Source: Candidatus Dojkabacteria bacterium
Lineage (GTDB): Bacteria > Patescibacteriota > Dojkabacteria > B142 > WJKM01
Length of the DNA stretch: 64,000 nucleotides
Direction of reading: 5' to 3'
Assembly (NCBI GenBank): GCA_041918255.1
Contig: JAYRWD010000026.1
Location: 9,977-73,976 of the forward strand
A model generated the notes under the pieces. It had not been told where the DNA came from and ran no database searches. It saw nothing but the letters and a program-made list of their open reading frames with translations. The position numbers and the translations under genes are program-made. Numbering within the stretch: the first letter of the stretch is position 1; each line of letters starts with the position of its first letter. Shown here in pieces: positions 1 through 64,000 of the stretch.

Positions 1-906
1 TTCTATAACTTCTACCCCTTTTTTTTCTAAACTAGTGATGCCACCCCTAACTATTTTCTCCACCTCAACATCTATTCCCTGTTCGAAATATTGTCTGGGC
101 ACTCCTACTTTAACACCTTTGAATGAATCAGTTAATTTATTTACGTTATAATATGCGCCCACAGGGATATCATAAGTTATATTATCTTTAATATCTTTGC
201 CAGCAATAATTTGTTCGACAAGCCCGGCTTCAAAAACATTTCGAGCAATAATTCCAGGTGTATCAAAGGAAGAAGCCATAGATATTAACCCGTATCTTGA
301 GTTGCGACCATAAGTGGCCTTTAGTCCGACCAAACCGGTGAACGCGGCTGGTTGTCGAACCGAACCACCCGTATCAGTTCCTATGGCAAATAATCCAATA
401 CCGGCCGCCAAAGATGCGGCCGCACCAGAACTCGACCCACCTGGCACCCTTGTTGTATCAAGGGGATTCAATGTCGGTCCATACCCCGAATTTTCGCCGC
501 TCCCACCAAACGCGAATGGATCGCAATTTGTCTTGCCAATAATAATCGCTCCCTCTTGTTCCAACTTTTCAACTACCGTAGCACTATATTGTGCTATATG
601 ATTTTCAAGCATTCTAGAACCGGCGGTGGTTTTTTTCCCCTTCGTCATTATTACGTCTTTGACCGTAAAAGGTATCCCCGCCAACATCCCAAGTTGTTTC
701 CCAACCCGCACCTGAAGATCAATTTCCCTTGCCTTTTCTAGGCTTTCATCAAAAACGGTTATAAAAGCGTTTAACTCTTGTCCTAAAGTTTTTGCAAGAT
801 TCAAATGATAGCTAACTAATTCAACTGCTGAAATCTCCTGCTTTTTTACCTTTGTTACAGCCTCTTGAATAGAAATTGTAGAATACTTTTGTTTATTGAT
901 CTTCAT
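1..906 (-). CDS. gatA: Glutamyl-tRNA(Gln) amidotransferase subunit A (GatA). Partial: the C-terminus runs off the window start.
   Basis: Minus-strand translation from the ATG at 906 gives MKINKQKYSTISIQEAVTKVKKQEISAVELVSYHLNLAKTLGQELNAFI. The amidase signature GGSSSGAAASLAAG is encoded around 420-470. The ORF is open to position 1 and overlaps gatC by 14 nt. Confidence 0.85.
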   Translation of the reverse strand, partial: MKINKQKYSTISIQEAVTKVKKQEISAVELVSYHLNLAKTLGQELNAFITVFDESLEKAREIDLQVRVGKQLGMLAGIPFTVKDVIMTKGKKTTAGSRMLENHIAQYSATVVEKLEQEGAIIIGKTNCDPFAFGGSGENSGYGPTLNPLDTTRVPGGSSSGAAASLAAGIGLFAIGTDTGGSVRQPAAFTGLVGLKATYGRNSRYGLISMASSFDTPGIIARNVFEAGLVEQIIAGKDIKDNITYDIPVGAYYNVNKLTDSFKGVKVGVPRQYFEQGIDVEVEKIVRGGITSLEKKGVEVIE

Positions 907-1213
907 CCTGTTTTTCATTTGTTGATCTAAAAGAAAAAAAATTACCCTTTCGCTTAAAATTTGAAAGATTAGCAAATATCTCTTCTTCGTGTAAACCAAT
1001 CGACATCTCATCTTCACGAAATATGGGACCCCGGAAATCATAGACATTGGAAGTTTCCTCTATATCCGATAGGACCACATCATTTAACATATCGACGTAA
1101 TCCAATAATGAAGCAAATTGCTCGGTAAACATATCTAATTCTTTATCTGTCAATTTAATTTTAGCCAGATTGGCAATTTTCGATATTGTTGCTTTTTCAA
1201 TTATTTTTTTCAT
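893..1213 (-). CDS. gatC: Asp/Glu-tRNA amidotransferase subunit C (GatC)
   Basis: A 106-aa product with the LAKLxLxxxE-type N-terminus. It lies immediately upstream of gatA and overlaps it on the same strand. Confidence 0.75.
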   Translation of the reverse strand: MKKIIEKATISKIANLAKIKLTDKELDMFTEQFASLLDYVDMLNDVVLSDIEETSNVYDFRGPIFREDEMSIGLHEEEIFANLSNFKRKGNFFSFRSTNEKQDEDQ

Positions 1214-1410
1214 GTATTACACAGACATATTTATAAACAATGCATAATTATATACCAACAACTTGAGAATATTGAACTCAATGCAGAATCTTTCAATACA
1301 ACGTCAAAATTCTAAGCGAAATACTCATATTTGCTGGATTATATCTTTAGATAGGCGACGCCTCTTTATCTGACGTAAGAACTCAATGCCAAACTTTTCC
1401 TTTGCCAACC

Positions 1411-1866
1411 TTAATTTGGTTTGACGTTGAACCGGACCGAGTAGTCAGAGGGATCCTTATCTATGCCCTTTATATTTAGATCGATTTCGCCATTACCATC
1501 AAATTCATAATAGTAAGATAAACAATCACTATTAGCCCCCTGTCCTTCACCCGGTATCCCGCCATTTGAAACCAAACCCGCAGTAGCATTCCCACTTTTA
1601 GTAGTAAATTGCATGAAGTTATCCTGCTGTGGATATATCCCTCGAGGGATATTTATAAAAAGCCTGGAGGTCTCAGTTACTTCCTGAGTAGAATTATTTG
1701 GGAATGAGTTGCATAATTTAAGCTTTTGTTCAAAGGATTCTTCGCCCGATTTTTGAGTTGCATTTTCTACCTTTACCCTAAGTGTTTGAAAAGATATCCA
1801 ATAAGTACCAGCTACTAGAACGGACAATACTGCCAATGACATAAAAAATACAAACTTTTTATTCAT
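1411..1866 (-). CDS. Hypothetical secreted protein with an N-terminal signal peptide or anchor.
   Basis: A 151-aa ORF with a hydrophobic N-terminus (FVFFMSLAVLSVLVAGTYWISF). I recognise no other motif. Confidence 0.4.
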   Translation of the reverse strand: MNKKFVFFMSLAVLSVLVAGTYWISFQTLRVKVENATQKSGEESFEQKLKLCNSFPNNSTQEVTETSRLFINIPRGIYPQQDNFMQFTTKSGNATAGLVSNGGIPGEGQGANSDCLSYYYEFDGNGEIDLNIKGIDKDPSDYSVRFNVKPN

Positions 1867-2124
1867 GCGTCGAAAGCTTGAAAATTAAGCCAAAGTTCCC
1901 TGACGAAGACAGCAACTAATTTAATCAAATTATACACCGAATTGAAATAACCCGAGCCTCAGTTCGAACAAGAGACGCGACAAGATGTCCCCTTACTTTG
2001 CAAACAGATGAAGTTGCACTCAGGATTTCTTGATATTTTGTAATAAAGTATCGTCTGATCAAATACTCACAGACGCAAAAAATCTGCTAAACTGTTGAAC
2101 GTAGAAATAAATTCACATTCTGCA

Positions 2125-3645
2125 ATGTTAGCTAAAATCTATACCGCTGCTCTGATTGGATTAGACGCGAAACTGGTAGAAGTCGAAGTCGATATTCAAA
2201 GAGGATTGCATAAATTCAATATCGTTGGACTTGCCGGTAAAGCAATACAAGAAGCAAAAGATCGGGTAACGGCCGCCATTAAGAATTCAAAGGCGGATTT
2301 TATATTTCGCCACATCACAGTCAGTCTTGCGCCTGCCGACCTTCCCAAAACAGGTCCTTCTTATGATTTACCAATCGCCATAGGTATATTACTAGCCTCA
2401 AAACAAATTCATTTCAATCCAGAGGATATTTTGCTACTTGGGGAATTATCACTTGAAGGTAGAATACGCCCGCTCCCAGGAATATTGCCGATAGCTACCA
2501 ATGCCACAAAGATCGGATTCCACAAGCTTATAGTTCCGGTACAAAATGCCCCTGAGGCTTCTCTAGTTCCAGATGTTGAAATTTATCCTGCAGAAACAAT
2601 TGATCAGCTAATAGATTTTTTTCGTGGCGAGCAAATAATTGAAAGGTTTACACCCCCCTCTTCCTCGGGAAACAAACCAAGGTTTTACACGCACGATATG
2701 CGGTTTGTGAAAGGGCAAGAACATGCAAAACGTGCCGTGGAGATTGCCGCTGCAGGAAACCACAATATCTTACTTACTGGAACGCCTGGCTCAGGTAAAA
2801 CACTTCTAGCGAAAACACTTCCCTCTATTCTGCCCGAAATGACTTGGGAAGAAAGTCTAGAAGTTACACGAATTCATAGCGTGGCCGGTCTAGTAACCGA
2901 GGCTAATCCGCTCGTTACCATTCGTCCATACCGAAATCCACATCACACAACCTCAGAAGTTGCGCTCGTCGGGGGTGGTGCTTTTCCGCGACCCGGAGAG
3001 ATTTCGCTCGCTCATAGGGGTGTTTTGTTCTTAGACGAATTTCCAGAATTTACTCGTGCCGCTCTTGAAGCATTACGCCAACCCATGGAGGATAAGATTG
3101 TCAATATCTCCCGTGCTAGTGCCTCTTTACAATTTCCAGCAAACTTTATGCTGATAGCTGCCATGAATCCGTGTAAATGTGGTTGGAGAGGCGATCCTGA
3201 CAAACCATGTACATGTTCGCAACTTGAGTACCAAAAATATCAAAAAAGAATAAGTGGTCCCATCTTAGATAGAATCGACCTACAAGTAACCGTGCAAAAA
3301 GTTAGATACGAAAAACTAATAGCTACAGAAGACACTGCAGAAAGTTCAGAGTCGATACGCATCCGGGTACAAAATGCGCGAAATATTCAATTATCGCGAT
3401 ATCATAATCACAGGATTGTCTCAAATAGCGAATTGCGGCAACAGGATATTAATTCATTCATACACCTCGATAATGAATCACAAGAGATGTTGCGCAAAGC
3501 TGTAGATAAATTTAATTTATCCGCAAGAAGTTACTTTAGAATTTTACGCGTAAGTAGAACCATCGCCGATCTTGGAAAATTTGAAGAGGTAACCCACGAA
3601 CATGTGGCCGAAGCCCTCTCTTACAGATTTAGCGCAGAGGATTAA
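2125..3645 (+). CDS. comM: Mg-chelatase-like AAA+ ATPase YifB/ComM family
   Basis: N-terminus MLAKIYTAALIGLDAKLVEVEVDIQRGLHKFNIVGLAG, Walker A GTPGSGKT and Walker B FLDEFPEF. The track ORF begins at a TTG at 2095; the conserved N-terminus starts at the ATG at 2125. Confidence 0.85.
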   Translation: MLAKIYTAALIGLDAKLVEVEVDIQRGLHKFNIVGLAGKAIQEAKDRVTAAIKNSKADFIFRHITVSLAPADLPKTGPSYDLPIAIGILLASKQIHFNPEDILLLGELSLEGRIRPLPGILPIATNATKIGFHKLIVPVQNAPEASLVPDVEIYPAETIDQLIDFFRGEQIIERFTPPSSSGNKPRFYTHDMRFVKGQEHAKRAVEIAAAGNHNILLTGTPGSGKTLLAKTLPSILPEMTWEESLEVTRIHSVAGLVTEANPLVTIRPYRNPHHTTSEVALVGGGAFPRPGEISLAHRGVLFLDEFPEFTRAALEALRQPMEDKIVNISRASASLQFPANFMLIAAMNPCKCGWRGDPDKPCTCSQLEYQKYQKRISGPILDRIDLQVTVQKVRYEKLIATEDTAESSESIRIRVQNARNIQLSRYHNHRIVSNSELRQQDINSFIHLDNESQEMLRKAVDKFNLSARSYFRILRVSRTIADLGKFEEVTHEHVAEALSYRFSAED

Positions 3646-3688
3646 AAGGTTATAAAATTTATCCCACAGTAATTCCGTTTAATTTGCT

Positions 3689-4285
3689 TTAGAGTCGAAT
3701 GCGTGGCGTCTCCCCTACCCTTTCGTAATATTTATCAAATTCTTCCCCCTTCCATAAGTTATGTTCAGGATTGGGTACTCGCGAAATAAAAAGTATTCCA
3801 TTTAAGTGGTCAACCTCATGTTGCACAACATGCGCAAAAAATCCTTTGGCATCAACCCTCCTTATCTCCCCTTCTAAGGTTGTGTATTGAACCTCAATTC
3901 GATCAGCTCGAGAAACAGGTCCATATATAGCAGTTTTCTCATTTTCGCCAATTGAAAGACAGCCCTCCCAATAGGTTGATTCTCCAGTCACTTGTTTCGC
4001 GATTTCGGGATTAATCATGACCTCCCATAATTTAGTTTTTGAAAGATGTCTAACTTTTTTTCCCTTTTTTTGTTGCTCTTCAAGATCGGTTCTTCTACAT
4101 ATGCACAATCTCACCCCCCTGCCCACTTGATTTGCGGAAAGTCCTGCGGAGCGATCTCGCAACTTCTCGCAAGTTTCCATCATATCTTTGGCCAAAGACT
4201 GTACCTCCTTATGCGAAACACTCTTAATTGCTTGCGCTGGAGTTTCAAGGATGGGGTCACCTATTTGAATTATTTTTAGAACCAC
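3689..4285 (-). CDS. def: Peptide deformylase
   Basis: All three PDF motifs are present: G-x-G-LSANQVG, EGCLS and HEVDHLNG. Confidence 0.85.
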   Translation of the reverse strand: MVLKIIQIGDPILETPAQAIKSVSHKEVQSLAKDMMETCEKLRDRSAGLSANQVGRGVRLCICRRTDLEEQQKKGKKVRHLSKTKLWEVMINPEIAKQVTGESTYWEGCLSIGENEKTAIYGPVSRADRIEVQYTTLEGEIRRVDAKGFFAHVVQHEVDHLNGILFISRVPNPEHNLWKGEEFDKYYERVGETPRIRL

Positions 4286-4492
4286 TGTTGCGTATGAACA
4301 AAACTTGCTAATTATACTTTATTTGTAGCATAGAACTAAATATTAGAACATATATACTCACGCCATATCTTTAAATAATAATTTGGTGTTACTTTCACGT
4401 GAAACCAGAAAATAACTTCAGATAATGTTGAATATTACTTGATGTCCAACCAGACAAACAAATATAATCAACGTATCATTATATTTGTATTC

Positions 4493-5551
4493 ATGATAGT
4501 TTTAGTAACTGGTGTTGCTGGCTTTATTGGTTCGTACACCGCAAGGAAATTTTTATCTGAAGGGCACGAAGTTATTGGGGTAGATAATTTTGACCCAATG
4601 TATTCAAAGAAGGCTAAACTTTTCAATTTGAGACTTATTGAAATTCAAGCGGGTTTGCTCGCGAAAGGAAAAAGCAACTTAAATGAATTCTCAATATTTG
4701 AACTGTTACGAAGTTACCAAAAAGAAACATCTACAACAAAGGGTAGCTTTGTTTTTTACGAAGCAGACATCCGTGATCCCAAAGAAATGCTTCGTCTATT
4801 TAAGAAACATAAGCCAGACATTCTAATTCATTTGGCGGCATTAGGTGGTGTACCGGATTCGATGAAAAGACCTTTGCAATATATAGAGACTAATGTACTT
4901 GGAACCACCAATCTTTTAGAACTTTCTGTGCAAAACGATTTGAAGCATTTTGTGTTTGCTTCCTCTTCCTCAATATACGGCGATACAGATATGGGTGTCC
5001 AGGGTGAAAACACAGATGCAGACAAACCGATCTCACAATATTCAGCATCCAAACGCATGAGTGAAATTCTAGGGTACACATACAACTCTATTTATAATCT
5101 GCCCTTCACTTGCTTACGTTTTTTTACGGTTTACGGACCACTTCAAAGACCCTATGGCATGGCCATTCAAAAATTTATACGTCAAACCCTGGAAAATAAA
5201 CCACATACACTCTACGGGGATGGGTCAATGCAAAGAGATTATACATATATCGACGATACAGTTGAAGGAATATACGCGGCCTCACAGAAACCAATCGGTT
5301 ATATAGAATGCAACATAGGATGTGGTAACGCGATAAGCCTAATTAACCTAAGCGAGTTAATAATACAGAATCTAAAAAAAGGATCGCGAATATTTATCGA
5401 TAAACCGCCGACTGAAGTCTTATCTACTCTTGCTGACATTTCAAAAGCACAAGCTGTATTTGGATATACTCCAAAAATTGCTTTTGACGAAGGACTCAGA
5501 CGACAAATTGAAGTTTTTCTAGAAATGCCTGATTGGTATAAATCAATTTAG
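4493..5551 (+). CDS. NAD-dependent epimerase/dehydratase (GalE/UDP-sugar epimerase family)
   Basis: Rossmann motif VLVTGVAGFIGS at the N-terminus from the ATG at 4493, plus the YxxxK region (YSASK). The track ORF from 4439 adds an unlikely leader. Confidence 0.7.
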   Translation: MIVLVTGVAGFIGSYTARKFLSEGHEVIGVDNFDPMYSKKAKLFNLRLIEIQAGLLAKGKSNLNEFSIFELLRSYQKETSTTKGSFVFYEADIRDPKEMLRLFKKHKPDILIHLAALGGVPDSMKRPLQYIETNVLGTTNLLELSVQNDLKHFVFASSSSIYGDTDMGVQGENTDADKPISQYSASKRMSEILGYTYNSIYNLPFTCLRFFTVYGPLQRPYGMAIQKFIRQTLENKPHTLYGDGSMQRDYTYIDDTVEGIYAASQKPIGYIECNIGCGNAISLINLSELIIQNLKKGSRIFIDKPPTEVLSTLADISKAQAVFGYTPKIAFDEGLRRQIEVFLEMPDWYKSI

Positions 5552-5599
5552 TGTGTTTTACGTGAAACTATTTTTCCCGTGTTGCAAAATATCTTGACG

Positions 5600-6403
5600 C
5601 TAAAATGCCTCAAGACCCCTTAGTATTTTTGGCAATTGCTTTAAGGTAGAGTTATAACCCTCATTGATATACTGAACCGCATTTGAAATTTTTGCGATGT
5701 TGAACGTAACCGATTCGATCTGTGGCTCAATAATTATATCCGCTTCCTTCACGTTAGCTTTTGCCAAATAATATCTGAATGAGTCAAGTGCACCCCTCAT
5801 AACCTTTGACATCGAGGGCATCCGATTGTGGGTTATGCTACTTGGAAAAAAACATGAATCTAAATTTACCCCTATCACAAAGTCGGCACCTAACTTCCTT
5901 GCGGCGTCTACAGGTACCGGTTGCGAAGCCCCTCCATCTATGTAAAGTGCGTTCCCGATGTTTACTGGTCTAAATAAAAAGGGTACCGCGGATGTCGCCT
6001 CGAGTGCCTGTTCAAGTGAACCACGATCAAATATTGCGGTATGACCCGATATCAAATCAGTTGCCAATACAGCAAATTTTGGTTTTAAATTAATAATATT
6101 TTGCTCCCCAATAAACTTAATTACGTGGGCAATTGCCTTCTTATTCTTTAGTAGTCCAGCTTGGAAATTAAACTTGGAAATCAGTTTGAGGATTTTAAAT
6201 ACATCAAGATCCAGCCAAAACTTCTCTATCTCATCAATGGTTTTTCCAGAACAATACATTGCTCCCACCAATCCACCGGCAGACGCCCCTACTACCAAAT
6301 CTATTGGAACATTATGCTCAGTTAAACATTTTAATACCCCAATATGCGCATACCCCCTCAAACCACCACTTCCCAAAGCAAGTCCAACGTTTCTTTTTCT
6401 CAT
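5600..6403 (-). CDS. Patatin-like phospholipase
   Basis: Oxyanion motif GSGGLRG and the nucleophile-elbow motif GASAG, spaced as in patatins. The catalytic Asp context DGG is present. Confidence 0.75.
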   Translation of the reverse strand: MRKRNVGLALGSGGLRGYAHIGVLKCLTEHNVPIDLVVGASAGGLVGAMYCSGKTIDEIEKFWLDLDVFKILKLISKFNFQAGLLKNKKAIAHVIKFIGEQNIINLKPKFAVLATDLISGHTAIFDRGSLEQALEATSAVPFLFRPVNIGNALYIDGGASQPVPVDAARKLGADFVIGVNLDSCFFPSSITHNRMPSMSKVMRGALDSFRYYLAKANVKEADIIIEPQIESVTFNIAKISNAVQYINEGYNSTLKQLPKILRGLEAF

Positions 6404-6475
6404 AGGTTTTATTGATATTTAAGGATATAATCCATGTAATAAAGCTTATTATATTCGTTTTAACTTCATTTTGTC

Positions 6476-7303
6476 ATGCCGGAAACAGGTCAAACAAGAC
6501 TTCTATATATTGGGGATGTTTCTGCTCGTCCCGGTCGCTCGGTTGTACATGAAATATTACCTAAATTAAAAGTTAAATATCACTTTGATTGGGTTATAGC
6601 TAATATTGAAAACGCAGCAGCAGGGAGAGGCGTCACGCGCCAAATTCTCGAGGAGTTTAACGCTATTGGAATCGATTACTTCACAGCAGGAGAACATATT
6701 TGGGATAGGGTCCAATTTACCAAAGAAATGCAAGATAGCTCGTTGCCAATACTTCGAGCATATAACTACGAAGCCCAACAACAGCTACCCGGAAAAGGAT
6801 GGGTTCTACTTACTAACGGAAGTAAGAAACTTTTGCTGGCGTTATTCCTTGGGCAGACCTTTATGAGAGAGAATGTACGAAATCCATTCTGGGCAGCCGA
6901 TGAGCTCTGGGACTCATTGATAGGGGAGGGAATAGTTGAGGCCACGAAAATACCTGACTTCCCCGTAGTCTTTGAAATTCATGCAGAGGCTACCTCGGAA
7001 AAAAAGACATTCGGTTATTATGCTCGCGAAAGAGCTTCTTGTGTGGTTGGAACTCATACCCATGTTCCGACAGCTGACACTCAAATTAATTTCGGGCAAG
7101 CTTATGTAACCGACATTGGCATGTGTGGGATACATGATGCAAGTTTATGGGTCGAATACGAGAAAGCTCTTCTTAATTTTAAGTATCCTTATAAAAATAA
7201 ATTCGAACCAAAACTCGAAGGGAAAAGAGTATTTAATTCCGTAATGGTTGAGTTTCAGGATGGTATCGCGACAAAAATTAAGCGATTAGATTTCGCTATT
7301 TAA
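6476..7303 (+). CDS. ymdB: YmdB-like metallophosphoesterase (2',3'-cyclic-nucleotide phosphodiesterase family, TIGR00282-like)
   Basis: The N-terminal LLYIGDVSARPGR and the spacing of downstream GEH/His motifs match the YmdB family. Confidence 0.65.
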   Translation: MPETGQTRLLYIGDVSARPGRSVVHEILPKLKVKYHFDWVIANIENAAAGRGVTRQILEEFNAIGIDYFTAGEHIWDRVQFTKEMQDSSLPILRAYNYEAQQQLPGKGWVLLTNGSKKLLLALFLGQTFMRENVRNPFWAADELWDSLIGEGIVEATKIPDFPVVFEIHAEATSEKKTFGYYARERASCVVGTHTHVPTADTQINFGQAYVTDIGMCGIHDASLWVEYEKALLNFKYPYKNKFEPKLEGKRVFNSVMVEFQDGIATKIKRLDFAI

Positions 7304-7708
7304 ATTCGAATTTTCACTTCTAGTCTATAATCTCACACAAATAAAAACCGAAAACTTTTTATTTCAACAACCCATAACTATACCCCATAAAAATCGGTCT
7401 GTGCAGGATTGATAGAGTAGAACCTCTTTCCTGTGGTAAACATTGCCTTCGTATATAAATCACCCCGATGCCTAAAATGTAATACTAGTGAGCATTTGCG
7501 TAGCATAGCACAATATTGTTTACCCTCTATGGAGTATACCCACTACATACTTGTTTTTCTTTCATCGGCAAGGTGCTCTGATCCTATATTTATCAACCGT
7601 ATGTTTCGAATCTCTGCCACAGTCTTGACATTCACAGTTACTAACCGTATTCTGTTAGCAATACCATTGATTTATCAATGGTAAATCTATAAAGGAGGTG
7701 AGATAACA

Positions 7709-7981
7709 ATGAATAAAGCAGATCTAGTCGATGCAGTAGCATCAGCGACTGGCGTAACCAAAAAAGACGCGGGCTTAATGCTCGAGGCTTTAATGGAAGC
7801 AGTCATGGGAGCACTAAAGAAAGGTTCACGAGTAACCCTAACGGGCTTTGGAACTTTTATGGTATCCCAAAGAAAGGCCAGAACTGGACGCAACCCACAG
7901 AGTGGCGAAGTCATCAAGATTCCAGCTCGCAAAGTTGCAAAGTTCAAACCAGGGAAAATGCTTCGCGATATGGTCAAATAA
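7709..7981 (+). CDS. hup: DNA-binding protein HU
   Basis: A 90-aa product, MNKADLVDAVA...GFGTF...RNPQSGEVIKIPARKVAKFKPGK, which is a classic HU/IHF fold sequence. A strong SD, AAAGGAGGTGAG, sits 6 nt upstream. Confidence 0.9.
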   Translation: MNKADLVDAVASATGVTKKDAGLMLEALMEAVMGALKKGSRVTLTGFGTFMVSQRKARTGRNPQSGEVIKIPARKVAKFKPGKMLRDMVK

Positions 7982-8007
7982 TCATATCCGATCCTTTTTA
8001 CCGCAAA

Positions 8008-8038
8008 AAAGATCCCGGAAAGCAGTGGGATCTTTTTT
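8008..8038. terminator. Rho-independent terminator hairpin between convergent hup(+) and serS(-)
   Basis: AAAGATCCC-[ggaaagcagt]-GGGATCTTTTTT. It carries a T-run in one direction and an A-run in the other, so it looks bidirectional. Confidence 0.6.
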
Positions 8039-8056
8039 GATGGTCTAAAATCGGAT

Positions 8057-9385
8057 TTATTTCAAATCTCTTTTTTCTATTCGTTCCTTACCAACATACT
8101 CCTGCAAGACTTCGGGGACTCTTACGCTTCCGTCTTTGTTTTGATAATTCTCTAGAACGGCTATCAGAATTCGAGGTGACGCTACCACTGTATTATTTAG
8201 GGCGTGAGGATAATATTTCTCGCCATTTGGTCTTCTGACCTTAATATTTAGTCTACGAGTCTGCCAATCACCTAGATTTGACGCGCTGTGTGTTTCTCCA
8301 TATCCCTTACGAGAGGGCATCCAAGTTTCAATGTCAAACATTTTATATTTGCCAGCTCCCATATCGCCTGTGCAAAGCTGGATTATCCGATATGGAAGTT
8401 TTAGCTTCTGTAGCAATTCTTCAGAATAACTTAGCATTAGTTGGTGAAGTTTATCGGATATTTCATAATCATTCTCGCACATGACAACTTGCTCAATTTT
8501 CATAAATTCGTGAATACGATAGATGCCCTTTGTATCTTTACCATAACTCCCTATTTCACTTCTATAGCAGGGGGAATACCCAGCATATTTCAATGGTAAT
8601 TCGGATTCATCGATTACCTCCTCAGCCCTGTAGTATAAAAGACTTGGTTCAGCTGTACCTATCAGATAGCGCTTTTCGTTGTCGTCTCCTTCGCGAGTAT
8701 GACGCAAGCTATCCGCCGAGTATACATTATCTTCGTCAAATGGAAAATGTCCCGATCCCCATAACGCTTGCTCGCGAACTAGGGTAGGGGGGATAAAAAT
8801 ATCAAATCCTTTCGACTGTATTAACTTTAAACCAAACATCATAATACCCATGTGTAAGAGGGCTCCTTCGTTTTTCAGGTAATATCCTCGGAAACCGGCT
8901 GTTTTTACACCTCTTTCAAGATCTAAAATACCAAGTTCTGTTCCGAGCGCAATATGATCTTTTATTTGGAAGTCGGGAATCAACGGTGCGCCTCCCTCTC
9001 CTTGATCAGGAGACCATTTTTTGACCTCTACATTCTCTCGCTCATCCTTTCCAACCGGGGTATCGGAAGAGACTATCTGGGGAGTTCTCCACATAATTGC
9101 CATATATTTCTTGTCAAGATCATCAATTATGGCCTCTTTTTCCGCTATTTTTTTCTTTAACTCTTTGCCTTTAAGAATTTCCGATTCTTCGGGTCGACCT
9201 TTTTGTACTTTATCGTATCCAGCATTCAAGTTTCTTTTGGAACGTAGCTCATCTAACTCTTGCCTCAATATTGACAATTTGTCATATAACGACAAAAGTT
9301 CGTCAACGTCTAGATTTAAATTCTTACGTCGCACAAGCTCTTTATAGGCCTCAGGGTCTTGTTTAATTAGCTTGATATCTTGCAT
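8057..9385 (-). CDS. serS: Seryl-tRNA synthetase
   Basis: A 442-aa product with an N-terminal coiled-coil arm and a class II catalytic core (FRGYYLKNEGALL..., TAEPSL, RSEIGSYGKDTKGIYRIHEF). Confidence 0.9.
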   Translation of the reverse strand: MQDIKLIKQDPEAYKELVRRKNLNLDVDELLSLYDKLSILRQELDELRSKRNLNAGYDKVQKGRPEESEILKGKELKKKIAEKEAIIDDLDKKYMAIMWRTPQIVSSDTPVGKDERENVEVKKWSPDQGEGGAPLIPDFQIKDHIALGTELGILDLERGVKTAGFRGYYLKNEGALLHMGIMMFGLKLIQSKGFDIFIPPTLVREQALWGSGHFPFDEDNVYSADSLRHTREGDDNEKRYLIGTAEPSLLYYRAEEVIDESELPLKYAGYSPCYRSEIGSYGKDTKGIYRIHEFMKIEQVVMCENDYEISDKLHQLMLSYSEELLQKLKLPYRIIQLCTGDMGAGKYKMFDIETWMPSRKGYGETHSASNLGDWQTRRLNIKVRRPNGEKYYPHALNNTVVASPRILIAVLENYQNKDGSVRVPEVLQEYVGKERIEKRDLK

Positions 9386-9467
9386 TGCTACAGGAAAATA
9401 AAATATTACATAGGTAATTATAGAACCAAGCAGTACTATTTTACTAATCCAATCGTTTTATAAACGC

Positions 9468-9494
9468 GAAAAAGACCCTCCGTAGGTCTTTTTA
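9468..9494. terminator. Hairpin with flanking T/A runs, a possible terminator downstream of the 9678..10442(-) gene.
   Basis: AAAGACC-[ctccgta]-GGTCTTTTT, flanked by A/T runs on both sides. Confidence 0.4.
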
Positions 9495-9677
9495 GCTGTT
9501 TAGTTCGGTCGAGCCACCTCAAATTTGAGGTTTATTGGTTCGTTTAACACAATGAAATCTTACCAGCGTATCCTTTCCAGGTCAATTTTATTTAAACTTT
9601 CTAAATATACACTTAAAAACTACCTCGCTGATCAAAGTCCTTATCTAACATATCTTTTCGATCGTAAAGGGCTTGCC

Positions 9678-10442
9678 CTAAACCAAAATCTGCATTAATT
9701 TTTCGGTTTTTATCCTGATTAATTCGTATAAAGATTGTTCGAGGTCAAAATCAAGTTCTGGGATATGATTCTCTTCAATCCTCATTCTGCGTAAAGGTGG
9801 AATATGGCGGAACCTCGGATTATATACAAATTCTTGTTTAGCATTTTTTCGGATGCAGAAATAGGCCAACCCCTTCGTCCGTGTCAATTCCTCATTTATC
9901 TCACGTTTGTAACGATATACCCTCGCAAGTATAGCAGGCTCTTCGCCAGTGTTTACGAAAGTATAAAACCACCCCTCTGGGATAGCAACCTTTGTCCGGG
10001 GTTTTATCTCAAATACCAAACCCTCTTCCACGCAAACCTCATCTTGACTATCTTCACAGTTCTTTTGCATAAGTAATGTTACGGTACCATAAACTCCTTC
10101 AACAATTGAGCTAAAATGAATCTCTCTTGTCCATGGTGAGGACGCTTTGAAATAAATATGAGAGCGGATATACTCAATGCCTAGTAAACCTGCAGGGAGT
10201 ACGATTAATTCATAATTCAAACCTTTATCGATTAAATCCTGATCGTCCTTATGATGAAGTGAATATTCAGAATATACATACCGTGGATGGGTTAAGGATT
10301 TATTTAATAGGGTAGGGGTGAGACTGTCAATAGAAATCCTACACCTATTAGTGCAATTTATTTGAGCTTCATCAAGTCTGACGCTAGATGAATTCTCATC
10401 AAAATCTACAGGCAAAGTGCAAATGTCTTGAAGCGAGGTCAT
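9678..10442 (-). CDS. Hypothetical protein, possibly cupin-fold.
   Basis: A 254-aa ORF with good coding appearance. Weak cupin-like motifs are present (REIHFSSIVEGVYG ... PEGWFYTFVNTGEEPAIL). I do not recognise the family. Confidence 0.35.
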   Translation of the reverse strand: MTSLQDICTLPVDFDENSSSVRLDEAQINCTNRCRISIDSLTPTLLNKSLTHPRYVYSEYSLHHKDDQDLIDKGLNYELIVLPAGLLGIEYIRSHIYFKASSPWTREIHFSSIVEGVYGTVTLLMQKNCEDSQDEVCVEEGLVFEIKPRTKVAIPEGWFYTFVNTGEEPAILARVYRYKREINEELTRTKGLAYFCIRKNAKQEFVYNPRFRHIPPLRRMRIEENHIPELDFDLEQSLYELIRIKTEKLMQILV

Positions 10443-10660
10443 TGAGTATTGTGGTTAATAAGTAGGAAATAACCAACTTTAATGTTTAGCGCGTTTCACT
10501 CGCAATTAACCTTTAAGTATCAATGGATATCTTTTCTAATATATAGTTTATGTTACATATTGTCAAATAAAATACTCAAAATATGTGCGCCACAAGCATA
10601 TCGGATATATATCGAAAGCATGGGTTCTTTGGAAATCGTAACAATTTACAAGGAATAGTA

Positions 10661-10734
10661 TGCATCTAACAGGATTTGAACCTGTAACCTCTTCTTCCGC
10701 AAAGAAGTGCTCTATCCAATTGAGCTATAGATGC
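10661..10734 (-). tRNA. tRNA-Arg (anticodon GCG)
   Basis: Minus-strand sequence GCATCTA-TA-GCTC-AATTGGATA-GAGC-A-CTTCT-TTGCGGA-AGAAG-AGGTT-ACAGG-TTCAAAT-CCTGT-TAGATGC-A. All four stems pair, the A20 arginine identity element is present, and CCA is not encoded. Confidence 0.85.
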
Positions 10735-10949
10735 ACGGCGAATATCCGTATCTAGTGTTATGTATTTTAACACCAGACATTACTAATAACAAAAATTATC
10801 ATATTTAAATCTCATGCCACACCCTTATCCATAATTCTACAGACTTTGTGGAAACTGAAGGAAAATGTTTAATTTTGCAACAGCAAGATCCAAATATATT
10901 CATATGGTAATTACAAGCGCGAAACTGCTTGAGGTAGGCTTTTATCGGG

Positions 10950-11537
10950 CTATATCTCGGTGATACGCAGTGGTTTGCCGTCCACTAAACGATCTATTAA
11001 CGCATTTAATCCGCTACTTTCTTGATACTCTATATGATTCAACATATCTTTGACTAACTTCACAACCAATTTTTCTTCTACAACAATTTTTAATTTACCC
11101 TTGCCAGGAAGCATCTCTACATTAAGAAGAAAAAACCCGTGCTTTTTACTTACCCAAAAATTTTTCATATCCTTCCAAAAAAAATGCTTAATCCCAGCCT
11201 TTACACCTTTATCGGTTAAAGCATATTCGACAATGCGTGGATTTATGGTATCTAATACATAAAGTAGGCTTGTTACTGCAAGTACCGCGGCAATAAGAAA
11301 AAAATTCTCAACCAAGATGGCAAATACGATACTTACGACCAACATTACTGCAAGTGAAATATACCAATTTACTCCGTGTTCGACTCTAGGTCTTTCGGGG
11401 GCTGTCCACTCCAATACTATCTCCAAGGGTTTAGGTTTATTTTCACTGGCTTCACTGGCGACACGGTCTAATTCGTTGAGTCGACTCTGCAATTCATATA
11501 TTTGTTTATGCAACATCTGTATTTCTTCTGTTTTCAA
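10950..11537 (-). CDS. Hypothetical membrane protein with an N-terminal coiled coil and two TM helices.
   Basis: A 195-aa product; the TM pair is VNWYISLAVMLVVSIVFAILV / FFLIAAVLAVTSLLYVL. It may be a bacterial PH-domain-type protein, but I am not certain. Confidence 0.4.
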   Translation of the reverse strand: MKTEEIQMLHKQIYELQSRLNELDRVASEASENKPKPLEIVLEWTAPERPRVEHGVNWYISLAVMLVVSIVFAILVENFFLIAAVLAVTSLLYVLDTINPRIVEYALTDKGVKAGIKHFFWKDMKNFWVSKKHGFFLLNVEMLPGKGKLKIVVEEKLVVKLVKDMLNHIEYQESSGLNALIDRLVDGKPLRITEI

Positions 11538-11561
11538 TTTGAGTCCTATTTAATAACTATT

Positions 11562-12038
11562 TCAATTTAAAATCCAGAATCCGATATTTAAGTATAGCGC
11601 AAAACAACACCAAAAAAGATAGGGAAAAGCTATACGCGCTGCAAACTGATCTACCCGATACATAGATCGGATCCACAATAAGATCGTGAGAATGAGGATG
11701 GTCAAAATTATTATTGATAAATCAATTTCGTGAAACCCAAAAAAGATTATCGTCCACAGAGAATTAAATACGAGCTGTGCCCAAAAAAGTATTGTTATTC
11801 TTTTTGTGTTAAACCCCTTCACAACCGAGACAATTTTTACCTTCGCCATACCGACTCCAATAGAAGTGTATAGTATTAACCAAACTGGCGCGAATACCCA
11901 ATTCGGCGGAGTTAGAGGAGGGGAGAGTAAATGCGCGTACCAAGAATTGATAGATGGAGTAATGAAAATTGCTCCCAGAAATCCCGCTAATTGGGCGACC
12001 AAAACCCACAAAATTAATTTTTTTGTCTTGTCCATCAA
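11562..12038 (-). CDS. tspO: TspO/MBR family tryptophan-rich sensory protein
   Basis: A 158-aa product with five predicted TM helices and the TspO hallmark WYAHLLSPPLTPPNWVFAPVWLILYTSIG. Confidence 0.75.
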   Translation of the reverse strand: MMDKTKKLILWVLVAQLAGFLGAIFITPSINSWYAHLLSPPLTPPNWVFAPVWLILYTSIGVGMAKVKIVSVVKGFNTKRITILFWAQLVFNSLWTIIFFGFHEIDLSIIILTILILTILLWIRSMYRVDQFAARIAFPYLFWCCFALYLNIGFWILN

Positions 12039-12412
12039 TGGATAATATGAATACTTTAAAACATTTCTAAATAACCACTGTCACCATGGCTATACATCCT
12101 CTTTCAAGAGTTGACTTGCCACAAAAGCGACGAATACCCATCCAATAAGTACATCTATCAAATTAATTACCGTGAATTCCAATGGCATGGCGAACCATAT
12201 TGCCTGTGGCAAAATTGAATGTGCATTTAGCGTGACAGCATTACAGTTTAATGGTTATAGAAATTAATCTGTTTTTTCAATATTCGACAACTAAGCAATA
12301 TTTATTATAGTACTATTTATTTCATTATAGAGATTAAGACTATTTATTAGAAAAAAATTACTTCCTGTGATTTTCAATATTTCAATTACTATGAAGCCAT
12401 TAAATTAGGAAA

Positions 12413-13084
12413 ATGATTGAATACACCCTCTTTTGTGTAGTTTTGCTTTATACGGCTCAATGGAGCCTATTAAATCTATTATTAGGTAGCCTTGGGGCAA
12501 AAAAATTCCCCATAACCATAGTTCATAACGATAGCATCAGGCAATTAATAAAGAACAAAACAGGGATAGAAGTCAAAACAATCAAAATTTCAGAATCCAA
12601 CAGCCCTTTTGGAATGATGATTGGTATTCCAACCAAACCTCAGCTTTTGCTTTCAAGAATACTTTACGATACATTTACACCTGATGAATTGGAATATGTG
12701 GTTCTACATGAAGTTGGACATTACTACCTATGGCATACTGTTACCGAGCTTGCAATTGGAATAATATTGTTTGTTGACGGTATTGTGATCCTCGGCAGTA
12801 CTCCGTCACTTTACAAATCTGTTCCCACCGCCTTATTACTTGGACTAGTGTTTGGCGTCATTATGGTTCGCCTTGGAAGGCTAAATGAATATCAGGCTGA
12901 TGCATACTCCCTTAGGCATATGACAAACCCACGGGGTATGGTTCTGGCAACAAATAAATTTAAAAGCCATTATAAAGGAAATAGAAATAAAATCATCGAG
13001 TTTCTGTTTTATCGTGGGAATCCTTTCGACAACAGAATAAAAATGGCTGAGGCCGAAATCGAAAGAAGAAAAACAAGTGAATAA
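12413..13084 (+). CDS. Membrane-anchored HExxH zinc metallopeptidase (M48/M56-like)
   Basis: An N-terminal TM helix, then VVLHEVGHYYLWH (HExxH plus a downstream His) and a further TM segment. Confidence 0.5.
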   Translation: MIEYTLFCVVLLYTAQWSLLNLLLGSLGAKKFPITIVHNDSIRQLIKNKTGIEVKTIKISESNSPFGMMIGIPTKPQLLLSRILYDTFTPDELEYVVLHEVGHYYLWHTVTELAIGIILFVDGIVILGSTPSLYKSVPTALLLGLVFGVIMVRLGRLNEYQADAYSLRHMTNPRGMVLATNKFKSHYKGNRNKIIEFLFYRGNPFDNRIKMAEAEIERRKTSE

Positions 13085-13313
13085 TTGGCACACGCTCTTC
13101 TGGGGAACAAGCCTAGGTTTGTTAACTCAATATGTTTATGGCTTGGAGTGAAGTACAGATCATTTATGTAAAATCTTAAAAGGTCAGATTGCAAGAAAGT
13201 AGTATCAATTATAAAGACGCACTTAGCCGTTAATTCTTGCCATAATATTTATTCCTCTTAACCATACTATCCTCCAAAGACATGATATACTTGCTAAGTT
13301 AGATATATTCACC

Positions 13314-15008
13314 ATGCAAATTCGAATCCTTATCGAAAAACTCTTACAAGATATTACAGGCGATCCGAACGCCGTTTTGGAACGCCCAAATGATACCTCA
13401 AACGGAGACTATGCAAGCAATATTGCCCTACGTGAGTGCAAAAGACTTAAAAGGTCACCAGTAGATTTAGCCAACGAATATGCCAGTAAGCTAGACTTAG
13501 CTTTGCGAAAAGATGGCATCACCGTAAGAGTTGCTGGAAATGGCTTTATAAACTTCACTCTGCCAAAAAAGGTACTTGCCCTTGAGACTGAAAAAATTTT
13601 AAAACAAAAGGAGGATTACGGGCTAATTAAGTTGAAAAAACCACAACGAATTCTTGTCGAATATGGTCAGCCCAATACACATAAACTTCCACATATAGGT
13701 CATCTCTTTTCCTATATTTGCGGTGAGTCAATAGCGAGACTTATCGAACAAAATGGACACGTAGTGCGACGGGTCAATTATCAAGGAGATATCGGTCCCC
13801 ATGTAGCCAAAAGTTTATACGCGTGGATCAAAAAAGGTAAGCCCGATCCGAAAATACCAAGAGAACGTGTTGAGCTTTTGCAACAGTGTTATCAAGAAGG
13901 ATCCGCCCTCTATGCGGAGAATGAAGATGCAAAAAAAGAAATTGGCCTACTTAACCAGTTAATATATAAAAAAGCTCCTCAAATACTCCAAGATTGGGAG
14001 ATAACTAGATCATGGTCACTTGACTATTACCGAGAATTTGAAAAGAAGCTGGGTATCTCACAGGTCCAATTTTATGTTGAGAGCGGGGTTTGGGAAATTG
14101 GTTTGCAGGAAGTTAAAAATAACATCGGAAAAGTTTTTTCTCAAAGCGAAGGAGCGGTTGTTTTTGAAGGCGAGAGATTTGGATTTCACACCCGGGTGTT
14201 TATTACAAAAGCAGGAAACCCAACATATGAGGCAAAAGACATGGGTCTCATAAAACGTAAAAAGGATGATTGGATTTTCGACCTCAATGTAATAACCACC
14301 GCTGTCGAACAAAACGAATATTTCAAAGTAATAATTGCCGCTGCAGAAATTCTTTATCCTGAGCTCAAAGACAAATTAAAACATATTGGCTTCGGTATGA
14401 TAAGTCTAAAATCTGGCAAGATGAGTTCCCGAACAGGAAAAATTGTCAGCGCAATGGGATTAGTAGAGGAGGTTGAATTAAAAGTTAAAACAATTCTTTC
14501 GGGTCGCCCAGATTTGAATGAAGAGGAAAAAGAGAAAATTGTAACTAAAGTTGCGCTCGGCGCAATCAAGTATGCGTTTTTGCGTGGAAATATTTCACAA
14601 AACATGGCGTTTGATATCGACGAGAGTGTCTCGCTCGAGGGAAACTCTGGTCCATATATCCAATATACTTGCGCAAGGGGCAAATCCATCTTGCGAAAAC
14701 ATAATGCCAAAACCTCTAAAAATATATCCGCGGACAAACTAAATCTTACTGAGGTAAATCTGCTTCGCCAACTTTACTTTTACCACGAAACGCTTGAAAA
14801 GGCCTATGCTACCAACAGTCCACACCTAATGTGTACCTATCTATTCTTCCTTGCGCAATCTTTCAACTCTTTTTACAATACTTGCAATATCCTGACCGAA
14901 CCGGATCCAGTAATCAAAAACAATAGGCTCAATATTGTCGCAGCAACGGTACAAATTCTTTCTCTTGGTTTAGACATCTTAGGAATTGAAACCGTAGAAA
15001 AAATGTGA
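13314..15008 (+). CDS. argS: Arginyl-tRNA synthetase
   Basis: An N-terminal ArgRS add-on domain (ERPNDTSNGDYASNIAL), a class I HIGH motif (PHIGH), the MSSRTGK (KMSKS-equivalent) motif and a C-terminal DALR-like anticodon-binding region. Confidence 0.85.
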   Translation: MQIRILIEKLLQDITGDPNAVLERPNDTSNGDYASNIALRECKRLKRSPVDLANEYASKLDLALRKDGITVRVAGNGFINFTLPKKVLALETEKILKQKEDYGLIKLKKPQRILVEYGQPNTHKLPHIGHLFSYICGESIARLIEQNGHVVRRVNYQGDIGPHVAKSLYAWIKKGKPDPKIPRERVELLQQCYQEGSALYAENEDAKKEIGLLNQLIYKKAPQILQDWEITRSWSLDYYREFEKKLGISQVQFYVESGVWEIGLQEVKNNIGKVFSQSEGAVVFEGERFGFHTRVFITKAGNPTYEAKDMGLIKRKKDDWIFDLNVITTAVEQNEYFKVIIAAAEILYPELKDKLKHIGFGMISLKSGKMSSRTGKIVSAMGLVEEVELKVKTILSGRPDLNEEEKEKIVTKVALGAIKYAFLRGNISQNMAFDIDESVSLEGNSGPYIQYTCARGKSILRKHNAKTSKNISADKLNLTEVNLLRQLYFYHETLEKAYATNSPHLMCTYLFFLAQSFNSFYNTCNILTEPDPVIKNNRLNIVAATVQILSLGLDILGIETVEKM

Positions 15009-15019
15009 TGACGAAATTT

Positions 15020-16831
15020 TTAGTTCCTTAACGTTATCTTTCGTTTTATTGCTACCATTAAACCACCTCCCCAAAAAATAACTAAACCACAGACCCCTAG
15101 GAAAAAAATTTGGGACCGGTTATTAATATCAATCCCGTCACGTAAAGACTGTGCCCCACCAACTAAGCGATCAGCAAGATATTCACTCAACATTTCGCCC
15201 AGGCTTCTGTCAATTTTAGGAAATTCGGCAAGTATCTCTTTTTGCGATTTGTATTGGTCAAAAATTTCAGGGGACAGATCTACCGTTTTTATTAAAAAAC
15301 TCGGTAATTCCAAATCAACGCTTTTTTTGCCATATGCCTGCACCGCGACACTTGGTGGTTCTTCAGGATTCTTATACGCCACATGGGTAAATAAATGATT
15401 CAAATCTCCACCTACAAGGAGATCGCCCGATTCTCCCCACGTGACATCCACATCTACCCATCGGCCTAATTTCGGCATATAAATTTGCACCCATTGATGT
15501 GCTTCCTGACCTGTAGAAGCAACTCTAGCATCATATCCATATCCATAAACAGCGCGAGTCGCTATACCCGCCGCTCTTGCCAATGTCAAAAATAAATCAG
15601 AATACTCCATACACACCGCAGATCCTCCCTGTAAAGTCTTTAGGGCTCCCTGACGCACGTTTAAACCAAATCTCTTTACTTGACTATAATCTATATGATC
15701 AACTACATAATTATAAATATTTGCCGATACAGTGTAGACGTTATTCTGTTCACCTTTTAGACGATTCGCCAATTGCACAATTTCTGGATTTTCAACCTCC
15801 CAGTATTGGGCCGGCTTCGTATAAAGTTCCCTCATATCAGCACTAAGCTGCCCAATATCCCCAGCTTCAGCTTGAAAATTAATATCGTCCCCTTCCTCAA
15901 CAACTGCATATCCTGTCACCGTTATATTTTGAGCTTCATTTGTTTTAAATTTAAAACTTGCTATCAAGTTGCCCGATTCATCTTCAATAACTTGAATAGG
16001 GGAGGGAATTATAGAGTCGAAGTAAACCTTTTGCGTTACCTTTCCCCCTTCGATATCACGAGGTATTAACAAAGCATACTCATTGGCTAAACCTGACAGA
16101 ATATTTTCGCTTGGTTTAATTTCCTGTTGGATTTCAAATCGATATATCTGCCACGTGCCAAGCTGTATCCACGCGTATTTCCCCACCAAGCTATCCTGGG
16201 CAAATTGAAAAATCTCATAATCTCCCTCTTTGGAACGCCTTGCTGGTTGAGGAGATACGAAATGAATTGTTTTATTTATACTGTTTGGAACTTTAACTGT
16301 CGTTTTGTATAAATACTCCGCAGTATTTGTAGAAAAAACAAAACCTTTTGCAAACCCATTTACGTATATATCCACCAATGCCCCATTTGTATAGGCCAGC
16401 CCGGGATGGATATATTTGATATCCACAGTTTTCTTTTCACCAGGTATTAAATTTTGTTTGAACGTTGTCCATATATGAGCAGTCTCATCTTCAATATTTG
16501 AAGAGAAGTTTATTTCCCTATTACCTTCACGCATGATTAAACTTCTTATTGTCCTCTCTAAAAGTAGGTTTATATCTGGGTCGTTTTGCCGGAATCCAAT
16601 TATCTGAAAATCAATTTTTTCACCAGCTGGGATATATAATTCTTGTGATTCATTTGTAATCGTCTGTGTTTCGGTTACTTCTAATTGTTTTTGTACATTC
16701 AGTTCGTATGTCCTATCGACTTCTATTTTTATCTTTGCCGAAGCTTTGTTTGAAAAAAGTATAAAAAAAAGAAAAAGTGTCGAGATTTTTAGTAAAATCG
16801 TAAGTCCCGATCTCCGTTTATAATTTTTCAT
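15020..16831 (-). CDS. Transglutaminase-like cysteine protease domain protein. It is secreted and carries a C-terminal TM anchor.
   Basis: A signal peptide is followed by the transglutaminase core GGSAVCMEYSDLFLTLARAAGIATRAVYGYGYD, with downstream His/Asp. The last roughly 30 aa are hydrophobic. Confidence 0.7.
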   Translation of the reverse strand: MKNYKRRSGLTILLKISTLFLFFILFSNKASAKIKIEVDRTYELNVQKQLEVTETQTITNESQELYIPAGEKIDFQIIGFRQNDPDINLLLERTIRSLIMREGNREINFSSNIEDETAHIWTTFKQNLIPGEKKTVDIKYIHPGLAYTNGALVDIYVNGFAKGFVFSTNTAEYLYKTTVKVPNSINKTIHFVSPQPARRSKEGDYEIFQFAQDSLVGKYAWIQLGTWQIYRFEIQQEIKPSENILSGLANEYALLIPRDIEGGKVTQKVYFDSIIPSPIQVIEDESGNLIASFKFKTNEAQNITVTGYAVVEEGDDINFQAEAGDIGQLSADMRELYTKPAQYWEVENPEIVQLANRLKGEQNNVYTVSANIYNYVVDHIDYSQVKRFGLNVRQGALKTLQGGSAVCMEYSDLFLTLARAAGIATRAVYGYGYDARVASTGQEAHQWVQIYMPKLGRWVDVDVTWGESGDLLVGGDLNHLFTHVAYKNPEEPPSVAVQAYGKKSVDLELPSFLIKTVDLSPEIFDQYKSQKEILAEFPKIDRSLGEMLSEYLADRLVGGAQSLRDGIDINNRSQIFFLGVCGLVIFWGGGLMVAIKRKITLRN

Positions 16832-16869
16832 GACAGATAGATAAATTCTTTAGCACATTTTAAATTACC

Positions 16870-19041
16870 ATGGGTTCACTTACAAACACATTACCACCAC
16901 AGGATAATATTCTACACTCTCTTAACCCAATGCAACGTGAGGCTGCCGGATATGTTGATGGACCATTATTGATTTTAGCAGGAGCAGGGTCGGGAAAAAC
17001 ACGAGTTCTCACACATAGAATAGCGTATATTATCGCGAATGGATTTGCAAGACCAGGCGAAATCATGGCCGTTACTTTCACCAATAAAGCGGCCGAAGAG
17101 ATGAAAAACAGAATATCTGAATTGCTTAGTGCCTATCAAATTTCCGCCGGCTCTCGCACTCTCTTCTGGTGCGGAACTTTTCATTCTGTTTGTGTTAAGG
17201 TTCTACGTAAAGAAGCACAGGCAGTTGGCATAAACCCCAAATTCAGCATATATGACGCAACTGATTCCCTCAGCGTTGTTAAGGAAGCAATGAAACGTCT
17301 AAATATTGACAAAAAAAAGTTTAGTCCCCATGCTATTCGCGCAACTATTTCCTCCGCAAAAAACGAACTCATATCACCCCAGGAATATTTGGATATAGCC
17401 GAATCTTACTTTCTTTCAACAGTTGCTGATATTTATCCTGTGTATCAAAAAATTCTAGATGAAAATAATGCATATGATTTTGATGATTTAATTTTCAAAA
17501 CCTTTATACTTTTTCGTGACCATCCACAGATTTTGGGAAAATATAAACATCTTTTTAAATTTATACTTGTAGACGAGTACCAAGATACAAATAAAGCACA
17601 ATACGTTGTGATCAAACTTCTCTCAAATAATAACCTCTGTGTTGTCGGAGACGACGATCAAAGTATATATGGCTTTCGAGGCGCAAATATTACAAATATT
17701 TTAAATTTTGAGAGGGATTTTCCAAATTCCAAAATTGTTAAACTAGAACAAAATTATCGTTCTACTCAACCCATACTTGATGCCTCACATTCAGTTGTAA
17801 AACACGTCAAATCCAGAAGGGCAAAGCGACTTTGGACAGAGAAGAAGGGTGGCAATCCAATTACAGTTTATAGGGCCCTAGATGAGACAGACGAGGCTGA
17901 GTGGGTCTCGCTTCAGTGTGAGGATATAATAAAAACCTTTCGTTCACATGATATCGCGGTGCTTTACCGCACAAACGCACAGTCCCGCTCAATCGAAGAG
18001 TCCTTCATCAAACATGATCTGCCCTATAAAATCGTTGGTGGGGTTAGATTCTATGATAGAAAAGAGGTTAAAGATATCCTAGCCTATTTAAAAACTCTGC
18101 AAAACCCAAAGGATAGCCTAAGTCTTGAACGTATAATCAATTACCCTAGACGCGGTATTGGTGCAAAAACAATCGAAACTATACGCACTTCTGCTCTAAG
18201 TATGGGACTTTCTCCCACTGAGTTTTTGAAGCAAGAGAGAATGAACATAAAGACGGAAGAACTAAAAAACTTTACAGAATTGCTTTTCACTCTAGAACAA
18301 AATATTACGAAGTATAAGCTTTCTGATTTCATAAATTTTGTTTTAAATAAAACAGGATATATTGAATTTTTAGACGACGGAACCATTGAAAGCCAAGGCA
18401 GGATTGAAAACATACAAGAACTTGTTTCCGTGGCAAGTAGATACGACGGGCAAGAAAATCGAATACTTGCACTCGAACATTTTTTAGAGGATATAAGCCT
18501 ATTAGAAGACAAAACAGATAAAACCGGCGATTTCTCAAAACCTGCAATAACGCTTATGACCGTACATGCAGCCAAAGGTTTGGAACATTCTTTTATCTTT
18601 GTTGTCGGTATGGAGGAGATGCTTTTCCCGCACGCAAGATCATATGCCAATCCTGCCGAGCTAGATGAAGAACGAAGGCTTGCATATGTTGCTATCACAA
18701 GAGCACGGGAATCACTATATTTATCGTATGCCGATTCGCGTGTTTCGTTTGGTAAAATCCAAACTAATCCTAGGTCCCGCTTTATCAATGACATACCGGC
18801 TTCATTGCTTAATATCATCGTCTCTCCATTCATACACGAAGATGACGCCTTCAGTCATTTCTACGAGGAAGAACCCGAAAAAGAACTACCTAAAGTAAAC
18901 GTAGGAGATAGAGTAAAGCACGACATTTTCGGTACCGGGGTAATTACAGATATTTCTCATTCGACTGCTACTATAGATTTTGGTCCGATCATCGGCGAAA
19001 AAGAACTCGCATTAGAATACGCCCCACTCGAAAAACTCTGA
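16870..19041 (+). CDS. pcrA: ATP-dependent DNA helicase PcrA/UvrD (SF1)
   Basis: Motif I AGAGSGKTRVLTHRIAYII and motif II VDEYQDTN. The remaining SF1 motifs follow through to VGMEEMLFPH. The product is 723 aa. Confidence 0.9.
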   Translation: MGSLTNTLPPQDNILHSLNPMQREAAGYVDGPLLILAGAGSGKTRVLTHRIAYIIANGFARPGEIMAVTFTNKAAEEMKNRISELLSAYQISAGSRTLFWCGTFHSVCVKVLRKEAQAVGINPKFSIYDATDSLSVVKEAMKRLNIDKKKFSPHAIRATISSAKNELISPQEYLDIAESYFLSTVADIYPVYQKILDENNAYDFDDLIFKTFILFRDHPQILGKYKHLFKFILVDEYQDTNKAQYVVIKLLSNNNLCVVGDDDQSIYGFRGANITNILNFERDFPNSKIVKLEQNYRSTQPILDASHSVVKHVKSRRAKRLWTEKKGGNPITVYRALDETDEAEWVSLQCEDIIKTFRSHDIAVLYRTNAQSRSIEESFIKHDLPYKIVGGVRFYDRKEVKDILAYLKTLQNPKDSLSLERIINYPRRGIGAKTIETIRTSALSMGLSPTEFLKQERMNIKTEELKNFTELLFTLEQNITKYKLSDFINFVLNKTGYIEFLDDGTIESQGRIENIQELVSVASRYDGQENRILALEHFLEDISLLEDKTDKTGDFSKPAITLMTVHAAKGLEHSFIFVVGMEEMLFPHARSYANPAELDEERRLAYVAITRARESLYLSYADSRVSFGKIQTNPRSRFINDIPASLLNIIVSPFIHEDDAFSHFYEEEPEKELPKVNVGDRVKHDIFGTGVITDISHSTATIDFGPIIGEKELALEYAPLEKL

Positions 19042-19090
19042 ACACCCTCCTCTCCAGTACTTTAATCACTTCTCTTTGAAACGACGAACA

Positions 19091-20416
19091 TTATTTATAT
19101 GTTTCTTCTAAAGCTTGCTTTGTCTTTCTGAACGCTTTAACAATCATACTGACCTCTTCATTTTTGATATTTATGTGTGTTGGAAGATTGATGACATGTT
19201 GTGCAAGCCATTCCGCTTTGGGGCATGAACCCTTCCGATATTGAAACGCCCCCAAATCAACATCTTCGCAATGAATGACGGAAGTATACCAATTTCCTAA
19301 GTATATATCTTCTTTTTCTAACTCTTTCAAAACAACGGCAGGCTCTTCGACTATTATAGGTACTCGCAACCAAGTTGCCTGTGCATATTTGTTTATTTGA
19401 ATTAGTTGAGGCAAGACTATCCCTCTAACTTTTTCTCCGAAGACAATTGGGCGTTGTTCGAATATTTCCTGTTCATAATACAAGGATGCAATTTTTTTTC
19501 TGTGTTCAATTTTTTCATTAAGTCCATCAAATTGTCTAGACGCCAGTGCGGCATTTAGTCCAAAAAAACCCCCGGGTAACCATCCTGGACGAAGGCCTTT
19601 CAATTCATACTTTGTGAGTCCTAATTCGAGAATTTTATATTTCTGTGCTATTTCAGCTATTTTCTCCCCAATAAATATCCCCCTTGCCTTAAAAAAAAGA
19701 AGTATTGGATTGAGCGCCTGCCTTATTTGATCCCTTATTCGCGTTTTCTTTCTTTTATTCCATATTTCTTGCAAACGTAACTCCCGTTGATCCGCATCAT
19801 CAACTTTCATATTGATCGTTGCGAATCCACCCCTTGTACCAGATAATACTTTTTCGTTACCGAACGAAAAGATAGCTGCATCTCCTATAGTCCCTGCTTT
19901 ATATTTTTGTCCCTCAATGAAAATTTCTTGACCAAGACTGTGACAACAATCCTCAATTAGAAGTATTTTTTTCCGAGAACAAAGTTCCTTGATCCTTCCA
20001 ATATCTGGTGCAATTCCAAAAGTATACTGTACGATAATCGCCTTTGTCTTAGGTGTAATTTTCTTCTCTAGATCCTCAATATCTAAATTAAAATTTGATA
20101 ATTCAATATCGATCCACACCGGGGTTGCCCCCGTCCAAACAATTGGATTCGGCAACGCGACACAAGTAAAGGCCTGTAAAGCCACCTCGTGTTTAGAATT
20201 AATTCCAAAAGCCTCTAATATCGCAAACAAAGCACTCCTACCACTATCAAAGCCGTACACTTTTTGACCTAAGTACGAGCTCAATTTACACTCTAATTCA
20301 AGAATTGATTTGTGGTCATTCCATCGCCAAATTCGGAGAAAATTCCATACACAAAAGAAAAAATCGTTTAGTCTGAGATTTGGTGCCCACGCTATATTGA
20401 TCTTTTTGACGCTCAT
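19091..20416 (-). CDS. DegT/DnrJ/EryC1/StrS-family PLP-dependent sugar aminotransferase
   Basis: Characteristic of this family are GFDSGRSAL, ALQAFTC, LIEDCCHSLG and the PLP-lysine region FSFGNEKVLSGTRGG. Confidence 0.75.
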   Translation of the reverse strand: MSVKKINIAWAPNLRLNDFFFCVWNFLRIWRWNDHKSILELECKLSSYLGQKVYGFDSGRSALFAILEAFGINSKHEVALQAFTCVALPNPIVWTGATPVWIDIELSNFNLDIEDLEKKITPKTKAIIVQYTFGIAPDIGRIKELCSRKKILLIEDCCHSLGQEIFIEGQKYKAGTIGDAAIFSFGNEKVLSGTRGGFATINMKVDDADQRELRLQEIWNKRKKTRIRDQIRQALNPILLFFKARGIFIGEKIAEIAQKYKILELGLTKYELKGLRPGWLPGGFFGLNAALASRQFDGLNEKIEHRKKIASLYYEQEIFEQRPIVFGEKVRGIVLPQLIQINKYAQATWLRVPIIVEEPAVVLKELEKEDIYLGNWYTSVIHCEDVDLGAFQYRKGSCPKAEWLAQHVINLPTHINIKNEEVSMIVKAFRKTKQALEETYK

Positions 20417-20434
20417 TTACTATTACTAATAATA

Positions 20435-21562
20435 TTACTCCAGCCTCATCGGCATAATTATGTGAATATATTCTGAGTCCTCCTTATCTTTAAATACACC
20501 TGGGGCAGAGGGTCCGTTTGTTTCGTATATAATCTCTTCACCTTCGATAGCATTTATCATGTCCTGCAAGAAACGCGCATTATAGGCTGTCTCAACCAAC
20601 TCCCCGCTTGTATTAACAATGTCGCAAATAGCTTCATTTTTTCCCATATCTATAACTTCCGAAGAAAGAACCAAATGATTCTGATCAGGTTTAACAATAA
20701 ATCTAGCTTTATTCCCAATAACGTTTCTAGCAAAAATGCCCACTATTTTGACTGCGTCTGCTAATTCGACCTTAAGTGCGCTAAAAGCATGTTGCTTATC
20801 TACTGGCAAAATATCCTCATAAGCAGGAAATTCTCCCTCGATAAGCCTTGTAGCCAACTCAATTTCGTTTAGTTTAAAAATCAATTGATTTTTTCCCTCT
20901 AGAAAAAACAGCTCTATCATATCCTTTTCCTGTGCCTCGCTTCTTATAATACGAGCTACTTCTAATAACGTCTTCGCAGGTACGATTTGATTAAATTCAT
21001 GATTTGCTCCTTCTTTAAGACTAATTTGTTTTTGTGAAAGACGAAAACCATCAACCGCAACAAGAGTTAATTTATGTTCCGTAATCTTGAGTAAGACTCC
21101 TGTCAAAACAGGACGAGCGGTATCTGTAGATGCTGAGAAAGCAGTTTTTTCAATCGCCTTAGCAAATAATAAAGCTCTTAATCTAACTATGGCTTTTCCT
21201 GTCGCGACAGGAACAGTCGGGAATTCATCCGCGGAGATAGTCACAAATTCGGCAGTATTATCCACCGACTTAACCACAAGCTTTGTACCTTCTTCAATAA
21301 TACTCAATTTCCCTGGTTTTAAAGAGCTAACAAATTCAAAGAGTAAACGGGCTGATACCGTCATTTTGCCTTCTTTCTCTACCTGTGCAGCTAAATTGAC
21401 ATTTATCCCCATTTCCAAATTAGTACTAGAGAGCTTAAATATTGAGTTTTGTGCTTCTATCAGTACATTATTTAATACCGGGATAGAAGGCCTTCCACTT
21501 ATCGCCTTGTTAATGTGAGAGAGAGCTTTGGCAAATTTTTCTTGTATTATTTCTGTTTTCAT
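20435..21562 (-). CDS. dnaN: DNA polymerase III beta sliding clamp
   Basis: A 375-aa product with three-domain clamp architecture. It lies immediately downstream of dnaA on the same strand. Confidence 0.85.
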   Translation of the reverse strand: MKTEIIQEKFAKALSHINKAISGRPSIPVLNNVLIEAQNSIFKLSSTNLEMGINVNLAAQVEKEGKMTVSARLLFEFVSSLKPGKLSIIEEGTKLVVKSVDNTAEFVTISADEFPTVPVATGKAIVRLRALLFAKAIEKTAFSASTDTARPVLTGVLLKITEHKLTLVAVDGFRLSQKQISLKEGANHEFNQIVPAKTLLEVARIIRSEAQEKDMIELFFLEGKNQLIFKLNEIELATRLIEGEFPAYEDILPVDKQHAFSALKVELADAVKIVGIFARNVIGNKARFIVKPDQNHLVLSSEVIDMGKNEAICDIVNTSGELVETAYNARFLQDMINAIEGEEIIYETNGPSAPGVFKDKEDSEYIHIIMPMRLE

Positions 21563-21769
21563 TTCGAGATTTTTATATTTAATATCTATAATAAAGAAGA
21601 GTTAGTAGGAGCTGTGGATATGTTGTTAAATACCCTAAATTAAAATAAAGAGGCACACTTTCGACTCGTATAACTATGTGAACAACTAAATGTAAAGTTA
21701 TTTTTAAAGAACTAATATCCTTATTTAGATAGCAAAAACAGCGAATATATTTCTGAACACAAGTATCCG
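21563..21769. promoter_or_regulatory. AT-rich dnaA-dnaN intergenic region with a DnaA-box-like site, a candidate oriC element.
   Basis: TGTGGATAT at 21613..21621 matches 8 of 9 positions of the complement of TTATCCACA, and the region has very AT-rich flanks. Confidence 0.45.
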
Positions 21770-23164
21770 TTAGACTCCCAGCGAGACGTTAAAACCCTCT
21801 CGAATTCTCATAATTTGTTCTTCAAATCCCTTATTTAATTCTAACATCCCTTTGATTTTATCAATTCCGTGCATTATGGTGGTATGATCTTTTCTTTTTA
21901 GCATTTCGGCAATTTCCTCCAGTTTGTAGCCAAAATCTTCTCGCATGATAAACATTGCTACCTGCCTAGCTAAAGCTATTTCAGCTTTTCGTGTTTGTCC
22001 GAGTATTTGGTTTTTTGGGACGTCAAATTCTTTAGAAATAATACTAATTAATTCCTTTGGTTTAATTTTGATACGTTTACTCTGAGGATCGAGACCTAAT
22101 ATATTTGCGGCTTCATCAATAGAAAGATGAGTTTGATGAATTTGATCATAAAGGGCTAATTGTTGTAGAGAGCCCTCAAGACGTCTTACGTTATCTGTGA
22201 TATGGCGAGCAATATATTCTAATAATTCATGAGGGAGGTCCATATTTAACTGTTGGGCTTTTTTCTCTACTATTGCCATTCTTGTTTCAAAGTCAGGAGC
22301 TTCTATCTGTACCACCATACCTCCCTGGAAACGAGATAAGAGACGTACTTCTAACCCTTTGATCTCTTCGGGTGGACGATCGGATACAAACACAAGCTGC
22401 TTGTTTTGATTGTGAAGTGCGTTGAAAGTATTAAATAATTCATCTTGCGTTTGTTCCCACTTATAAATCATTTGAATATCGTCAATTATTAATAGATCAA
22501 GTTGACGATATCTATTCCTAAAATCGCGGGCTTTCCCTGTTTGAATAGAAGAGACCATCTCGTTTAAAAAATTTTCGCTTGGTTTGTACAGGACCTTTTT
22601 ACCTGGATTTTTTTCTAATAATTTTATGCCAATGGCCTGTGCTAAATGTGTCTTCCCAAGCCCGGTTTTTCCATATATAAATAAAGGGTTGTAGGCCATC
22701 CCTGGTTTCTCGATCACCGCGCAACAAGACGCATGAGCAAGACGATTTGAGGGGCCAACTACAAAATTGGTGATCGAGAATTTTGGATTAATATTAGCCT
22801 CGGTAGCAATCTGTGTCTGATTGAGGTTTTCCCCTTTGTGAGTATTGAGAAGGGGTGCTCGAGCTATATCTTTTGATTCTATTTTTGGGGAGAGTTCGTT
22901 GACGAGATTTTTTGCAATTTCAAAATCAACTTCTAATTCTTCTCCAGCAACATAGGAAAGGGTTTTCTGTATAAGGTCAAGATATTTTTTTCTTAACCAA
23001 TCAGACATGTAGCTGTTCTTTACCCCAACAACAGCTCTTTTTCCTGTAATATTCATGAGCTCAGTTGGTATAAACCAAGTTTTAAAGTGAGGTGGAGAGT
23101 CAAGTTTTACTTCGATTTGGGCTAATGTTGTTTTCCAGAGAACCTGCAAATCTTGTTGCTTCAT
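21770..23164 (-). CDS. dnaA: Chromosomal replication initiator DnaA
   Basis: Walker A GKTGLGKTHL, AAA+ sensor motifs, and a C-terminal DNA-binding domain with ...HTTIMHGIDKI. Confidence 0.9.
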   Translation of the reverse strand: MKQQDLQVLWKTTLAQIEVKLDSPPHFKTWFIPTELMNITGKRAVVGVKNSYMSDWLRKKYLDLIQKTLSYVAGEELEVDFEIAKNLVNELSPKIESKDIARAPLLNTHKGENLNQTQIATEANINPKFSITNFVVGPSNRLAHASCCAVIEKPGMAYNPLFIYGKTGLGKTHLAQAIGIKLLEKNPGKKVLYKPSENFLNEMVSSIQTGKARDFRNRYRQLDLLIIDDIQMIYKWEQTQDELFNTFNALHNQNKQLVFVSDRPPEEIKGLEVRLLSRFQGGMVVQIEAPDFETRMAIVEKKAQQLNMDLPHELLEYIARHITDNVRRLEGSLQQLALYDQIHQTHLSIDEAANILGLDPQSKRIKIKPKELISIISKEFDVPKNQILGQTRKAEIALARQVAMFIMREDFGYKLEEIAEMLKRKDHTTIMHGIDKIKGMLELNKGFEEQIMRIREGFNVSLGV

Positions 23165-23244
23165 AACCTATGAGTATTAATAATTTAGGAAAATTATTCG
23201 GGCATGTTTGTTATGCGAGGAAGCATGTACTAAGATATAATATT

Positions 23245-23253
23245 TGTGGATAA
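23245..23253. promoter_or_regulatory. Perfect DnaA box (TGTGGATAA, the complement of TTATCCACA) upstream of dnaA.
   Basis: It is an exact 9-mer, lying 81 nt upstream of the dnaA start in the divergent dnaA/yidD promoter region. Confidence 0.5.
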
Positions 23254-23290
23254 CTTTCAAGTACAAAATACAGTAAATAAATCGAAACTC

Positions 23291-23566
23291 ATGCAAAAAG
23301 AAGCCAGAGGTGGATTTGTGTTACAAAAGAAAATAGTTTATGTTTTTGTCAAGTCGATTACTTTATATCAAAAAATTTTTTCTTTCGACCATAGTTTTTG
23401 GGCACGACCAGATATTGTAAGGGTGTGCCTTCATCAGCCTAGTTGTTCTGAATACGCAAGGCAGGCGTTAGATAAATACGGTTTAATAAAAGGTCTGAGG
23501 ATGAGCATTAAGAGAATAATCTCATGTGGTCCATGGACGAGAAAAGTTATTGATCCAGTCCCATAA
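23291..23566 (+). CDS. yidD: Membrane protein insertion efficiency factor YidD
   Basis: The YidD signature CLHQPSCSEYARQALDKYGLIKG...RIISCGPW...DPVP. The track ORF starts at 23246, so the true start is uncertain; I chose the ATG at 23291. Confidence 0.65.
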   Translation: MQKEARGGFVLQKKIVYVFVKSITLYQKIFSFDHSFWARPDIVRVCLHQPSCSEYARQALDKYGLIKGLRMSIKRIISCGPWTRKVIDPVP

Positions 23567-23718
23567 TTGATAATCTCAAAATATATTTGATTGAAAAAAG
23601 CAAGATTATTCGGGGAATTATTTAGAGGAGAATAGGAATTCTCTAATAAAAACACCAGGTAATTTTTTTAGCCTTGCGTTAAGCATTGATACCTACACCA
23701 CCCATAGCTAAAAAATAG

Positions 23719-24264
23719 TTATGAACGAACAGATATTATTAAGCAAACATATCCGGCATGTGGTCGTGTATCTTTAGCACGATAAATCTTTGAAGATTCT
23801 CTTAGTGAATCAACAATGAGCGAATTTGTCTTAACCTGCGGTCCTTCTCCTAAGAAAATAAAATCTCCTTTGTTGATTCCGAATTTAGAAAGAGAGCTAT
23901 CTTGCACTTCAAAGGCAATTAGAATTTTGGTTTCGGGGACAAGAGAAAAATCGATGTGTAATATACAGGCGGGCTCTTTTTGAAAAACTGTTTTGCCTTT
24001 TTCTATTTTACCCATCAGCTCAACTGCCCGAGTTATCAGTTTTGTAGTAGTTTTACAAATTTCAACACCTCGCGCTTGGTTCATCTCCTTTTTTAGAAAT
24101 CCCTTGTGTTTCAGATTTTCAACGTGTTCGTGGACCGTAGAGATGGCCTTCAATTTAAAGTGTTTTTTTATTTCTTCTAGCGAGGGGGCGTACCCATTTT
24201 TCTGTATACTGAGTTCGAGGAAATCTAAAATCTGCTTTTGACGCCTTGTAAGTGGTAGGCCCAT
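23719..24264 (-). CDS. lexA: LexA-like repressor (winged-helix N-domain plus S24 peptidase-like C-domain)
   Basis: The N-terminus GLPLTRRQKQILDFLELSIQKNGYAPSLEEI matches the LexA wHTH consensus. The C-terminal VQDSSLSKFGINKGDFIFL matches the S24 catalytic segment, and the catalytic Lys region is downstream. The track ORF adds 24 unlikely leader residues. Confidence 0.65.
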   Translation of the reverse strand: MGLPLTRRQKQILDFLELSIQKNGYAPSLEEIKKHFKLKAISTVHEHVENLKHKGFLKKEMNQARGVEICKTTTKLITRAVELMGKIEKGKTVFQKEPACILHIDFSLVPETKILIAFEVQDSSLSKFGINKGDFIFLGEGPQVKTNSLIVDSLRESSKIYRAKDTRPHAGYVCLIISVRS

Positions 24265-24365
24265 TTCGGAATATAGTATTAAAATAAAGAAACTACTGCT
24301 TTTCTTCGGTAATGAAATCTTATGGATTATAATCATCTTCTAAGTAAATATACAATAGCAAAAAA

Positions 24366-25064
24366 ATGAAAAAAAATTTGTACGACCAAGAATCATTTGG
24401 GGAGATATTTAATAAAGCAAGACTAGAACTCAAATTAAGCCTTGAGGACATTTCTCAAAAATTAAAAATACGCAGGTCAATCTTGGAAGCTATAGAAAAT
24501 GGGGAGGTACATAAAATCCTCCACGACATCTATGCCAAAGGTTTTGTCCGTAATTATGCTAAATTATTAGGGTTGAATGCGGAAAGAATGGTCCGTCTAT
24601 ATATGAGAGAGGGAGGGAGAATTAAAAGTGAAGGAATATATTCAAAGGAAAGAGTAGAAACAGAAATAGATAAAGGGAATTTGGATAAATTACAGGAGGA
24701 AGAGGTTTCAAAGTCAAAAATTATTCTAATTGCAGTAGGATGTCTGGTTATAATTATAGTTATTTTCCGATTAATCGGAGTGTTGAGCAGACCAAAATTA
24801 ATGTTGACACAACCAGCTTTTGCCTCTGCCCAGGAGATGGGAAACATTTCTTTAGATATAAGTACAGCTACAATAAATATACAGGGAGAAACTGACTTTG
24901 GAAATTATATATTTGTAAATGGAAACAGAATAGAAACTTATGGTTTGAATATTTTCTCTTTCCCGTATGAGAATATACCTATGGGTGATAGTGAAGTTAA
25001 GATACAGGCGAAAAATGAATTAAACAATTCCGCTGAAATTATTATTAAACTGCATAGACGATAA
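24366..25064 (+). CDS. RodZ-like XRE-family HTH membrane protein. It is divergent from lexA.
   Basis: The N-terminal HTH (LKLSLEDISQKLKIRRSILEAIENGE) is followed by a single TM helix (IILIAVGCLVIIIVIF) and an extracytoplasmic C-domain, which is RodZ-type topology. Confidence 0.5.
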   Translation: MKKNLYDQESFGEIFNKARLELKLSLEDISQKLKIRRSILEAIENGEVHKILHDIYAKGFVRNYAKLLGLNAERMVRLYMREGGRIKSEGIYSKERVETEIDKGNLDKLQEEEVSKSKIILIAVGCLVIIIVIFRLIGVLSRPKLMLTQPAFASAQEMGNISLDISTATINIQGETDFGNYIFVNGNRIETYGLNIFSFPYENIPMGDSEVKIQAKNELNNSAEIIIKLHRR

Positions 25065-25103
25065 TTAAGAAGAGTTGCAGATTGTAGGGAGAACAGAAAA
25101 AAC

Positions 25104-26201
25104 TCAGGAAACCTCTTTAAGATCTTGCCATAGTGAACGTTGTTTCGAATTCAGTGATGTGGGAATCTGTACGTTTATCTTCACATATTGATCGCCATTT
25201 TTATTCCCTTTGAATTGGGGACCGCCTTTCCCACTCAATTTGAAAACGGTTCCGGGCTGAGTTCCCGGGGGAACCTTCATTGCTAGATCTCCGTGGACAG
25301 TCATGACACTTATCTCTCCACCGAGGGTTGCGACGATAGGATCGATTGATTGCTGCACGTAGATATCATTTCCACGTCGTTCGAAGTATTCATGGGGAGT
25401 TATTTCAATGCTGACATTTAAATCGCCGGATTGTCCGCCATTTGATCCTGCATTTCCCCGGTTTCGAAATTTTAGTGTGACGTTATCTGGAATCCCGTGT
25501 GGAATCTTTATGGTAAATAGATCTTCCACGTCATTATTTCCTTTGCCCTTGCAAGCCTTGCAAGGCCGTTTAATAATCTCGCCAGCGCCATTACACTCTG
25601 GGCATACAGTTTGAGTTTGCATCCTGCCGATGAAGGTTTGCTGAATTTGAATTACCGTTCCTTTCCCGTGACAGCGGGAACAGGTGATTTTATCCGAAAC
25701 GGATTCGGCCCCTGACCCATTACATTCGACACAAACACCCTTTCTTTTGTATTTGATTTTACGCTCGGTACCAAATATTGCCTCGAAAAAGTCAATGGTG
25801 ATGGAAATCTGCAAGTCCTCACCCGGATAAGTTCGGGAGCGTTTATGTCGTGTTTGACCAAAACCAAAATCTCCAAATCCTCCAAAATCTTGACCAAAAA
25901 ATTGACTAAAAACATCTCCCAAATCCTCGTAACTAAAACCCCCTGCGTATCCGTTATTATTACCGAAACCCGAAAATCCCTGCGTCCCGGCATGCCCGAA
26001 TTGATCATAAGCCTTCCTTTTTTCGGGGTCGCCTAAAGTCTCATACGCCTCTTGCACCTCCTTAAACTTTGTTTCCGCATCAGGGGATGAATTTCTATCT
26101 GGATGAAATTGTTTGGCTAAAGTTCTATATGCTTTTTTTATTTCTTGGGTGGTCGCGGTTTTCGTAATCCCAAGAACTTCATAATAATCTCTTTTTTCCA
26201 T
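25104..26201 (-). CDS. dnaJ: Chaperone DnaJ
   Basis: A J domain (DYYEVLGI...HPD), a G/F-rich linker and four CxxCxGxG zinc-finger repeats. The start is placed at the Met of MEKRDYYEVLG; the track ORF starts 21 codons upstream. Confidence 0.9.
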   Translation of the reverse strand: MEKRDYYEVLGITKTATTQEIKKAYRTLAKQFHPDRNSSPDAETKFKEVQEAYETLGDPEKRKAYDQFGHAGTQGFSGFGNNNGYAGGFSYEDLGDVFSQFFGQDFGGFGDFGFGQTRHKRSRTYPGEDLQISITIDFFEAIFGTERKIKYKRKGVCVECNGSGAESVSDKITCSRCHGKGTVIQIQQTFIGRMQTQTVCPECNGAGEIIKRPCKACKGKGNNDVEDLFTIKIPHGIPDNVTLKFRNRGNAGSNGGQSGDLNVSIEITPHEYFERRGNDIYVQQSIDPIVATLGGEISVMTVHGDLAMKVPPGTQPGTVFKLSGKGGPQFKGNKNGDQYVKINVQIPTSLNSKQRSLWQDLKEVS

Positions 26202-26423
26202 TGCGGTAATATTAGGGATATGATGTATAGATTTTAGCAAACGAGTAATACCTTTGCTAGTCACAAAATTTTTAAAGGTTGCTAGTTGTATTTAGGTATG
26301 TAATATCTGCAAGGCTAGAAAGTTTTTAAGAAGGCTGAATGAAAACCAAGATGTTAAGAAATATAAGGTTTATTCGGGATAAAATATGTTAAAATGATCA
26401 CTAGCGTAAATATCAAATAGATT

Positions 26424-28007
26424 ATGAGAGCAAAGACTACAAAGAAAAAACTTCAATATCACATAGAAAGGCCACCTGTAGTTGCTGTCATGGGGCATGT
26501 TGATCATGGGAAGACATCAATTCTCGACAAGATTCGTGAAACCAATGTTCAAGCAAAGGAGGCGGGTGGAATTACTCAAAATACCCGGGCGCATTCTGTT
26601 GCATTCCAAGGGCAGAAAATAACCTTTATCGATACGCCTGGTCATGAGGCATTCTCTCAAATGAGGTCACGTGGCGCTAAGGTCACAGATATTGTTCTGC
26701 TTGTAGTGGCTGCGGATGATGGGGTTCAGCCACAAACTATCGAATCGATCCGTTTTGCCCAAGAAGCTAAATGTCCGATTATAGTGGCTATCAATAAAAT
26801 TGACCTTCCTGGTGTTGATGCGAAAAAGATTCTAAATCAACTTTCTCAATATAACGTATTAGTAGAAGCGTATGGCGGTGATGTTCAAGTATATGAGGTT
26901 AGTGCCCATAGTGGCAAAGGCATCACAGAGCTTTTGGAGGGAATATTACTTCAGGCTGAGATGATGCAAATAAAAACACATAATTCGTTATATGGAAAAG
27001 CTCAAGCGGTTGTGCTGGAATCTAGACTTGACAATAAATTGGGGCCGATAGCTCTCATTTTGGTAAAAGCTGGTATTGTGGAGGTTGGAAATTATTTAGT
27101 CAATACAGAAGAAGTATCGTGTGTGAGGGCATTATTAGACGAATTTGAGAAACCAAGCGAAACTGTCGTGGAATCTACCCCTATCTGGTTAGTGGGGGTT
27201 GAGAACATAATTCCTGTGGGTAGGGAGATATATTTTGTCGAGTCGGAGAAGGAAGGAAAGAATATTATGGATAGTTTGAGGAAAGATAGACAATCTAAAA
27301 TACTGGTAAAGGATAATGAAGAATCCGAACTTCGGCCAGAGGGCGAAGCTACAGATCTTTCTTTATTATCCGAGCTTATGGAAAATGAAGAGAGAAATAA
27401 GGAAGTAAAAAAATTAAATTTAGTAGTGAAAGCCGATGTGCAAGGAACGCTTGAGGTGATTCTAAACGAGCTTACTAAATTGAATAACGAAGAAACTGAG
27501 GTAAAGATTATTCATTCTGGAACGGGGGCTATAACAAGAAATGACGTGTTGAAAGCTAAAAATACTCGTGGGCTGGTTATAGGATTTCAGGTAGGTATTC
27601 CAACTGATTTGGAATCAATAATTCGGAACGAGCGGGTGATAGTTCGCACTTACAAAGTAATTTATGAATTGATAAATGAGATAAAAGACGCGATGGAGGG
27701 TATGCTGGAGCCGGAGGAATACGAGGAAGAGGTGGCGAGGGCTAAGGTGAAGAAGATATTCCCCCTATCCGATGGCGACCTGGTAGCTGGGTGCGTTGTC
27801 TTATCTGGCAATATGATCAAGGGTTATCAAGTATGGGTAGAGAGAGATGGCGAGGAAATTGGGAGAGGAAAAATTACATCTCTGCGCAAGGCCAAGAATG
27901 AAGTGAAGGAAGCTCAGAAGAATACCGAGTGTGGGATCTTAATTCACCCAAAGGTAGAAATTGAAGAGGGTGACGAAATAGTCCAGTTTAAGGTAATAAA
28001 AAACTAA
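26424..28007 (+). CDS. infB: Translation initiation factor IF-2 (short form lacking the N-terminal extension)
   Basis: The G-domain motifs VAVMGHVDHGKTS and DTPGHEAF, NKID, and the C-terminal beta-barrel domains. It is 527 aa. Confidence 0.9.
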   Translation: MRAKTTKKKLQYHIERPPVVAVMGHVDHGKTSILDKIRETNVQAKEAGGITQNTRAHSVAFQGQKITFIDTPGHEAFSQMRSRGAKVTDIVLLVVAADDGVQPQTIESIRFAQEAKCPIIVAINKIDLPGVDAKKILNQLSQYNVLVEAYGGDVQVYEVSAHSGKGITELLEGILLQAEMMQIKTHNSLYGKAQAVVLESRLDNKLGPIALILVKAGIVEVGNYLVNTEEVSCVRALLDEFEKPSETVVESTPIWLVGVENIIPVGREIYFVESEKEGKNIMDSLRKDRQSKILVKDNEESELRPEGEATDLSLLSELMENEERNKEVKKLNLVVKADVQGTLEVILNELTKLNNEETEVKIIHSGTGAITRNDVLKAKNTRGLVIGFQVGIPTDLESIIRNERVIVRTYKVIYELINEIKDAMEGMLEPEEYEEEVARAKVKKIFPLSDGDLVAGCVVLSGNMIKGYQVWVERDGEEIGRGKITSLRKAKNEVKEAQKNTECGILIHPKVEIEEGDEIVQFKVIKN

Positions 28008-28478
28008 TTAGGGTTTATGATATTTTCCCCCGTGCAGAATGTTAAATACCCGGTAAAGTTGTTCTAGCAGAATTATGCCCGCGATATCGTGTTGAATGGT
28101 CATGGGCGACAGTGAAAGTAAAGAATCTGCTGTGTTCAAGACCTCTTGTTCAAATCCAAAAGCGTTTCCCAGAAAAAAATTTACATCCTTTCCAGTTTCC
28201 TGCCACTCTTGTATTTTTTTCCCAAATAATGGGGTGTCAAATTGTTTTCCTTTCTCATGAAGGAGAATTGTAATGCCAGCGGGTTTGTGTTTATCAAGAA
28301 TTGTACTATTGATTTTGTGTTTCTCAATGTTTTTTATCTCTCTAATTTCGAAAGGCACGTATCTTTGAATCGCGAGAGAATAGTATTCAAATGAATCTCT
28401 AACGCTGGAATCTTTGGTTTTGCTGAAAGTAATAAGGCGAAACAAATGTTTATTTCTAAATATATTTCTATTATACAA
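28008..28478 (-). CDS. rlmH: 23S rRNA (pseudouridine1915-N3)-methyltransferase RlmH (SPOUT)
   Basis: A 156-aa product with YbeA/RlmH-family size and a C-terminal SPOUT knot region (LSLSPMTIQHDIAGIILLEQLYR). Confidence 0.75.
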   Translation of the reverse strand: MYNRNIFRNKHLFRLITFSKTKDSSVRDSFEYYSLAIQRYVPFEIREIKNIEKHKINSTILDKHKPAGITILLHEKGKQFDTPLFGKKIQEWQETGKDVNFFLGNAFGFEQEVLNTADSLLSLSPMTIQHDIAGIILLEQLYRVFNILHGGKYHKP

Positions 28479-28514
28479 ACTTTGAAGTGAATAAGGGTTA
28501 GTGATAAGCTAGAA

Positions 28515-30632
28515 GTGATTATTATTCGATCCGTTATGTTTCAAAAGAGATTGATAAAGAAAATATTAAAGGTGTGTTGTGTGCTTTTCGTATTAACAGG
28601 GTTTTTTATTGGCATGGGTCCTGTCCGCGGGGAAGGTCAAACAAGGGAATTCTGTGAGAAGGTTAGCGTGGTTGTTAGTACGGATAATGTGGATGAGGAG
28701 CAGAGTGTTATTGAAGTAGATTCAAATTTCATTCCAATTAAGCCTTATAAATTTAAGATACAAGTTAATCCGGATGCGTTTGTTGGGTGGAGTGATGCTG
28801 ATATGGAGATACGGATCGAGACAGATGCTATTTCAAGCTGGAATGACCCAGAACCAAATGATCCAAGTTTTATAATTAATACATATACAGCGAATGCTTT
28901 GTATGCAGAATTTAGTAGCAGATCAATTGAGGAGCTGGGAATGGGGCCATTTGCGTATATGTTAATGGAAAAGGGAACTAAAAAGGAATTTAAAATGAAA
29001 CGCAATAATAATGAAGAATTAGCCGATTGTGGCAAGATTATTGACGTCGTTCCATCTGATTATGTATCTAATAAGTGTAGTGATAGAAATCTTACCGCAG
29101 GTGCTTGGAAAGTTCCAGGATATTTCCAATGTAACTATAATAATGAAGGTTGGGATGTAAACACGTTTTCCACCTGTGATGCACAACAAGTTCGGCCCAC
29201 TGACGAGCTGTGTAGCGCATTGTTTAATGATAAGCTTACCGACGATAATACAGTATTCTGTTCAAAGTGTAAGACTGAAGCGGATTTACCAGGGTATGGT
29301 ACTACTCATCTTTATGGGGAATTGTGCGAACTTGGAGAGGGAAAGTGCGGGTATGATACTGGTTTAGTATGCCGAACTGTTGGATTGCAGAATTTATGTG
29401 TAAATAGTGATAAGCTTTGGGTTCGTGAAGATTGTATAGTTGGGGCAGATGAGTGTGTCGAAAAGGACAATGGGGGTTACACGGTCAAGTGTATTCAAAC
29501 GCAGCCATATACTTCTGTACCTGCTAATCCTTTGCAGCTCGCACAGATTATTGATCCGCCAGCAAGTAATAAATATTATGGAGTTGGGGTTATAGGTTCT
29601 ATGGGAGAATGTAAGTCACTGCAATATTTGGACAAAGTAGGCTGTGACACAGATCCCTACTGCCAAGGAAAAGTTGACGATGGTAATCCAGCAATAGTTG
29701 CATATAACTATGAGCTTGGAAAATGTATAAACAAAACTTATTGTGACTTTGGTTATTCATACGAAGAGTTTCCTAACGAAGAAGATGAAAACGTTCGGGG
29801 GACAGATGGACAAATTAGCATTGGATTAACCAAGGAAACCAAAGATCGGGGATATTCTGGGATTAGTGCAACATTATCTGGATTAGCCGGAAAAGAGATA
29901 AGCAAAGAGGCGGTGGGAAGTTTGAAATTTGAAAATATCCCATATGGTGAGGGTATCAAATATACTCTTAAGGTTAGTATCATTCCCGCTTCGCGGGGCG
30001 CAGGGATGATGGGCGGTTTACTTATTCATTCAAGTGCGCAAGCACCAGTAGTGTGTACCAAAACTAAGAGCATTGAGATGTTAGAAAAATTTAAAATAAT
30101 TGATCTTGAAGTCACAATAGACAAGGATGGAAAATGTACGTTAACGGTTGCCGAAGATTCTAGTTCAATTTCTCCCTCTTCATATGTTTCCAATATTGGC
30201 ATTGAAGGATGTGGTGACAGCCTAAGTTGCATCAATTGTTTAATTAGAAAAGACGCAACAAACTTCGAAAAGTTTACAAGTCTTGAAGAAGCCGTTGCCG
30301 CCAATGCAGGAGGCGAGGATAAAATTTATAGGACCAATAATATTTATACAGCGCTAGGGTGTATCGATCCCAGTGATCAGGGGATTATAGTAAGATTGTT
30401 ACAGATTTCTCTAGGTATAGTAGGAGGAATTACGGGGGCGCGTTTCGGACAGGCGGCTTACAAGTTTGGCAAAGGCGAGCCTGAGTCTACCAAGGAAGCA
30501 TGGGAAATAATCTGGTCCGCAATTTTGAGCCTTCTACTTATTGCATTCTCGGTAGTAGGTTTTCGATTTATCGGAATTAATCTATTCAAATTACTTACTC
30601 CCGGAACAGTAGAGATACCTTCTCCAAAGTAA
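28515..30632 (+). CDS. Large secreted Cys-rich protein that ends in a pilin-like (TrbC/VirB2-topology) paired-TM hairpin.
   Basis: A 705-aa product. An N-terminal signal anchor is followed by about 560 aa with more than 40 Cys, and the C-terminus is IVRLLQISLGIVGGITGARFGQAAY-[loop]-WEIIWSAILSLLLIAFSVVGFRFIGINLF. This has the same topology as the five genes that follow. Confidence 0.6.
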   Translation: MIIIRSVMFQKRLIKKILKVCCVLFVLTGFFIGMGPVRGEGQTREFCEKVSVVVSTDNVDEEQSVIEVDSNFIPIKPYKFKIQVNPDAFVGWSDADMEIRIETDAISSWNDPEPNDPSFIINTYTANALYAEFSSRSIEELGMGPFAYMLMEKGTKKEFKMKRNNNEELADCGKIIDVVPSDYVSNKCSDRNLTAGAWKVPGYFQCNYNNEGWDVNTFSTCDAQQVRPTDELCSALFNDKLTDDNTVFCSKCKTEADLPGYGTTHLYGELCELGEGKCGYDTGLVCRTVGLQNLCVNSDKLWVREDCIVGADECVEKDNGGYTVKCIQTQPYTSVPANPLQLAQIIDPPASNKYYGVGVIGSMGECKSLQYLDKVGCDTDPYCQGKVDDGNPAIVAYNYELGKCINKTYCDFGYSYEEFPNEEDENVRGTDGQISIGLTKETKDRGYSGISATLSGLAGKEISKEAVGSLKFENIPYGEGIKYTLKVSIIPASRGAGMMGGLLIHSSAQAPVVCTKTKSIEMLEKFKIIDLEVTIDKDGKCTLTVAEDSSSISPSSYVSNIGIEGCGDSLSCINCLIRKDATNFEKFTSLEEAVAANAGGEDKIYRTNNIYTALGCIDPSDQGIIVRLLQISLGIVGGITGARFGQAAYKFGKGEPESTKEAWEIIWSAILSLLLIAFSVVGFRFIGINLFKLLTPGTVEIPSPK

Positions 30633-30688
30633 CTGAGCAAAAGAAGGTAAAACAAGGTAAAATATTCATATAAAATATTAGAACTAGA

Positions 30689-31063
30689 GTGATGAGAGTG
30701 GTGCGGACCATAAAATCAAAACTTCTTGCGACAGCTGTTTTCGTCAGCACTTTTTCAATATTTGCTTTGAGGGTCGTACACGCCGTAGCTATTCCAGACC
30801 CAATAGGAAAAGATTTTCTAACCATCTTCAACGATGTCACCGGTCTCATTAAACCAATAACTGTACTTACCTTCCTAGCGACCTTTTTTTATGGTGGATA
30901 TACATGGATGACAGCAGGGGATAGCGAAGATGCGGTAAAAAAGGCCGGGAAAATTCTCACCACGTCAATTATCGGACTGATAATTATATTCCTAGCCCCA
31001 TCCTTAGCCGAACTTGTTGCAAGTTTGCTTGGAGTGAGGCAAATTATTGAATTTCCTAATTAA
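30689..31063 (+). CDS. TrbC/VirB2-like pilin-topology protein (signal peptide plus two TM helices), minimal version.
   Basis: A 124-aa product. It has a roughly 34-aa signal peptide ending AVA, helix 1 ITVLTFLATFFYGGYTWM, a short charged loop, and helix 2 ILTTSIIGLIIIFLAPSLAELVASLL. Confidence 0.6.
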   Translation: MMRVVRTIKSKLLATAVFVSTFSIFALRVVHAVAIPDPIGKDFLTIFNDVTGLIKPITVLTFLATFFYGGYTWMTAGDSEDAVKKAGKILTTSIIGLIIIFLAPSLAELVASLLGVRQIIEFPN

Positions 31064-31065
31064 CG

Positions 31066-31896
31066 ATGATGGATACAAATTTTCTTCGTAGTGCTAAAAC
31101 AATCTTAATTATTTTATGTGTTACTGGAACTGTCTACTTTGTTTCGCAGACCGGATATGTAAAGGCGGAGGGGGAAATATTAGATATCAAATGTGCTAGG
31201 GAAAGGATCCTAAATCCCACCGGTTGTTATGCAAGTGGCGAGAAAGATAGTCCAACAAGCAGTTTTAGTTTTTCGGGTACCGAGGAGAAAGGAGAGTTGG
31301 GGGGTTGTAAGGATCAAGAAAACAGCGAAAAATTTATGTGCGAATTAAATAAATTTTGCACTGGCTCTGGAGAGGAAAAAGATCAAACCTTTGGAAAAGA
31401 CGGATTAAATTACTCGGGGACCACTTTGCGATTCACTCAGGCCAACCTACCCAAGCTGATTAGAATGGCGCTCACAATCATTTTTTCCCTATTAGGCATC
31501 ACTGCACTCTTTATGGCTATTTACGGAATAATGAAATGGTTCTATGCCGTTCGCGGAGGTGGGGACGTTTCAAAGATGACAACATACTTTATGAATGGAA
31601 TATGGGGAGTATTTTTCGCGGCAGGAAGCATAGGCTTTACATATATGTTGTTTTGGGTTTTCGGGTATCGGGATAATATATTTGATTTCGGTGCTGTCTT
31701 TGATGAATTATATAGCGTAGATTGCGAAGCGGTTGTTAGCGAAAACGGAGATCCGGTAGACCCTACGCAAGTGCAAGCATTATGTGATAAATATAACCTT
31801 TCGTGTATGTATGTTCCGGGCAAATGTGTAGAGAGAGTGGCAGATTTCGATAGCTGTACTTCTAAGCCAAAAACAAGCAATATGAGGGTTACATAA
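31066..31896 (+). CDS. Pilin-topology paralog with a Cys-containing N-ectodomain and a Cys-rich C-tail.
   Basis: A 276-aa product with a signal peptide. Its TM hairpin is MALTIIFSLLGITALFMAIYGI / IWGVFFAAGSIGFTYMLFWVF. A Cys-rich tail follows. Confidence 0.55.
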   Translation: MMDTNFLRSAKTILIILCVTGTVYFVSQTGYVKAEGEILDIKCARERILNPTGCYASGEKDSPTSSFSFSGTEEKGELGGCKDQENSEKFMCELNKFCTGSGEEKDQTFGKDGLNYSGTTLRFTQANLPKLIRMALTIIFSLLGITALFMAIYGIMKWFYAVRGGGDVSKMTTYFMNGIWGVFFAAGSIGFTYMLFWVFGYRDNIFDFGAVFDELYSVDCEAVVSENGDPVDPTQVQALCDKYNLSCMYVPGKCVERVADFDSCTSKPKTSNMRVT

Positions 31897-31935
31897 GATA
31901 AGCCTATCCAGAACGTCTATAAATGTTACGCCAAT

Positions 31936-32688
31936 ATGGGTATGAAAAATAAAATATATTTATCATTCGCAACGCTCCTCACACTGTTTTCCTTTGCTAC
32001 GAGGGTAGCAGCTCAGGTTAATATTGATGTCCCAGACGGAAAAACCAAAATTGAGATAGATTATTTCAAACCATCGGCCTTTACAGATTTGATGAAGTTT
32101 GGGGCTTTAGGATTTGTGGGATATATCGCCATTTTCCTTGTTGGCTTTATGTTTATATATATCACCGTCCAAATAGCCATTTCCGCGGGCAAAATTATTC
32201 AAAGCCAAGGAGATTCTGGCAAACTCGAGGAAGGAGTTTCCGAAATCCAAAAATTTATGCGAGGGGTTTTGATAGCAATGTTATTTTTATTGGCATTTGT
32301 GGCGGTTGGAATCTTTATGGGAAGCGGAAATATTATGAAGTGGCCTTCTAAACTCGGACAATGTGGCGGGGGCGGGGTTTTGTTTAACGCAGAATATGAC
32401 GCCTCCCTGAAGAATGAAAAGATCTATGAGAAGGAAACGCAAGTACTATGTTGTAGAAATTTTGAAAGTTTGGACTTTGGGGACGAAAATACCGTCTTGG
32501 TTTCTCCAGTAGGGGGTATTAGAGGATTTAGCAAGGATGGACCTTCAGCAGGAAATCCATTCGCTATAGTCGTGGGAACCGAAACGGACGGAGGCTGGAT
32601 GTTTATCCTACCATCTGCAACAGGAGAATCTAGAGATTTACAATCGACCCAATCTGACCAAGAGAAATATGTTTGTTCGATTTATTAA
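31936..32688 (+). CDS. Pilin-topology paralog
   Basis: A 250-aa product with a signal peptide (…ATRVAAQ). Its TM hairpin is FGALGFVGYIAIFLVGFMFIYITV / VLIAMLFLLAFVAVGIFMG. A C-tail with CGGGG and CC follows. Confidence 0.55.
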   Translation: MGMKNKIYLSFATLLTLFSFATRVAAQVNIDVPDGKTKIEIDYFKPSAFTDLMKFGALGFVGYIAIFLVGFMFIYITVQIAISAGKIIQSQGDSGKLEEGVSEIQKFMRGVLIAMLFLLAFVAVGIFMGSGNIMKWPSKLGQCGGGGVLFNAEYDASLKNEKIYEKETQVLCCRNFESLDFGDENTVLVSPVGGIRGFSKDGPSAGNPFAIVVGTETDGGWMFILPSATGESRDLQSTQSDQEKYVCSIY

Positions 32689-32721
32689 GATTGCAACCTG
32701 AGGAGTTTCTTTGTATTATAT

Positions 32722-33387
32722 TTGAGAAAGCTAAAAATAATTAATATTATTTTAAAAAATATGAAGCAATTTAAAACATTGGCAAAAGTTGGTTTGGGTT
32801 TAGCTCTATCTTTGGCATCAACATATACAGTTGTAGCCGCTCAGTGTGGAGGTTGGTTGCCAGAATTCCTACAGGGGTTTGTGTGCGAGGATCCAGTAAA
32901 CAATTTAACAAACAGGGTGAAAGTGTTTTTCGTACTAGCTTTCGGAGCAGTAATACTAATGGGAGTTGTGTATACAATTTCGGCTGCGTTGAAGTTCATG
33001 CGAAGTAAGGGTGAAAGCGGAGAGATTGAAAATAGCCAAAAAGCAGTCACGGCGATTTTCTACGGAGTTGCTTCGCTTTTTGTTGGAGTGATTGGTATGG
33101 TTGTGGTCACACTATTCTTTTCTCCCACGGTTATTTTCCCTCAGCAAATTTGTATACAAGCCCCGGATAGCTACGGCTGTTTTGCCTGTCGTAATCCTAA
33201 GAAGGGTTCAAATGTTTCTTTCGTAGATATTTGTAATGCATGTAACGATGTGTCCGAGGCACCACTAAGTGATATTAGTGGAAATGTGACGTGTGCTGAT
33301 GATGTTCCCGCGAATATCTCCGATGATGATATAGTTCTAAAGCTTGATGAGGTAAAAACGGTTGGAACGAAAAAAGTTGGGGTCTAG
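32722..33387 (+). CDS. Pilin-topology paralog
   Basis: A 221-aa product with a signal peptide (…VVAAQ) followed by CGGW...C. Its TM hairpin is VFFVLAFGAVILMGVVYTI / AIFYGVASLFVGVIGMVVVTLFF. A Cys-rich tail follows. Confidence 0.55.
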   Translation: MRKLKIINIILKNMKQFKTLAKVGLGLALSLASTYTVVAAQCGGWLPEFLQGFVCEDPVNNLTNRVKVFFVLAFGAVILMGVVYTISAALKFMRSKGESGEIENSQKAVTAIFYGVASLFVGVIGMVVVTLFFSPTVIFPQQICIQAPDSYGCFACRNPKKGSNVSFVDICNACNDVSEAPLSDISGNVTCADDVPANISDDDIVLKLDEVKTVGTKKVGV

Positions 33388-33586
33388 ATTGGAACAGGAT
33401 TATTCAAATCCGCTTTCTTCAAACTGAATAAAAATTGACTTTATGCGATACCCGAAAAAGGCAACAAATGTGTGTCACACTGAGTTCATCGAGGTGCGAC
33501 ACTATCATATTTTTACCCCTCGACGTGCTTCTGCCAGAGGCAGACAGACAGGGTGACATAATAAATGTAGTTTCGTATAAAGTCTA

Positions 33587-34540
33587 ATGAAGTATAAATT
33601 GCTTTCTTTGTTTGCCATTGCTCTGACTGTTAGCACGGTTTTTTTCACCACGCCAGGAATCGCTCTGGTTAGTGCGCAAAGTCAAGAGGAAGTAAATCCG
33701 CTTTTCGATCTCAGTTCAACCGATCCAATCTATATAAATCTCAATTACGACTGTACAAATATTAAGTGGTCGGAAGGTGCGATAGGGATTTATAGAAAAG
33801 TCTATAAGTCCGGGGACAAATATTATGAAGCCAATCCTCGAATAAACGAAATCCAGCAATATCTAAATGGCAAGCCCTATGCCGAGACCTACTTTCTTTT
33901 TGAAGGCGAAACGGGATTGAGTTTAGAAGAGAGTTCTATTAACAAAAATGATTTCAATGCCACGCCATTCAACGAAATAAAGAGGATTGCTCCCTCGCCT
34001 TTTATTATTCCTAGTGATAATCCAGAGCCTATTTTGAAAGAATACGTTGGCATGCCCCTGTGTGATGGTGCCTATTCCTTTAGTGGAAACGATTTTCTTG
34101 CTCCAAATCAAAAGATGAGAGCAAGTCTCGATAATCAGAACGAAAGTTTCGGAGAGCCAAAAAGTTTTGTCCCAGCAAATTTCGTACCCCCTGTATTGCA
34201 GCAAGCGGAAAATTACTTCGTGGAGATAATATACATTTTTTGGAGTATTATTGGACTAGCAGCAGTTGGGCAGTTATTTGTCATAGGTTTGAAAATCCTG
34301 ACATCAAGCTTTAGCCCGGAGCAAAAAGGAGCTACGTTACGCTCGGTAGCATTATGGGTGGTCGGACTGGCATTGGCCATAGTGGCTATTCCACTTTTGC
34401 AATTTATTTTTAGAATTTTGGACATACAAGACACTAGATGCTTCAAATATACTGAGAATAATGAATTAGTTTACGATCTGACCGTTCCGGGTTTCACGTT
34501 CTTCTTTAATGATACATGTACGTCCGAGGAGAGCTTGTAG
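33587..34540 (+). CDS. Pilin-topology paralog with a roughly 170-aa ectodomain.
   Basis: A 317-aa product with a signal peptide (…LVSAQSQ). Its C-terminal hairpin is FVEIIYIFWSIIGLAAVGQLFVIGL / LRSVALWVVGLALAIVAIPLLQFIF. Confidence 0.55.
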   Translation: MKYKLLSLFAIALTVSTVFFTTPGIALVSAQSQEEVNPLFDLSSTDPIYINLNYDCTNIKWSEGAIGIYRKVYKSGDKYYEANPRINEIQQYLNGKPYAETYFLFEGETGLSLEESSINKNDFNATPFNEIKRIAPSPFIIPSDNPEPILKEYVGMPLCDGAYSFSGNDFLAPNQKMRASLDNQNESFGEPKSFVPANFVPPVLQQAENYFVEIIYIFWSIIGLAAVGQLFVIGLKILTSSFSPEQKGATLRSVALWVVGLALAIVAIPLLQFIFRILDIQDTRCFKYTENNELVYDLTVPGFTFFFNDTCTSEESL

Positions 34541-34608
34541 CGAACCTGTCCTTGCCAGAACTTCCCTAAATCCGTGATAATGTGTTTCACTAAATAACCC
34601 AAATTATT

Positions 34609-35769
34609 ATGTTCAAATTCATACATACAGCCGATCTTCACCTTGGGGCGAAGGCAGGATGGCTAGGTACTCGAGCAACAAGCCATAGAAAATTATTATT
34701 AGATACCTTTGCCCAAATTTGTGACGAGACGCGAAATAGGGGGGCAAACGCATTAGTTATAGCAGGGGATCTTTTTGATACCCCATATCCAAGTACTAAT
34801 ACCATAAATTATGTGCAATCTCGTTTAGAGGCATTAGCAAGGGGGGGCACAATGGTTTTAATTGTGGCAGGCAATCACGATCGCTATATTGATTCTTCGG
34901 TATATTCCAAACTGAAATTCTCAAATCCTCTCATCCATGTTTTCTCTCCAGAAAAAGTTGAGGTAATTGAGTCAACGAATTTTGCGGTTAGGTTTTTTTC
35001 GCAGAGTATAGCTCAAAGATTCTCAACATCCTCAACCCTTGGGCGACTCATAGATGCTCGCAAGAATGGTAGGATGGACGGCGGAGGTTTTACAGATATT
35101 GCGATTGTTCACGGATCAGTAGAATTAGGATCGAATACGACCAACCACGGGATATCAAAGGAGGAAATTACAAATTCTGGTTTCGCATATATAGCACTTG
35201 GCGATTGGCACGGATTATTGGAAGTATCAAACAAAGCAACAAAAGCTTGGTATCCAGGCTCACCTCAACCATTGGCTTTTGATCAGAAAATGTTTGGTCA
35301 TGTTCTGGAAATATCGGTCGAGCCCGGTGTAAATGAAAGAGTAGAAGTTATGCCAATTAAGATTTCTGAGTTATTTACACAGGAAGTTACATTTGATTGT
35401 TCAAAACAGGATAACCACCAAGGAGGCGGACAATCTTTATATGAACGTATAGACAGGACTATTACCGGACTATCAAATAAGAATTTGTTACTTGAAATGA
35501 AATTAAGTGGCATCATAAAGCCAGAAATGCCAATTAATTTAGGGGAGATATTGGAGGCCGATACGGATAAATTTTATTTATTACGAATCATAAATCTAAC
35601 GAAGATAGGTTTAACACAGGAAGAGATAGAAGCTATACCCGAGACTACGGTTTCTGGAAGACTAATCAGAATTGCTAAACACAGACTTGAGATCGAAAAA
35701 GACGAGAATGTACGCAAAATTATTGAGCAAGCCTTAGTGGAGGGATTACAAAAATTAAGCGAATTGTAG
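34609..35769 (+). CDS. SbcD/Mre11-family metallophosphoesterase, YhaO(SbcF)-like
   Basis: Calcineurin-like motifs IHTADLHLG, AGDLFD and AGNHDR. It is 386 aa and lies directly upstream of the SMC-like ATPase. Confidence 0.75.
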   Translation: MFKFIHTADLHLGAKAGWLGTRATSHRKLLLDTFAQICDETRNRGANALVIAGDLFDTPYPSTNTINYVQSRLEALARGGTMVLIVAGNHDRYIDSSVYSKLKFSNPLIHVFSPEKVEVIESTNFAVRFFSQSIAQRFSTSSTLGRLIDARKNGRMDGGGFTDIAIVHGSVELGSNTTNHGISKEEITNSGFAYIALGDWHGLLEVSNKATKAWYPGSPQPLAFDQKMFGHVLEISVEPGVNERVEVMPIKISELFTQEVTFDCSKQDNHQGGGQSLYERIDRTITGLSNKNLLLEMKLSGIIKPEMPINLGEILEADTDKFYLLRIINLTKIGLTQEEIEAIPETTVSGRLIRIAKHRLEIEKDENVRKIIEQALVEGLQKLSEL

Positions 35770-35855
35770 AGGATTTTTAGCGCGCCCGAAAACGCAAGCA
35801 TAACGTAACGATTATAATTTTTTATACTTTTTTGCAACACGTTGAAAAATAAATA

Positions 35856-37967
35856 ATGATCATAAAAAGTCTTCGAATAAACAACTTCAGACTCTTTCAG
35901 GATAGACAACTTTTTTTCTCTAGTGGTCTGAATATTGTGATTGGACCAAATGAAGCCGGAAAATCCACGCTTGTTTCTGCTCTGAAACACGCTCTGTATA
36001 CGGATCCTGTATCTAAATCAAAAATGATAGCAGCGGATATATCTGGATGGGACGAAGGGGATTCGCGTAAGGCGGAAATTGAAATAGAATTTGAAGCCGA
36101 AGGGATAAATTACGTATTTGAAAAGAACTTTCTGGGTAAAGAGACATTCTTAAAAGCTAAGAATGAAAATAGATGGCAATATAAAGGTAAAGAAGCGCTT
36201 GAAAAAATTGTTGAAATTTATGGCATACCCAATGTTGAAATGTTTGAAACTTCGGCCTCACTAAACCATGAAGATCTAGAAAAAGTACGAAAAAGTACAA
36301 CATTTGTAGCAGCGCTTCAGAATGCGTCTACCCAAGGAAGTAGGGATGGAAGAATCCAAGACATTTTGAGGCAGATCGATTTAGAGATTCAAAATCTTCG
36401 ACGTGGTATGGTTGCGCTGGCAAAAAATCCCGGGTTAATCCGAAGCGCTATGGATGATTTAAAGCGGTTAGAAATTGAAAAGGAGGAGAAAGGTGTAAGG
36501 TGGAAAGAACAGCAGGGTTTAATAGAAAAATACAAACAACTTGTAACAAGGAAGGATGAGCTTGAAGTAAAAGAAAAAGAGCTAGCCCGGATCATAGATG
36601 TAAGCGAAACCTATTACCGGAAGCAAAAGGAATATAACGAGATCAATACACAAAGGACTGAATTGGAGGAGAGAATCGAGAAAATCGAAGAGATTGAAGG
36701 AGAGTATAAAAAAATAGCGAATGAGTTGTTAGCGTTTGAATCGGAGAAACGTCAGAGCTACCTTGAAACTCAAAAGATATTAACAGAATATGAAAAAGAA
36801 ATTGATAGCTTAAATAATTCCGTTGCGGTTCTAAAGGGAAAGAAAAGGGAAACCATACTTAAAAAAGCAAAGGAGCAGCAGCTTTTTTTGAAAGGATTGG
36901 GTATTACTCTCGGGCTTGTCGGAATAGTTGCATCAGTGAAATATTGGGAATTCATATTTTTAGGATTGGGAGGAGTAGTTATGTTTCTACTTGCGGTCAA
37001 AATTCAAAAAATTTACGAAAAGTTTTTGCGTGTAAATGAGGATAGTCAGATAGAAGGTCTGAGGGAGCAGATTTTGCAGGAGAATACTAAGATAGAAATG
37101 GCACTATCGAAAATAGATATGGTTACGATTCAAGAATTGGATCACACAATACACGAATATGAAAAAAAATTGGTTAGGAAAGAAGAAAAGGGAAATGCTC
37201 TGATAAGCCTACTTGGAAATGAGAATCTTGAAAAACTGAAACAAAAAAAGAGTATCTTGGCGCAAGAGGCAGAGGGCATAAGGGCGGTATACCTAACGGA
37301 GGAAATCAAAATGGGTGTTTTAGACACTAGAGCCTTATCAGTTGATAGGGGTAATTATGTACAGGTGAGAAGAGAGCTTGAAGATGTGAGGGCGGATATA
37401 GCAAGACTTGAAGGAAGATTGGGAGTGGAGCAAATCTCGTTAGAAGAAATATCGGAAACAGAAGATCGGTATGATTTAGCAAAAGAGAAGTATAAAAACA
37501 GCAAAAATAAATTGGCAGTACTTACGTTGCTAAGCGATATGCTAGGCGAAGCTACGCAGGACACAACGGTGTTGGTGGCTCATGCGGTACGGGAAATCGT
37601 CGAAAAATATATAAAAGTAATTACAGAAGGAAAATATACTAGGGCAAGGTTGGATCGAGAATTAGAATTAGAAGTTTATTCTCCAGAAAAAAATGACTGG
37701 ATAAATCCCATGAAGTATCTGTCGTCGGGGGCGTGCGATCAGATTTTTTTCTTGGTACGGTATGGTTATTTCAAGCTTCTGTCTAGCGGGAAGCGGCCCT
37801 TTTTGGTATTAGATGATGCGTTTTTAGCGTTTGATAGTATTCGGATGAAGAGTGCTATGGAGCTTCTCAAAGTTTTAGCTGAGGAAAATCAAATAATTTA
37901 TTTAACCCATCGAAAGAATCTAGCTAAATACGGAGATACGCTGTACCTGTGCGAATGGTATAGATAA
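35856..37967 (+). CDS. SbcC/Rad50-like SMC-family ATPase with a central transmembrane hairpin, YhaN(SbcE)-like
   Basis: N-terminal Walker A IGPNEAGKST. There are long coiled coils. A mid-protein hydrophobic pair, GITLGLVGIVASVKYWEFIFLGLGGVVMFLLAV, takes the place of a CxxC zinc hook. The C-terminus carries the signature LSSGACDQ, Walker B LVLDDAFLAFD and the H-loop YLTHR. Confidence 0.7.
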   Translation: MIIKSLRINNFRLFQDRQLFFSSGLNIVIGPNEAGKSTLVSALKHALYTDPVSKSKMIAADISGWDEGDSRKAEIEIEFEAEGINYVFEKNFLGKETFLKAKNENRWQYKGKEALEKIVEIYGIPNVEMFETSASLNHEDLEKVRKSTTFVAALQNASTQGSRDGRIQDILRQIDLEIQNLRRGMVALAKNPGLIRSAMDDLKRLEIEKEEKGVRWKEQQGLIEKYKQLVTRKDELEVKEKELARIIDVSETYYRKQKEYNEINTQRTELEERIEKIEEIEGEYKKIANELLAFESEKRQSYLETQKILTEYEKEIDSLNNSVAVLKGKKRETILKKAKEQQLFLKGLGITLGLVGIVASVKYWEFIFLGLGGVVMFLLAVKIQKIYEKFLRVNEDSQIEGLREQILQENTKIEMALSKIDMVTIQELDHTIHEYEKKLVRKEEKGNALISLLGNENLEKLKQKKSILAQEAEGIRAVYLTEEIKMGVLDTRALSVDRGNYVQVRRELEDVRADIARLEGRLGVEQISLEEISETEDRYDLAKEKYKNSKNKLAVLTLLSDMLGEATQDTTVLVAHAVREIVEKYIKVITEGKYTRARLDRELELEVYSPEKNDWINPMKYLSSGACDQIFFLVRYGYFKLLSSGKRPFLVLDDAFLAFDSIRMKSAMELLKVLAEENQIIYLTHRKNLAKYGDTLYLCEWYR

Positions 37968-38137
37968 TTGTACGTGCACTTATGTTAGTAGGCTTTAGTC
38001 TTTTGTATATAAGCACAGAACAAGAAAATTATTTTGAGACCCAACAAACCTATGAGTAGATCAAAGCTCTTGATTGGAGGATTGCGGAATATATAGGCTG
38101 CTTTTGGTATACTGGAAGCGAATAATATAAGACTTAA

Positions 38138-39883
38138 TTGCCCGTGATTTTGAAAAAGATCAAGTATCAAAGGTTTACGATTTCAATTCTCCTTTTGAGT
38201 ATTTTTTTTGCGATTTCGACCATTCCAACTAATGCTCGCACCATTTCTGAAATTGAGTCGGAAATAAAACAGAAACAACAAGAACTTACTGAAGTTAATA
38301 CGACAATTGCCGAACTAGAAGAGAATATTATTAAGCAAAAAGCTGAGATGGAAAATGTTGTCGGAAGGCGTAATACCCTGAGGGCAGAATTAGCATTGAA
38401 CGCAAACCAAAAAAGTCTGATAGAGGAAGAGCTGCGCGACTTAAACAAGAACGAGATCTTAACAAAATTAGAGCAAGAAAAGAGAATTCTGACGCAGGAC
38501 CGATTAGTTTCTGAGGCATATGTGACATGGAGACAAATGAATACTTTTCGGATTTTGCTTCAGACCAATTCGGAAGATATTGTCAAAATTTCGACATATC
38601 AGAACTCCGTTTCTGAGCGCGAACAGAAAAATATTGAGCAACTCGAAACAGAGTTAGAAGCAATACAAAAAGAGTTGAACGAAAATGAAATTAAAAAGGC
38701 ACAATATCAGGCCGAAATTGATAAAATTGACGCGCAAGTCAAGGTAACAGAAAGATTATTGGCAGAGCTAGATTCAAAAATTTTAGCTAATCAAAACGAC
38801 GTTGCGAATTATCGAGGTAGATTAGGATCTATTCAATCCGCGATCGACGAATTGACGGCGGAGCAGAAAAGAATATTAGAGGCCGAATCTGTATTTTTGG
38901 GTAAGGTCAGCAATGGGGGCACAAAGACTATTAAACAAGGACAAATCTATTTTCAGGGTATTGGAAGGGAGGCCTATCAGGGACATGGTGTAGGCATGTC
39001 TCAGTTCGGAGCTTTGGGTGCGGCACTGGCCGGATGGGATGCGGAGAAAATAGTTGAATTTTATTATCCTGGTGCGGAGGTTGAGACGTATGGAAAAGGC
39101 AAAAAAATAAGTGTAGAAGGATATGGAAGTATGGATATTGAAGATTATGTAGCGGGAGCTGGTGAGGTACCCGACCATTCTTGTGAAGAATTAGATTTAA
39201 AATTTGACTCAAAGAATGTGTGGCAATGTTGGCCAGAAGAAGCCATAAAAGCTCAGGCAATAGCTTTCCGAACATACGGGATTCATAGCACAATCAGCGG
39301 AGGTACCATATGTACTTCGGCTAAATGTCAGGTATATAAAGGTGGGACGAATAAAAAATGGGCGGCCGAGGCCACAGAGGGTAGAGTTATCATGTATGAT
39401 AATGAACCAATAGCAGCTTTTTATAGCTCTGACAATCATAATGGATGGGGGAATGGAAATAATGATACTGTGTGGAGCAGTATGTCCGGTGTAGGAGAAC
39501 CAAAAAAATATTTGCGTGCAGTAAATGACAAAAAGATTGCTTTTCATTATACCTATACGGATTGGGGATGGAGAACAAACGGATATTCAATTTCAGATGT
39601 TGATAAAATGTTAACTTGGAGTGTGAATTCAGAAAAATCTACGAGTGGTTACAAAGAATTTTTAAAAACAATAAAAACAAAAGTAGGGACTCTAAAGGGC
39701 ATGGATTTTGAGAGGGATCCCTCTGGAAGGGTGAAAAGAGTCAAATTGATTGGGGAAAAGGGAGGTGAGTATATAGCTGGATGGCTTTTCAAATCTGCTT
39801 GGAATATATGGGTAGGGAATGAAATGCCCAGTGGGGAAAAGGATTTCATTTATAGCCTGACATATTACATGCGAGTTGGATAA
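38138..39883 (+). CDS. Secreted coiled-coil protein with a C-terminal SpoIID/LytB-like peptidoglycan hydrolase domain.
   Basis: A signal peptide, then about 230 aa of heptad-rich coiled coil, then the SpoIID-type motifs GHGVGMSQFGALGAA and AFYSSDNHNGWGN. Confidence 0.6.
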   Translation: MPVILKKIKYQRFTISILLLSIFFAISTIPTNARTISEIESEIKQKQQELTEVNTTIAELEENIIKQKAEMENVVGRRNTLRAELALNANQKSLIEEELRDLNKNEILTKLEQEKRILTQDRLVSEAYVTWRQMNTFRILLQTNSEDIVKISTYQNSVSEREQKNIEQLETELEAIQKELNENEIKKAQYQAEIDKIDAQVKVTERLLAELDSKILANQNDVANYRGRLGSIQSAIDELTAEQKRILEAESVFLGKVSNGGTKTIKQGQIYFQGIGREAYQGHGVGMSQFGALGAALAGWDAEKIVEFYYPGAEVETYGKGKKISVEGYGSMDIEDYVAGAGEVPDHSCEELDLKFDSKNVWQCWPEEAIKAQAIAFRTYGIHSTISGGTICTSAKCQVYKGGTNKKWAAEATEGRVIMYDNEPIAAFYSSDNHNGWGNGNNDTVWSSMSGVGEPKKYLRAVNDKKIAFHYTYTDWGWRTNGYSISDVDKMLTWSVNSEKSTSGYKEFLKTIKTKVGTLKGMDFERDPSGRVKRVKLIGEKGGEYIAGWLFKSAWNIWVGNEMPSGEKDFIYSLTYYMRVG

Positions 39884-39950
39884 TTGAAGAAGCACGACTT
39901 CGAAGTCACTTGCCAAGTTTGTAAAAAGATAGTAATTTAGGTATATAACA

Positions 39951-42155
39951 ATGCAAATTGATAGAAATAGAATAAAAACTCAGTATTTCGTTGGGGCTTC
40001 TCGTAAGACTCAGTGGTCAAGCGTGTATATATTCTCACCCCATATACCCGCCGTTTATGAAAAGATGGGCGATCTGTTTGCCATTATTACGTTATCGAGC
40101 CCCCCTTCATTTGATTCTAATACCGCAGGAAATCTCTTGATAGACGCACTGCAAGAGGCATATTTTGATGGCCCAAATGAGAATCCATTTGAAGGAATTG
40201 ATTATGCAGTGAAGTCGGCAAAGAAACGTTTAGAGGATCTAATTGAGAGTGATGAAATAATTTCGCAAACTGGAATCGAACTTAGTTTACTATTGGTAGT
40301 TATTCATGAAGAAAAGGCTTATTTAGCCCGCATCGGCGAAGGAGCAATTTTTGGATTCAGAGAGGGCGAAATGGTTGAATTCACTACTAGTTTGAAAGAT
40401 CCCGATGGCAAGGGACATATGAAAACTGCAAGTCTAAGGGTTAGTCCTGGAGATCGATTTGCGATTCTGACTAAAGAAATTCAGCAAAATATTTCAAAAG
40501 ATGAAATTGAAGCAAGTCTCGTGAAGTTTAAGCTAGAGAATATTGAAAATAAAAAGTTTTCAGATGAGGCCTTGAGCGCGATTTTACTTATTGAGGTCGA
40601 GAAAGAGGAGAGGGCAGATATACTAGAGATCAAAGAGTCAATTCAGAATGACAGTGTCAAAGATGAAGATTTCAAAGGGATGTATAGAGAATTTGAAACA
40701 CGAACTTTGAAGGAAAGGGGGGATGAAGAAGCCGAATATAAATTTTTGTCCGCATCAACTTATCATTCTACACCAATATTTATGAGGCTCAGAAGGCAAG
40801 TCAAAGTAGTAATGAATTCTAGATCGTTGGCTAAGGTTATTATATATGGGCGTAATGTCCTCGGGGTACTATTCGGACTATTGGGATCTTTACATCGAAC
40901 CATAAAGTCAAAAGTACTAAAGATACCTCCTAAAGAAATGCTGTATATAAATGATTTGAACAAAGGTGGTAATAAAAGACCAGCAATATTTTTCTTTGTT
41001 TTATCAATTTTATTGATTTACTTTATTATTACAGGAGTTTCGAATTCAAGAGAACGCGCAAAGCTTGCATTTGAGGCTGAGCAAACGATCGTAACATCTG
41101 AAGCTGAACTGACTGAGCTAGAAAATAAAGTAGCCTCTATCATTCTTACCTACGGTAACGAAATAGATAGGGATGCAGCTTTTCGAAAAGTAGACGAGAT
41201 TAAATTAAAATTAGAAGCACTGAAGGTAGAAGAAGTATCTGAGAAACAAAATGCAATTCTAGATAGATTGGAAGAAGTGAATCGTAAGCTTCGTAGGATT
41301 ATTCAGGTCAGAGAAGTTAAAGTGGTCAAAGATTTTGCAGTAATAGAGGGTAGCCAAATAGCTGATATTGATATCGGAGCAGAACAAATTTTTGTGGCCG
41401 ACGGTGGTGATGGCAAAATTTTAGCATTTGATAGGGCAGGTGGGAGTATGAAACAATTAGCCACCGGCTTAAAAGGTCTAATCTCTATAGCATATTCAAA
41501 TCTTGGGCATTTAGCATTTATTGACGGTGATCCTCAAAGAGTTTTAGGTCTTATCAGACTGTCTGATAATATATTGACTCGGGTACCAGGTATCGATGCA
41601 ATTAGGCTCGGCAGGGTAAATGATATCGATGCTTACAAAGTTGGGGAGAACGATAATCGCATTTATGCTGTTCGACCAGAGTCTTCACAAGTTATTCAAA
41701 TGCGTCAATCGGCAGGAGAGTATGTTTTGCCCGAAATTAGACTTGAGAATAAAGATTTGGGGAAAATTTCAGATCTTGAGGTAAGTGACGGGAGGATCTA
41801 CATTCTGTCTCAGGACAAAGGAATTAAGGCTTTTTTTGGAAACGGGGAGGTAGCTTTGAAGCTGTACGGTCTTATGCAACCAGAATTATGGAATTCGGCA
41901 AATAATATATATGTGGATTCAAAATATATATATTTAAGCAATGATTCTATGAAGAGGATTGCGGTTTTCTCAAAATTTAGACCATCGGATGAAGGAGCGG
42001 TGGATTTTATCGCACAGTATGATTTAACCGGATTGCCTCAGAGCGGTAAACTCGGCGAATTGGTTGCCAGTCAACAACAGAGAACTATATATGTCGTACT
42101 CGGAAGTAAGATAGTGAAACTTGATATGTCAGCTATGGAGGAATTCACATACTAG
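39951..42155 (+). CDS. Hypothetical 734-aa single-pass membrane protein: N-terminal cytoplasmic domain, coiled coil, and a C-terminal repeat (beta-propeller-like) domain.
   Basis: A TM helix (PAIFFFVLSILLIYFIITGV) lies mid-protein. The N-domain is faintly PP2C-like (ARIGEGAIFGF), but the DGHGG motif is absent. The C-terminal 300 aa are rich in repeated G/D-containing strands. Confidence 0.4.
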   Translation: MQIDRNRIKTQYFVGASRKTQWSSVYIFSPHIPAVYEKMGDLFAIITLSSPPSFDSNTAGNLLIDALQEAYFDGPNENPFEGIDYAVKSAKKRLEDLIESDEIISQTGIELSLLLVVIHEEKAYLARIGEGAIFGFREGEMVEFTTSLKDPDGKGHMKTASLRVSPGDRFAILTKEIQQNISKDEIEASLVKFKLENIENKKFSDEALSAILLIEVEKEERADILEIKESIQNDSVKDEDFKGMYREFETRTLKERGDEEAEYKFLSASTYHSTPIFMRLRRQVKVVMNSRSLAKVIIYGRNVLGVLFGLLGSLHRTIKSKVLKIPPKEMLYINDLNKGGNKRPAIFFFVLSILLIYFIITGVSNSRERAKLAFEAEQTIVTSEAELTELENKVASIILTYGNEIDRDAAFRKVDEIKLKLEALKVEEVSEKQNAILDRLEEVNRKLRRIIQVREVKVVKDFAVIEGSQIADIDIGAEQIFVADGGDGKILAFDRAGGSMKQLATGLKGLISIAYSNLGHLAFIDGDPQRVLGLIRLSDNILTRVPGIDAIRLGRVNDIDAYKVGENDNRIYAVRPESSQVIQMRQSAGEYVLPEIRLENKDLGKISDLEVSDGRIYILSQDKGIKAFFGNGEVALKLYGLMQPELWNSANNIYVDSKYIYLSNDSMKRIAVFSKFRPSDEGAVDFIAQYDLTGLPQSGKLGELVASQQQRTIYVVLGSKIVKLDMSAMEEFTY

Positions 42156-42179
42156 AAATGATTAAGCGAATTACAGCCA

Positions 42180-42635
42180 ATGGAAAGTAAGCAATACGCA
42201 AAAAATAAAGCCGCGTTTCATGATTATAGAATTATTGAGGAATTTGAAGTAGGTCTTGTTTTACAGGGATGGGAGGTTAAATCTATCCGGGTAGGGGCTG
42301 TCAGTCTTAAAGAAAGTTACATTGCCCCGGTAGGAAAAGAATTATTGATTTATGGAATGAATATTGCAAAGTGGAAGTATACACTTAGGGTAGGGGAACA
42401 GATGGAATTGCGACCGCGCAAATTACTAGTAAATAGAAAGGAAATAGAGCATATTGTCTTTGAGCAAAAAAGAAATGGTGTAACAATCATCCCGCTATCA
42501 ATATACGATCGACGTGGACATATAAAATTGAAAATAGCACTGGGGAAGGGATTACGTAAATATGATAAAAGGGAAGTCGAAAAATCCCGAGAAATCATGA
42601 AAGGGAGTAGGGAAAAACAGGCGGAAAGATGGTAG
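42180..42635 (+). CDS. smpB: SsrA-binding protein SmpB
   Basis: NKAAFHDYRIIEEFEVGLVLQGWEVKSIR, with a basic C-terminal tail. It is 151 aa. Confidence 0.9.
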   Translation: MESKQYAKNKAAFHDYRIIEEFEVGLVLQGWEVKSIRVGAVSLKESYIAPVGKELLIYGMNIAKWKYTLRVGEQMELRPRKLLVNRKEIEHIVFEQKRNGVTIIPLSIYDRRGHIKLKIALGKGLRKYDKREVEKSREIMKGSREKQAERW

Positions 42636-42682
42636 GCACAAGCTATAGCTATGATATAATTTATATCAATTAAGTACAACAA

Positions 42683-43072
42683 GTGTTTAGAAAAAAAATT
42701 GATGAGCAAACAGGTGTGCCATCTCCTGAAATAGCAGGAGGAGCGGTCTCTACTGGTGTCCCTCGAGGTAGTGAGGTACTCACAAACAAAGAGATTCAAT
42801 CCGGAAGTGGGTATAATGAGAAGAAAACAGATACCCAAAAAGAGACTAAGATTCCTCAGTCGCCAACTCAAACGCAGATTAAGACGCAAGGTCCGGCGCA
42901 GACTACGCAAACAGTAGTGCCGAAAGTATGGGGTTACAAAATTTCTCCCTCGTTAGTTTCGAATCTAGGTAAGGTAAGGAGGGGGAAAAGTTCTGCAGAT
43001 CCTAAAACAGGAATTGGTTGCTTGTATATGCTTATCGATAGACTTTTTAGAATGCAGACAGCCTCGGCCTAG
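42683..43072 (+). CDS. Doubtful small ORF encoding a low-complexity T/Q/K-rich product.
   Basis: The 129-aa product is largely compositionally biased (TQKETKIPQSPTQTQIKTQGPAQTTQT). It has no convincing SD and could be non-coding. Confidence 0.2.
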   Translation: MFRKKIDEQTGVPSPEIAGGAVSTGVPRGSEVLTNKEIQSGSGYNEKKTDTQKETKIPQSPTQTQIKTQGPAQTTQTVVPKVWGYKISPSLVSNLGKVRRGKSSADPKTGIGCLYMLIDRLFRMQTASA

Positions 43073-43151
43073 CCTAGAATTTCACCCATTCCCAATACTC
43101 AAAAATATTCATCTAGTGTATTATTAGTATGACCTTTAGTACCAATTTATA

Positions 43152-45623
43152 ATGATTCAAGCTGTCCGCATATTAGCACAAATGGATTTTTTCTCCTTAG
43201 TTATGGACCCTGCGTCATTCGTAGATGAAGCAAGCAATGACCCTTCGTTTCTGATAATGGTTTGCCTTATGGCAATATTGGGTCTTGTAATTTTGATTCT
43301 AGCGTATAAGCTATTTATGAAGGGAGTGATGCATGCTTCTATGGAAAAAAAGTCATTAAGCTCAGTTCTCTTTGAAGTTAGACTTCCGCATACGAATGAG
43401 GTCGAGATACAATCAGCCGATCAAATGCTAACGGGGTTTCTTGGCATTGAAAGAGAACTGAAGGGGCTACAAAAATGGTTTGGTTCGAAATATTATATTA
43501 GTTTTGAAATTGTAGCGTTGCCTGAGACTATAAGATTTTTTGTAAATGTCCCAAAGAAATTAGCGACACTTGTAGAAAAACAAATAAATGGTACTTATCC
43601 TGAGGGTGAAGTAATAAGAACGGATGAATATAATATATTTGGACCTGGGCAGAAGGTAGAATTCTGTTCATTGAAGTTAGCTGAGGATCCGTATAAGCCC
43701 ATCCGGACATATGAAGAGCTTTCGCAAGATGGTTTAAGCAGCATTACCTCCGTTATGAATAAAATGGGTCCTGGTGATGCTATGGCGTTACAGATTGTTA
43801 TTACTCCCTCATCAGGAGAGTGGCGCAAAGATGGTCGAAAATACGTAAATAAAATACGAGAGAATAATTCTGATCCGGAAAAATCAAAGATAGAGGTAGA
43901 AGACGAAATACTTGCTGCAATTGAAAAGAAGGCAGAAAAGCCTGGATTTGAATCAGTTGTGAGGATTGTAAGTGTTTCTACGTTAGGAGAAATAGCTAAA
44001 TCAAATTTGGATAACATGGTTTACGCGTTTGATCAGTTTGCTAATCAAAATGGAAATAGGTTTAAAAAAGTTTCATACAAGAAAAGAAAGGAACAAAGGG
44101 AATTCATGAAGTCCTTTTTGTACAGATTCCCCTCGAAAGCGATGATTTTAAACTCCTCTGAATTAGCTACTATTTTTCACTATCCAAATAGCAAAATTAC
44201 TACTCCGCACATACATTGGCTTACCTCGAAACGTGCTCCAGCAAGTGGAGAAGTCTTATCTCATTTCGAAAATGCAGGGGTATACCTAGGAGTGAATGAA
44301 TATAGGGGCACGAAAAGAAAGATATTCATGCGCTATGACGATAGGCGACGACATTTTTATTATGTTGGTAAAACAGGTTCTGGTAAATCTGTAATGTTGC
44401 AGCATATGGCCTATCAGGATATTTTAAACGGACAGGGATTAGCATTCCTGGATCCTCACGGGGACGCCGTTGAATGGCTTATGGATCGAATACCGGCCGA
44501 ACGTGTCGAGGACATTATTTATTTCAACCCTGCGGATACGGATCGTCCAATAGGTATGAATATCATGGAATGGTATACCGAACATGATAAACACATTATT
44601 GTGAATGGTTTCTTGGGTCTTCTTAATAAATTATTTGATCCTTACAATCAAGGTATTACTGGACCACGTTTCGAGCAGGCCGTAAGGAATGCGATGTTGA
44701 CTGTTATGGCAAAAAAAGGCACTAGCTTGGCTGAAGTGATGACACTTTTACAAAATGACAAGATAGCAGAGAAATACTTTCCATATTTAAACGATGATAT
44801 TGTAAAACGCTATTGGACAGAACAAATAGCCCATACCCAGGAATTTCACAAATCGGAAATTTTAGGATATATAACCTCTAAGTTTGACAGATTTATCACA
44901 AATAAATTGATGCGAAATATTATTGCTCAAAGCAAATCTGGCTTTGATTTCCGTACAGTTATGGATGAAGGCAAGGTTTTATTAATTAACTTATCCAAGG
45001 GATTAATCGGGGAAGAAAACTCACAATTCCTAGGGCTATTATTGATACCCAAAATGTTGCAAGCAGCGATGAGTAGGGCGAATATTGAAGCTGGATCAAG
45101 GCGGGATTTTTATCTATATGTAGACGAGTTCCAGAATTTTGCGACGCCTGATTTTGCTCAAATTCTTTCGGAGGCTCGAAAATACAGGCTTAACCTAATT
45201 GTCGCTAACCAATACATCGCCCAAATGACGGATGAGATCCGTGATGCTGTTTTCGGTAATGCAGGGTCTATAGGTAGTTTCAAAGTGGGAGTGAATGATG
45301 CGCAGTACTTGGCGAATGAATTTGAGCCAGTATTTAATCAAAACGACTTAATCAATTTGGAAAATTTGAATATGTATATCAAGTTACTTGTAAAAGGTGA
45401 ATATCCTCCTCCATTTTCGTTAAAATTAGATACGGATTTGGTCTTCAAAACACCACCGAATAAAGAAATTGGTCAGCTTGTTAGGGAACTATCGCGACTG
45501 AAGTATGGGAAAGACGCAAAGCTGGTCGATGCCGAGATAAAGGCAAGAGAACAAGAAGATGGACCAGGCAATATTGTATCACAACCACCGCCTCCGGCGT
45601 ATAAGCCACCGCTGAGTAGCTAA
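43152..45623 (+). CDS. VirD4/TraG/TraD-family type IV coupling-protein-like P-loop ATPase
   Basis: An N-terminal TM helix. Walker A YYVGKTGSGKS is followed by LDPHGD, which resembles the T4CP DPKGE motif. Walker B is YVDEFQNFA, with GNAGSIGSFKVG beyond it. The product is 823 aa. Confidence 0.55.
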   Translation: MIQAVRILAQMDFFSLVMDPASFVDEASNDPSFLIMVCLMAILGLVILILAYKLFMKGVMHASMEKKSLSSVLFEVRLPHTNEVEIQSADQMLTGFLGIERELKGLQKWFGSKYYISFEIVALPETIRFFVNVPKKLATLVEKQINGTYPEGEVIRTDEYNIFGPGQKVEFCSLKLAEDPYKPIRTYEELSQDGLSSITSVMNKMGPGDAMALQIVITPSSGEWRKDGRKYVNKIRENNSDPEKSKIEVEDEILAAIEKKAEKPGFESVVRIVSVSTLGEIAKSNLDNMVYAFDQFANQNGNRFKKVSYKKRKEQREFMKSFLYRFPSKAMILNSSELATIFHYPNSKITTPHIHWLTSKRAPASGEVLSHFENAGVYLGVNEYRGTKRKIFMRYDDRRRHFYYVGKTGSGKSVMLQHMAYQDILNGQGLAFLDPHGDAVEWLMDRIPAERVEDIIYFNPADTDRPIGMNIMEWYTEHDKHIIVNGFLGLLNKLFDPYNQGITGPRFEQAVRNAMLTVMAKKGTSLAEVMTLLQNDKIAEKYFPYLNDDIVKRYWTEQIAHTQEFHKSEILGYITSKFDRFITNKLMRNIIAQSKSGFDFRTVMDEGKVLLINLSKGLIGEENSQFLGLLLIPKMLQAAMSRANIEAGSRRDFYLYVDEFQNFATPDFAQILSEARKYRLNLIVANQYIAQMTDEIRDAVFGNAGSIGSFKVGVNDAQYLANEFEPVFNQNDLINLENLNMYIKLLVKGEYPPPFSLKLDTDLVFKTPPNKEIGQLVRELSRLKYGKDAKLVDAEIKAREQEDGPGNIVSQPPPPAYKPPLSS

Positions 45624-45901
45624 AAGCTATAGCACAAAGATCTTGAATAGCAAAAAAAACTGTAACATGCATTGTCTGGACCGTTCATTTTGCCTATGTT
45701 TACCTACACCGCCTTAAATATCGGGAGAGTAAGTAATTACATAGCCTAATTACGTGAAAAAACAATCTCCTCTGAAAAATTACCTAGTATATCTAGTTTT
45801 TCATATAAATTTGCAAAGGGTAGTCAGCTTTTTCAAATAGTGCTAATCTATCATTGAAGCTTTTACAAATTATATACATCTAATTTTATTTATTTCTTGC
45901 C

Positions 45902-47347
45902 TTGAAATATTTAAAATATCAATGCGTATTATGTCTGCTAGTTATTTCACTTTGCTTGAGCATAAAGTTAGTGTCGAGGGTTGAAGCCGCTTCTGTTGAT
46001 ATTGATGGGAATGGCGTGCTTACTTATACTGCCGAAGCTGGGGAAACAAATCTTTTGACTTTTGAGCAAAGCAGAGATGATTATATCTTTAGGGAAAGCG
46101 CAATCAATATTTCGGTAGAAAGTGATGACTGTACTGGGGATGGGACAAAGGCAGTCACTTGTGATAATAGTAATGTGGAGAGTATAGAAATTTATCTGGA
46201 GGATGAGAACGATAAAGTCTGGATAGAATCGTTTGAACACGTAGTGACATTAGACCTTGGCAGCGGAAGCGACCAAGCGACATGGTACTTCGATAACAGA
46301 TTCACCCAAGAGGATGGAGAGATAATGGGCGGAGGCGGAGCTGATACTTTGATTGTAGAAGGTGATTCTACAAGCGACGAGTTTGATGTGCTTGAAAGCG
46401 GAGGAAATTTAAGGATCAAGCGAAACGTACCGACCCCGAAAGCGTATTTAGATATAAGCGATTTTGCATATTTAGATATCAAACTTGAAGGAGGGGATGA
46501 TACACTCTCGGTTCTTGGAAATCTAGATGACGTAGAGGATATTTCTTCCATGGAGATTACCATAGAGGGTGGCGAGGGGAATGATGAAATCGATGCCTCT
46601 GATATTGATGATGGGATCTTAGACGATATGAATTTGTTAATATTTGGCGATGAAGGTGACGATCTATTAAATGGTAGTAAAGGGAAAGATTCCATAGATT
46701 GTGGAGAAGGGGATGACCAGTATGAAGATAACGGTGGATTTGATGAAATTGACGATACGTGTAATGAAACAGTGGTGGTCGCAACTGAGCCATTCTCCGA
46801 TATAGATGGAAACATTTTCAAGTCTTACATCGAGTCACTGTATGCAAATGGTATAGTCTCGGGTAGTCAGGGAAGATTTTTTCCAAATGAGTATCTCACA
46901 AGAGGACAATATGCGAAAGTTATATTTTTGGGCTTGGAATTACCCGTTAATGTAGGTTGCGGTGGGTTCCCCGATGTGAATGGAACTGATGTATTTTATA
47001 ATTATATTACCTCTTTGAAATGTCACGGGATTGTGAGTGGCAAAAGCAATGGAACTTATGGGTCTGAGGAACCAATTAGTAGGGGAGCGGCAGCGAAGAT
47101 AGCAGTGGAGGCATTGAAATACAAAAACGCTAATATTTTCTTTACTGATGGTTCTATACAGTTCAACGATTTGAATACTTCAAATCCTTTTTATGGCTAT
47201 ATTATTCTAATTGCTTCAGCAAGGGTTAATGGCGAGGCGATAATGGGGGGTAGTAATGGGAACTTTATGCCGAGTTCATTTATGACCAGAGGGGAAATGG
47301 CAAAAGTAGTGAGCAACACCCGCAGTTATTGGCAAGCTAGCGTGTAA
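45902..47347 (+). CDS. Surface protein with an Asp-rich (Ca-binding-like) region and three C-terminal S-layer-homology (SLH) domains.
   Basis: A signal peptide, a D/G-rich repeat region (GDEGDDLLNGSKGKDSIDCGEGDD), then three repeats of the type FxDIDGNIFKSYIESLYANGIVSGS...FFPNEYLTRGQYAKVI. Confidence 0.65.
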   Translation: MKYLKYQCVLCLLVISLCLSIKLVSRVEAASVDIDGNGVLTYTAEAGETNLLTFEQSRDDYIFRESAINISVESDDCTGDGTKAVTCDNSNVESIEIYLEDENDKVWIESFEHVVTLDLGSGSDQATWYFDNRFTQEDGEIMGGGGADTLIVEGDSTSDEFDVLESGGNLRIKRNVPTPKAYLDISDFAYLDIKLEGGDDTLSVLGNLDDVEDISSMEITIEGGEGNDEIDASDIDDGILDDMNLLIFGDEGDDLLNGSKGKDSIDCGEGDDQYEDNGGFDEIDDTCNETVVVATEPFSDIDGNIFKSYIESLYANGIVSGSQGRFFPNEYLTRGQYAKVIFLGLELPVNVGCGGFPDVNGTDVFYNYITSLKCHGIVSGKSNGTYGSEEPISRGAAAKIAVEALKYKNANIFFTDGSIQFNDLNTSNPFYGYIILIASARVNGEAIMGGSNGNFMPSSFMTRGEMAKVVSNTRSYWQASV

Positions 47348-47421
47348 TGCTCCAGGGTGGACTCGAACCACCGACCCCCGCTTTATAAGAACGATGCTCT
47401 AACCGACTGAGCTACTGGAGC
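47348..47421 (-). tRNA. tRNA-Ile (anticodon UAU)
   Basis: Minus-strand sequence GCTCCAG-TA-GCTC-AGTCGGTTA-GAGC-A-TCGTT-CTTATAA-AGCGG-GGGTC-GGTGG-TTCGAGT-CCACC-CTGGAGC-A. All stems pair, with two G-U wobbles in the anticodon stem, and CCA is not encoded. Its 3' end abuts the SLH gene stop. Confidence 0.8.
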
Positions 47422-47582
47422 GTTTTTGTGGTTAGAACTGGTTGTTCTCGAATCGAGATTTTCCGTCCTACTTCCCAACACAGGAAGCAAAGGGTTTCTT
47501 TCTAAAATAGATTCTATCACGAAACTCATGCGCTGACCTAGCGATCATGCAAGGATTGTTTCCGTGAAAATAGCAAAAAAAT

Positions 47583-48461
47583 CTATAGGGAGGCGGTTTT
47601 GCTGGAATTTAAATTTCGTTTTGTTTTTACCATCTCTAGATACTTTTCAGTGCTGGTAATACGTTTGTGACCTACTATTTCCGCGATTTGTTCAAGTGGT
47701 ACACCGTGTTCCAGCTGGAAGACAATGAAAGTATTTCGTATATCATTGACAGTTGCGTCATCTATACCGGATTTTTTGAACGTATTATTGATAGTTGTAC
47801 GGATATTCCTAATCAATACTTGCTTTCCAGATTTGGTGGTAAATAAGTAGCCTTCGTCATCTTGCGGACGGGGGCGAATTTTGAGATATTTTCTGATAGC
47901 TTCTACGCACGTCTCGTTTAGGATTATAGTTCGGGCCGGATTGCTCGCATAGGATTCGATGGTAGCGGTTGGGACTTTGGCATCAAGCTCGAGCTGGGAA
48001 ATTTTTAACCTGGACAATTCGCCGATCCGCATGCCTGTTTGCAATAAAACTTCTACCATGGCGTAAAGCCTTGGGCTTGATCTAGCCGTATCCCGGAGTG
48101 CTTTATATTCTAGACTATTGAGAATTCGTCTCTGTTTAGTTTCAAACTTTGGATGCACTATACCTTCTGCAATATTGGCGTTTACATGATTTTCGGAGTG
48201 CAAAAATTTGAACAAAGTCCGAAAACTGTTAATTTTTCTAGAAATTGTTTTTAAGGTGAATTTCTGCTCGGTTACCAGCTCTTGGATATATAACTCTAGA
48301 TGGTTTGTTTTGTAATCTGATAATAGAGAAATTTCGTTTTTGTATCTGCCAAATAATTGCTCGATATCCTTCTTGTAGGCTATGATAGTTGAGGGAGAAC
48401 GTTTTTTTTCTTTAAGATTGGCAATAAAGAGTTCTAGAGCTTGAGAATGTGGAATTGACAT
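47583..48461 (-). CDS. Tyrosine site-specific recombinase (XerC/XerD or integrase family)
   Basis: An N-terminal SAM-like core-binding domain. The C-terminal catalytic region is IRNTFIVFQLEHGVPLEQIAEIVGHKRITSTEKYLEM, with the nucleophile Tyr in KYLEM. It is 292 aa. Confidence 0.75.
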   Translation of the reverse strand: MSIPHSQALELFIANLKEKKRSPSTIIAYKKDIEQLFGRYKNEISLLSDYKTNHLELYIQELVTEQKFTLKTISRKINSFRTLFKFLHSENHVNANIAEGIVHPKFETKQRRILNSLEYKALRDTARSSPRLYAMVEVLLQTGMRIGELSRLKISQLELDAKVPTATIESYASNPARTIILNETCVEAIRKYLKIRPRPQDDEGYLFTTKSGKQVLIRNIRTTINNTFKKSGIDDATVNDIRNTFIVFQLEHGVPLEQIAEIVGHKRITSTEKYLEMVKTKRNLNSSKTASL

Positions 48462-48612
48462 AGCCGAAATTGTTAATATACATAAAGCGATAAATAGAGG
48501 ATATCGTGTATTCTACAATGAAACAGATGAATTTTATCAATATTATGCAAAAAAGGCAATACTACGGGACATATTATGAATTTATGTTAGCCAGTTTAGC
48601 TTTTAGTACGAT

Positions 48613-49038
48613 ATGAACAAAAACATCTTACTTAGGAAAATGTATCAAATTCTTAGACTTGAGAAGGGTCTTAGTGTGAAGATATCACCCAGTACAATGG
48701 CGCTTTTCATGCTATTTGTGCTTTTTTCGATCCTTCTGATGAGAAATATATATTCAAGCCTATCGGCACTTGACAAGTATTCGGTTTTGGAGAAAGAGAG
48801 TAAGGTTTTAGAGGAGCTTAAACAAACCAATACTAGACTTAAACAGGAAAAGGATTACTATTCCTCGCCATATTTCGTAAAGCTCTATGCTCGTGAAAAT
48901 TTAGGACTAGTCCAGCCCGGGGAAGTGATTTACTACATCCAAAGGGATAGAAATTTTGCTTATGAAGATAAGTTTGAGAATTATGAACCGATTGCGATAG
49001 TTTCTAATAAAAGTATGTGGATTGATTTGATACTATAG
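48613..49038 (+). CDS. Septum formation initiator, FtsB/DivIC family
   Basis: A single N-terminal TM helix, a coiled coil, and the ARENLGLVQPGEVIY motif. Confidence 0.6.
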   Translation: MNKNILLRKMYQILRLEKGLSVKISPSTMALFMLFVLFSILLMRNIYSSLSALDKYSVLEKESKVLEELKQTNTRLKQEKDYYSSPYFVKLYARENLGLVQPGEVIYYIQRDRNFAYEDKFENYEPIAIVSNKSMWIDLIL

Positions 49039-49065
49039 TGTAGATTGTGTTAGAATGGATGACAC

Positions 49066-49137
<72 letters not shown>

Positions 49138-49204
49138 CGTACTGGCTCCAAAACCCTATTCTCCAGAAAATATGATCATAACGATTTTTACAAAGCCTTC
49201 TGGG

Positions 49205-49591
49205 TCATTGGGTAGCATTGGTAGTGGTTAGCTTGGGAATAATTCCGGCATTTCGGAAGGTTTGGGTTAAAGTAGAAAGGATAGTATTGAGATTTGCTTC
49301 CAGAACTTTGCCTTTTAGTAAAATAACACAATCGAATGGTTGCGGGCTTAGATCTTTAATAATTGTCGCAAGTGCCGTGCGAGTCATTCGTTTTGCTCTA
49401 TTTCGTTGGACAGCGTTACCTACTTTCTTGCTAGCCACAATCCCGAAATGATGAGAGGTATTTTCTCCAAGACGAAATGAAGATTTAAAATTGACTAATA
49501 CGTCAAAGATATCGGTATTAAACCTTTTATGCTTTCGATAAACAGTAAGAAATTCTTTGTTTTTGCGCAAACGTAGGTTTTTTGGGAGCAT
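49205..49591 (-). CDS. rnpA: Ribonuclease P protein component
   Basis: A 128-aa basic protein, MLPKNLRLRKNKEFLTVYRK..., with the RNR-like motif. It lies downstream of rpmH on the same strand. Confidence 0.8.
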   Translation of the reverse strand: MLPKNLRLRKNKEFLTVYRKHKRFNTDIFDVLVNFKSSFRLGENTSHHFGIVASKKVGNAVQRNRAKRMTRTALATIIKDLSPQPFDCVILLKGKVLEANLNTILSTLTQTFRNAGIIPKLTTTNATQ

Positions 49592-49756
49592 TCGCGTGAC
49601 AAAGCAAGTAAGCTTGGACTTTAGTCAAATTCTGGACAAATATCTGATCGAAAGGTTGAATTAGGATTTTCAGTTAATAACTAATCCATTCCGTTCACGG
49701 ATTATCTTCCAAAGCAAACACCAAAAGTCGGTTGGAAGTCTAGCGCAAACCGTGTA

Positions 49757-49939
49757 TTATCGTCTTCGTGAAAGACGTTTATTTTTGTCTTGTCGTATTT
49801 CATCAGACACTGTAAGACTTTTGCGACCCTTGGCGCGACGACGTTTTAGCACTAACCGCCCAGCTTTTGTGCTTGCTCGGGATCGAAAACCTAGTTTTGT
49901 GACTCTCCTCCGTTTTTTGGGCTGATATGGTCTTTTCAT
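49757..49939 (-). CDS. rpmH: 50S ribosomal protein L34
   Basis: [21 protein letters not shown]... Confidence 0.9.
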
Positions 49940-50131
49940 TGCAATAGTGTATATTTAAGTTTCAACCATTATTTTAGCATAGAATTTATTATTTGTATTG
50001 GTTGCGTATGAGCTAGGAACTTTTTATGAATTAAGGAGAATAATCGTGGCTTAATATGCTAGTTATTTACTTTAAACCCTCGAAATGACACAATAAGTAA
50101 GAGAGGACTTATTTTAAAGTGCATCATCACA

Positions 50132-51508
50132 ATGAAGATAAAAAATACGCGAATGAGGTTTGGAAAGCATTATGTTGGGTTGTTCGTGGCTGTAGTAATA
50201 ATTTTAGCAATATCCGCAGGCGTATATCTGTATCGTGAGGCCAATCCCGGAGCAAGTAATAAGTGGAATATAAATGAATATGTTGATATAACAAAGCCAC
50301 CTTATAACGCGATTGGAGATGGTATCGCTGATAACTATCAAGTATTGAGCTCAGCATTAGCAGCATTAAATAATGGACAGTATCCAGTCTTGTATTTCCC
50401 TCCTGGTGAGTATAGAATTGCTATCCCTCCGGGCGTATACGCGCTTCGAGTACCGTCCACGATGGCCATTCTAGGACAAAAGGATGTAACTACTATTAAA
50501 TTTGATATTACAAATACAGGGCTTTATTCAGCACTTAAATTCGAAACAGGGGAAGATTTTATGCTTAAGGATATTATTCTCGAGGGAACAAAACTAGAAA
50601 TACCCTTTTCACAGTCTTCGTATTGGACCGTTGTTTCAGTGAATAAATCCTCGGGCATTCATTTTGAAGGAATTACTATTAAGAATGGGCAACGATTCGG
50701 ACTTGAAGTGATGGGTAGTAATGATGTAAATATTACGGATAGCAATTTCATAGGTAACGGCTGGGCAGAGGAAGTAGCTGGAAATGCTCCGCAACATCTG
50801 ATAGGCGGGGTCCGAGTGGTTAATTCTACCGATGGTACAAGAAGTTCGCGGGTCTATATCGCAAGGTCAAACTTTAGCAATAATGGCGGAGAGGGCCTAC
50901 TTGTGAGTCGAAGTGATAACCTCCGCATTAAAGCTAATACGGTAAGTAATAATGGACTTTATAGATATCATGGCAATCAAGATGGTATCGCTCTTTCGGG
51001 ATTAACAGATTCGAGGATTTCAAAAAATATTGTCTCAGGGAATTTTTCTGATGGGATTGTTCTAACTGTGTCCTCGAACATCGATTCTTCACATGATGTT
51101 GAAATATATGATAACAAGTCATTTAATAATGGTGGCAACGGGATTTTGCTGTATAGTTTGCCGGATAGTAATACTGGAGTTATGTCATTTGTGATTATAG
51201 ATTCAAACGAAGTGTATAACAATGGGTTGGGAAATACCTCTGGGTATCCGTATTCTTTTGATGGAATCAGAGTTTCACCTTGGGGGGCAGGAAATCGAAT
51301 CACGGGAGTAAGCATTAGAAATAATGTTTGTTATGATACGCGCACTGGTTTGGCAAGAACACAAATGCATGGGATCGGACAACTTCCGAGAGAAATCGAT
51401 ACTAATGGAGGTATAAGCAAGGTGGGGGTTATACTGGGAAGTAATGATTGTTATAACAATGAACATGCCCAGATATGGCTCTGGGAATTAGAGCAAATGA
51501 GATATTAG
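50132..51508 (+). CDS. Membrane-anchored right-handed parallel beta-helix (pectate-lyase-fold) protein
   Basis: An N-terminal TM anchor, then PYNAIGDGIADNYQVLSSALAA. Many NxG/xNNG beta-helix rungs follow (NNGGEGLLVSRSDNLRIKANTVSNNG...). Confidence 0.6.
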   Translation: MKIKNTRMRFGKHYVGLFVAVVIILAISAGVYLYREANPGASNKWNINEYVDITKPPYNAIGDGIADNYQVLSSALAALNNGQYPVLYFPPGEYRIAIPPGVYALRVPSTMAILGQKDVTTIKFDITNTGLYSALKFETGEDFMLKDIILEGTKLEIPFSQSSYWTVVSVNKSSGIHFEGITIKNGQRFGLEVMGSNDVNITDSNFIGNGWAEEVAGNAPQHLIGGVRVVNSTDGTRSSRVYIARSNFSNNGGEGLLVSRSDNLRIKANTVSNNGLYRYHGNQDGIALSGLTDSRISKNIVSGNFSDGIVLTVSSNIDSSHDVEIYDNKSFNNGGNGILLYSLPDSNTGVMSFVIIDSNEVYNNGLGNTSGYPYSFDGIRVSPWGAGNRITGVSIRNNVCYDTRTGLARTQMHGIGQLPREIDTNGGISKVGVILGSNDCYNNEHAQIWLWELEQMRY

Positions 51509-51530
51509 TTATAAACATATTCAAGAATTT

Positions 51531-52457
51531 ATGAATAGGATCAGGTTCGGTACTGGGGGTATTCCGATAACGACTCCAAGAAGAGAGGTGGAGGACGGTG
51601 TGAAGAGGATACGCGAACTTGGGCTTGATGCCATGGAGTTGGAATTTGTCTATCAAGTATTTGTTCCGTCAGAGAGGAGGGAGTCACTTAAAAGAATTGC
51701 CATTGGAAACAATGTTGATCTAACAGTACACGGCTCATATTTTATTAATCTGGCGGCTATAGATAAGGCGAAGTGGCATGCTAGCCAAGATAGGATCGTG
51801 CAGTGTGCGAAAGCTGGGTTCGAGTGCGGGGCTAAATCTTTAACGTTTCATAGCGCGGCACTAATGGGACGAGATGAAAAAGCAGTTTTCGCGATAGTGA
51901 GAGATGCTTTCGCGCAGATATATGAAACACTTAATGAAGAAAAGATTGATATAAAACTTTCACCTGAGATAACAGGGAAGGCAGCGCAATTTGCCGGGGT
52001 AGAAATGCTGATTGAATTAGCTAAGACTTTCAAAAAAGAAGGAATGGGGATTTGTGTAGATTTCGCTCATCAACATGCTAGAAATGGAGGAGGCTGGAAT
52101 ACCTACGAGGAGTTTAAAAAAATATTGACCTTAATTCAGGAAGGACTTGGGAAAGAGGCTTTACATAATTTACATATGCATATGTCGGGTATTAATTATT
52201 CCGCGAAAGGAGAGCGAAATCATTTGACGCTTCTACCAACAGAGCAGGATTATTTGAATAGAGGAATAAGTATCGGCGATACTGGCAAGTTGTACGATAA
52301 TCTCGAGGCATCAAAGCGACTAGATACTCCAGATATTGCTTGGATGGAGTTAATGCATGCTCTGAAGGATATGGACGTAGGAGGGGTGCTAATTTGTGAA
52401 AGTCCAAACCTAGAGCAGGACGCTTTGTTAATGCAAAGTTTTTATAATTCGCTTTAG
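51531..52457 (+). CDS. AP endonuclease family 2 / xylose-isomerase-like TIM-barrel protein (endonuclease IV-like)
   Basis: VHGSYFINLAA, TFHSA, ICVDFAHQHA and LHMHMSG parallel the Endo IV metal-binding motifs. Confidence 0.5.
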   Translation: MNRIRFGTGGIPITTPRREVEDGVKRIRELGLDAMELEFVYQVFVPSERRESLKRIAIGNNVDLTVHGSYFINLAAIDKAKWHASQDRIVQCAKAGFECGAKSLTFHSAALMGRDEKAVFAIVRDAFAQIYETLNEEKIDIKLSPEITGKAAQFAGVEMLIELAKTFKKEGMGICVDFAHQHARNGGGWNTYEEFKKILTLIQEGLGKEALHNLHMHMSGINYSAKGERNHLTLLPTEQDYLNRGISIGDTGKLYDNLEASKRLDTPDIAWMELMHALKDMDVGGVLICESPNLEQDALLMQSFYNSL

Positions 52458-52466
52458 TTAGCTAAT

Positions 52467-53009
52467 ATGGTAAGAGTCTTTCTAGGGTTTGTAGCTAGTC
52501 TGTTTGTCTATGGCATACTGTTATTTTTATTGAATCATCTTTCCTTTTTTGATGAAAATAAGCTTGTGGCAGTTAGGACAAAACATGAGTTGAAAACGCA
52601 AGAACAATTTGTCGAATTTTACGATCAATTAAAAGGAGCAGGTTTGATTCTTGAAGTAATCGATTCAAAGAATTTTATTTTGTTACTTGCCATTTCTTCG
52701 ATTTTTGTGTTTATTTCTTTTGCTACATTGCATATGTTTTTTGATAAACTTTTTTTCAAGTCGTTCTATCAGCAACCATCATTGAAGCCTGCATTCATGA
52801 GATCTGGGATTGTAACCGCTCTATTAATGTATTCGTTCGGATTGCGTGTCATAGGTGAACGAGGGTTTGTTTTGCCTTTGTTTGGGCTAATCATTGCGGT
52901 AGGTATAAGTTGGTTTATTCTTGAACCTGCCTTGCGAGAGAAGCAGATGATTCCAAGAAAACTTGGAGAAAACGAGATAGAAAATCAAGACATTCCTAAA
53001 CATGATTAA
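52467..53009 (+). CDS. Hypothetical polytopic membrane protein
   Basis: A 180-aa product with four hydrophobic segments. It overlaps tatD by 8 nt, which suggests translational coupling. Confidence 0.35.
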   Translation: MVRVFLGFVASLFVYGILLFLLNHLSFFDENKLVAVRTKHELKTQEQFVEFYDQLKGAGLILEVIDSKNFILLLAISSIFVFISFATLHMFFDKLFFKSFYQQPSLKPAFMRSGIVTALLMYSFGLRVIGERGFVLPLFGLIIAVGISWFILEPALREKQMIPRKLGENEIENQDIPKHD

Positions 53010-53874
53010 TTTTAAAAATCTTCTAGCTCAAAATAGGCTATTTGATTCTCACTGTCATCTGAATGACGTTGTATTCGATATTGATCGTGAAGAAGTGCTC
53101 ACGAACGCACAGAGTAAAGGTGTTGATTATGTTTGCGACATTTCGGTAAATTTGAACTCGTCCGAAAGGGCAGTGCAAAATATGGGTATTGACCCACGGG
53201 TACTTTCAACTATCGGGGTGGATCCAGAGGTGTGTATTCCGGGTAGTGACTTGTTTGCTTTTGAAGATGATGTTGATTATGGGCATGAACTTTCCGTGCT
53301 TATGGAGAAAGCGAAAAAATCTGGAAAAGGATTACCTATCATGCTAGGAGAGACGGGAGTAGATAATTATTGGATTGTAAAGAATCAGGTTCCTGTTGCG
53401 GACGCAGAATTATTGCTTGATCGTCAAATCAAACTCTTTGAGTTGCATGCTAGGATGGCCGAAGATTTTGATATTCCTTTGACAATTCATTCAAGAAACG
53501 CAATAGATATCTGTTTGGGCGTTTTAGAAAAGTTTCCCAAAGTCGTTGCGATTTTTCATTCACTCACACCTGATTTGGAAGATACTCCAATGATATTTGA
53601 GAAGAAATTGGAAATAATTTTTGAAAGGGGGTATTTTGTTGGTGTAAATGGCATAGCGACATTTCCCTCAGCGTCAATATTGCGTGAGGCTCTAGTGAAA
53701 ACTCTGAAACAGAAAGATATGCCTTCCTCACCTGAACCAATTGATTTTTATAATCGCCAAATTGTTTTTGAAACAGACGCTCCTTGGCTCGCGCCAGCTC
53801 CGCTGCGAGGAACCCGAAACCAGCCAGCTAATATTTCGCTGATTTACTCATTCATGAAGAGCTTGTTCAGCTAG
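53002..53874 (+). CDS. tatD: TatD-family metal-dependent hydrolase/DNase
   Basis: FDSHCHLND, GETGVDNY, TIHSR and FETDAPWLAP. Confidence 0.7.
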   Translation: MINFKNLLAQNRLFDSHCHLNDVVFDIDREEVLTNAQSKGVDYVCDISVNLNSSERAVQNMGIDPRVLSTIGVDPEVCIPGSDLFAFEDDVDYGHELSVLMEKAKKSGKGLPIMLGETGVDNYWIVKNQVPVADAELLLDRQIKLFELHARMAEDFDIPLTIHSRNAIDICLGVLEKFPKVVAIFHSLTPDLEDTPMIFEKKLEIIFERGYFVGVNGIATFPSASILREALVKTLKQKDMPSSPEPIDFYNRQIVFETDAPWLAPAPLRGTRNQPANISLIYSFMKSLFS

Positions 53875-53956
53875 CTTGATTAATCTCGAAGTCGGGCGCA
53901 GTCTATAATGCTGGTTGATTGTGGGTCTATATGTTGGAAATAAGGGACCATGGTAC

Positions 53957-54238
53957 TTATCTTCTTCCATTTCTGCGGTACAAAGGTAGTAGGGTCCGAG
54001 TGCCTGTTCCTTTTTCTAGAAGGTCCAAGTCTTTCTCCCGCTGTCTAACTTCGTGTGCACCAGCATTTTTGAGTCGGCTAGCAAGCCAAGCCTCCCGTGC
54101 CACAACACCGGGATCTACCGCCAGTGCAGCATTGTCTAATTCGGCTAGTTGTGCATCTGTCAAAGGTGTCCACTTATCGGGGGGTTCATTAGCAGAGTTA
54201 GCACCGGTCGCAGCATTAAGTTGTTCGGCCATGTACAT
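53957..54238 (-). CDS. Small Ala-rich ORF inside a GC-rich island, possibly a foreign or relic gene fragment.
   Basis: The 93-aa product, MAEQLNAATGANSANEPPDKWTPLTDAQLAELDNAALAVDPGVVAREAWLASRLKNAGAHEVRQ..., has a high-GC-organism amino-acid profile. The local GC is far above the window background. Confidence 0.3.
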   Translation of the reverse strand: MYMAEQLNAATGANSANEPPDKWTPLTDAQLAELDNAALAVDPGVVAREAWLASRLKNAGAHEVRQREKDLDLLEKGTGTRTLLPLYRRNGRR

Positions 54239-54671
54239 GCGTATAAAACTATATTGTAAGTATATATATATATATTCATTTTGTCAATAGGGATTATTTT
54301 TTTGTGCAAGATGGGATTTGTTAGACAAATAATCTTTGTTTTGTAGTCAGTAAATTTTTCAAGTACTGAAAAAAATTATAAATTGTGGGGAGCTAGTTTT
54401 TTTGCGTTCAGATATTGAAAGGCTCTAATGCCTATGTTTGTAATTATTATCACTATTTTGAAATTAAGTATTTTATACTTAAGGAAAGCTTGTTCATTCC
54501 AAAAGGCTTAGAGATGAAGAATAACACAAGGAATTGAAAAAATTCGGGAGCGGTTTTATAGATAGAAATAGTAGAAATATTTTAGGATTTTCGTTATGCT
54601 AGGATAGGCAATAATTATGTTTGTATTAGGTTGCACAGAATAATTTTAAATAGTTATTTAGAATAGACGCG

Positions 54672-57600
54672 ATGTCATTTTCAATTGTACTATTAGACGA
54701 TGATTTTGTTTTTAGACAGACGGTCAATATCGTATTGACTAACCTGTCAAAACGAACCGGCATTGATCTAAAAGTTTTTACCTCTGGAAATGGAGTAGAA
54801 GGATTGGGATATGTATACGTTACCAATCCCGACCTAATCATTGTAGACACAACATTGCCCAAATATGCAGGCAAGGAGCTCATAGAGTTTATTATCTCAA
54901 ACCAACGAATCAGCAAAAATTCAATTGTAGTCACAGACCAAGGAGATCGAAAAGTATCCATCAAAGAGCCAGGATCAATAATACTCAGCAAAAAATCTAA
55001 AACTTTTTTAAAAGATTTATCACAGATAGTTCTGGAAATCGCACGGAAGCACGACAAATCTCTTCCCCAACAGGTTGGTAAAGTAGCTGGACTGAATATA
55101 GGGCAAAGAGTGGTCGAACTTGCCAATAAAAGCGATATCGAGGCTATGAAAGCCGAGCGCAGCAAGAGCTTTTTTCTACGGAAGTGGCATTATGTCGTAA
55201 GATTTGGTTATGAAGTGATATTAAGCATTTTACTGACCAGTTTATACATCAAGTTTAGGAGACCTGAAGACGCGAATATTGAAGGTTCTCCCGCTGACGA
55301 GAAATATTATCGAGTTCGGGTGTATCCCACCATAAGTACCATTGGAACCACAGCCGTATTTTTCTTATTGCAAGTAATTCTTTTCATACTAGGCGGCGTC
55401 ACGGTTATGAATCTAAGATTCGATAGCATATTCGCAGCATGGAAGGGGAGTGAAGTCATCGATTTAGCAAACAGTGAATTTGATACAGATGCGATTGAAT
55501 ATGATGACGGAGTGTTAAGACTAAAAAACCTAAATAGCGTTGTTATTGAACCCCAAGAACAAGAAATACCTTTGTCGGGTCCCGTTGACGAAAGCTCTGA
55601 GGATGTCGATTCGGTTGATGAAGTAGACGATGGGGAGAGTCCGGTACCTACCGACATCGAAATTCCTTCGGAGGTGGCGAGTCCCACAGAAGAGGTAGTC
55701 CCGACTGAGGAGGTGGGTGAAGAATCATCAGATATTACAAATGAGGAGGATCAGCAGATTCCCTCTGTCGAACCCGAAGTAATTGTGGATGAAAATTCCG
55801 GTGAAGGAAATGTTCAAACAGAAGAATCAGGACAGAGCGAGCCTATTCAAACTGAGGAGTCTGGATCAAGCGAGAATAGTACATCTGTTGATGCTGATAG
55901 CAATAGTTTAGATTCGAACGAAGGTTCTGATGCAACTGTTTTAGGTATAGAAGATGAACGCCCCATTCGGACAAAACCTGAATATTCAACTGAGAAACCA
56001 TCAGTAGTGTTTAACGAAGTAGTTAAATTTTCGCAGTTAGTAAGCATACTTGAAGAAAGCAGGGATAACGATTCATTGAGTAGTATGCTTTCGCCAATAT
56101 ATGGATATACTAAAGGACAATATCCCAAAAATGGGATTACCTATCAATTATCTCCTGATGGAGAACATTGGTTCTTCTATGATGGAGCTGGATGGACCGT
56201 AACAGAGCAGGGCTATATGACATCAAACTCGATCCAGGAAGTAAATTTGAATCTGTCAAAGTTTGAAAGCGCGCTTGGCGAGGTATATCTAAGAGCTTTC
56301 TTCATCTCGGATGGAGATACTTTAGTACAATTAAAAGCTCTTACAATTAATCGCGATCTAAATCTTATAACCAAGCTCTTAGAGGAGCAACAGTGGATTT
56401 TACCCGAAGAATTATCCCTTCCGACCAGTATCTTAGTACAGGCTATGCGACCGGTGGTGTTGAGCGCTGCTACCGTGGATGGAACAAAAATAGTGACTGG
56501 ACGAGTAGAAATGCCCGAAGGTATTACGGTCAGTGAAAGCGAGTTGCAGAATCTGGTGGTTGAAATTTATCAAACAGAAGCTGATGATGAAGCGATGGAA
56601 CCTATTGGACGAGAAAAGTTGATAGGGACAACTAATGTACAGAGAGTCACACGTAGTGATGGCATCGTCGAGGATCAATTTATGCTTGAGGTTCAAGGGG
56701 AGGGAGGGAATTTTGTAAGTGCTAGAATTGTCTACAAACCAGATAGTCCAGAAGAAACACCAGTCGAAGTGGAGTCGGTTGAATCAGATTTAATTCATAA
56801 CGCCTCTTTCACTATAACAAGCAATGCGGATACGGGTGATGCTAGCCCGGGGAATGGTGTCTGCAATACCGGTGGTGCAATATGTACCCTCAGAGCTGCG
56901 ATACAGGAGACTAATGCACTTGCCAATGGGGCAAGTCCGGATAATATACTCTCAAATCTATCTGCCTTGCAAAGATTAATAACCCCAGATACCGCGCTTC
57001 CGGATATTACCGATCCAGTTAGTATTGATCTATCTCAAGAGGTAGGTCGTGCTCCTACGATGGTTGTACGCTTGGATGGAAGTGATATCGCAGATCCAAA
57101 TACGGTGAATGGATTAACTATAACAGCTGGGTCTAGTACTGTCCAAGGTTTTGCAATTTTCAACTTTGGAGGAAATGGGATAAAACTTTCGACTGGGAAT
57201 AGTAACGTAGTTAAGTGGATGAACATCGGAACAAATATTTTGGAAGAATCGAACCCAAACGGTCAGAATGGTATTCATATTTTGAATTCAGGAAATAACT
57301 CGATCGGTATAACTGGCAGTACTACCATCATTAGTAGCAATACGCTCAATGGAATTTTGATCGAGGGGGCCCAGTCAACTGGCAATACGGTCTATAACTG
57401 CAAAGTAGGGGTTAATGGTGCAGGGACAGCCGCCCTCGGGAACACGCAGAGTGGGATAAAAATACTTAATGCTGACTCGAATATTATTGGTGACACACTA
57501 AAGTCAAACACTATCTCGGGAAATACTCTGGATGGGATAGAGCTTGACGGAGCAGACTCAAATACTATTAGGGCTAATTTTATTGGAGACTATACAAATG

Positions 57601-60600
57601 CCGGCAGTTCATTTGTAAACGCTAGATATGGTATACAGCTAACAACTTCGACTTCAAATACAATCGCGTCTAATTATATTACTGGTAATTCTTATGGTGG
57701 AGTATTGCTCGCAGGCACGTCGGATGTTAATACATTGAACGCTAATACTGTTGGTATTACATATTCAGGTGCGACCAAAGGCAATGGGACAAACAAGAGT
57801 GGTATCTATATACAGGACTCCTCAGATAATTTACTGGGTACATCCTCTTCAAGCAATAAGAATATAGTTTCCGGACATGATGTTGCTGGTATTGTAATAG
57901 AGGGGCTAAATGCTACCGCGAGTGGCAATTTGTTGAAGTATAATTATGTAGGGACGAATACTAGTGGCGCAATTTCGTCCGGTTTCGAGAATGATAGAGC
58001 TGGGATAATTATTGCGGGGGATGCAGATTCTAATATCATTGGTGGAGATTGGAATGATGAGGGTAATGTCATAAAGGGAAATGGATCAGGAATCCTCGTA
58101 ATGAGCTATAGTAATTTGTCAAAAAATCCTGATGGAAATAGTATAGTGAGCAATACGATCAGTGGAAATACGGGTTATACTGAAACCGGACTTGGAATAG
58201 ATTTGGCAGATGATACCGATCAAGATTTAGAGCCGGATAGCGGTCAGGGGGGTAATAGTAATGATGCCGGTGATAGTGATGGCGGGGCAAATGGATATCT
58301 TAATTATCCGGTTATCACGCAGGCAAGTACCTCCCTTGGCGTGACTACAATAGATTATACGATAGATATCGAATCCTCCCCTTATTATCTTCTGCAATTT
58401 TTTTCTGTAACTAGTGAAGATCCTACTGGATATGGAGAGGCTGACACATTATTGTGTCAGGAAATTGTCCCATTAGCTGATATCGGAAATACTCTTGATT
58501 GCGGTGGCGCTTCATTAGTAGATGGTGTGGCGTTGTCGATAACGGTTACCCTGTGTGAAGATAGTGGGTGTTCTGCATTAGGTGCAACGTCCGAATTTGG
58601 GCTAAATATAATTGGTACAAGCGATTCGTTTGTTGTAAATTCTATAGCGGATTCCGCAGATGCGTCCCCTGGGGATGGAGTATGTGAAACTGCTAGCTCT
58701 ACATGTACGTTGAGGGCCGCGATACAGGAAATGAATACTAAGCCATCTGGCGGGTATATCCTATTTGATTTGAATCCAGCTGATGGACAGCACTATTGCT
58801 ACGTTGATGATGGAGTCGAAGGACAAATTACAAATAAAACTACTATTGCAACTGCGATTAATAACGATTCAGATGCCGCTTGTGGTGGTGGTACTGTAGA
58901 TTCGGATTTTCCGAATAGCTGGTTCATGATTAGTCCGAATTCCGCCTATCCAAGTATAGCCGTACCTGTCGTTCTAGATGGGTATTCACAAGACGGTACT
59001 GCAGAAGCAACTTCTGACTCAGAAGCCATTCTTAAAATAGCAATCCGTTACACATTTAGCGGATCACAATTATTCAATCTTAATAGCTCTGGAATCACTT
59101 TTAAAGGGGTGTCTATAGGTATGGGAACGTCTGGTTCCGGTGGAGATCCTAATGTTAACTTTGCAATTAGAATCTCTGCGGGAGGAGTGAATGTTTCCGG
59201 TAATTATATTGGAACAGGACCGTCTGGATACGAAACCAGTTTGGGTCTAGCGCAGGATGGGGTGTCTGTTAACTCAAGTGGTGATGGTATCACTATTGGT
59301 GGGTCAGATCCAGCTAATAGAAATATTATCTCCGGAAATCATTACAATGGTATAGCTATCAACACCTCGGGGGTTACGGTGTCGGGGAATTATATAGGTT
59401 TAGCTAGAGATGGACTAACTGACCTGGCAAATAGCTACTGGGGAATTGCTGTATACGCTGGAGATAACATCATAGGTGGTGATAGCAGCGATGAAGTAAA
59501 CTATATCGGGGGAAACACATTAGGCGGAATTTTACTAAGTGGAGCCAGTTCAAGTGAAAATCAGGTATTAGGCAATTATATTGGGTTTGGAAGAGATGGT
59601 TTGACTGCGGTAGGAAATCTAGGTCCAGGTATTCAGTTCGAGTTAGGCGCGAATAATAATCGTATAGGGAGTATGTTATCGAACGCGGCGAATCTAGTTG
59701 CGAATAATTCCGGCAACGGGGTGCAAATTGCTGATGGGGATTCGATCGGAAATTCGATACTTAGAAACTCGATATACATGAATGATGGCATTTCGGTTGA
59801 CTTAGGGCCTGATGGTTTCACACCTAACGACCCTAATGATATTGATTCCGGTGCAAATACGCTTCTGAATTATCCAGATATTTCGTCTGTTCGATATACC
59901 TCCGAGGGCGTGGAAATTTATGGAGCGCTTGAGGCGGACGCGAATGTTTCAAATTATTACCGAATATTTTTTTACAGTAATCCGAGTGGTAGCGGATCCT
60001 ATGAAGGTAAATACTATTTGGGTTACACAGACGTGAGTTTAGATTCGGGGATTTATGATTTTCAATCAACACCTATCATCATCCAGGGGACAAAGCCTGC
60101 TAGTGGAAATAACGCAATTACATCGATGGCTGTGGCATGTGATGCTACTCCATGTGTAACATTCGCTGATTCTTCAGAATTTAGCGGGGCATTTGATGCT
60201 GTTGGTAATAACGGTGAAGTGGATATTCCTGAAGAGGTTGAAGTAGGGGATCAAATTGATCTTCAAGTTGTGGATTATGACGTCGACCGAGATGCTAGTA
60301 CGCCCGAAACGATTTCTTTGACAACTGTAAACGATAGAACAGGCGAGGAAGAGGTTATTATTCTGACTGAGACCGAACCGGGCAGTGGAATTTTTGAGGC
60401 CACTCTAGATACTCTAGAGAATCAGGTGGCGGGCGACAATAGCGATGGCGACGTGAATGTTTCCGTTGATGATACTCTAACCACTTCTTATGACGACGAA
60501 CTTACCTCTGATGGAGATACGCTCGTTGTCTTATTCGCCACAAGCGTAGTTGCCCAGGGTTCTACGGATCCGGAAATTACGCCAACGCCTACTCCGACAC

Positions 60601-61709
60601 CAATATCTACACCAACACCCACTTCATCGTCTGGTCGCTCAAATGGATCGGAGTATAACGGTACGAGTGGTAGTAATTCGCAGAGCCAAGACCTTGAAGT
60701 GACCCCAGATACTATCAGGGTCATATTGCCACCATCTCTAAGTAGAAATATAAACTCATGCACAACCCATATTGATATCCGAGATGTACAGATTAGGAGA
60801 AATGTCGAAGAAACTTCGGCTCAATTATGTTGGACTACGACGCCAGAGATTACAGTTGGGACGGTTAAATATGGTAGGGGAGGGATTCTCGATAGAGGTA
60901 CTCTACGTAATGGACGTTGCGCTACTCTAAACAATTTAGCACTTGATGCTACATATAACTTCGAAATTAGCGAAAGTGAAGCAGGTTGTGAGGGTATAAC
61001 TATAGACGGAAGCTTCTATATGCCTAAACAAGGTTCGGATTCAAACTTCGTGTTCATTGGCGGGACTAATCCCCTTCAAGAAAAGAGAGAGGCAAAACTT
61101 TTGGAAGTAACGGGTCTGATAACTGGGGTTGCGTCCATAAGTACGATGTTTGTTCTGGTGCCCTTTAATTTTCTTCTCAATCCAAATATGTTTCGTTTCG
61201 GATTGTTAACATTAGTAGGTCTGAAGCGCAAAAAGAATGGAATTGTATATGATATTTCAACTGGGAAGCCTATTACTTATTCAAAGGTCGAAACATTTGT
61301 CGATGGGCTACTAACTGACAGGACAGCCTCTGGTTTAGATGGTAGATTTGGTCTATCTTTAAGTAAGCCGGGAAGGGTAAAAGTTGTGGTTAGTCATGAG
61401 GGATATTATGATCGAGAAGTGATTGTAGATATCGGAGAGGGGGAAACTAAAATTCAAAAGATAGGGCTGATTGAAAAAAGCGAATATGATAAAGAAAAAG
61501 GAAAATTAGATAATCTCAAAAATAAATTGATAGTCCATAAATATTACGCCAATACGGCGTTGATTCTCCTCGGGCTATCGTCTTCGATATTTTCCTACGT
61601 TGCTGTAGGAACTAAGCTTGGAATTATAAGTATATTGGTATTTGTGGGAACTAGTGCTTATGCCTTGGCGTATAGTAAATACGGGAAAAAGTCTGTAGAA
61701 GTAGATTGA
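54672..61709 (+). CDS. Giant (2345-aa) membrane-anchored surface protein. It has an N-terminal receiver-like domain, TM helices, acidic repeats, tandem parallel beta-helix modules, a Pro/Thr linker, a CarbopepD_reg/Cna-B-like domain and C-terminal TM helices.
   Basis: The frame stays open for 7 kb. The N-terminal roughly 120 aa have CheY-like placement of acidic residues, Thr and Lys (LLDDD...LIIVD...VVTD...SKKSK). There are two copies of the C-x7-CTLRAAIQE-x-N module and dozens of NxG rungs. Other elements are TPTPTPTPISTPTPT, GIVYDISTGKPITYSKVETFVDG and terminal hydrophobic helices. Confidence 0.8.
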   Translation: MSFSIVLLDDDFVFRQTVNIVLTNLSKRTGIDLKVFTSGNGVEGLGYVYVTNPDLIIVDTTLPKYAGKELIEFIISNQRISKNSIVVTDQGDRKVSIKEPGSIILSKKSKTFLKDLSQIVLEIARKHDKSLPQQVGKVAGLNIGQRVVELANKSDIEAMKAERSKSFFLRKWHYVVRFGYEVILSILLTSLYIKFRRPEDANIEGSPADEKYYRVRVYPTISTIGTTAVFFLLQVILFILGGVTVMNLRFDSIFAAWKGSEVIDLANSEFDTDAIEYDDGVLRLKNLNSVVIEPQEQEIPLSGPVDESSEDVDSVDEVDDGESPVPTDIEIPSEVASPTEEVVPTEEVGEESSDITNEEDQQIPSVEPEVIVDENSGEGNVQTEESGQSEPIQTEESGSSENSTSVDADSNSLDSNEGSDATVLGIEDERPIRTKPEYSTEKPSVVFNEVVKFSQLVSILEESRDNDSLSSMLSPIYGYTKGQYPKNGITYQLSPDGEHWFFYDGAGWTVTEQGYMTSNSIQEVNLNLSKFESALGEVYLRAFFISDGDTLVQLKALTINRDLNLITKLLEEQQWILPEELSLPTSILVQAMRPVVLSAATVDGTKIVTGRVEMPEGITVSESELQNLVVEIYQTEADDEAMEPIGREKLIGTTNVQRVTRSDGIVEDQFMLEVQGEGGNFVSARIVYKPDSPEETPVEVESVESDLIHNASFTITSNADTGDASPGNGVCNTGGAICTLRAAIQETNALANGASPDNILSNLSALQRLITPDTALPDITDPVSIDLSQEVGRAPTMVVRLDGSDIADPNTVNGLTITAGSSTVQGFAIFNFGGNGIKLSTGNSNVVKWMNIGTNILEESNPNGQNGIHILNSGNNSIGITGSTTIISSNTLNGILIEGAQSTGNTVYNCKVGVNGAGTAALGNTQSGIKILNADSNIIGDTLKSNTISGNTLDGIELDGADSNTIRANFIGDYTNAGSSFVNARYGIQLTTSTSNTIASNYITGNSYGGVLLAGTSDVNTLNANTVGITYSGATKGNGTNKSGIYIQDSSDNLLGTSSSSNKNIVSGHDVAGIVIEGLNATASGNLLKYNYVGTNTSGAISSGFENDRAGIIIAGDADSNIIGGDWNDEGNVIKGNGSGILVMSYSNLSKNPDGNSIVSNTISGNTGYTETGLGIDLADDTDQDLEPDSGQGGNSNDAGDSDGGANGYLNYPVITQASTSLGVTTIDYTIDIESSPYYLLQFFSVTSEDPTGYGEADTLLCQEIVPLADIGNTLDCGGASLVDGVALSITVTLCEDSGCSALGATSEFGLNIIGTSDSFVVNSIADSADASPGDGVCETASSTCTLRAAIQEMNTKPSGGYILFDLNPADGQHYCYVDDGVEGQITNKTTIATAINNDSDAACGGGTVDSDFPNSWFMISPNSAYPSIAVPVVLDGYSQDGTAEATSDSEAILKIAIRYTFSGSQLFNLNSSGITFKGVSIGMGTSGSGGDPNVNFAIRISAGGVNVSGNYIGTGPSGYETSLGLAQDGVSVNSSGDGITIGGSDPANRNIISGNHYNGIAINTSGVTVSGNYIGLARDGLTDLANSYWGIAVYAGDNIIGGDSSDEVNYIGGNTLGGILLSGASSSENQVLGNYIGFGRDGLTAVGNLGPGIQFELGANNNRIGSMLSNAANLVANNSGNGVQIADGDSIGNSILRNSIYMNDGISVDLGPDGFTPNDPNDIDSGANTLLNYPDISSVRYTSEGVEIYGALEADANVSNYYRIFFYSNPSGSGSYEGKYYLGYTDVSLDSGIYDFQSTPIIIQGTKPASGNNAITSMAVACDATPCVTFADSSEFSGAFDAVGNNGEVDIPEEVEVGDQIDLQVVDYDVDRDASTPETISLTTVNDRTGEEEVIILTETEPGSGIFEATLDTLENQVAGDNSDGDVNVSVDDTLTTSYDDELTSDGDTLVVLFATSVVAQGSTDPEITPTPTPTPISTPTPTSSSGRSNGSEYNGTSGSNSQSQDLEVTPDTIRVILPPSLSRNINSCTTHIDIRDVQIRRNVEETSAQLCWTTTPEITVGTVKYGRGGILDRGTLRNGRCATLNNLALDATYNFEISESEAGCEGITIDGSFYMPKQGSDSNFVFIGGTNPLQEKREAKLLEVTGLITGVASISTMFVLVPFNFLLNPNMFRFGLLTLVGLKRKKNGIVYDISTGKPITYSKVETFVDGLLTDRTASGLDGRFGLSLSKPGRVKVVVSHEGYYDREVIVDIGEGETKIQKIGLIEKSEYDKEKGKLDNLKNKLIVHKYYANTALILLGLSSSIFSYVAVGTKLGIISILVFVGTSAYALAYSKYGKKSVEVD

Positions 61710-61711
61710 AA

Positions 61712-61798
61712 CGGAGGTGAGAGGATTCGAACCTCTGGTCCCGCAAGCGAGACATTGGTTTTCGAGACCAACCCATTCGACCGCTCTGGCACACCTCC
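61712..61798 (-). tRNA. tRNA-Ser (anticodon CGA)
   Basis: A type II tRNA: GGAGGTG-TG-CCAG-AGCGGTCGAATGG-GTTGGT-CTCGAAA-ACCAAT-[long variable arm GTCTCGCTTGCGGGAC]-CAGAG-GTTCGAAT-CCTCT-CACCTCC-G. Confidence 0.85.
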
Positions 61799-62111
61799 TT
61801 AGGGAACAAGGCAATAGATTATATCTTATTTGGAAAGATCGGCTTAATGCAAAAAACGGGGGTCTGAAAACGGTGAAAAGTGTTGTGCTACAGTCGTTAA
61901 GATTGGGTTATCTACAAACGGAAAGATCGAAAATATTCGGGAGATCTCTGTGAATATAATTTCGGAGAGATGATAAATGAACAAATAAAGAATATCTGCA
62001 ATCGGTCCACTAGGTGTTGCGAGTAAAAAATCAATGTGTACACCTTAGGGCAAGATTCTTACGCACCCCTGCGATGCAGAGTATTAGAGAATGAAATCAA
62101 ATATGCTTCGG

Positions 62112-63470
62112 TTAGTCCCTTTCTAGCGAAGTTCCCCCTCCGTTATTGGTCGTTGTTATTTTTTGAGGGGGCGTTATGGTTGCTTTACCTCCGCCGACTT
62201 CGATCTGAGTTGGGTTGGGATAAGCCCTAGTACCTTTCCCTGGACTTGGCGGTTGACAGTTAAAGGATTTAGGTGTCAAAAGACAAGCAAAAGGTCCTCC
62301 ATACGCGCCAATGTCATTTCGTGATCCATCAGGATCATTAGATAGAAAGTCGGTATCACCAGCGTTCACTGCTGGCGAACTACCTTTTTGGATTCTGAAA
62401 TCGCTTTTTTCTATAGAAATAAATTTTGGAGCGACATTTAATAAATTAGTAGTGTCGGGTGTATAGGGTTCCTGGTTGTACCGAACTAGTTCATGGTTGC
62501 CCAAATTATCACTCAAATTATATTTAAAATCTGGAATTGCGGTGGCGGCTAGACCGTAAATTAAGAAGATAACCGAATTGCCCCCGCTAATGATGTTGTT
62601 GCGTATTGAGATTTCTTGAATTGTAGAACCGGTGATATGTATACTATCTCGAAGATTATAAAAAGTATTGTTTAAAATATTTCCTGAAGTAAAGTTCGCC
62701 AGGTAAATGCCATTTAAACCACTGAATATATTTGACTTTAGATACAAATTAGAGATTTCCGCTTCGGCGAATAAGCCTCCGATAACATCGTAGTTATTAA
62801 ACACGTTCCCGGTTATGTCTAGTATGTCAATGTGATGGCTTTCGTCTAATGTACTGATACCATAACATCTTGCGTAACAGTCAAAAACTGATTGATCAAT
62901 TTTCACGTTTCGTGCGTTACCAAGGAGTATTTGGTTGTTTTGGGATGAGTTAAAATAAGACATAGAAACATGAAGGTCTGCAATTGTTGAGTCGATCAGA
63001 ACACCCCCCCGGGTTCCTAGATTAAACCGGATATTGATTACATTCAGGCTTTCTACCGCGTAAAAGATATATGCTCCATCTGAATCATTCACTGTTAGTT
63101 CGGTCCCATTCCCTTCCCCTTGTAGGGTCAAAATTTTATTTATATTAATGCTGGTTGCTGGCATCTGATAATGCCCACTCTTAATGAGTATGGTATCTCC
63201 GTCCTGTGCGACATTTACTGCTTGGCGTATGGCTTCACCGTTAGGTTGTACTGCCTGTACAGGATAGTCGCACTCTCGTCGGACTTCTGAACAGACTACA
63301 AAAGTTCTTGGCTCTGAAGCTTTGGAAGCAACCTCGGTCGGCTCTTTGTCGCTAACTGCCACAGCAATTATCGCAAACAATAATCCAAGTATTAGAAATC
63401 CCGCGCCTAATAATAAAGTGAAATTTCTAGTTTTCGGGGCAGACATTGCGGTTGAATTTTCGAGCTTCAT
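62112..63470 (-). CDS. Membrane-anchored parallel beta-helix (NosD/pectate-lyase-like) protein with a Pro-rich C-tail.
   Basis: An N-terminal TM helix (FTLLLGAGFLILGLLFAIIAVAV), then DGDTILIKSGHYQMP and repeated NN/G beta-helix rungs. The C-terminus is PPSPGKGTRAYPNPTQ. Confidence 0.6.
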   Translation of the reverse strand: MKLENSTAMSAPKTRNFTLLLGAGFLILGLLFAIIAVAVSDKEPTEVASKASEPRTFVVCSEVRRECDYPVQAVQPNGEAIRQAVNVAQDGDTILIKSGHYQMPATSININKILTLQGEGNGTELTVNDSDGAYIFYAVESLNVINIRFNLGTRGGVLIDSTIADLHVSMSYFNSSQNNQILLGNARNVKIDQSVFDCYARCYGISTLDESHHIDILDITGNVFNNYDVIGGLFAEAEISNLYLKSNIFSGLNGIYLANFTSGNILNNTFYNLRDSIHITGSTIQEISIRNNIISGGNSVIFLIYGLAATAIPDFKYNLSDNLGNHELVRYNQEPYTPDTTNLLNVAPKFISIEKSDFRIQKGSSPAVNAGDTDFLSNDPDGSRNDIGAYGGPFACLLTPKSFNCQPPSPGKGTRAYPNPTQIEVGGGKATITPPQKITTTNNGGGTSLERD

Positions 63471-63549
63471 GTTTGTGAACGGTTAATATGTAAAGAAACC
63501 TTGACTAATCTACAAACAGTATAAAAGAATGGAATGTTCAAATCAAATA

Positions 63550-63578
63550 AAAAACCCTCCCAGTTTGGGAGGGTTTGG
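63550..63578. terminator. Rho-independent terminator downstream of the RRM gene (minus strand)
   Basis: On the minus strand, CTTCCAAACCCTCCCA-[aact]-GGGAGGGTTTTTTATTT. Confidence 0.6.
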
Positions 63579-63597
63579 AAGTATCGCTAAAGTTTAT

Positions 63598-63864
63598 TTA
63601 GTCTCGCTCTTCCTTCTGTGGCTTTGCTTCCGACACATAGATTACTCTACCGTCGACTTCGGCCTTCGCATTTAGCTCTTCAATAGCCTTTTGCGCTTCC
63701 TCGGGAGTTGACATAGTCACGAACCCGAATCCCTTTGATCGGTTCTTTACCTTATCGTAAATGATTTTGACATCAAGAACCGTTCCAACCTGGCTAAAGA
63801 CTTCTTTGAGTTGGTCTTCTGTGGCTCGCCAGGAAATGTTGCCTACGAATAGTTTATTCGTCAT
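63598..63864 (-). CDS. RRM-type RNA-binding protein
   Basis: RNP-2 KLFVGNIS and RNP-1 KGFGFVTM in an 88-aa product. Confidence 0.85.
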   Translation of the reverse strand: MTNKLFVGNISWRATEDQLKEVFSQVGTVLDVKIIYDKVKNRSKGFGFVTMSTPEEAQKAIEELNAKAEVDGRVIYVSEAKPQKEERD

Positions 63865-64000
63865 GATTTAGGCATAAAATAAAAAAATAAAGTATCGAAT
63901 CCCGAGAAATAAAAAGCTACTGAAGTAATTTTTATTCCTGATCATCGCAAGGCAATTATAACATTATTGGGCGAACTAAATAAATGCTCTCTCTTCTTTG

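Follow-up and report, generated by a model that had tools for sequence, protein, structure and literature searches.

The gene described here, ccSpoIID, lies in a 64-kb window (the whole stretch of DNA that was analyzed) from an ultra-small CPR bacterium of the Dojkabacteria, between an array of genes for VirB2-like secreted membrane proteins and genes for a conserved protein Y, SmpB and a VirD4/TraD-like ATPase (Table 1). Its ORF opens with a TTG codon; the NCBI version of the protein (P0001) starts at the 5th codon, giving 577 aa. The N-terminus, MPVILKKIKYQRFTISILLLSIFFAISTIPTNA followed by RT after the predicted cut, has the make-up of a signal peptide, with a basic n-region, a hydrophobic core of 17 aa and the cleavage site T-N-A. 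Inspection of this segment revealed no lipobox cysteine, and a pattern of V/T-x-A before and R/K-T/S after the cut is kept across the family alignment; export via the Sec pathway is predicted. The protein scores 115.4 bits against the TIGR02669 SpoIID_LytB profile (cutoff 83.3) and 45.4 bits against PF08486 (cutoff 23), the latter being matched by 40 of 40 family members. E values of its homologs go as low as 1e-159, and therefore the family match is no chance event. An AF2 model with a pLDDT of 83.8 places helices at residues 36-73, 77-141, 148-229 and 241-254.

Table 1. Coordinates of ccSpoIID, of its parts and of the neighboring genes in the window
Feature	Position	Strand	Extent	Remarks
Six VirB2-like (T4SS_pilin domain) secreted membrane proteins	28515..34540	+		Upstream array; PF18895 matches
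SbcD-like nuclease gene	34609-35769	+		Between pilin array and ccSpoIID
SbcC-like nuclease gene	35856-37967	+		Between pilin array and ccSpoIID
ccSpoIID gene	38138..39883	+	581 aa, stop codon included in coordinates	Exported coiled coil plus permuted SpoIID/LytB domain
Sec-type signal peptide	38138..38236	+	aa 1-33	Predicted cleavage between TNA and R; read from sequence
Antiparallel coiled-coil hairpin	38243..38824	+	aa 36-229	AF2, coiled-coil HMMs, EnvC profile match
Hairpin-tip motif	38519..38617	+	aa 128-160	Y128, W131, R/K132, D147, K150, Y154; candidate partner-docking site
Linker helix	38858..38899	+	aa 241-254	From hairpin to catalytic domain; conservation and AF2 helicity
Permuted segment	38921..39094	+	aa 262-319	Beta-strand, GHGVGMSQFGA, FYYPG; equals canonical SpoIID C-terminal ~60 aa
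GHGVGMSQFGA motif	38981-39013	+	aa 282-292	
Main body of SpoIID/LytB domain	39095..39880	+	aa 320-581	Equals canonical N-terminal plus central part
E343 codon	39164..39166	+		Predicted catalytic glutamate; GEVP equals SEMP/SEVP motif of SpoIID
Dojkabacteria-specific insertion	39173..39229	+	aa 346-364	C349 and C364 at its ends; between catalytic Glu and WPEEAIKAQ
Y	39951..42155	+	734 aa	Conserved, downstream of ccSpoIID
SmpB	42180..42635	+		Always the last gene of the string from ccSpoIID to Y
VirD4/TraD-like (T4CP-like) ATPase	43152..45623	+	823 aa	Best PDB matches TrwB, DotL

In the AF2 model the coiled coil folds back on itself, with an ascending helix (residues 36-141, kinked at 74-76), a turn (142-147) and a descending helix (148-229), the arms of 82-106 residues each corresponding to a length of roughly 12-15 nm. 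This stretch matches the SMC/Rad50 coiled-coil HMMs, and the top PDB match of its profile is the Vibrio cholerae EnvC of the FtsEX-EnvC complex (E 3.7e-8), with profile positions 11-225 colinear with EnvC 39-252 over the whole module of about 215 positions, tip motif included. In a control with the reversed profile EnvC received 1.5e-3 and the best match 5e-5. The EnvC match carries a high compositional bias. The top Foldseek match of the model is also EnvC (chain 8tzl_E), and the weak matches include the RipA N-terminal domain and SteB-RipA. The coiled coils of the Dojkabacteria and Microgenomates proteins are homologous, with a probability of 95% in hhalign, and the Pfam CC_PcsB profile scores 28.7 (P0130) and 25.1 bits on the hairpin tip of Microgenomates proteins, with a gathering cutoff (GA) of 27. 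At E<=0.01 it matched neither ccSpoIID nor any of 40 Dojkabacteria members, in which generic coiled-coil families only were recovered; since CC_PcsB misses these members, the link to PcsB rests on the Microgenomates homologs and the hhalign comparison. As judged from these profile comparisons, the coiled coil is a helical hairpin of the EnvC/PcsB/CwlO type, a likeness that goes beyond composition. Conservation along the hairpin is highest at its tip (Y128..W131..Y154), with Y128 invariant in 40 sequences and nearly so in 51 sequences from two CPR classes, and the tip motif aligned with the EnvC tip 'YYL..QYYQHLAKSRAQAIEAL'. Residues L239, E242, Q243 and E250 of the linker region are also nearly invariant, and by analogy to the restraining arm of EnvC the helix formed by residues 241-254 is a candidate restraining or autoinhibitory element. 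In EnvC, PcsB, CwlO and RipC the coiled coil binds a partner in the membrane and regulates the enzyme, rather than being a passive spacer, which argues against the stalk of fixed length that had been proposed to position the enzyme relative to the membrane.

In canonical SpoIID/LytB domains the segment with the catalytic glutamate comes first and GHGVGMSQ last, whereas in ccSpoIID this order is reversed, with the GHGVGMSQ segment preceding the PF08486 region (aa 364-420). The permuted segment aligns to residues 284-321 of 4rwr and to positions 278-337 of 338 of TIGR02870, and BLAST matches to tandem-duplicated canonical proteins span the junction (P0102x2, 327-653, E 2e-13). Furthermore, when un-permuted, the ccSpoIID sequence aligns with canonical SpoIID/LytB proteins colinearly and from end to end. 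On the evidence of these alignments, the domain is circularly permuted and complete. Since the order is reversed and the fold content is complete, it is a topological variant that still lies within the SpoIID superfamily and has the three-dimensional fold of SpoIID. The Foldseek matches obtained with either ccSpoIID model did not include SpoIID, and the score of 47.2 bits against TIGR02870, the sporulation equivalog, is far below its cutoff of 234.75.

All 40 Dojkabacteria sequences have E343, as do all of 51 sequences that include Microgenomates ones, and the residue aligns with the SEMP glutamate of canonical proteins, i.e. with E101, the catalytic residue of Clostridioides difficile SpoIID (PMC6221140). 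G282, H283, G284, G286, S288 and Q289 of the GHGVGMSQ motif are likewise invariant. The insertion that follows the catalytic glutamate is missing from canonical, actinobacterial and Microgenomates forms. With E343 and all family motifs in place, ccSpoIID is expected to be an active lytic transglycosylase that cleaves the glycan strands of peptidoglycan in the cell's own wall. SpoIID requires glycan denuded by an amidase (PMC6221140), and ccSpoIID may by analogy prefer peptide-stripped strands. An earlier note, made from this DNA alone, had recognized that a signal peptide and a long coiled coil precede a SpoIID/LytB domain, in agreement with the ORF, the modelled helices and both family profiles, and its description of the arrangement as EnvC-like is borne out by the profile match and its reversed control. 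It had also held that absence of the catalytic residues would speak against an enzyme; the glutamate is present throughout the family. It made no mention of circular permutation.

At least 66 species of Dojkabacteria carry a member of the family, which is also large in Microgenomates and comprises 85 clusters at 50% identity (E<=1e-30). Confinement to the Dojkabacteria was considered and rejected on finding the Microgenomates members, in which a degenerate GIPHRVGMSQ replaces GHGVGMSQ. Comparison of gene contexts across six metagenome loci and 66 GTDB species loci revealed a usual string that opens with ccSpoIID and continues with X (bPH_2), DUF5657, Y and SmpB. X is present in 48 of 57 species loci, Y in 38 of 50 (by tblastn) and SmpB in 41 of 50, as well as in all three of the Microgenomates loci scored for it. 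A pilin array lies at most 10 kb upstream in 33 of 46 Dojkabacteria species loci, and a T4CP (VirD4)-like ATPase downstream in 36 of 44. Among the other 13 of the 46 loci, with no pilin array inside 10 kb, are those of a clade in which SbcCD alone lies upstream and those of a subclade (L046, L052, L061 and L062) whose surroundings are unrelated. In 4/4 Microgenomates loci a divergently transcribed pilin array is adjacent, and two of these loci (L073 and L074) encode PrgI (VirB3-like) about 10 kb further on. String and pilins have thus remained adjacent in two CPR classes, in spite of an inversion.

In the window itself, an iterative pilin-domain HMM picks up all six ORFs of the array (705, 124, 276, 250, 221 and 317 aa). 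SbcC is found in 20 of 53 species loci, which marks SbcCD as a facultative insertion. Y has a weak PP2C-like N-terminal domain (PP2C_2) and one TM helix at about aa 343-365, as well as a coiled coil, and its C-terminus resembles a beta-propeller. It is related to the Y of L002 (E 1e-25), and the Microgenomates Y shows a weak NHL match; a homolog search with Y as query returned no matches. X and DUF5657 are absent from the string in the window's own subclade. A fusion of X, DUF5657 and Y was rejected as an account of the 734-aa protein, which is Y alone, with no similarity to X. Homologs of the 823-aa ATPase carry DUF8128 and DUF87 in precomputed Pfam assignments, and a DivIC-like gene lies 9 kb downstream of ccSpoIID. 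A promoter and terminator scan from 28 to 47.6 kb gave counts equal to the shuffled expectation. No VirB4 was found in the 64-kb window, and no amidase gene was seen among its ORFs of at least 100 aa or among the tabulated neighbors of the ccSpoIID genes in other loci. The proposal in the earlier note that the enzyme attends a trans-envelope machine gains from the T4SS-type pilins and VirD4-like ATPase conserved alongside, and loses from the lack of VirB4 in the window and from the pilin-less loci; taken as a whole, its interpretation stands in the domain make-up, the likeness to EnvC and the pilin/ATPase context, but not in the stalk of fixed distance.

In classical T4SSs the opening of the wall is the job of VirB1. 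We suggest, with a probability of roughly 45%, that ccSpoIID is a lytic transglycosylase of EnvC/PcsB/CwlO-like design that is gated by a partner and serves a pilin/T4SS-like surface apparatus. This role appears the likeliest because the string is kept beside the VirB2-like array, with the VirD4-like ATPase nearby in Dojkabacteria. Going by known systems, a membrane partner would grip the tip of the hairpin, while the linker helix or the hairpin would keep the enzyme inactive until a conformational change of the partner, resulting in a controlled local opening of the wall for the apparatus. That partner could be a protein from the same gene string, namely Y in the window, alone or with FtsX; both the autoinhibition of ccSpoIID and its binding to a partner are proposed here by analogy. 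A survey of CPR T4SSs found VirB1 homologs to be mostly not associated with virB4, with no consistent VirB1 near it, and suggests that other glycosidases may fill the VirB1 role (PMC12102498).

Several observations point away from a role in a pilin/T4SS apparatus. In addition to the missing VirB4 and the pilin-less loci, the string includes the housekeeping genes SmpB and SbcCD and is situated near oriC, where inertia may preserve gene order. The coiled coil is of a type known to bind FtsX, which is suggestive of division rather than secretion, and we know of no such coiled coil in T4SS hydrolases. Moreover, two members of the string, X and DUF5657, are missing in the very subclade to which the window belongs. 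A more specific version of the apparatus reading, which we regard as rather unlikely, is that ccSpoIID, X, DUF5657 and Y constitute a CPR-specific, FtsEX-independent hydrolase-control module for the VirB2-like pilin/T4SS apparatus, i.e. the 'missing VirB1' of Patescibacteria, with the permutation letting the coiled coil gate the active site directly.

A close rival, to which we accord a substantial though lesser chance, is that ccSpoIID is an FtsEX-dependent growth or division autolysin, equivalent to PcsB, CwlO, RipC and EnvC, and that its pilin neighborhood reflects conserved gene order only. Under this scenario the SpoIID domain replaces the usual CHAP, NlpC/P60 or LytM domain on an EnvC/PcsB-type module, which in characterized systems binds the extracellular domain of FtsX. 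The near-universal presence of ccSpoIID in small genomes (66 species loci; 85 clusters), the 13 of 46 loci without nearby pilins and the DivIC-like gene downstream would all suit such a role. Neither FtsE nor FtsX was found in the window, in 72 further loci, or in the gene tables of three additional Microgenomates loci; FtsE was searched for in the window and the 72 loci by tblastn with the E. coli protein as query. An ATPase in L045, the sole match to the FtsE query, proved to be of the ABC-2 type and not FtsE. Although this lack of a nearby ftsEX might be held against the division reading, pcsB, cwlO and envC usually lie apart from ftsEX, and it is therefore no evidence against it. In favor of an FtsEX-dependent enzyme, FtsEX has been reported in another Patescibacterium (PMC11809585). 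However, the VirB2-like array is still adjacent in both CPR classes although an inversion separates them, and inertia by itself is a poor explanation for this.

An offensive function, in which the episymbiont would employ the enzyme, along with the pilin/T4SS-like apparatus, to get through the host cell's peptidoglycan instead of remodeling its own wall, is improbable. Hydrolases acting on the cell's own wall are typified by an EnvC/PcsB-type regulatory coiled coil, the invariance of E343 and the motifs across two classes is more in keeping with one constant substrate than with a variety of hosts, and no toxin-type delivery domain or immunity gene was seen nearby. In favor of an offensive function are the adjacency of a secreted enzyme to an apparatus thought to mediate the interaction of CPR bacteria with their hosts (PMC12102498), and a precedent in Southlakia, where, as cited in that survey, peptidase and lysozyme homologs beside virB4 are essential for epibiotic growth. 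Least probable of all is a mainly non-catalytic activator or scaffold for a separate amidase, with the protein's own glycan cleavage being dispensable: the SpoIID/LytB family does include amidase enhancers, EnvC is an activator, and there are precedents in LytB for LytC, SpoIID for SpoIIP and EnvC for AmiA/B, as well as the requirement of SpoIID for denuded glycan and the degenerate motif of the Microgenomates relatives, but the catalytic glutamate and all substrate-groove motifs are invariant, and the search for an amidase gene described above found none.

Bacterial division depends centrally on regulated wall hydrolases of the EnvC/PcsB/CwlO plan, which, to our knowledge, have so far been seen with LytM, CHAP or NlpC/P60 modules. 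The ccSpoIID family places the same control module on a SpoIID domain predicted to cut glycan strands, and indicates that the SpoIID fold tolerates circular permutation, as it does in Actinomycetota too. Were it controlled by FtsEX, ccSpoIID would be the first lytic transglycosylase known to us among effectors of the FtsEX type. Literature searches on circular permutation of SpoIID, SpoIID in CPR bacteria and PcsB in Patescibacteria returned nothing relevant, and in the literature searched the combination of such a coiled coil with a permuted SpoIID domain is undescribed. PF08486, PF18901, PF01668 and PF03703 are not listed in the supplements of the CPR T4SS survey (PMC12102498). The T4SS-like apparatus and VirB2-like arrays of CPR bacteria have been reported to be essential for epibiotic growth. 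A conserved, exported, predicted lytic transglycosylase that two large CPR classes encode beside pilin arrays is thus a concrete candidate for the VirB1 role, and one that is open to biochemistry without culturing the organisms.

Among known systems, VirB1, PrgK, TraG of pIP501 and CD419 are wall-cleaving enzymes of T4SSs; ccSpoIID, predicted to be wall-cleaving, is likewise encoded beside T4SS-type genes (VirB2-like pilins, a VirD4-like ATPase and, in Microgenomates, PrgI within about 10 kb), though with no VirB4 nearby in the window, and the chemistry of VirB1, lytic transglycosylation, is the same as that predicted for ccSpoIID. These enzymes adopt the SLT/GH23, CHAP or NlpC/P60 folds and are without a coiled-coil module, in contrast to ccSpoIID, which has one and in which only the unrelated SpoIID fold was detected. 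The SpoIID proteins of Bacillus subtilis, Bacillus anthracis and C. difficile, with the structures 4RWR (B. anthracis) and 5I1T/5TXU (C. difficile), show the canonical order and an N-terminal membrane anchor, whereas ccSpoIID is permuted, has the coiled coil in place of the anchor and bears an extra Cys-bracketed insertion after the catalytic glutamate. Unlike these sporulation proteins, it also has no SpoIIP or SpoIIM partner nearby, neither being found in the 64-kb window, and we know of no spore formation in CPR bacteria. Closest in domain order are permuted SpoIID/LytB proteins of Actinomycetota (for example the cluster of Jatrophihabitans sp. WP_409452782.1; P0063, P0070, P0076 and P0081), in which the signal peptide is directly followed by GHGVGMSQ and the catalytic Glu segment lies further on. 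These lack the coiled coil, have a beta-rich domain of ~130-150 aa that separates the two segments, and carry C-terminal extensions such as LGFP repeats.

In overall architecture ccSpoIID is akin to EnvC of E. coli and V. cholerae, an exported protein in which a long antiparallel hairpin leads via a linker helix to a peptidoglycan-enzyme domain at the C-terminus. EnvC acts in diderms, with FtsEX, and in the FtsEX-EnvC-AmiA/B system its degenerate LytM domain activates amidases, whereas the SpoIID-type domain of ccSpoIID has its catalytic glutamate intact. The monoderm counterparts of this plan are PcsB of Streptococcus pneumoniae, CwlO of B. subtilis and RipC and RipA of mycobacteria and corynebacteria, which combine a signal peptide, a coiled coil and an active hydrolase under the control of a membrane partner (FtsEX, or SteAB in the case of RipA). 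Their CHAP or NlpC/P60 modules cut peptides, in contrast to the glycan-strand cleavage predicted for ccSpoIID. With a SpoIID/LytB module, and not LytM, CHAP or NlpC/P60, mounted on an EnvC/PcsB-type hairpin, ccSpoIID thus follows the same family plan in a new combination of modules.

The gene at the centre of this analysis, ccSpoIID, encodes a 581-aa protein with a TTG start, the start in the NCBI record being the fifth codon, which gives 577 aa (P0001, 100% identical). Its N-terminus, MPVILKKIKYQRFTISILLLSIFFAISTIPTNA followed by RT across a T-N-A cleavage site, reads from sequence as a Sec signal peptide without a lipobox, a pattern kept across the family alignment. In an AlphaFold2 model built from 40 homologues (mean pLDDT 83.8), residues 36-73, 77-141, 148-229 and 241-254 are helical and a compact, confident domain runs from about residue 270 on, with GHGVGMSQFGA at residues 282-292. 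The protein scores 115.4 bits against the NCBIfam model TIGR02669 (SpoIID_LytB; cutoff 83.3) and 45.4 bits against Pfam SpoIID (cutoff 23), and its 47 bits against the sporulation equivalog TIGR02870 are far under the cutoff of 235. Thus, the ORF, signal peptide, helices, motif and HMM scores bear out the earlier note, which had described a SpoIID/LytB domain fused to a long secreted coiled coil. Databases annotate the protein only as 'SpoIID/LytB domain-containing protein', and our literature search, as far as the literature is searchable, found no protein of this type.

ccSpoIID is an exported protein whose SpoIID/LytB domain is complete but circularly permuted and keeps its catalytic glutamate. 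Its GHGVGMSQ segment (residues 282-319) aligns with residues 284-321 of Bacillus anthracis SpoIID, the end of that protein, and residues 366-434 align with SpoIID 85-174, yet stand C-terminal to the GHGVGMSQ segment in ccSpoIID. When the domain was compared by BLAST with tandem-duplicated canonical SpoIID/LytB proteins, single alignments spanned the duplication junction (for instance, domain residues 33-293 to P0102x2 327-653, E 2e-13; a second to P0107x2 287-511, E 4e-16). Placing residues 262-319 after 320-581 gives an end-to-end alignment with canonical proteins, running from Y-V-A-G-x-G-E-V-P with the (S/G)E(M/V)P motif, through WPEEAIKAQ-x-A-x-RTY, CQVY-GG, F/Y-S-S-(D/x)-GG-T, PYLR-V-D and the SGRV strand, to a last G-x-G-GHGVGMSQ...YY-G. 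The predicted catalytic residue E343, counterpart of the catalytic E101 of Clostridioides difficile SpoIID (PMC6221140), is invariant in 40 Dojkabacteria sequences and also in 51 sequences with Microgenomates included. Of the four C. difficile zinc ligands, two are matched (C392 to C140 and C397 to C146), these counterparts being missing in several members of the family alignment, and a Dojkabacteria-specific insertion after the catalytic glutamate is bracketed by C349 and C364. Foldseek did not recover SpoIID from either the full model or a domain-only model (pLDDT 90.7).

The permuted order is also seen without any coiled coil in the high-GC proteins P0063, P0070, P0076 and P0081, and the P0098 cluster, likewise permuted and high-GC, contains a protein from Jatrophihabitans (Actinomycetota); hence the permutation is older, or more widely spread, than the ccSpoIID family. 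Other such coil-less proteins of high-GC bacteria are P0097 and P0098, and one protein has LGFP repeats. Our literature search found no paper mentioning a circular permutation of SpoIID, and it seems to be undescribed.

By the source names of the records, the window belongs to a chromosome of Candidatus Dojkabacteria (WS6, CPR/Patescibacteria). Scanning a single genome for each GTDB species recovered 66 ccSpoIID loci, labelled Dojkabacteria, WS6, 'Patescibacteria group' or 'uncultured Candidatus Saccharibacteria', several as bacterium or uncultured bacterium only, with Doudnabacteria (L029) as the sole exception. Many GTDB-representative records with a Dojkabacteria-type locus (L007, L015, L020, L023, L026, L030 and others) are titled 'uncultured Candidatus Saccharibacteria bacterium', which is probably a generic submission name and no true taxonomic placement. 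When 1.84 billion cluster representatives were searched exhaustively with HMMER, 85 matched at E<=1e-30, nearly all of 570-610 aa and colinear over residues ~15-578, and 405 at E<=1e-10. A distant relative, P0062, belongs to a large Microgenomates family (Daviesbacteria and others) of 550-600-aa proteins that share the plan of a coiled coil joined to a permuted SpoIID domain and carry the motif in the degenerate form GIPHRVGMSQ.

In these genomes ccSpoIID is the conserved head of a string of genes, X-DUF5657-Y-SmpB, beside arrays of VirB2-like pilin genes. Gene order is constant in six metagenomic loci whose ccSpoIID proteins are 32-65% identical: a VirB2-like T4SS_pilin array, SbcD-SbcC (some loci), ccSpoIID, X (a 200-300-aa membrane protein), DUF5657, Y (710-810 aa), SmpB, a small ORF and an ~800-aa ATPase of the DUF8128/DUF87/TraG type. 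Among species-representative loci with enough flank, a pilin array lies at most 10 kb upstream of ccSpoIID in 33 of 46, and X is found in 48 of 57, SmpB in 41 of 50 and the ATPase, which resembles type IV coupling proteins, in 36 of 44. Departures from this pattern are a clade with SbcCD alone upstream (L011, L014, L038, L039, L045), a divergent subclade in unrelated context (L046, L052, L061, L062), and L040 and L060, where the permuted domain (47% and 38% identity over residues ~262-578) follows other N-terminal regions without detectable similarity to the ccSpoIID coiled coil, in unrelated genomic contexts. The window is without X and DUF5657, so that Y comes straight after ccSpoIID, a loss common to its closest relatives (L001, L007, L008). 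An HMM iterated on the fetched loci finds the pilin domain in all six ORFs of its array, and its 823-aa ATPase is similar to TrwB and DotL, both coupling proteins. Searches of the ORFs of at least 100 aa in the 64 kb turned up no VirB4, FtsE/FtsX or amidase.

Coordinates of features in the window and in homologous loci
Feature	Source	Coordinates	Strand	Remark
dnaN	window	20435-21562	-	
dnaA	window	21770-23164	-	
Pilin array	window	28515-34540	+	
SbcD and SbcC nuclease genes	window	34609-37967	+	between pilin array and ccSpoIID
ccSpoIID	window	38138-39883	+	
Y	window	39951-42155	+	
VirD4/TrwB-like ATPase	window	43152-45623	+	
SLH-domain protein	window	45902-47347	+	
tRNA-Ile, anticodon TAT	window	47348-47421	-	begins one base past the stop codon of the SLH-domain protein
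2345-aa ORF	window	54672-61709	+	
X/DUF5657 pair	L002-L006, L009 and others; L073-L075	~+1.7 to +2.6 kb from ccSpoIID start		
Y, split	L001	11749-13914		
HicB/HicA pair	L075	9440-9913		
Permuted SpoIID protein	L040	9344-10942		
Permuted SpoIID protein	L060	6223-8073		

A survey of CPR T4SSs found VirB2-like arrays of 2-11 genes to be common, T4SS genes often near dnaA and VirD4 homologues mostly far from virB4; VirB1 homologues were for the most part not linked to virB4 either, and other glycosidases were suggested as possible substitutes for VirB1. SpoIID is not mentioned in it, nor is PF08486 in its supplements (PMC12102498). GC skew changes sign near 22 kb in the window, at dnaN and dnaA, so the window spans the replication origin and the region lies close to oriC. 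The pilin/ccSpoIID block begins ~6 kb from dnaA, in agreement with the oriC-proximal position reported for CPR T4SS genes.

Several neighbours have features of their own. The first of the six pilin paralogues, a Cys-rich protein of 705 aa, has the pilin-type two-TM domain solely at its C-terminus and may thus be a tip or adhesin-like variant; the remaining members (124-317 aa) have variable ectodomains containing Cys. SbcD/SbcC intervenes between the array and ccSpoIID in 20 of 53 species loci (counted by SbcC) and is absent elsewhere, the conserved block tolerating a facultative insertion. The ATPase has a long N-terminal extension (DUF8128 in homologues) and is conserved 3' of SmpB in Dojkabacteria. 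In most Dojkabacteria, and in every Microgenomates locus examined, the genes straight after ccSpoIID are those for X, a membrane protein with a bacterial PH domain (bPH_2), and the small two-TM DUF5657 protein. Y looks like a transmembrane sensor or phosphatase: a weakly PP2C-like domain at the N-terminus is followed by one TM helix, a coiled coil and a C-terminal domain that is beta-propeller-like (NHL-like); in L001 it is split into ORFs of 192 and 501 aa, and a homologue search with the window protein gave no matches. Beyond this block lies a secreted 481-aa protein whose N-terminal half is acidic and rich in repeats. Its three SLH domains imply an S-layer or secondary cell wall polymer anchoring system. 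The giant 2345-aa ORF joins right-handed beta-helix repeats, a CarboxypepD_reg-like domain and, at its extreme N-terminus, a weak receiver-like (response-regulator) match under the Pfam cutoff; the combination is odd, and its start may have been called wrongly.

Of all the loci, those of Microgenomates tell most about context. On four contigs an array of 4-6 pilin genes immediately adjoins ccSpoIID on the opposite strand, and ccSpoIID is followed by X (bPH_2, PF03703), DUF5657 (PF18901), Y and SmpB. A PrgI (VirB3-like) gene lies ~10 kb past the pilins on two contigs, and in three loci no VirD4/TrwB-like ATPase is found downstream. In one Daviesbacteria genome a HicB/HicA toxin-antitoxin pair sits between the divergent pilin array and ccSpoIID. 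Inertia alone is a poor explanation for a pilin adjacency that outlasts both class-level divergence and an inversion.

The helical hairpin of ccSpoIID belongs to the EnvC/PcsB type; its tip is conserved, as is the linker helix. A coiled-coil profile (residues 30-262, 19 family members) searched against all PDB sequences ranks Vibrio cholerae EnvC first (E 3.7e-8), in one colinear stretch (profile 11-225 to EnvC 39-252) of the 'Peptidase M23' chain in the FtsE/FtsX/EnvC cryo-EM structures 8tzk and 8tzl. Because coiled coils match one another by composition, the identical search was run with every sequence reversed; its best match was 5e-5, with EnvC at 1.5e-3, so that the forward search places EnvC about three orders of magnitude ahead of the top reversed match, which does not hold for a second EnvC-like chain, 8i6o_E (6.6e-5). 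The tip motif (Y128..W131..D147..K150..Y154..I..L) aligns with the EnvC tip 'YYLTKRS..QYYQHLAKSRAQAIEAL', and the tip and the linker helix at residues 241-254 (L239, E242, Q243, E250) are nearly invariant. Foldseek with the full model gave EnvC chain 8tzl_E as a weak top match, in a list including the RipA N-terminal domain and SteB-RipA. The Pfam PcsB coiled-coil family PF24568 matches neither the window protein nor any of 40 Dojkabacteria members; it matches the tip regions of the Microgenomates proteins P0130 (28.7 bits, cutoff 27) and P0232 (25.1 bits), and hhalign aligns the Dojkabacteria and Microgenomates coiled coils tip on tip (95% probability, 190 columns).

In EnvC, PcsB, CwlO, RipC and RipA, the coiled-coil module has FtsX or SteB as its membrane partner, to which it binds, and restrains the enzyme. 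By analogy, the ccSpoIID module would dock to a membrane partner and hold the enzyme in check. We favor, at a probability of roughly 0.45, a reading in which ccSpoIID would cut the cell's own wall as a lytic transglycosylase, possibly on denuded glycan, gated through its hairpin tip by a membrane partner, in the service of a pilin/T4SS-like apparatus. The main rival, that it is an FtsEX-dependent division or growth autolysin in the Dojkabacteria/Microgenomates lineages, is a tentative but substantial alternative; it follows from the known partner of the EnvC/PcsB-type module, and FtsEX is on record in another Patescibacterium (PMC11809585). In genomes of ~1 Mb that encode few hydrolases, the T4SS-service role need not preclude the FtsEX one. 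A host-directed attack enzyme is improbable given the self-wall type of regulation, and a non-catalytic activator, against which the invariant catalytic residues speak, is marginally more so.

If it is a partner-gated enzyme serving a pilin/T4SS-like apparatus, ccSpoIID is a candidate, open to biochemical testing, for the step that opens the wall in a CPR T4SS-like system; alternatively, it would present a lytic transglycosylase as an FtsEX-type effector. In its expected workings it is like EnvC, PcsB, CwlO and RipC but lacks their defining LytM/CHAP/NlpC module, and it is a member of the SpoIID/LytB superfamily but without the canonical order of segments. It differs from sporulation SpoIID in falling outside the sporulation equivalog, and is like VirB1 solely in expected chemistry and neighbourhood. 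What is new in ccSpoIID is the combination of modules and the permuted topology, widespread in two CPR classes.

Follow-up and report, generated by a model that had tools for sequence, protein, structure and literature searches.

A Dojkabacteria membrane protein combining a predicted PP2C pseudophosphatase with an NHL propeller is encoded between pilin-like genes and a VirD4-like ATPase gene

What is the 734-aa protein encoded at the centre of this Candidatus Dojkabacteria locus, and is it a working part of the pilin-like genes and the ATPase gene that surround it or only their neighbour on the chromosome? Within the window (the whole stretch of DNA analysed, 64 kb), its open reading frame stands opposite a stop-rich strand, and a family alignment starting at M1 supports its start codon. 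It is not a chance reading frame, since an exhaustive HMMER search matched it to 355 cluster representatives at E<=1e-3 (clusters counted at 50% identity), 76 of them at E<=1e-30. The organism-labelled members of this family all come from Candidatus Dojkabacteria and are all called "hypothetical protein", and the family is conserved in 14/14 related loci examined. The initial annotation had described a single-pass membrane protein of 734 aa that fits no known family. Both points are borne out, the first by an AlphaFold2 (AF2) model, the family alignment and the homologue search, the second by Pfam, NCBIfam, PHROGs and PADLOC, none of which gave a match above threshold. Word-index homology searches, whether started from the protein or from an alignment of 41 sequences, returned no match, nor did a PDB sequence search with the single protein, and a pattern-based locus search of GTDB genomes built on an alignment of four sequences gave 45 hits, none of them a relative. 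A tblastn search of plasmids and phages found no match to the gene, which places it on no known mobile element.

With 41 homologues as input, AF2 produced a model with a pLDDT of 84.7; the model from the single sequence (pLDDT 38) was of no use. The former depicts, in order, a PP2C fold, a disordered acidic linker, a transmembrane (TM) helix, a helical stalk of ~85 residues and a six-bladed NHL propeller (Table 1). Going by this model, the protein is made of known folds in a new combination, with a function that is predicted. Identity within the family is highest in the PP2C-like domain (33.5%), followed by the propeller (mean 28.7%), and falls to 17% in both the stalk and the linker.

Table 1. 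Features of the 734-aa protein and of its surroundings (positions in the 64-kb window)
Feature	Position	Strand	Basis
dnaA	21770-23164		
Array of six secreted membrane proteins, upstream of the 734-aa gene	28515..34540	+	PF18895 in two, others architecture
VirB2-like T4SS pilin in the array, confident	30689-31063		PF18895 E 2e-11
VirB2-like T4SS pilin in the array, weak	33587-34540		PF18895 E 0.009
sbcD and sbcC, variable insert in the conserved gene order	34609..37967	+	Metallophos, SMC_N
581-aa SpoIID/LytB-domain protein with N-terminal TM segment and long coiled coil	38138..39883	+	TIGR02669 E 4e-33, PF08486
734-aa protein	39951..42155	+	ATG start, 734 aa plus stop
PP2C-fold domain, residues 8-216, cytoplasmic, predicted catalytically dead	39972..40598	+	Foldseek, profile vs PDB, hhalign, ligand mapping
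Acidic linker, residues 217-291, length-variable	40599..40823	+	pLDDT below 50
Amphipathic juxtamembrane helix, residues 292-322, hydropathy 1.6	40824..40916	+	hydropathy and AF2
Single TM helix, residues 344-364	40980..41042	+	KD hydropathy 2.7, family median 2.64
Extracytoplasmic helical stalk, residues 365-449, three amphipathic helices	41043..41297	+	AF2, periodicity
Six-bladed NHL beta-propeller, residues 450-734, predicted outside the membrane	41298..42152	+	
smpB, directly downstream of the 734-aa gene	42180..42635	+	PF01668 E 1e-42
129-aa low-complexity protein, conserved between smpB and the ATPase	42683..43072	+	tblastn to L001, L002, L005, L014, L078
823-aa VirD4/TraD-like (T4CP/HerA-type) P-loop ATPase with N-terminal membrane anchor	43152..45623	+	PF02534, PF12696, PF10412, TIGR03743 E 9e-13

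The N-terminal domain had been noted for faint PP2C-like features, and the alpha-beta-beta-alpha sandwich of the PP2C fold is indeed present. Its best Foldseek match is PstP (2cm1; E 3.6e-10, TM-score 0.64 on the target, 16% identity), with further matches to tPphA, SpoIIE (5mqh) and PppA (6jkv), and the family profile finds tPphA in the PDB at E 2e-5 (hhalign probability 96.4%). The initial annotation was right that a long N-terminal part lies in the cytoplasm (it gave about 330 aa, and we count ~340 residues), but the folded PP2C-like domain takes up just residues 8-216, the remainder being linker and helix. The structure prediction and Foldseek search that it had proposed thus yielded PP2C and NHL folds, and no housekeeping family to which the protein can be assigned with confidence: the PstP match is one of fold, at 16% identity, and the target lacks the catalytic residues, which is too little for such an assignment. 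PstP is itself a mycobacterial cell-wall/division regulator, and the match in this way brushes against the housekeeping role that the initial annotation had named as the contrary outcome.

The domain has lost the residues on which PP2C catalysis depends. Mapped onto a tPphA sequence whose residues 44-217 equal the PDB hit exactly (27.2 bits), with residues 1-43 outside this confirmed part, the metal ligands D18, D34, D119, D193 and D231 correspond to S23, L48, E130, K175 and A207. Across 124 family members these positions hold S/A, L/I, E/D, S/P and variable residues, so that four of the five are non-acidic and only the D119 equivalent keeps Glu/Asp, in 92/124. The DGxGG, GDSR, SDG and DN motifs each occur in 0-6 of the 124 members, and DGxGG is missing from the 734-aa protein, as already noticed for DGHGG. 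Among the PPM phosphatase models of Pfam considered (PF13672, PF00481 and PF07228), PP2C_2 stays below its cut-off of 24 bits with the whole protein (17.3) and with the N-domain alone (19.8), and only 4/23 N-domains give a hit at E<=1. The family has conserved features of its own in this domain, namely W22, L-K-D-P-x-G (148-153) and S161. Since the metal ligands are replaced and the signature motifs nearly absent, we predict that the N-domain is a pseudophosphatase, a catalytically dead PP2C fold.

Between this domain and the membrane, the region of residues 217-342 varies from 123 to 274 aa across the family. A second TM helix at 293-314 was considered and rejected, as the segment is amphipathic and its hydrophobicity is not conserved; the stretch that ranks second in hydrophobicity in most relatives is a strand buried in the PP2C domain. 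The one strong TM helix, which the initial annotation had also seen, follows a conserved N-W-R-P motif. Net charge is +4.3 on its N-terminal side and +0.3 on its C-terminal side over 118 members, with the N-terminal side higher in 93%, and no signal peptide was found in the protein. By the positive-inside rule, the flanking charges predict an N-in/C-out topology. The coiled coil proposed to follow the helix appears as an amphipathic stalk (366-447), with AF2 helices in the TM/stalk region at 343-398, 404-422 and 427-447 and a hydrophobic periodicity of 3.5-3.6. Its length is conserved (74-93 aa) despite the low identity.

The C-terminal region, in which a beta-propeller-like periodicity had been perceived, is modelled as six blades closest to NHL domains, with fold matches to Brat and PknD. 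The NHL profile (PF01436) does not match the 734-aa protein at E<=0.01 and does match 17/41 family members (best E 4e-7), and the family profile finds the PknD-derived Pizza proteins at E 2.6e-21.

The surrounding genes lie on one strand with short gaps or overlaps, smpB is probably co-transcribed with the 734-aa gene, and terminator and promoter scans gave nothing above chance level. In the upstream array, four of the six members are pilin-like by architecture only; an NCBIfam NF045849 match in the array is under cut-off, and the C-terminus of a 705-aa protein has no detectable similarity to the adjacent pilin (E 0.29). The 581-aa SpoIID-like protein is a candidate for the wall-remodelling enzyme of the module, and homologues of the 823-aa ATPase carry DUF8128. 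The locus lies ~17 kb from dnaA, and genes for DivIC and a XerC-like recombinase come shortly after the module. No VirB4, VirB6, VirB3 or VirB8 was found in the window, where the scan for VirB4-type domains covered ~45 ORFs, which is almost every non-nested ORF of 100 aa or more, and by T4SS standards any machine encoded here is therefore incomplete. With neither VirB4 nor VirB6 in the window and with housekeeping sbcCD and smpB interleaved, this is not a classical T4SS cluster.

Gene order around the family is conserved down to 22% target identity: pilin-like array, (SbcCD), SpoIID-like gene, target, SmpB, small protein and VirD4/TraD-like ATPase. The same order recurs under different outer flanks, namely IF2/SPOUT in the window, ClpB in locus L007 and a UvrD-like gene in L091, with target identities of 22-35%. 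The initial annotation had suggested examining synteny with the pilin array and the ATPase, and the outcome is positive, the target remaining between the pilin-like array/SpoIID-like gene and the ATPase over this range. The ATPase gene (40-72% identity) lies two to three genes downstream in all ten related loci that extend far enough, a SpoIID-like gene lies upstream in nine (eight by tblastn, L091 by Pfam), and a homologous pilin array is found upstream in L002, L003 and L007. L091 has five separate PF18895 pilin genes (one via tblastn) directly before its SpoIID-like gene, with no housekeeping gene between, and sbcCD is present in L002, L003, L005 and L078 and missing from L007 and L091.

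smpB adjoins the target in 12/13 related loci, of which 11 are confirmed and one is probable, and in some it overlaps the target's stop codon. A scan of smpB loci, mostly from Proteobacteria, placed a homologue upstream of smpB in 3/3 CPR loci and 0/77 others. A supposed homologue in the Saccharibacteria species S. epibionticum is unsupported, and smpB of that species is without such a neighbour. The outlier is L009, whose distant homologue (21-22% identity) adjoins sbcCD, rpsO, ftsQ and ftsA, the last two being three and four genes downstream, and which has neither smpB nor the ATPase. Because housekeeping genes share the conserved order, smpB nearly always and sbcCD often, the order could reflect lineage-wide synteny near oriC and not function.

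Our preferred reading, to which we give a probability of roughly 0.4, is that the 734-aa protein is a non-catalytic bitopic connector or transducer of a pilin/ATPase envelope module. This module would comprise VirB2-like pilins, a SpoIID-like wall hydrolase and a VirD4/TraD-like ATPase, and so far it looks Dojkabacteria-specific. Having lost its metal site, the PP2C-fold domain would serve as a protein-binding platform, with the membrane-anchored ATPase or a phospho-protein as its likely partner. The TM helix and the fixed-length stalk would carry the propeller into or through the wall, where it may bind a conserved extracytoplasmic partner such as the pilin/pilus, the hydrolase or a wall component. 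In this way it would couple the outer apparatus to the cytoplasmic motor, akin to GspL/PilN in T2SS/T4P or VirB10 in diderm T4SS. The folds, the predicted topology, the loss of catalytic residues, the family conservation and the synteny are what the analysis shows, and from them we infer the binding partners and the coupling role. Against a connector role stand L009 without smpB and ATPase, the PstP fold match, the missing VirB4 and the lack of sequence or fold similarity between the target and known T4SS, T2SS or T4P subunits. A bolder form of the connector reading, doubtful as it stands, is that Dojkabacteria have a VirB4-less surface filament/transport machine made of the pilin array, the coiled-coil SpoIID-type hydrolase and the highly conserved DUF8128/VirD4-like ATPase, with the pseudo-PP2C/NHL protein as a hitherto unrecognised core transenvelope subunit, the dead phosphatase docking the motor and the stalked propeller holding or gating the pilus.

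The same architecture could belong to a stand-alone transmembrane sensor, whose propeller would bind an outside cue (host surface material or wall fragments) and signal through stalk and TM helix, so that the pseudo-PP2C domain sequesters or releases a phospho-protein or regulator. Such a protein would regulate the neighbouring apparatus or other targets and not be a built-in part. It would be a hybrid of PstP (PP2C, TM, ectodomain) and PknD (kinase, TM, NHL propeller), the propeller of the latter being likewise assumed to bind an external cue, and its cytoplasmic linker, long and disordered, is of a kind typical for signalling proteins. The pseudo-PP2C domain of human TAB1 acts as a binding and scaffolding module. 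The actinobacterial signalling protein EsrG1 offers a further example, with a "pseudophosphatase-like" domain (PMC13622651). However, none of the 14 loci has a conserved Hanks kinase, FHA protein or transcription factor beside the target, and the propeller is not hypervariable, at 28.7% mean identity beside 33.5% in the N-domain, whereas a host sensor in an arms race should vary more. We regard a sensor as rather unlikely.

Alternatively, the protein could be an envelope growth or division factor acting with the SpoIID-like lytic enzyme, in a role like that of PstP or the bitopic divisome proteins, and the pilin/ATPase neighbourhood would be incidental origin-proximal synteny. The conserved upstream SpoIID/LytB-domain gene, DivIC and the XerC-like recombinase shortly after the module, ftsQ/ftsA downstream in L009, PstP as top Foldseek match and the proximity of dnaA are all in keeping with this. 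It is nonetheless unlikely, since the pilin array and the ATPase hold their positions under the differing flanks of L007, L091 and the window, the pilin genes of L091 abut the SpoIID-like gene, and PASTA domains, not NHL propellers, are the recognised peptidoglycan sensors. Finally, the protein could be a membrane-bound Ser/Thr phosphatase that is active through a non-canonical catalytic centre. This would fit the PP2C fold and the acidic residue at the D119 position, but is most improbable given the other four ligand positions, the near absence of signature motifs and Pfam PP2C scores under gathering thresholds.

Patescibacteria rely on other cells. In the one species amenable to genetics, the T4SS-like genes and the pilin arrays are essential (PMC10633639), and most parts of the T4SS-like machinery of this group are still unidentified (PMC12102498). 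It is plausible that the 734-aa protein is a new part of the Dojkabacteria surface machinery, and its family offers a tangible candidate for one of the missing transenvelope components or regulators. A VirB4-less machine, if real, would show a new way of building a T4SS-related apparatus in a monoderm. Should the gene order be mere conserved synteny, interest would be modest, and the family would still contribute a new and well-defined domain architecture that merits a Pfam entry. It also offers a clear bacterial case in which a predicted PP2C pseudophosphatase is joined to an NHL propeller outside the cell.

Among known proteins, PstP (Rv0018c of M. tuberculosis; PDB 2cm1, 1txo) shares with the target a cytoplasmic N-terminal PP2C fold, a linker, one TM helix, an extracytoplasmic C-terminal part and a location near oriC. 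In contrast to the target, PstP still has the aspartates that bind Mn2+ and is catalytically active, it has no helical stalk, and to our knowledge its ectodomain does not form an NHL propeller; the partners in its operon (FHA proteins, RodA, PbpA, PknA/B) are absent around the target. The receptor kinase PknD (Rv0931c of M. tuberculosis; PDB 1rwi) has an NHL propeller ectodomain as well, but its cytoplasmic domain is a Hanks kinase, no long stalk of helices is present and the gene stands in an unrelated context. TAB1 and EsrG1 may be likened to the target by fold type alone, as PP2C-like domains that have lost catalytic metal ligands, and both are soluble whereas the target spans the membrane.

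Described T4SS-like loci of Patescibacteria are VirB4-centred, with T4CP genes rarely near virB4 (PMC12102498; S. epibionticum SEML1_0006-0019, PMC10633639). Patescibacteria carry VirB2 arrays, and glycosidases other than VirB1 possibly open the wall (PMC12102498). The main texts of PMC12102498 and PMC10633639 and the supplements covered mention no PP2C, NHL or propeller protein save gyrase in one supplement. Like those loci, the target locus has a VirB2-like array near dnaA on a CPR chromosome, no relaxase and a non-VirB1 wall hydrolase candidate; it differs in having no VirB4 in the window and a T4CP-like ATPase close to the target wherever related loci reach far enough. In GspL/PilM-PilN and VirB10/VirB8, bitopic connectors encoded together with pilins and motor ATPase, a cytoplasmic enzyme-like inactive fold clamps the ATPase and is followed by one TM helix, a coiled coil and a globular outer domain. 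By analogy with these T2SS/T4P and T4SS proteins, the 734-aa protein may follow the same connector logic.

Mapping the 64-kb window, we found the gene for the 734-aa protein in an origin-proximal chromosome segment of 39% G+C, which also encodes LexA, DnaJ, IF-2, ArgRS, SerRS, RNase P, and four tRNAs. One of these is a tRNA-Ile with a UAU anticodon, an uncommon bacterial route to AUA compared with lysidine-modified CAU. All genes from 28515 to 47347 lie on the plus strand, and about 5 to 21 kb downstream of dnaA come an array of six pilin-like genes and the gene for a VirD4/TraD-like ATPase.

Features of the window around the gene for the 734-aa protein
Feature	Position	Strand	Remark
dnaN	20435-21562		
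dnaA	21770-23164		
Cys-rich secreted 705-aa protein	28515-30632	+	first in pilin-like array; two C-terminal hydrophobic segments
VirB2-like pilin, confident	30689-31063	+	PF18895, E 2e-11
Three secreted proteins with TM segments		+	between the 30689-31063 pilin and 33587-34540
Weak pilin-like protein	33587-34540	+	
sbcD, sbcC	34609-37967	+	between pilin array and SpoIID-like gene
581-aa SpoIID-like protein		+	TM segment, coiled coil, SpoIID/LytB domain; directly before the 734-aa protein
734-aa protein	39951-42155	+	
smpB	42180-42635	+	directly after the 734-aa protein
129-aa low-complexity protein		+	between smpB and ATPase
823-aa VirD4/TraD-like P-loop ATPase	43152-45623	+	DUF8128 on homologues
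Secreted protein, three SLH domains	45902-47347	+	acidic Gly/Asp-rich repeats; directly after ATPase
tRNA-Ile, anticodon TAT (UAU)	47348-47421	-	
2345-aa ORF	54672-61709	+	beta-helix/NosD and CarboxypepD_reg domains

The reading frame is genuine, with an ATG start, 734 codons and a stop, and a stop-rich antisense strand. Its product has many relatives: when 1.84 billion cluster representatives were searched exhaustively with HMMER, 355 proteins matched at E≤1e-3, of which 164 reached E≤1e-10 and 76 reached E≤1e-30. Most of them are 750 to 850 aa long and align to both query termini. A word-indexed database gave no match, even with the family alignment as query, so the family is apparently missing from that index. 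Members from named sources are all annotated "hypothetical protein," and wherever an organism is given it is Candidatus Dojkabacteria (formerly WS6), across the full similarity range from member P0004 (36% identity) to member P0150 (E 4e-12). The gene also occurs in a Dojkabacteria MAG of GTDB (locus L014) and in two MAGs labelled "Saccharibacteria" (L076 and L078). In S. epibionticum, a cultivated saccharibacterium, smpB has no such neighbour, and the structure-based annotation includes no PP2C or NHL protein; plasmid and phage collections gave no match to the gene.

The initial annotation had described an N-terminal domain with PP2C-like features, one transmembrane (TM) helix, a coiled coil, and a repeat domain with propeller-like periodicity, an architecture borne out by hydropathy and by a confident AlphaFold2 model built from a 41-sequence alignment, A1 (mean pLDDT 84.7; 485 residues at 90 or above). 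The model places an alpha/beta sandwich at residues 8-216, a low-confidence acidic linker at about 217-291, an amphipathic helix at 292-322, a hydrophobic TM helix at 344-364 (Kyte-Doolittle 2.7), a stalk of three amphipathic helices ending at residue 447 (hydrophobic periodicity 3.5-3.6), and a six-bladed beta-propeller at 450-734. Across 118 full-length relatives, segment 344-364 is the sole consistently TM-like stretch, the second-highest hydrophobicity in most of them being a buried N-domain strand. Net charge flanking the helix is +4.3 on the N-side versus +0.3 on the C-side, with the N-side more positive in 93% of the 118 members. Because of these charges and the lack of a signal peptide, an N-in/C-out topology is well supported as a prediction.

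Both globular domains have recognizable folds. For the propeller, the family profile matches PknD-derived Pizza proteins (E 2.6e-21) and PknD (E 6.5e-12), and Pfam NHL is matched in 17 of 41 members, the query not among them. Foldseek places the N-domain closest to the phosphatase domain of PstP (2cm1; E 3.6e-10; target-normalised TM-score 0.64), with tPphA, SpoIIE, and PppA, a T6SS regulator, as the next matches. When 23 N-domains were combined into a profile, tPphA was reached at E 2e-5, with weaker matches to Stp1, PstP, and one SpoIIE-family protein; global hhalign gives 96.4% probability. Taken together, these matches turn what had been called faint PP2C-like features into fold-level homology.

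We predict the PP2C-like domain to be catalytically dead. The tPphA metal ligands D18, D34, D119, D193, and D231 correspond to S23, L48, E130, K175, and A207 in the query and, among 124 members, to S/A, L/I, E/D (in 92), S/P, and variable residues. The tPphA and PstP sequences used locally are working versions; tPphA residues 44-217 reproduce the PDB match exactly (27.2 bits, identical alignment), and correspondences within residues 1-43 are provisional. An alignment-free count agrees with these exchanges: DGxGG, DG[MH]GG, GDS[RK], [SCT]DG, and G..DN are each present in 0 to 6 of the 124 N-terminal regions and are all absent from the query, in line with the missing catalytic motif reported initially. 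The family keeps the structural glycines G40, G60, G108, and G129, an invariant W22 adjoining the site that D18 once held, an L148-K-D150-P-x-G153 motif in place of the substrate-binding flap of PP2C enzymes, and S161 and D168. By analogy with PP2C structures, these residues suggest a cleft that may have been remodelled for binding.

Mean pairwise identity is 33.5% in the PP2C-like domain, 28.7% in the propeller, 26% in the TM helix, and 17% in both stalk and cytoplasmic linker. The linker ranges from 123 to 274 aa; the stalk keeps a constant length (74 to 93 aa) despite its low identity, behaving as a spacer or ruler. The propeller shows no hypervariability, which points to a conserved ligand and away from a receptor caught in an arms race.

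Synteny with the pilin array and ATPase extends to relatives. Among 13 independent related loci checked by tblastn, smpB lies directly downstream in 12 (11 confirmed, 1 probable), in some overlapping the stop codon, and the ATPase gene lies two or three genes downstream in all 10 loci of sufficient extent. The ATPase is 40 to 72% identical across loci, versus 22 to 35% for the 734-aa protein, and so looks more housekeeping-like than a mobile-element coupling protein. Upstream, the SpoIID-like gene is found in nine loci and the pilin array in L002, L003, L007, and L091, with a homologue of the 705-aa protein at the equivalent position in L002 and L003. That protein is unmatched in Pfam, NCBIfam, PHROGs, and PADLOC; its C terminus shows no detectable similarity to the pilin next to it (E 0.29). 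As an insert, sbcCD is variable: it occupies the array/SpoIID-like junction in the window, L002, L003, L005, and L078 and is missing there in L007 and L091. In the distant locus L009, the exception, the order is the target gene, sbcD, sbcC, rpsO, ftsQ, and ftsA. Between hydrolase and target gene, a membrane protein of about 209 aa (206 to 236 aa) is encoded in L003, L005, L007, L078, and L091, and a 75-aa DUF5657-type protein is called in L005, L008, and L091; the window lacks the two genes, having a gap of 67 nt at this place, and tblastn finds no match to either. Since the outer flanks vary (IF-2/SPOUT in the window, ClpB in L007, a UvrD-like gene in L091), the pilin-to-ATPase block behaves as a unit. 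The SLH-domain protein, for which tblastn finds no equivalent-position counterpart among the related loci, suggests a monoderm envelope with an S-layer. Farther along, the 2345-aa ORF probably encodes a giant surface protein; its residues 5-95 match a receiver domain weakly and below threshold.

These data show a bitopic, predicted noncatalytic protein, with globular domains on opposite membrane sides by predicted topology, whose gene is locked into a pilin/wall-hydrolase/ATPase block. The initial interpretation is thereby supported in part, namely in architecture and synteny. We tentatively favour, at a probability of roughly 40%, a connector or transducer subunit of the pilin/ATPase apparatus, functionally like GspL/PilN or VirB10. 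Its main weakness is that smpB (whose partner, tmRNA, has no gene detected in the window) and sbcCD share the conserved gene order, so that function is unprovable from synteny alone. A sensor acting on its own, in effect a PstP/PknD hybrid that lacks enzymatic output, is unlikely. Less probable still is a wall-growth or division factor partnering the SpoIID-like enzyme, which fits that gene's position and the ftsQ and ftsA of L009 and would make the ATPase and pilins incidental neighbours. A noncanonical active phosphatase would explain the retained fold and is made very improbable by the exchanged metal ligands.

Our literature search found no description of a PP2C-like/TM/NHL-propeller architecture, and "pseudophosphatase" matched only a host-side actinobacterial protein (PMC13622651). 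No PP2C/NHL protein is mentioned in the available portions of Quinonero-Coronel et al. (PMC12102498, supplements included) and Wang et al. 2023 (PMC10633639). The former describes VirB4-centred T4SS loci near dnaA in Patescibacteria, with VirB2 arrays of 2 to 11 genes and VirD4-like T4CPs mostly distant from virB4, and raises the possibility that other glycosidases substitute for VirB1. No VirB4, VirB6, VirB3, or VirB8 domain was found among about 45 ORFs of the window, nearly all its non-nested ORFs of at least 100 aa. The window nevertheless combines a pilin-like array with a VirD4/TraD-like ATPase, whereas VirB4 is the centrepiece of the CPR T4SS loci described in the literature. The component folds of the 734-aa protein are already known; what is new is the way they are combined, the predicted loss of the catalytic centre, and the firm tie of the gene to a VirB4-less pilin/T4CP block in Dojkabacteria.

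Follow-up and report, generated by a model that had tools for sequence, protein, structure and literature searches.

The 823-aa protein encoded at 43152..45623 (+) in the window, by which we mean the whole 64-kb stretch of Dojkabacteria DNA that was analysed, combines two modules: an N-terminal domain of the Pfam family DUF8128, whose predicted fold is that of the N-terminal domain of VirB4, and an ATPase half that is, as judged from its sequence, of the coupling protein (T4CP) type. We think it probable, at roughly 60%, that this protein is the coupling ATPase of a type IV secretion system (T4SS)-like machine of Patescibacteria and docks through its VirB4-like N-domain, a partnership that we infer. 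A 2025 review regards the attachment of T4CPs to the type IV secretion channel as still undefined (PMC12857230), and no role is known for the T4SS of Patescibacteria, which is essential and lacks a relaxase (PMC11665869). A T4CP subtype with a VirB4-like N-domain suggests a testable docking mode and a bridge that joins VirB4 to VirD4 in evolution. This subtype is found almost throughout a huge phylum of uncultivated bacteria, and it also occurs in tractable Bacillus plasmids and phages.

A coupling-type ATPase behind a single transmembrane helix

The gene, listed as an open reading frame with an ATG start and a stop codon within its coordinates, is real: the database holds 2713 homologues of its product, and the best 120 of these all have E values of 1e-273 or lower, are 780-917 aa long and carry PF26449 (DUF8128) together with T4CP or DUF87 domains. 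PF26449 is also annotated in the identical database protein. As originally predicted, there is a single N-terminal transmembrane helix followed by a long region before Walker A. The helix lies at aa 33-55 (43248..43316 (+)), the sole segment above 1.5 on the Kyte-Doolittle scale, and the AlphaFold model covers it with one long helix at aa 31-69. Because Lys-rich residues follow it, the positive-inside rule predicts that the bulk of the protein is cytoplasmic. About 350 residues separate this helix from the P-loop; in TrwB, only about 60 residues lie between the transmembrane region and the P-loop. The original prediction saw no recognisable motif in this stretch, which proved wrong because the region is DUF8128 (aa 62-396, 43335..44339 (+)), a strongly conserved alpha/beta domain with about 25 invariant positions among 35 aligned Dojkabacteria-type homologues and a conserved FH(F/Y)PN motif (H343, P345).

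The T4CP-type nucleotide-binding domain follows at aa 397-760 (44340..45431 (+)). A motif scan places Walker A, GKTGSGKS, at aa 406-413 (44367..44390 (+)), with G406, G411 and K412 invariant in 55 family members, and LDPHGD lies at aa 433-438, where D434, P435, H436 and G437 are invariant in 35 homologues. Walker B, FYLYVDE, occupies aa 653-659 (45108..45128 (+)) and is followed by conserved FQNF and ARKY...NQ motifs; D658 and E659 of Walker B, K677 and Q687 are invariant in the same 55 members. Between the two Walker motifs, AF2 secondary structure shows an all-alpha insertion of eight helices at aa 477-605 (44580..44966 (+)), so that the insertion originally named as a check is present. It falls inside the stretch that hhalign aligns to TrwB and inside the match to the TrwB_AAD_bind profile, and on the model it is the counterpart of the T4CP all-alpha domain. 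VirB4 carries a comparable insertion, however, and this domain therefore does not discriminate T4CPs from VirB4. The C-terminal tail (aa 761-823, 45432..45620 (+)) has two conserved helices (LSRLKYG.D...E.EI..R) and then a disordered Pro-rich end, with pLDDT below 50 from aa 804 (AF2); G786, E795 and R799 are invariant in the 35-homologue alignment.

The proposed resemblance of Walker A, LDPHGD and Walker B (YVDEFQNF) to those of T4CPs held up in Pfam, PDB and hhalign comparisons. The ATPase half exceeds the cutoffs for PF02534 (T4SS-DNA_transf; 24.0 bits against 20.1) and PF12696 (TraG-D_C; 23.4 against 22), and it matches the NCBIfam SXT_TraD model at 9e-13. Across diverse family members, TrwB_AAD_bind and TraG-D_C match 51/55, and DUF87 matches 48/55, which reflects the shared P-loop core. 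The best PDB sequence matches are TrwB and DotL, for the single protein and for the family profile, and VirB4 is absent from the matches at E <= 10. By hhalign, the family profile aligns with TrwB at 97% (E 9e-11), compared with 9-10% for TrwK and PrgJ and a poor 3.5% for PcfC, a bona fide Gram-positive T4CP.

DUF8128 is predicted to fold like the N-terminal domain of VirB4

With the N-domain alone as query, we recovered 1811 representative clusters, and the domain is N-terminal in every one. The structure models are confident. When the N-domain model was compared with the PDB by Foldseek, the top 13 matches were all TrwK, at a modest TM-score of about 0.45; this comparison was limited to PDB structures, among which TrwK was the sole VirB4 returned and no HerA structure was returned. 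The full-length model is collinear with full-length TrwK over about 900 columns, with the best Foldseek E value of the search (1e-16), and also matches TrwB, Cag-beta and HerA, which places its structural matches inside the VirD4/VirB4/FtsK superfamily, as anticipated.

At the sequence level, hhalign found no similarity between the N-domain profile and the N-terminal regions of TrwK and PrgJ or two patescibacterial TraC-like proteins, nor between an enlarged DUF8128 profile and a 45-sequence VirB4-NTD alignment. The likeness of DUF8128 to VirB4 is thus one of predicted fold only. A VirB4-like fold would be the first structural reading of this Pfam domain of unknown function; literature searches on PF26449 and on DUF8128 found nothing. 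The family itself is widespread and already catalogued, and we found no paper on its two-part build. We also considered a DUF87 protein of a Rhodococcus plasmid that has a related ATPase domain; its N-region is not detectably DUF8128. Among the three options first offered for this protein (a lineage-specific coupling protein, a VirB4/T4CP hybrid or an FtsK/HerA-like translocase), the hybrid fits its architecture best, with a T4CP-type ATPase half that includes the all-alpha insertion.

Relatives outside Patescibacteria: Bacillus plasmids and phages, and haloarchaeal plasmids

The protein is not lineage-specific, since plasmids and phages of Bacillus, as well as plasmids of haloarchaea, encode full-length homologues. 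A 27.5-kb B. subtilis plasmid (NZ_CP154917-like) encodes a full-length homologue with both domains (hhalign 100%, E 2e-57) immediately upstream of Replic_Relax, TcpC, TcpE and a separate 847-aa VirB4, and this homologue occupies the position of the T4CP in a conjugation operon of the Tcp/Tn916-like kind. A VirD4-domain protein next to Replic_Relax has also been described for pGIAK1, a similar plasmid of Bacillaceae (PMC3756968). Haloarchaeal plasmids carry the N-domain and the ATPase as separate adjacent genes, which indicates that the two modules are coupled across lineages.

The Bacillus phage homologues, such as phage G gp156 and PBC5 gp50, form phrog_5156 (4e-89), and their homology to the ATPase covers aa 250-799 in the HMM match and aa 115-796 in the tblastn match. 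They sit in early or replication regions. Homologues in lytic phages of Bacillus show that the family can act outside a conjugation apparatus.

The gene is nearly universal in Patescibacteria and lies among housekeeping genes

Across Patescibacteria, the family has at least 599 genome matches. Its neighbours at 80 loci are housekeeping genes (SmpB, DnaX, GyrB, CysS, an Xer-like recombinase), in neighbourhoods whose synteny is lineage-specific, and VirB4 lies near the gene at only one of these loci. The position next to smpB is fixed and syntenic across a whole class. When the neighbours at 81 loci were clustered, no gene proved to be linked everywhere; the largest family was the Xer-like recombinase, at 20 loci, and an operon conserved across Patescibacteria was rejected on this result. 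In the T4SS of Patescibacteria, VirB4 is a separate protein without a fused NTD, encoded elsewhere, beside PrgI and TraC-like genes; Dojkabacteria genomes are listed as VirB4-positive.

Passages of Quinonero-Coronel et al. 2025 (PMC12102498) report 5,713 homologues of T4CPs, most of them not linked to virB4; they were counted in 2,918 of the 3,035 genomes of Patescibacteria. Matched by description, those homologues are almost certainly the same protein set as ours. The same passages describe T4SS as equally universal in the phylum and T4CP genes as often unlinked from virB4 in bona fide systems. They also report that a t4cp homologue of S. epibionticum, a candidate counterpart of our protein, is non-essential while the T4SS genes are essential, and they raise exaptation.

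The original prediction spoke of a possible recruitment to 'this system', which we take to be the nearby pilin array; gene linkage does not show that the ATPase belongs to it. The array, which we give as context only, lies at 28515..34540 (+), about 6 kb from dnaA, and the ATPase gene follows about 9 kb downstream. It encodes six proteins that are secreted or membrane-located and carry tails resembling VirB2 pilins; T4SS_pilin (PF18895) matches 30689-31063 at 2e-11 and 33587-34540 weakly. The relative position of the array is conserved only at other Dojkabacteria loci, and pilin genes lie near the ATPase gene only at Dojkabacteria-type loci. The 705-aa ORF at 28515 was considered as a VirB4 and rejected, being a secreted Cys-rich protein with a pilin-like tail. 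The 64-kb window contains no relaxase, VirB4, VirB3 or VirB6 gene, and no prophage genes lie near the ATPase gene.

Directly upstream of the ATPase gene, a small ORF at 42683..43072 (+) encodes a candidate partner of 129 aa. Its N-terminal half is disordered and of low complexity, and its C-terminus is a conserved helix (…GYKI.P.L…LY.LIDRLFR). The protein is non-membrane and has no Pfam, PHROG or PADLOC match and no match to PrgI or VirB3. In other Dojkabacteria the ORF is found in synteny and can be aligned. Across 83 loci, an HMM of the C-terminal segment alone, built after one of the ORF had drifted into low-complexity sequence on iteration, matched 20 proteins, of which about 19 are encoded by the ORF directly upstream of the ATPase gene; one match inside a DUF8128-family protein was discounted as probably a match to its transmembrane helix. 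A small same-strand ORF precedes the ATPase gene at 61/80 loci, compared with 42% for control genes. Between smpB and the small ORF, a promoter-like site (TAGGCA-16-TGnTATAAT, 42633..42660 (+)) has the best score in the region, with 10/12 matches and an extended -10; the number of such sites in the region is not above that in shuffles, so the promoter call is suggestive at most. The small ORF and the ATPase gene have no terminator-like site between them, and the promoter-like site may drive a two-gene operon of the two.

A probable coupling ATPase that may dock through its N-domain

We propose that the 823-aa ATPase is a subtype of the VirD4/TrwB/TraD lineage in which the two-helix membrane domain would have been replaced by one transmembrane helix and the roughly 330-residue DUF8128. 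By analogy with T4CPs, it may assemble into a ring on the cytoplasmic side of the membrane, where ATP would power the recruitment of DNA or protein as substrate, or the translocation of that substrate into or out of the T4SS-like apparatus, which in Patescibacteria comprises VirB2-like pilin arrays, PrgI/VirB3, a split VirB4 and VirB6. The N-domain of R388 VirB4 makes protomer-protomer contacts as well as contacts with VirB3 and VirB8, and on these grounds we suggest DUF8128 as a docking module, either to the inner-membrane platform or to itself. The 129-aa protein encoded upstream could act as an adaptor or regulator.

A bolder version of this idea, which we regard as doubtful, is that DUF8128 coupling proteins keep, or have regained, an ancestral architecture linking the sister ATPases VirB4 and VirD4, the N-domain engaging the inner-membrane platform by the same N-domain contacts with which VirB4 protomers bind one another and VirB3/VirB8. 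If true, it would give a concrete, testable answer to how T4CPs dock on the T4SS, and it would define a third T4CP class common to Patescibacteria, Bacillus plasmids and phages, and haloarchaea.

The strongest competitor to a coupling role, though somewhat unlikely, is that a T4CP-like motor has been exapted away from the T4SS as a housekeeping membrane ATPase that works with the small upstream protein and moves DNA or protein in DNA uptake or processing, in the envelope or in division. The housekeeping neighbourhoods with their lineage-specific synteny and, at most loci, no T4SS neighbours would suit such a motor, as would the near universality of the family in the phylum and the early or replication regions that hold the phage homologues. 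The dispensability of the S. epibionticum candidate counterpart beside an essential T4SS points the same way in the passages cited, whose authors suggest exaptation (PMC12102498). However, no alternative partner machinery is conserved beside the ATPase gene, and the Bacillus homologue lies inside a conjugation operon. The universality argument applies equally to the T4SS, and the lack of linkage to virB4 is frequent among bona fide T4CP genes (PMC12102498, in the same passages).

That the protein is instead a second, divergent VirB4 that serves in assembly or pilus biogenesis, a paralogue whose ATPase domain drifted toward T4CPs, we consider very unlikely. Its NTD plus P-loop architecture and its 823-aa length equal those of canonical VirB4, the collinearity with full-length TrwK yields the best Foldseek match, the hhalign alignments with TrwK and PrgJ run collinear for 570-610 columns, though they are not significant, and the resident patescibacterial VirB4 has no fused NTD. 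But the VirB4-specific families CagE_TrbE_VirB and P-loop_TraG (PF19044) match 0/55 family members and AAA_10 only 2/55, and the family profile leads to TrwB and DotL in the PDB with no VirB4 chain at E <= 10. Moreover, the Bacillus operon encodes both a homologue and a normal VirB4, and the transmembrane anchor and C-terminal tail are T4CP-like traits.

A chromosomal ATPase of defence or phage origin (HerA-like or MADS mad8-like) is the least probable reading and was rejected on genomic context: a PADLOC mad8 match (3e-15), weak HerA matches on the P-loop region, the phrog_5156 relatives and the DUF87 matches would favour it, but the PADLOC match spans aa 398-699 only, three scanned neighbours match no defence model, and a nearly universal gene fixed next to smpB, with no prophage genes nearby, is unlike patchy defence islands.

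Comparison with known systems

Likeness to the MADS defence system is confined to the mad8 match, with no PADLOC match in the three scanned neighbours. The FtsK/HerA-like option of the original prediction is likewise disfavoured: the FtsK_SpoIIIE signature matches 1/55 family members, and the fold search with the N-domain led to VirB4, not to HerA. The phage proteins of phrog_5156 are homologous over most of the length and differ in being phage-encoded where a T4SS is absent. The homologues of Quinonero-Coronel et al. 2025 resemble ours in matching VirD4 profiles, in being nearly universal in the phylum and in rarely lying near virB4; the passages used here are silent on an N-terminal domain and on architecture (PMC12102498).

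VirB4 proteins (TrwK of R388, PrgJ of pCF10) show no sequence-level similarity to the 823-aa ATPase in the NTD or in the VirB4-specific Pfam families, and unlike them it has its own transmembrane helix and an ATPase domain that scores as T4CP. A separate VirB4 exists in addition to the DUF8128-ATPase both in Patescibacteria and on the Bacillus plasmid, and VirB4 genes adjoin virB3/prgI in the T4SS cluster, whereas the ATPase gene here does not. The split VirB4 of monoderm pGO1-type and patescibacterial T4SS, made of TrsD or a TraC-like protein (PF26593) and a P-loop protein, offers a parallel in design: a VirB4-NTD-like module and an FtsK/HerA-superfamily P-loop module, fused or in adjacent genes, as in the split haloarchaeal relatives. 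The two designs differ in that the two TraC-like proteins tested lack hhalign similarity to DUF8128 and the P-loop modules belong to different families.

From TrwB-type T4CPs, with two transmembrane helices and the ATPase directly after them, the 823-aa ATPase differs in its single helix and roughly 330-aa DUF8128, and from VirD4-type T4CPs in general it differs in having no relaxase or T4SS gene linked to it in this window or at most of the 80 loci. VirD4-type T4CPs (TrwB of R388, TraD of F/SXT, DotL) are nevertheless its best sequence matches, at both the single-sequence and the profile level; the Bacillus plasmid homologue adjoins a relaxase-like gene, as T4CP genes usually do; and the 823-aa ATPase shares with them the membrane anchor, a P-loop ATPase domain with both Walker motifs, an all-alpha insertion, a conserved RK...Q motif after Walker B and a C-terminal tail.

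Results

The DUF8128 ATPase is encoded at 43152-45623 (+) as an ORF of 823 aa. A hydropathy scan finds its sole hydrophobic segment at aa 33-55, and the Walker A (GKTGSGKS) and Walker B (FYLYVDE) motifs lie at aa 406-413 and 653-659. Thus, ~350 residues separate the membrane helix from the P-loop, a stretch that is far shorter in TrwB-type coupling proteins. The ORF, the scan and the motif positions confirm the original prediction of an 823-aa ATPase with a single N-terminal transmembrane (TM) helix and a long pre-Walker-A region. In the LDPHGD motif (aa 433-438), D434, P435, H436 and G437 are invariant in 35 aligned homologues, and the catalytic residues do not vary within the family.

The C-terminal half of the protein is an ATPase of the type IV coupling protein (T4CP) type. 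Pfam T4SS-DNA_transf and TraG-D_C score above cutoff, with TrwB_AAD_bind slightly under it, and NCBIfam SXT_TraD matches at 9e-13. The top PDB matches, whether of the sequence itself or of a profile built from 55 diverse family members, are the coupling proteins TrwB and DotL. By hhalign, this profile matches TrwB at 97% (E 9e-11), versus only 9-10% for the VirB4 proteins TrwK and PrgJ and 3.5% for the coupling protein PcfC. TrwB_AAD_bind and TraG-D_C are matched by 51/55 members, DUF87 by 48/55 and AAA_10 by 2/55. In the AlphaFold model (pLDDT 84.5, pTM 0.71), aa 477-605 fold into eight helices lying between the two Walker motifs: the all-alpha insertion typical of T4CPs.

The pre-Walker-A region, first described as having no recognisable motif, is in fact a conserved Pfam domain, PF26449 (DUF8128), annotated at the N-terminus in all homologues listed (best 120 of 2713). 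Searched alone, this N-domain (aa 62-396) retrieves 1811 representative clusters at the 50% identity level and is always N-terminal there; among the 150 matches listed, many are fragments, and full-length proteins are mostly 800-1100 aa, the longest 1422. TrwK chains fill the first 13 places of its Foldseek ranking (E 5e-8 to 6e-6), at TM-scores of only ~0.45. The full-length predicted model is collinear with full-length TrwK over ~900 columns (E 1e-16) at a high rmsd, suggesting that the domains are oriented differently. Sequence profiles give no signal for DUF8128 against the N-terminal domains of TrwK and PrgJ, two patescibacterial TraC-like proteins or a 45-sequence alignment of VirB4 N-terminal domains (NTDs), so it is predicted structure alone that suggests a VirB4-like nature: a strong lead rather than proof of homology.

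The protein is not lineage-specific, one of the options first put forward, since homologues occur in Bacillus phages, Bacillus plasmids and haloarchaeal plasmids. The PHROGs family phrog_5156, with no assigned function, matches aa 250-799 (3.9e-89), and by tblastn homologues from phage G (gp156), SP-10, PBC5 (gp50) and other Bacillus phages cover aa 115-796. PBC5 gp50 (L092, 6794-9022) sits in an early/replication gene region. SBSphiC and Stills are further lytic or large Bacillus phages with near full-length phrog_5156 homologues. The N-domain alone matches Bacillus and haloarchaeal plasmids. On a 27.5-kb B. subtilis plasmid, both domains of an 885-aa protein align to the family profile (hhalign 100%, E 2e-57). 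Directly downstream is the gene for a Replic_Relax protein, and those for TcpC, TcpE and an 847-aa VirB4, distinct from the homologue, follow; this position is that of the coupling-protein gene in a Tcp/Tn916-like conjugation operon. The comparable Bacillaceae plasmid pGIAK1 has been reported to carry a VirD4-domain protein beside Replic_Relax (PMC3756968). Among plasmids, the ATPase domain has its nearest relative on a Sulfitobacter plasmid (L085, 7920-9107), amid transposases: a stand-alone P-loop protein of 395 aa (34% identity, E 4e-62) that lacks the N-domain.

At least 599 coding stretches of the family turned up in a scan of species-representative genomes. The best 80, nearly all spanning both domains, come from Dojka-, Levy-, Woese-, Davies-, Curtiss-, Roizman-, Collier- and Shapirobacteria, WWE3, Saccharimonadales, Uhr-, Magasanik-, Falkow-, Berkel-, Doudna- and Peribacteria, and Paceibacterota. 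Their neighbours are housekeeping genes that vary by lineage, and no T4SS gene is consistently linked across the 80 loci; VirB4 lies near the ATPase gene in one, and nearby pilin genes are confined to Dojkabacteria-type loci. Some loci (L046, L063, L078) carry two paralogues, in tandem or a few genes apart; in L063 and L078 a protein of ~200 aa and a sigma-factor-like one of 346 aa are encoded between them.

Dojkabacteria keep the gene order SpoIID ... large protein, SmpB, small ORF, ATPase. A 734-aa protein (39951-42155, +), with a weak PP2C-like N-terminus and a faint NHL match in homologues, is encoded there in conserved synteny with smpB and the ATPase gene. In the window, the small ORF (42683-43072, +) encodes 129 aa, of which the N-half is of low complexity and the C-terminus a conserved helix; it matches no known family. 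A short same-strand ORF lies directly 5' of the ATPase gene in 61/80 loci, versus 42% for control genes. Those of Dojkabacteria and Microgenomatia-type loci belong to a single family that combines a disordered N-half with a conserved C-terminal helix, and an HMM of this helix matches almost exclusively ORFs immediately 5' of the ATPase gene; in other CPR lineages, unrelated small proteins occupy the slot.

The window comes from the chromosome of a Patescibacteria (CPR) bacterium; both a protein identical to the ATPase and its best named homologues are from Candidatus Dojkabacteria. The gene is flanked by smpB, the small ORF, an SLH-domain protein, tRNAs, a Xer-like recombinase and the RNase P protein. 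One tRNA, tRNA-Ile (47348-47421, -), has the anticodon UAU; in most bacteria AUA is read by a CAU tRNA modified with lysidine, and this may be a sign of a TilS-independent decoding strategy. A 2345-aa ORF (54672-61709, +), with beta-helix/NosD and CarboxypepD_reg matches and a sub-threshold N-terminal receiver-domain match, is probably a giant surface protein. We found no VirB4, VirB3, VirB6 or relaxase genes within the 64 kb. A VirB2-like pilin array of six consecutive secreted/membrane proteins (28515-34540, +; 705, 124, 276, 250, 221 and 317 aa) lies ~6 kb from dnaA; dnaA and dnaN are at 20.4-23.2 kb, where GC skew changes sign. One array protein matches T4SS_pilin/TrbC strongly and another weakly, and the rest share, by eye, a Cys-rich ectodomain and a C-terminal hydrophobic pilin-like tail. 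The array resembles those of S. epibionticum, which are reported to be essential.

Patescibacterial VirB4 is distinct and split. The VirB4 proteins of two comparison loci (L089, 6149-9599; L090, 7093-9593) are ~500-530 aa and comprise the P-loop part (PF19044 and AAA_10). A separate PF26593 TraC-like protein precedes each, as does a PrgI gene in L089, and both lie a few genes from dnaN and dnaA. The DUF8128 ATPase is therefore an additional ATPase. According to PMC12102498, VirB4 occurs in 2,417/3,035 Patescibacteria genomes, with Dojkabacteria positive in its tables; relaxases are almost absent; and 2,918 of the 3,035 genomes hold 5,713 T4CP homologues, only 148 of them near virB4. DUF8128 ATPases are almost certainly among these homologues.

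Discussion

Collectively, our data are best read as describing a coupling-protein-type ATPase whose architecture sets it apart as a subtype: one TM helix is followed by the DUF8128 domain, with its VirB4-NTD-like predicted fold, and by a T4CP nucleotide-binding domain that carries an all-alpha insertion. Most likely, we infer, it is a motor that recruits or translocates substrate for a patescibacterial T4SS-like machine. The N-domain would be used for docking or oligomerisation, and the 129-aa protein is a possible adaptor or regulator of the ATPase.

The main rival is an exapted, T4SS-independent function, a possibility raised by the authors of PMC12102498 for the t4cp homologue. Consistent with it, the ATPase gene lacks T4SS linkage, and in that study the S. 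epibionticum t4cp homologue, a putative DUF8128 protein, is reported to be not essential while the T4SS genes are. That the protein is a divergent VirB4 is less likely: 0/55 family members match VirB4-specific families, the family profile retrieves no VirB4 chain in the PDB at E <= 10, and the B. subtilis operon has its own VirB4 besides the homologue. A defence or phage-remnant reading is likewise less likely.

The family is already catalogued, as Pfam DUF8128 and phrog_5156. A full-text literature search found no papers on PF26449 or DUF8128, and the available portions of a T4SS review (PMC12857230) and of Patescibacteria papers (PMC12102498, PMC11665869) make no mention of a VirB4-like N-domain in coupling proteins.

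A split form of this architecture occurs in haloarchaea. On a Haladaptatus salinisoli plasmid (L093), a separate 350-aa N-domain protein (10240-11292) is encoded directly 5' of a 930-aa T4CP-like ATPase (11377-14169), and a gene for a 1072-aa hypothetical protein precedes the pair. That the two modules function jointly is confirmed by this split arrangement, and the haloarchaeal DUF8128-like domain and T4CP-like ATPase, as neighbouring genes, parallel the TrsD/VirB4 split.
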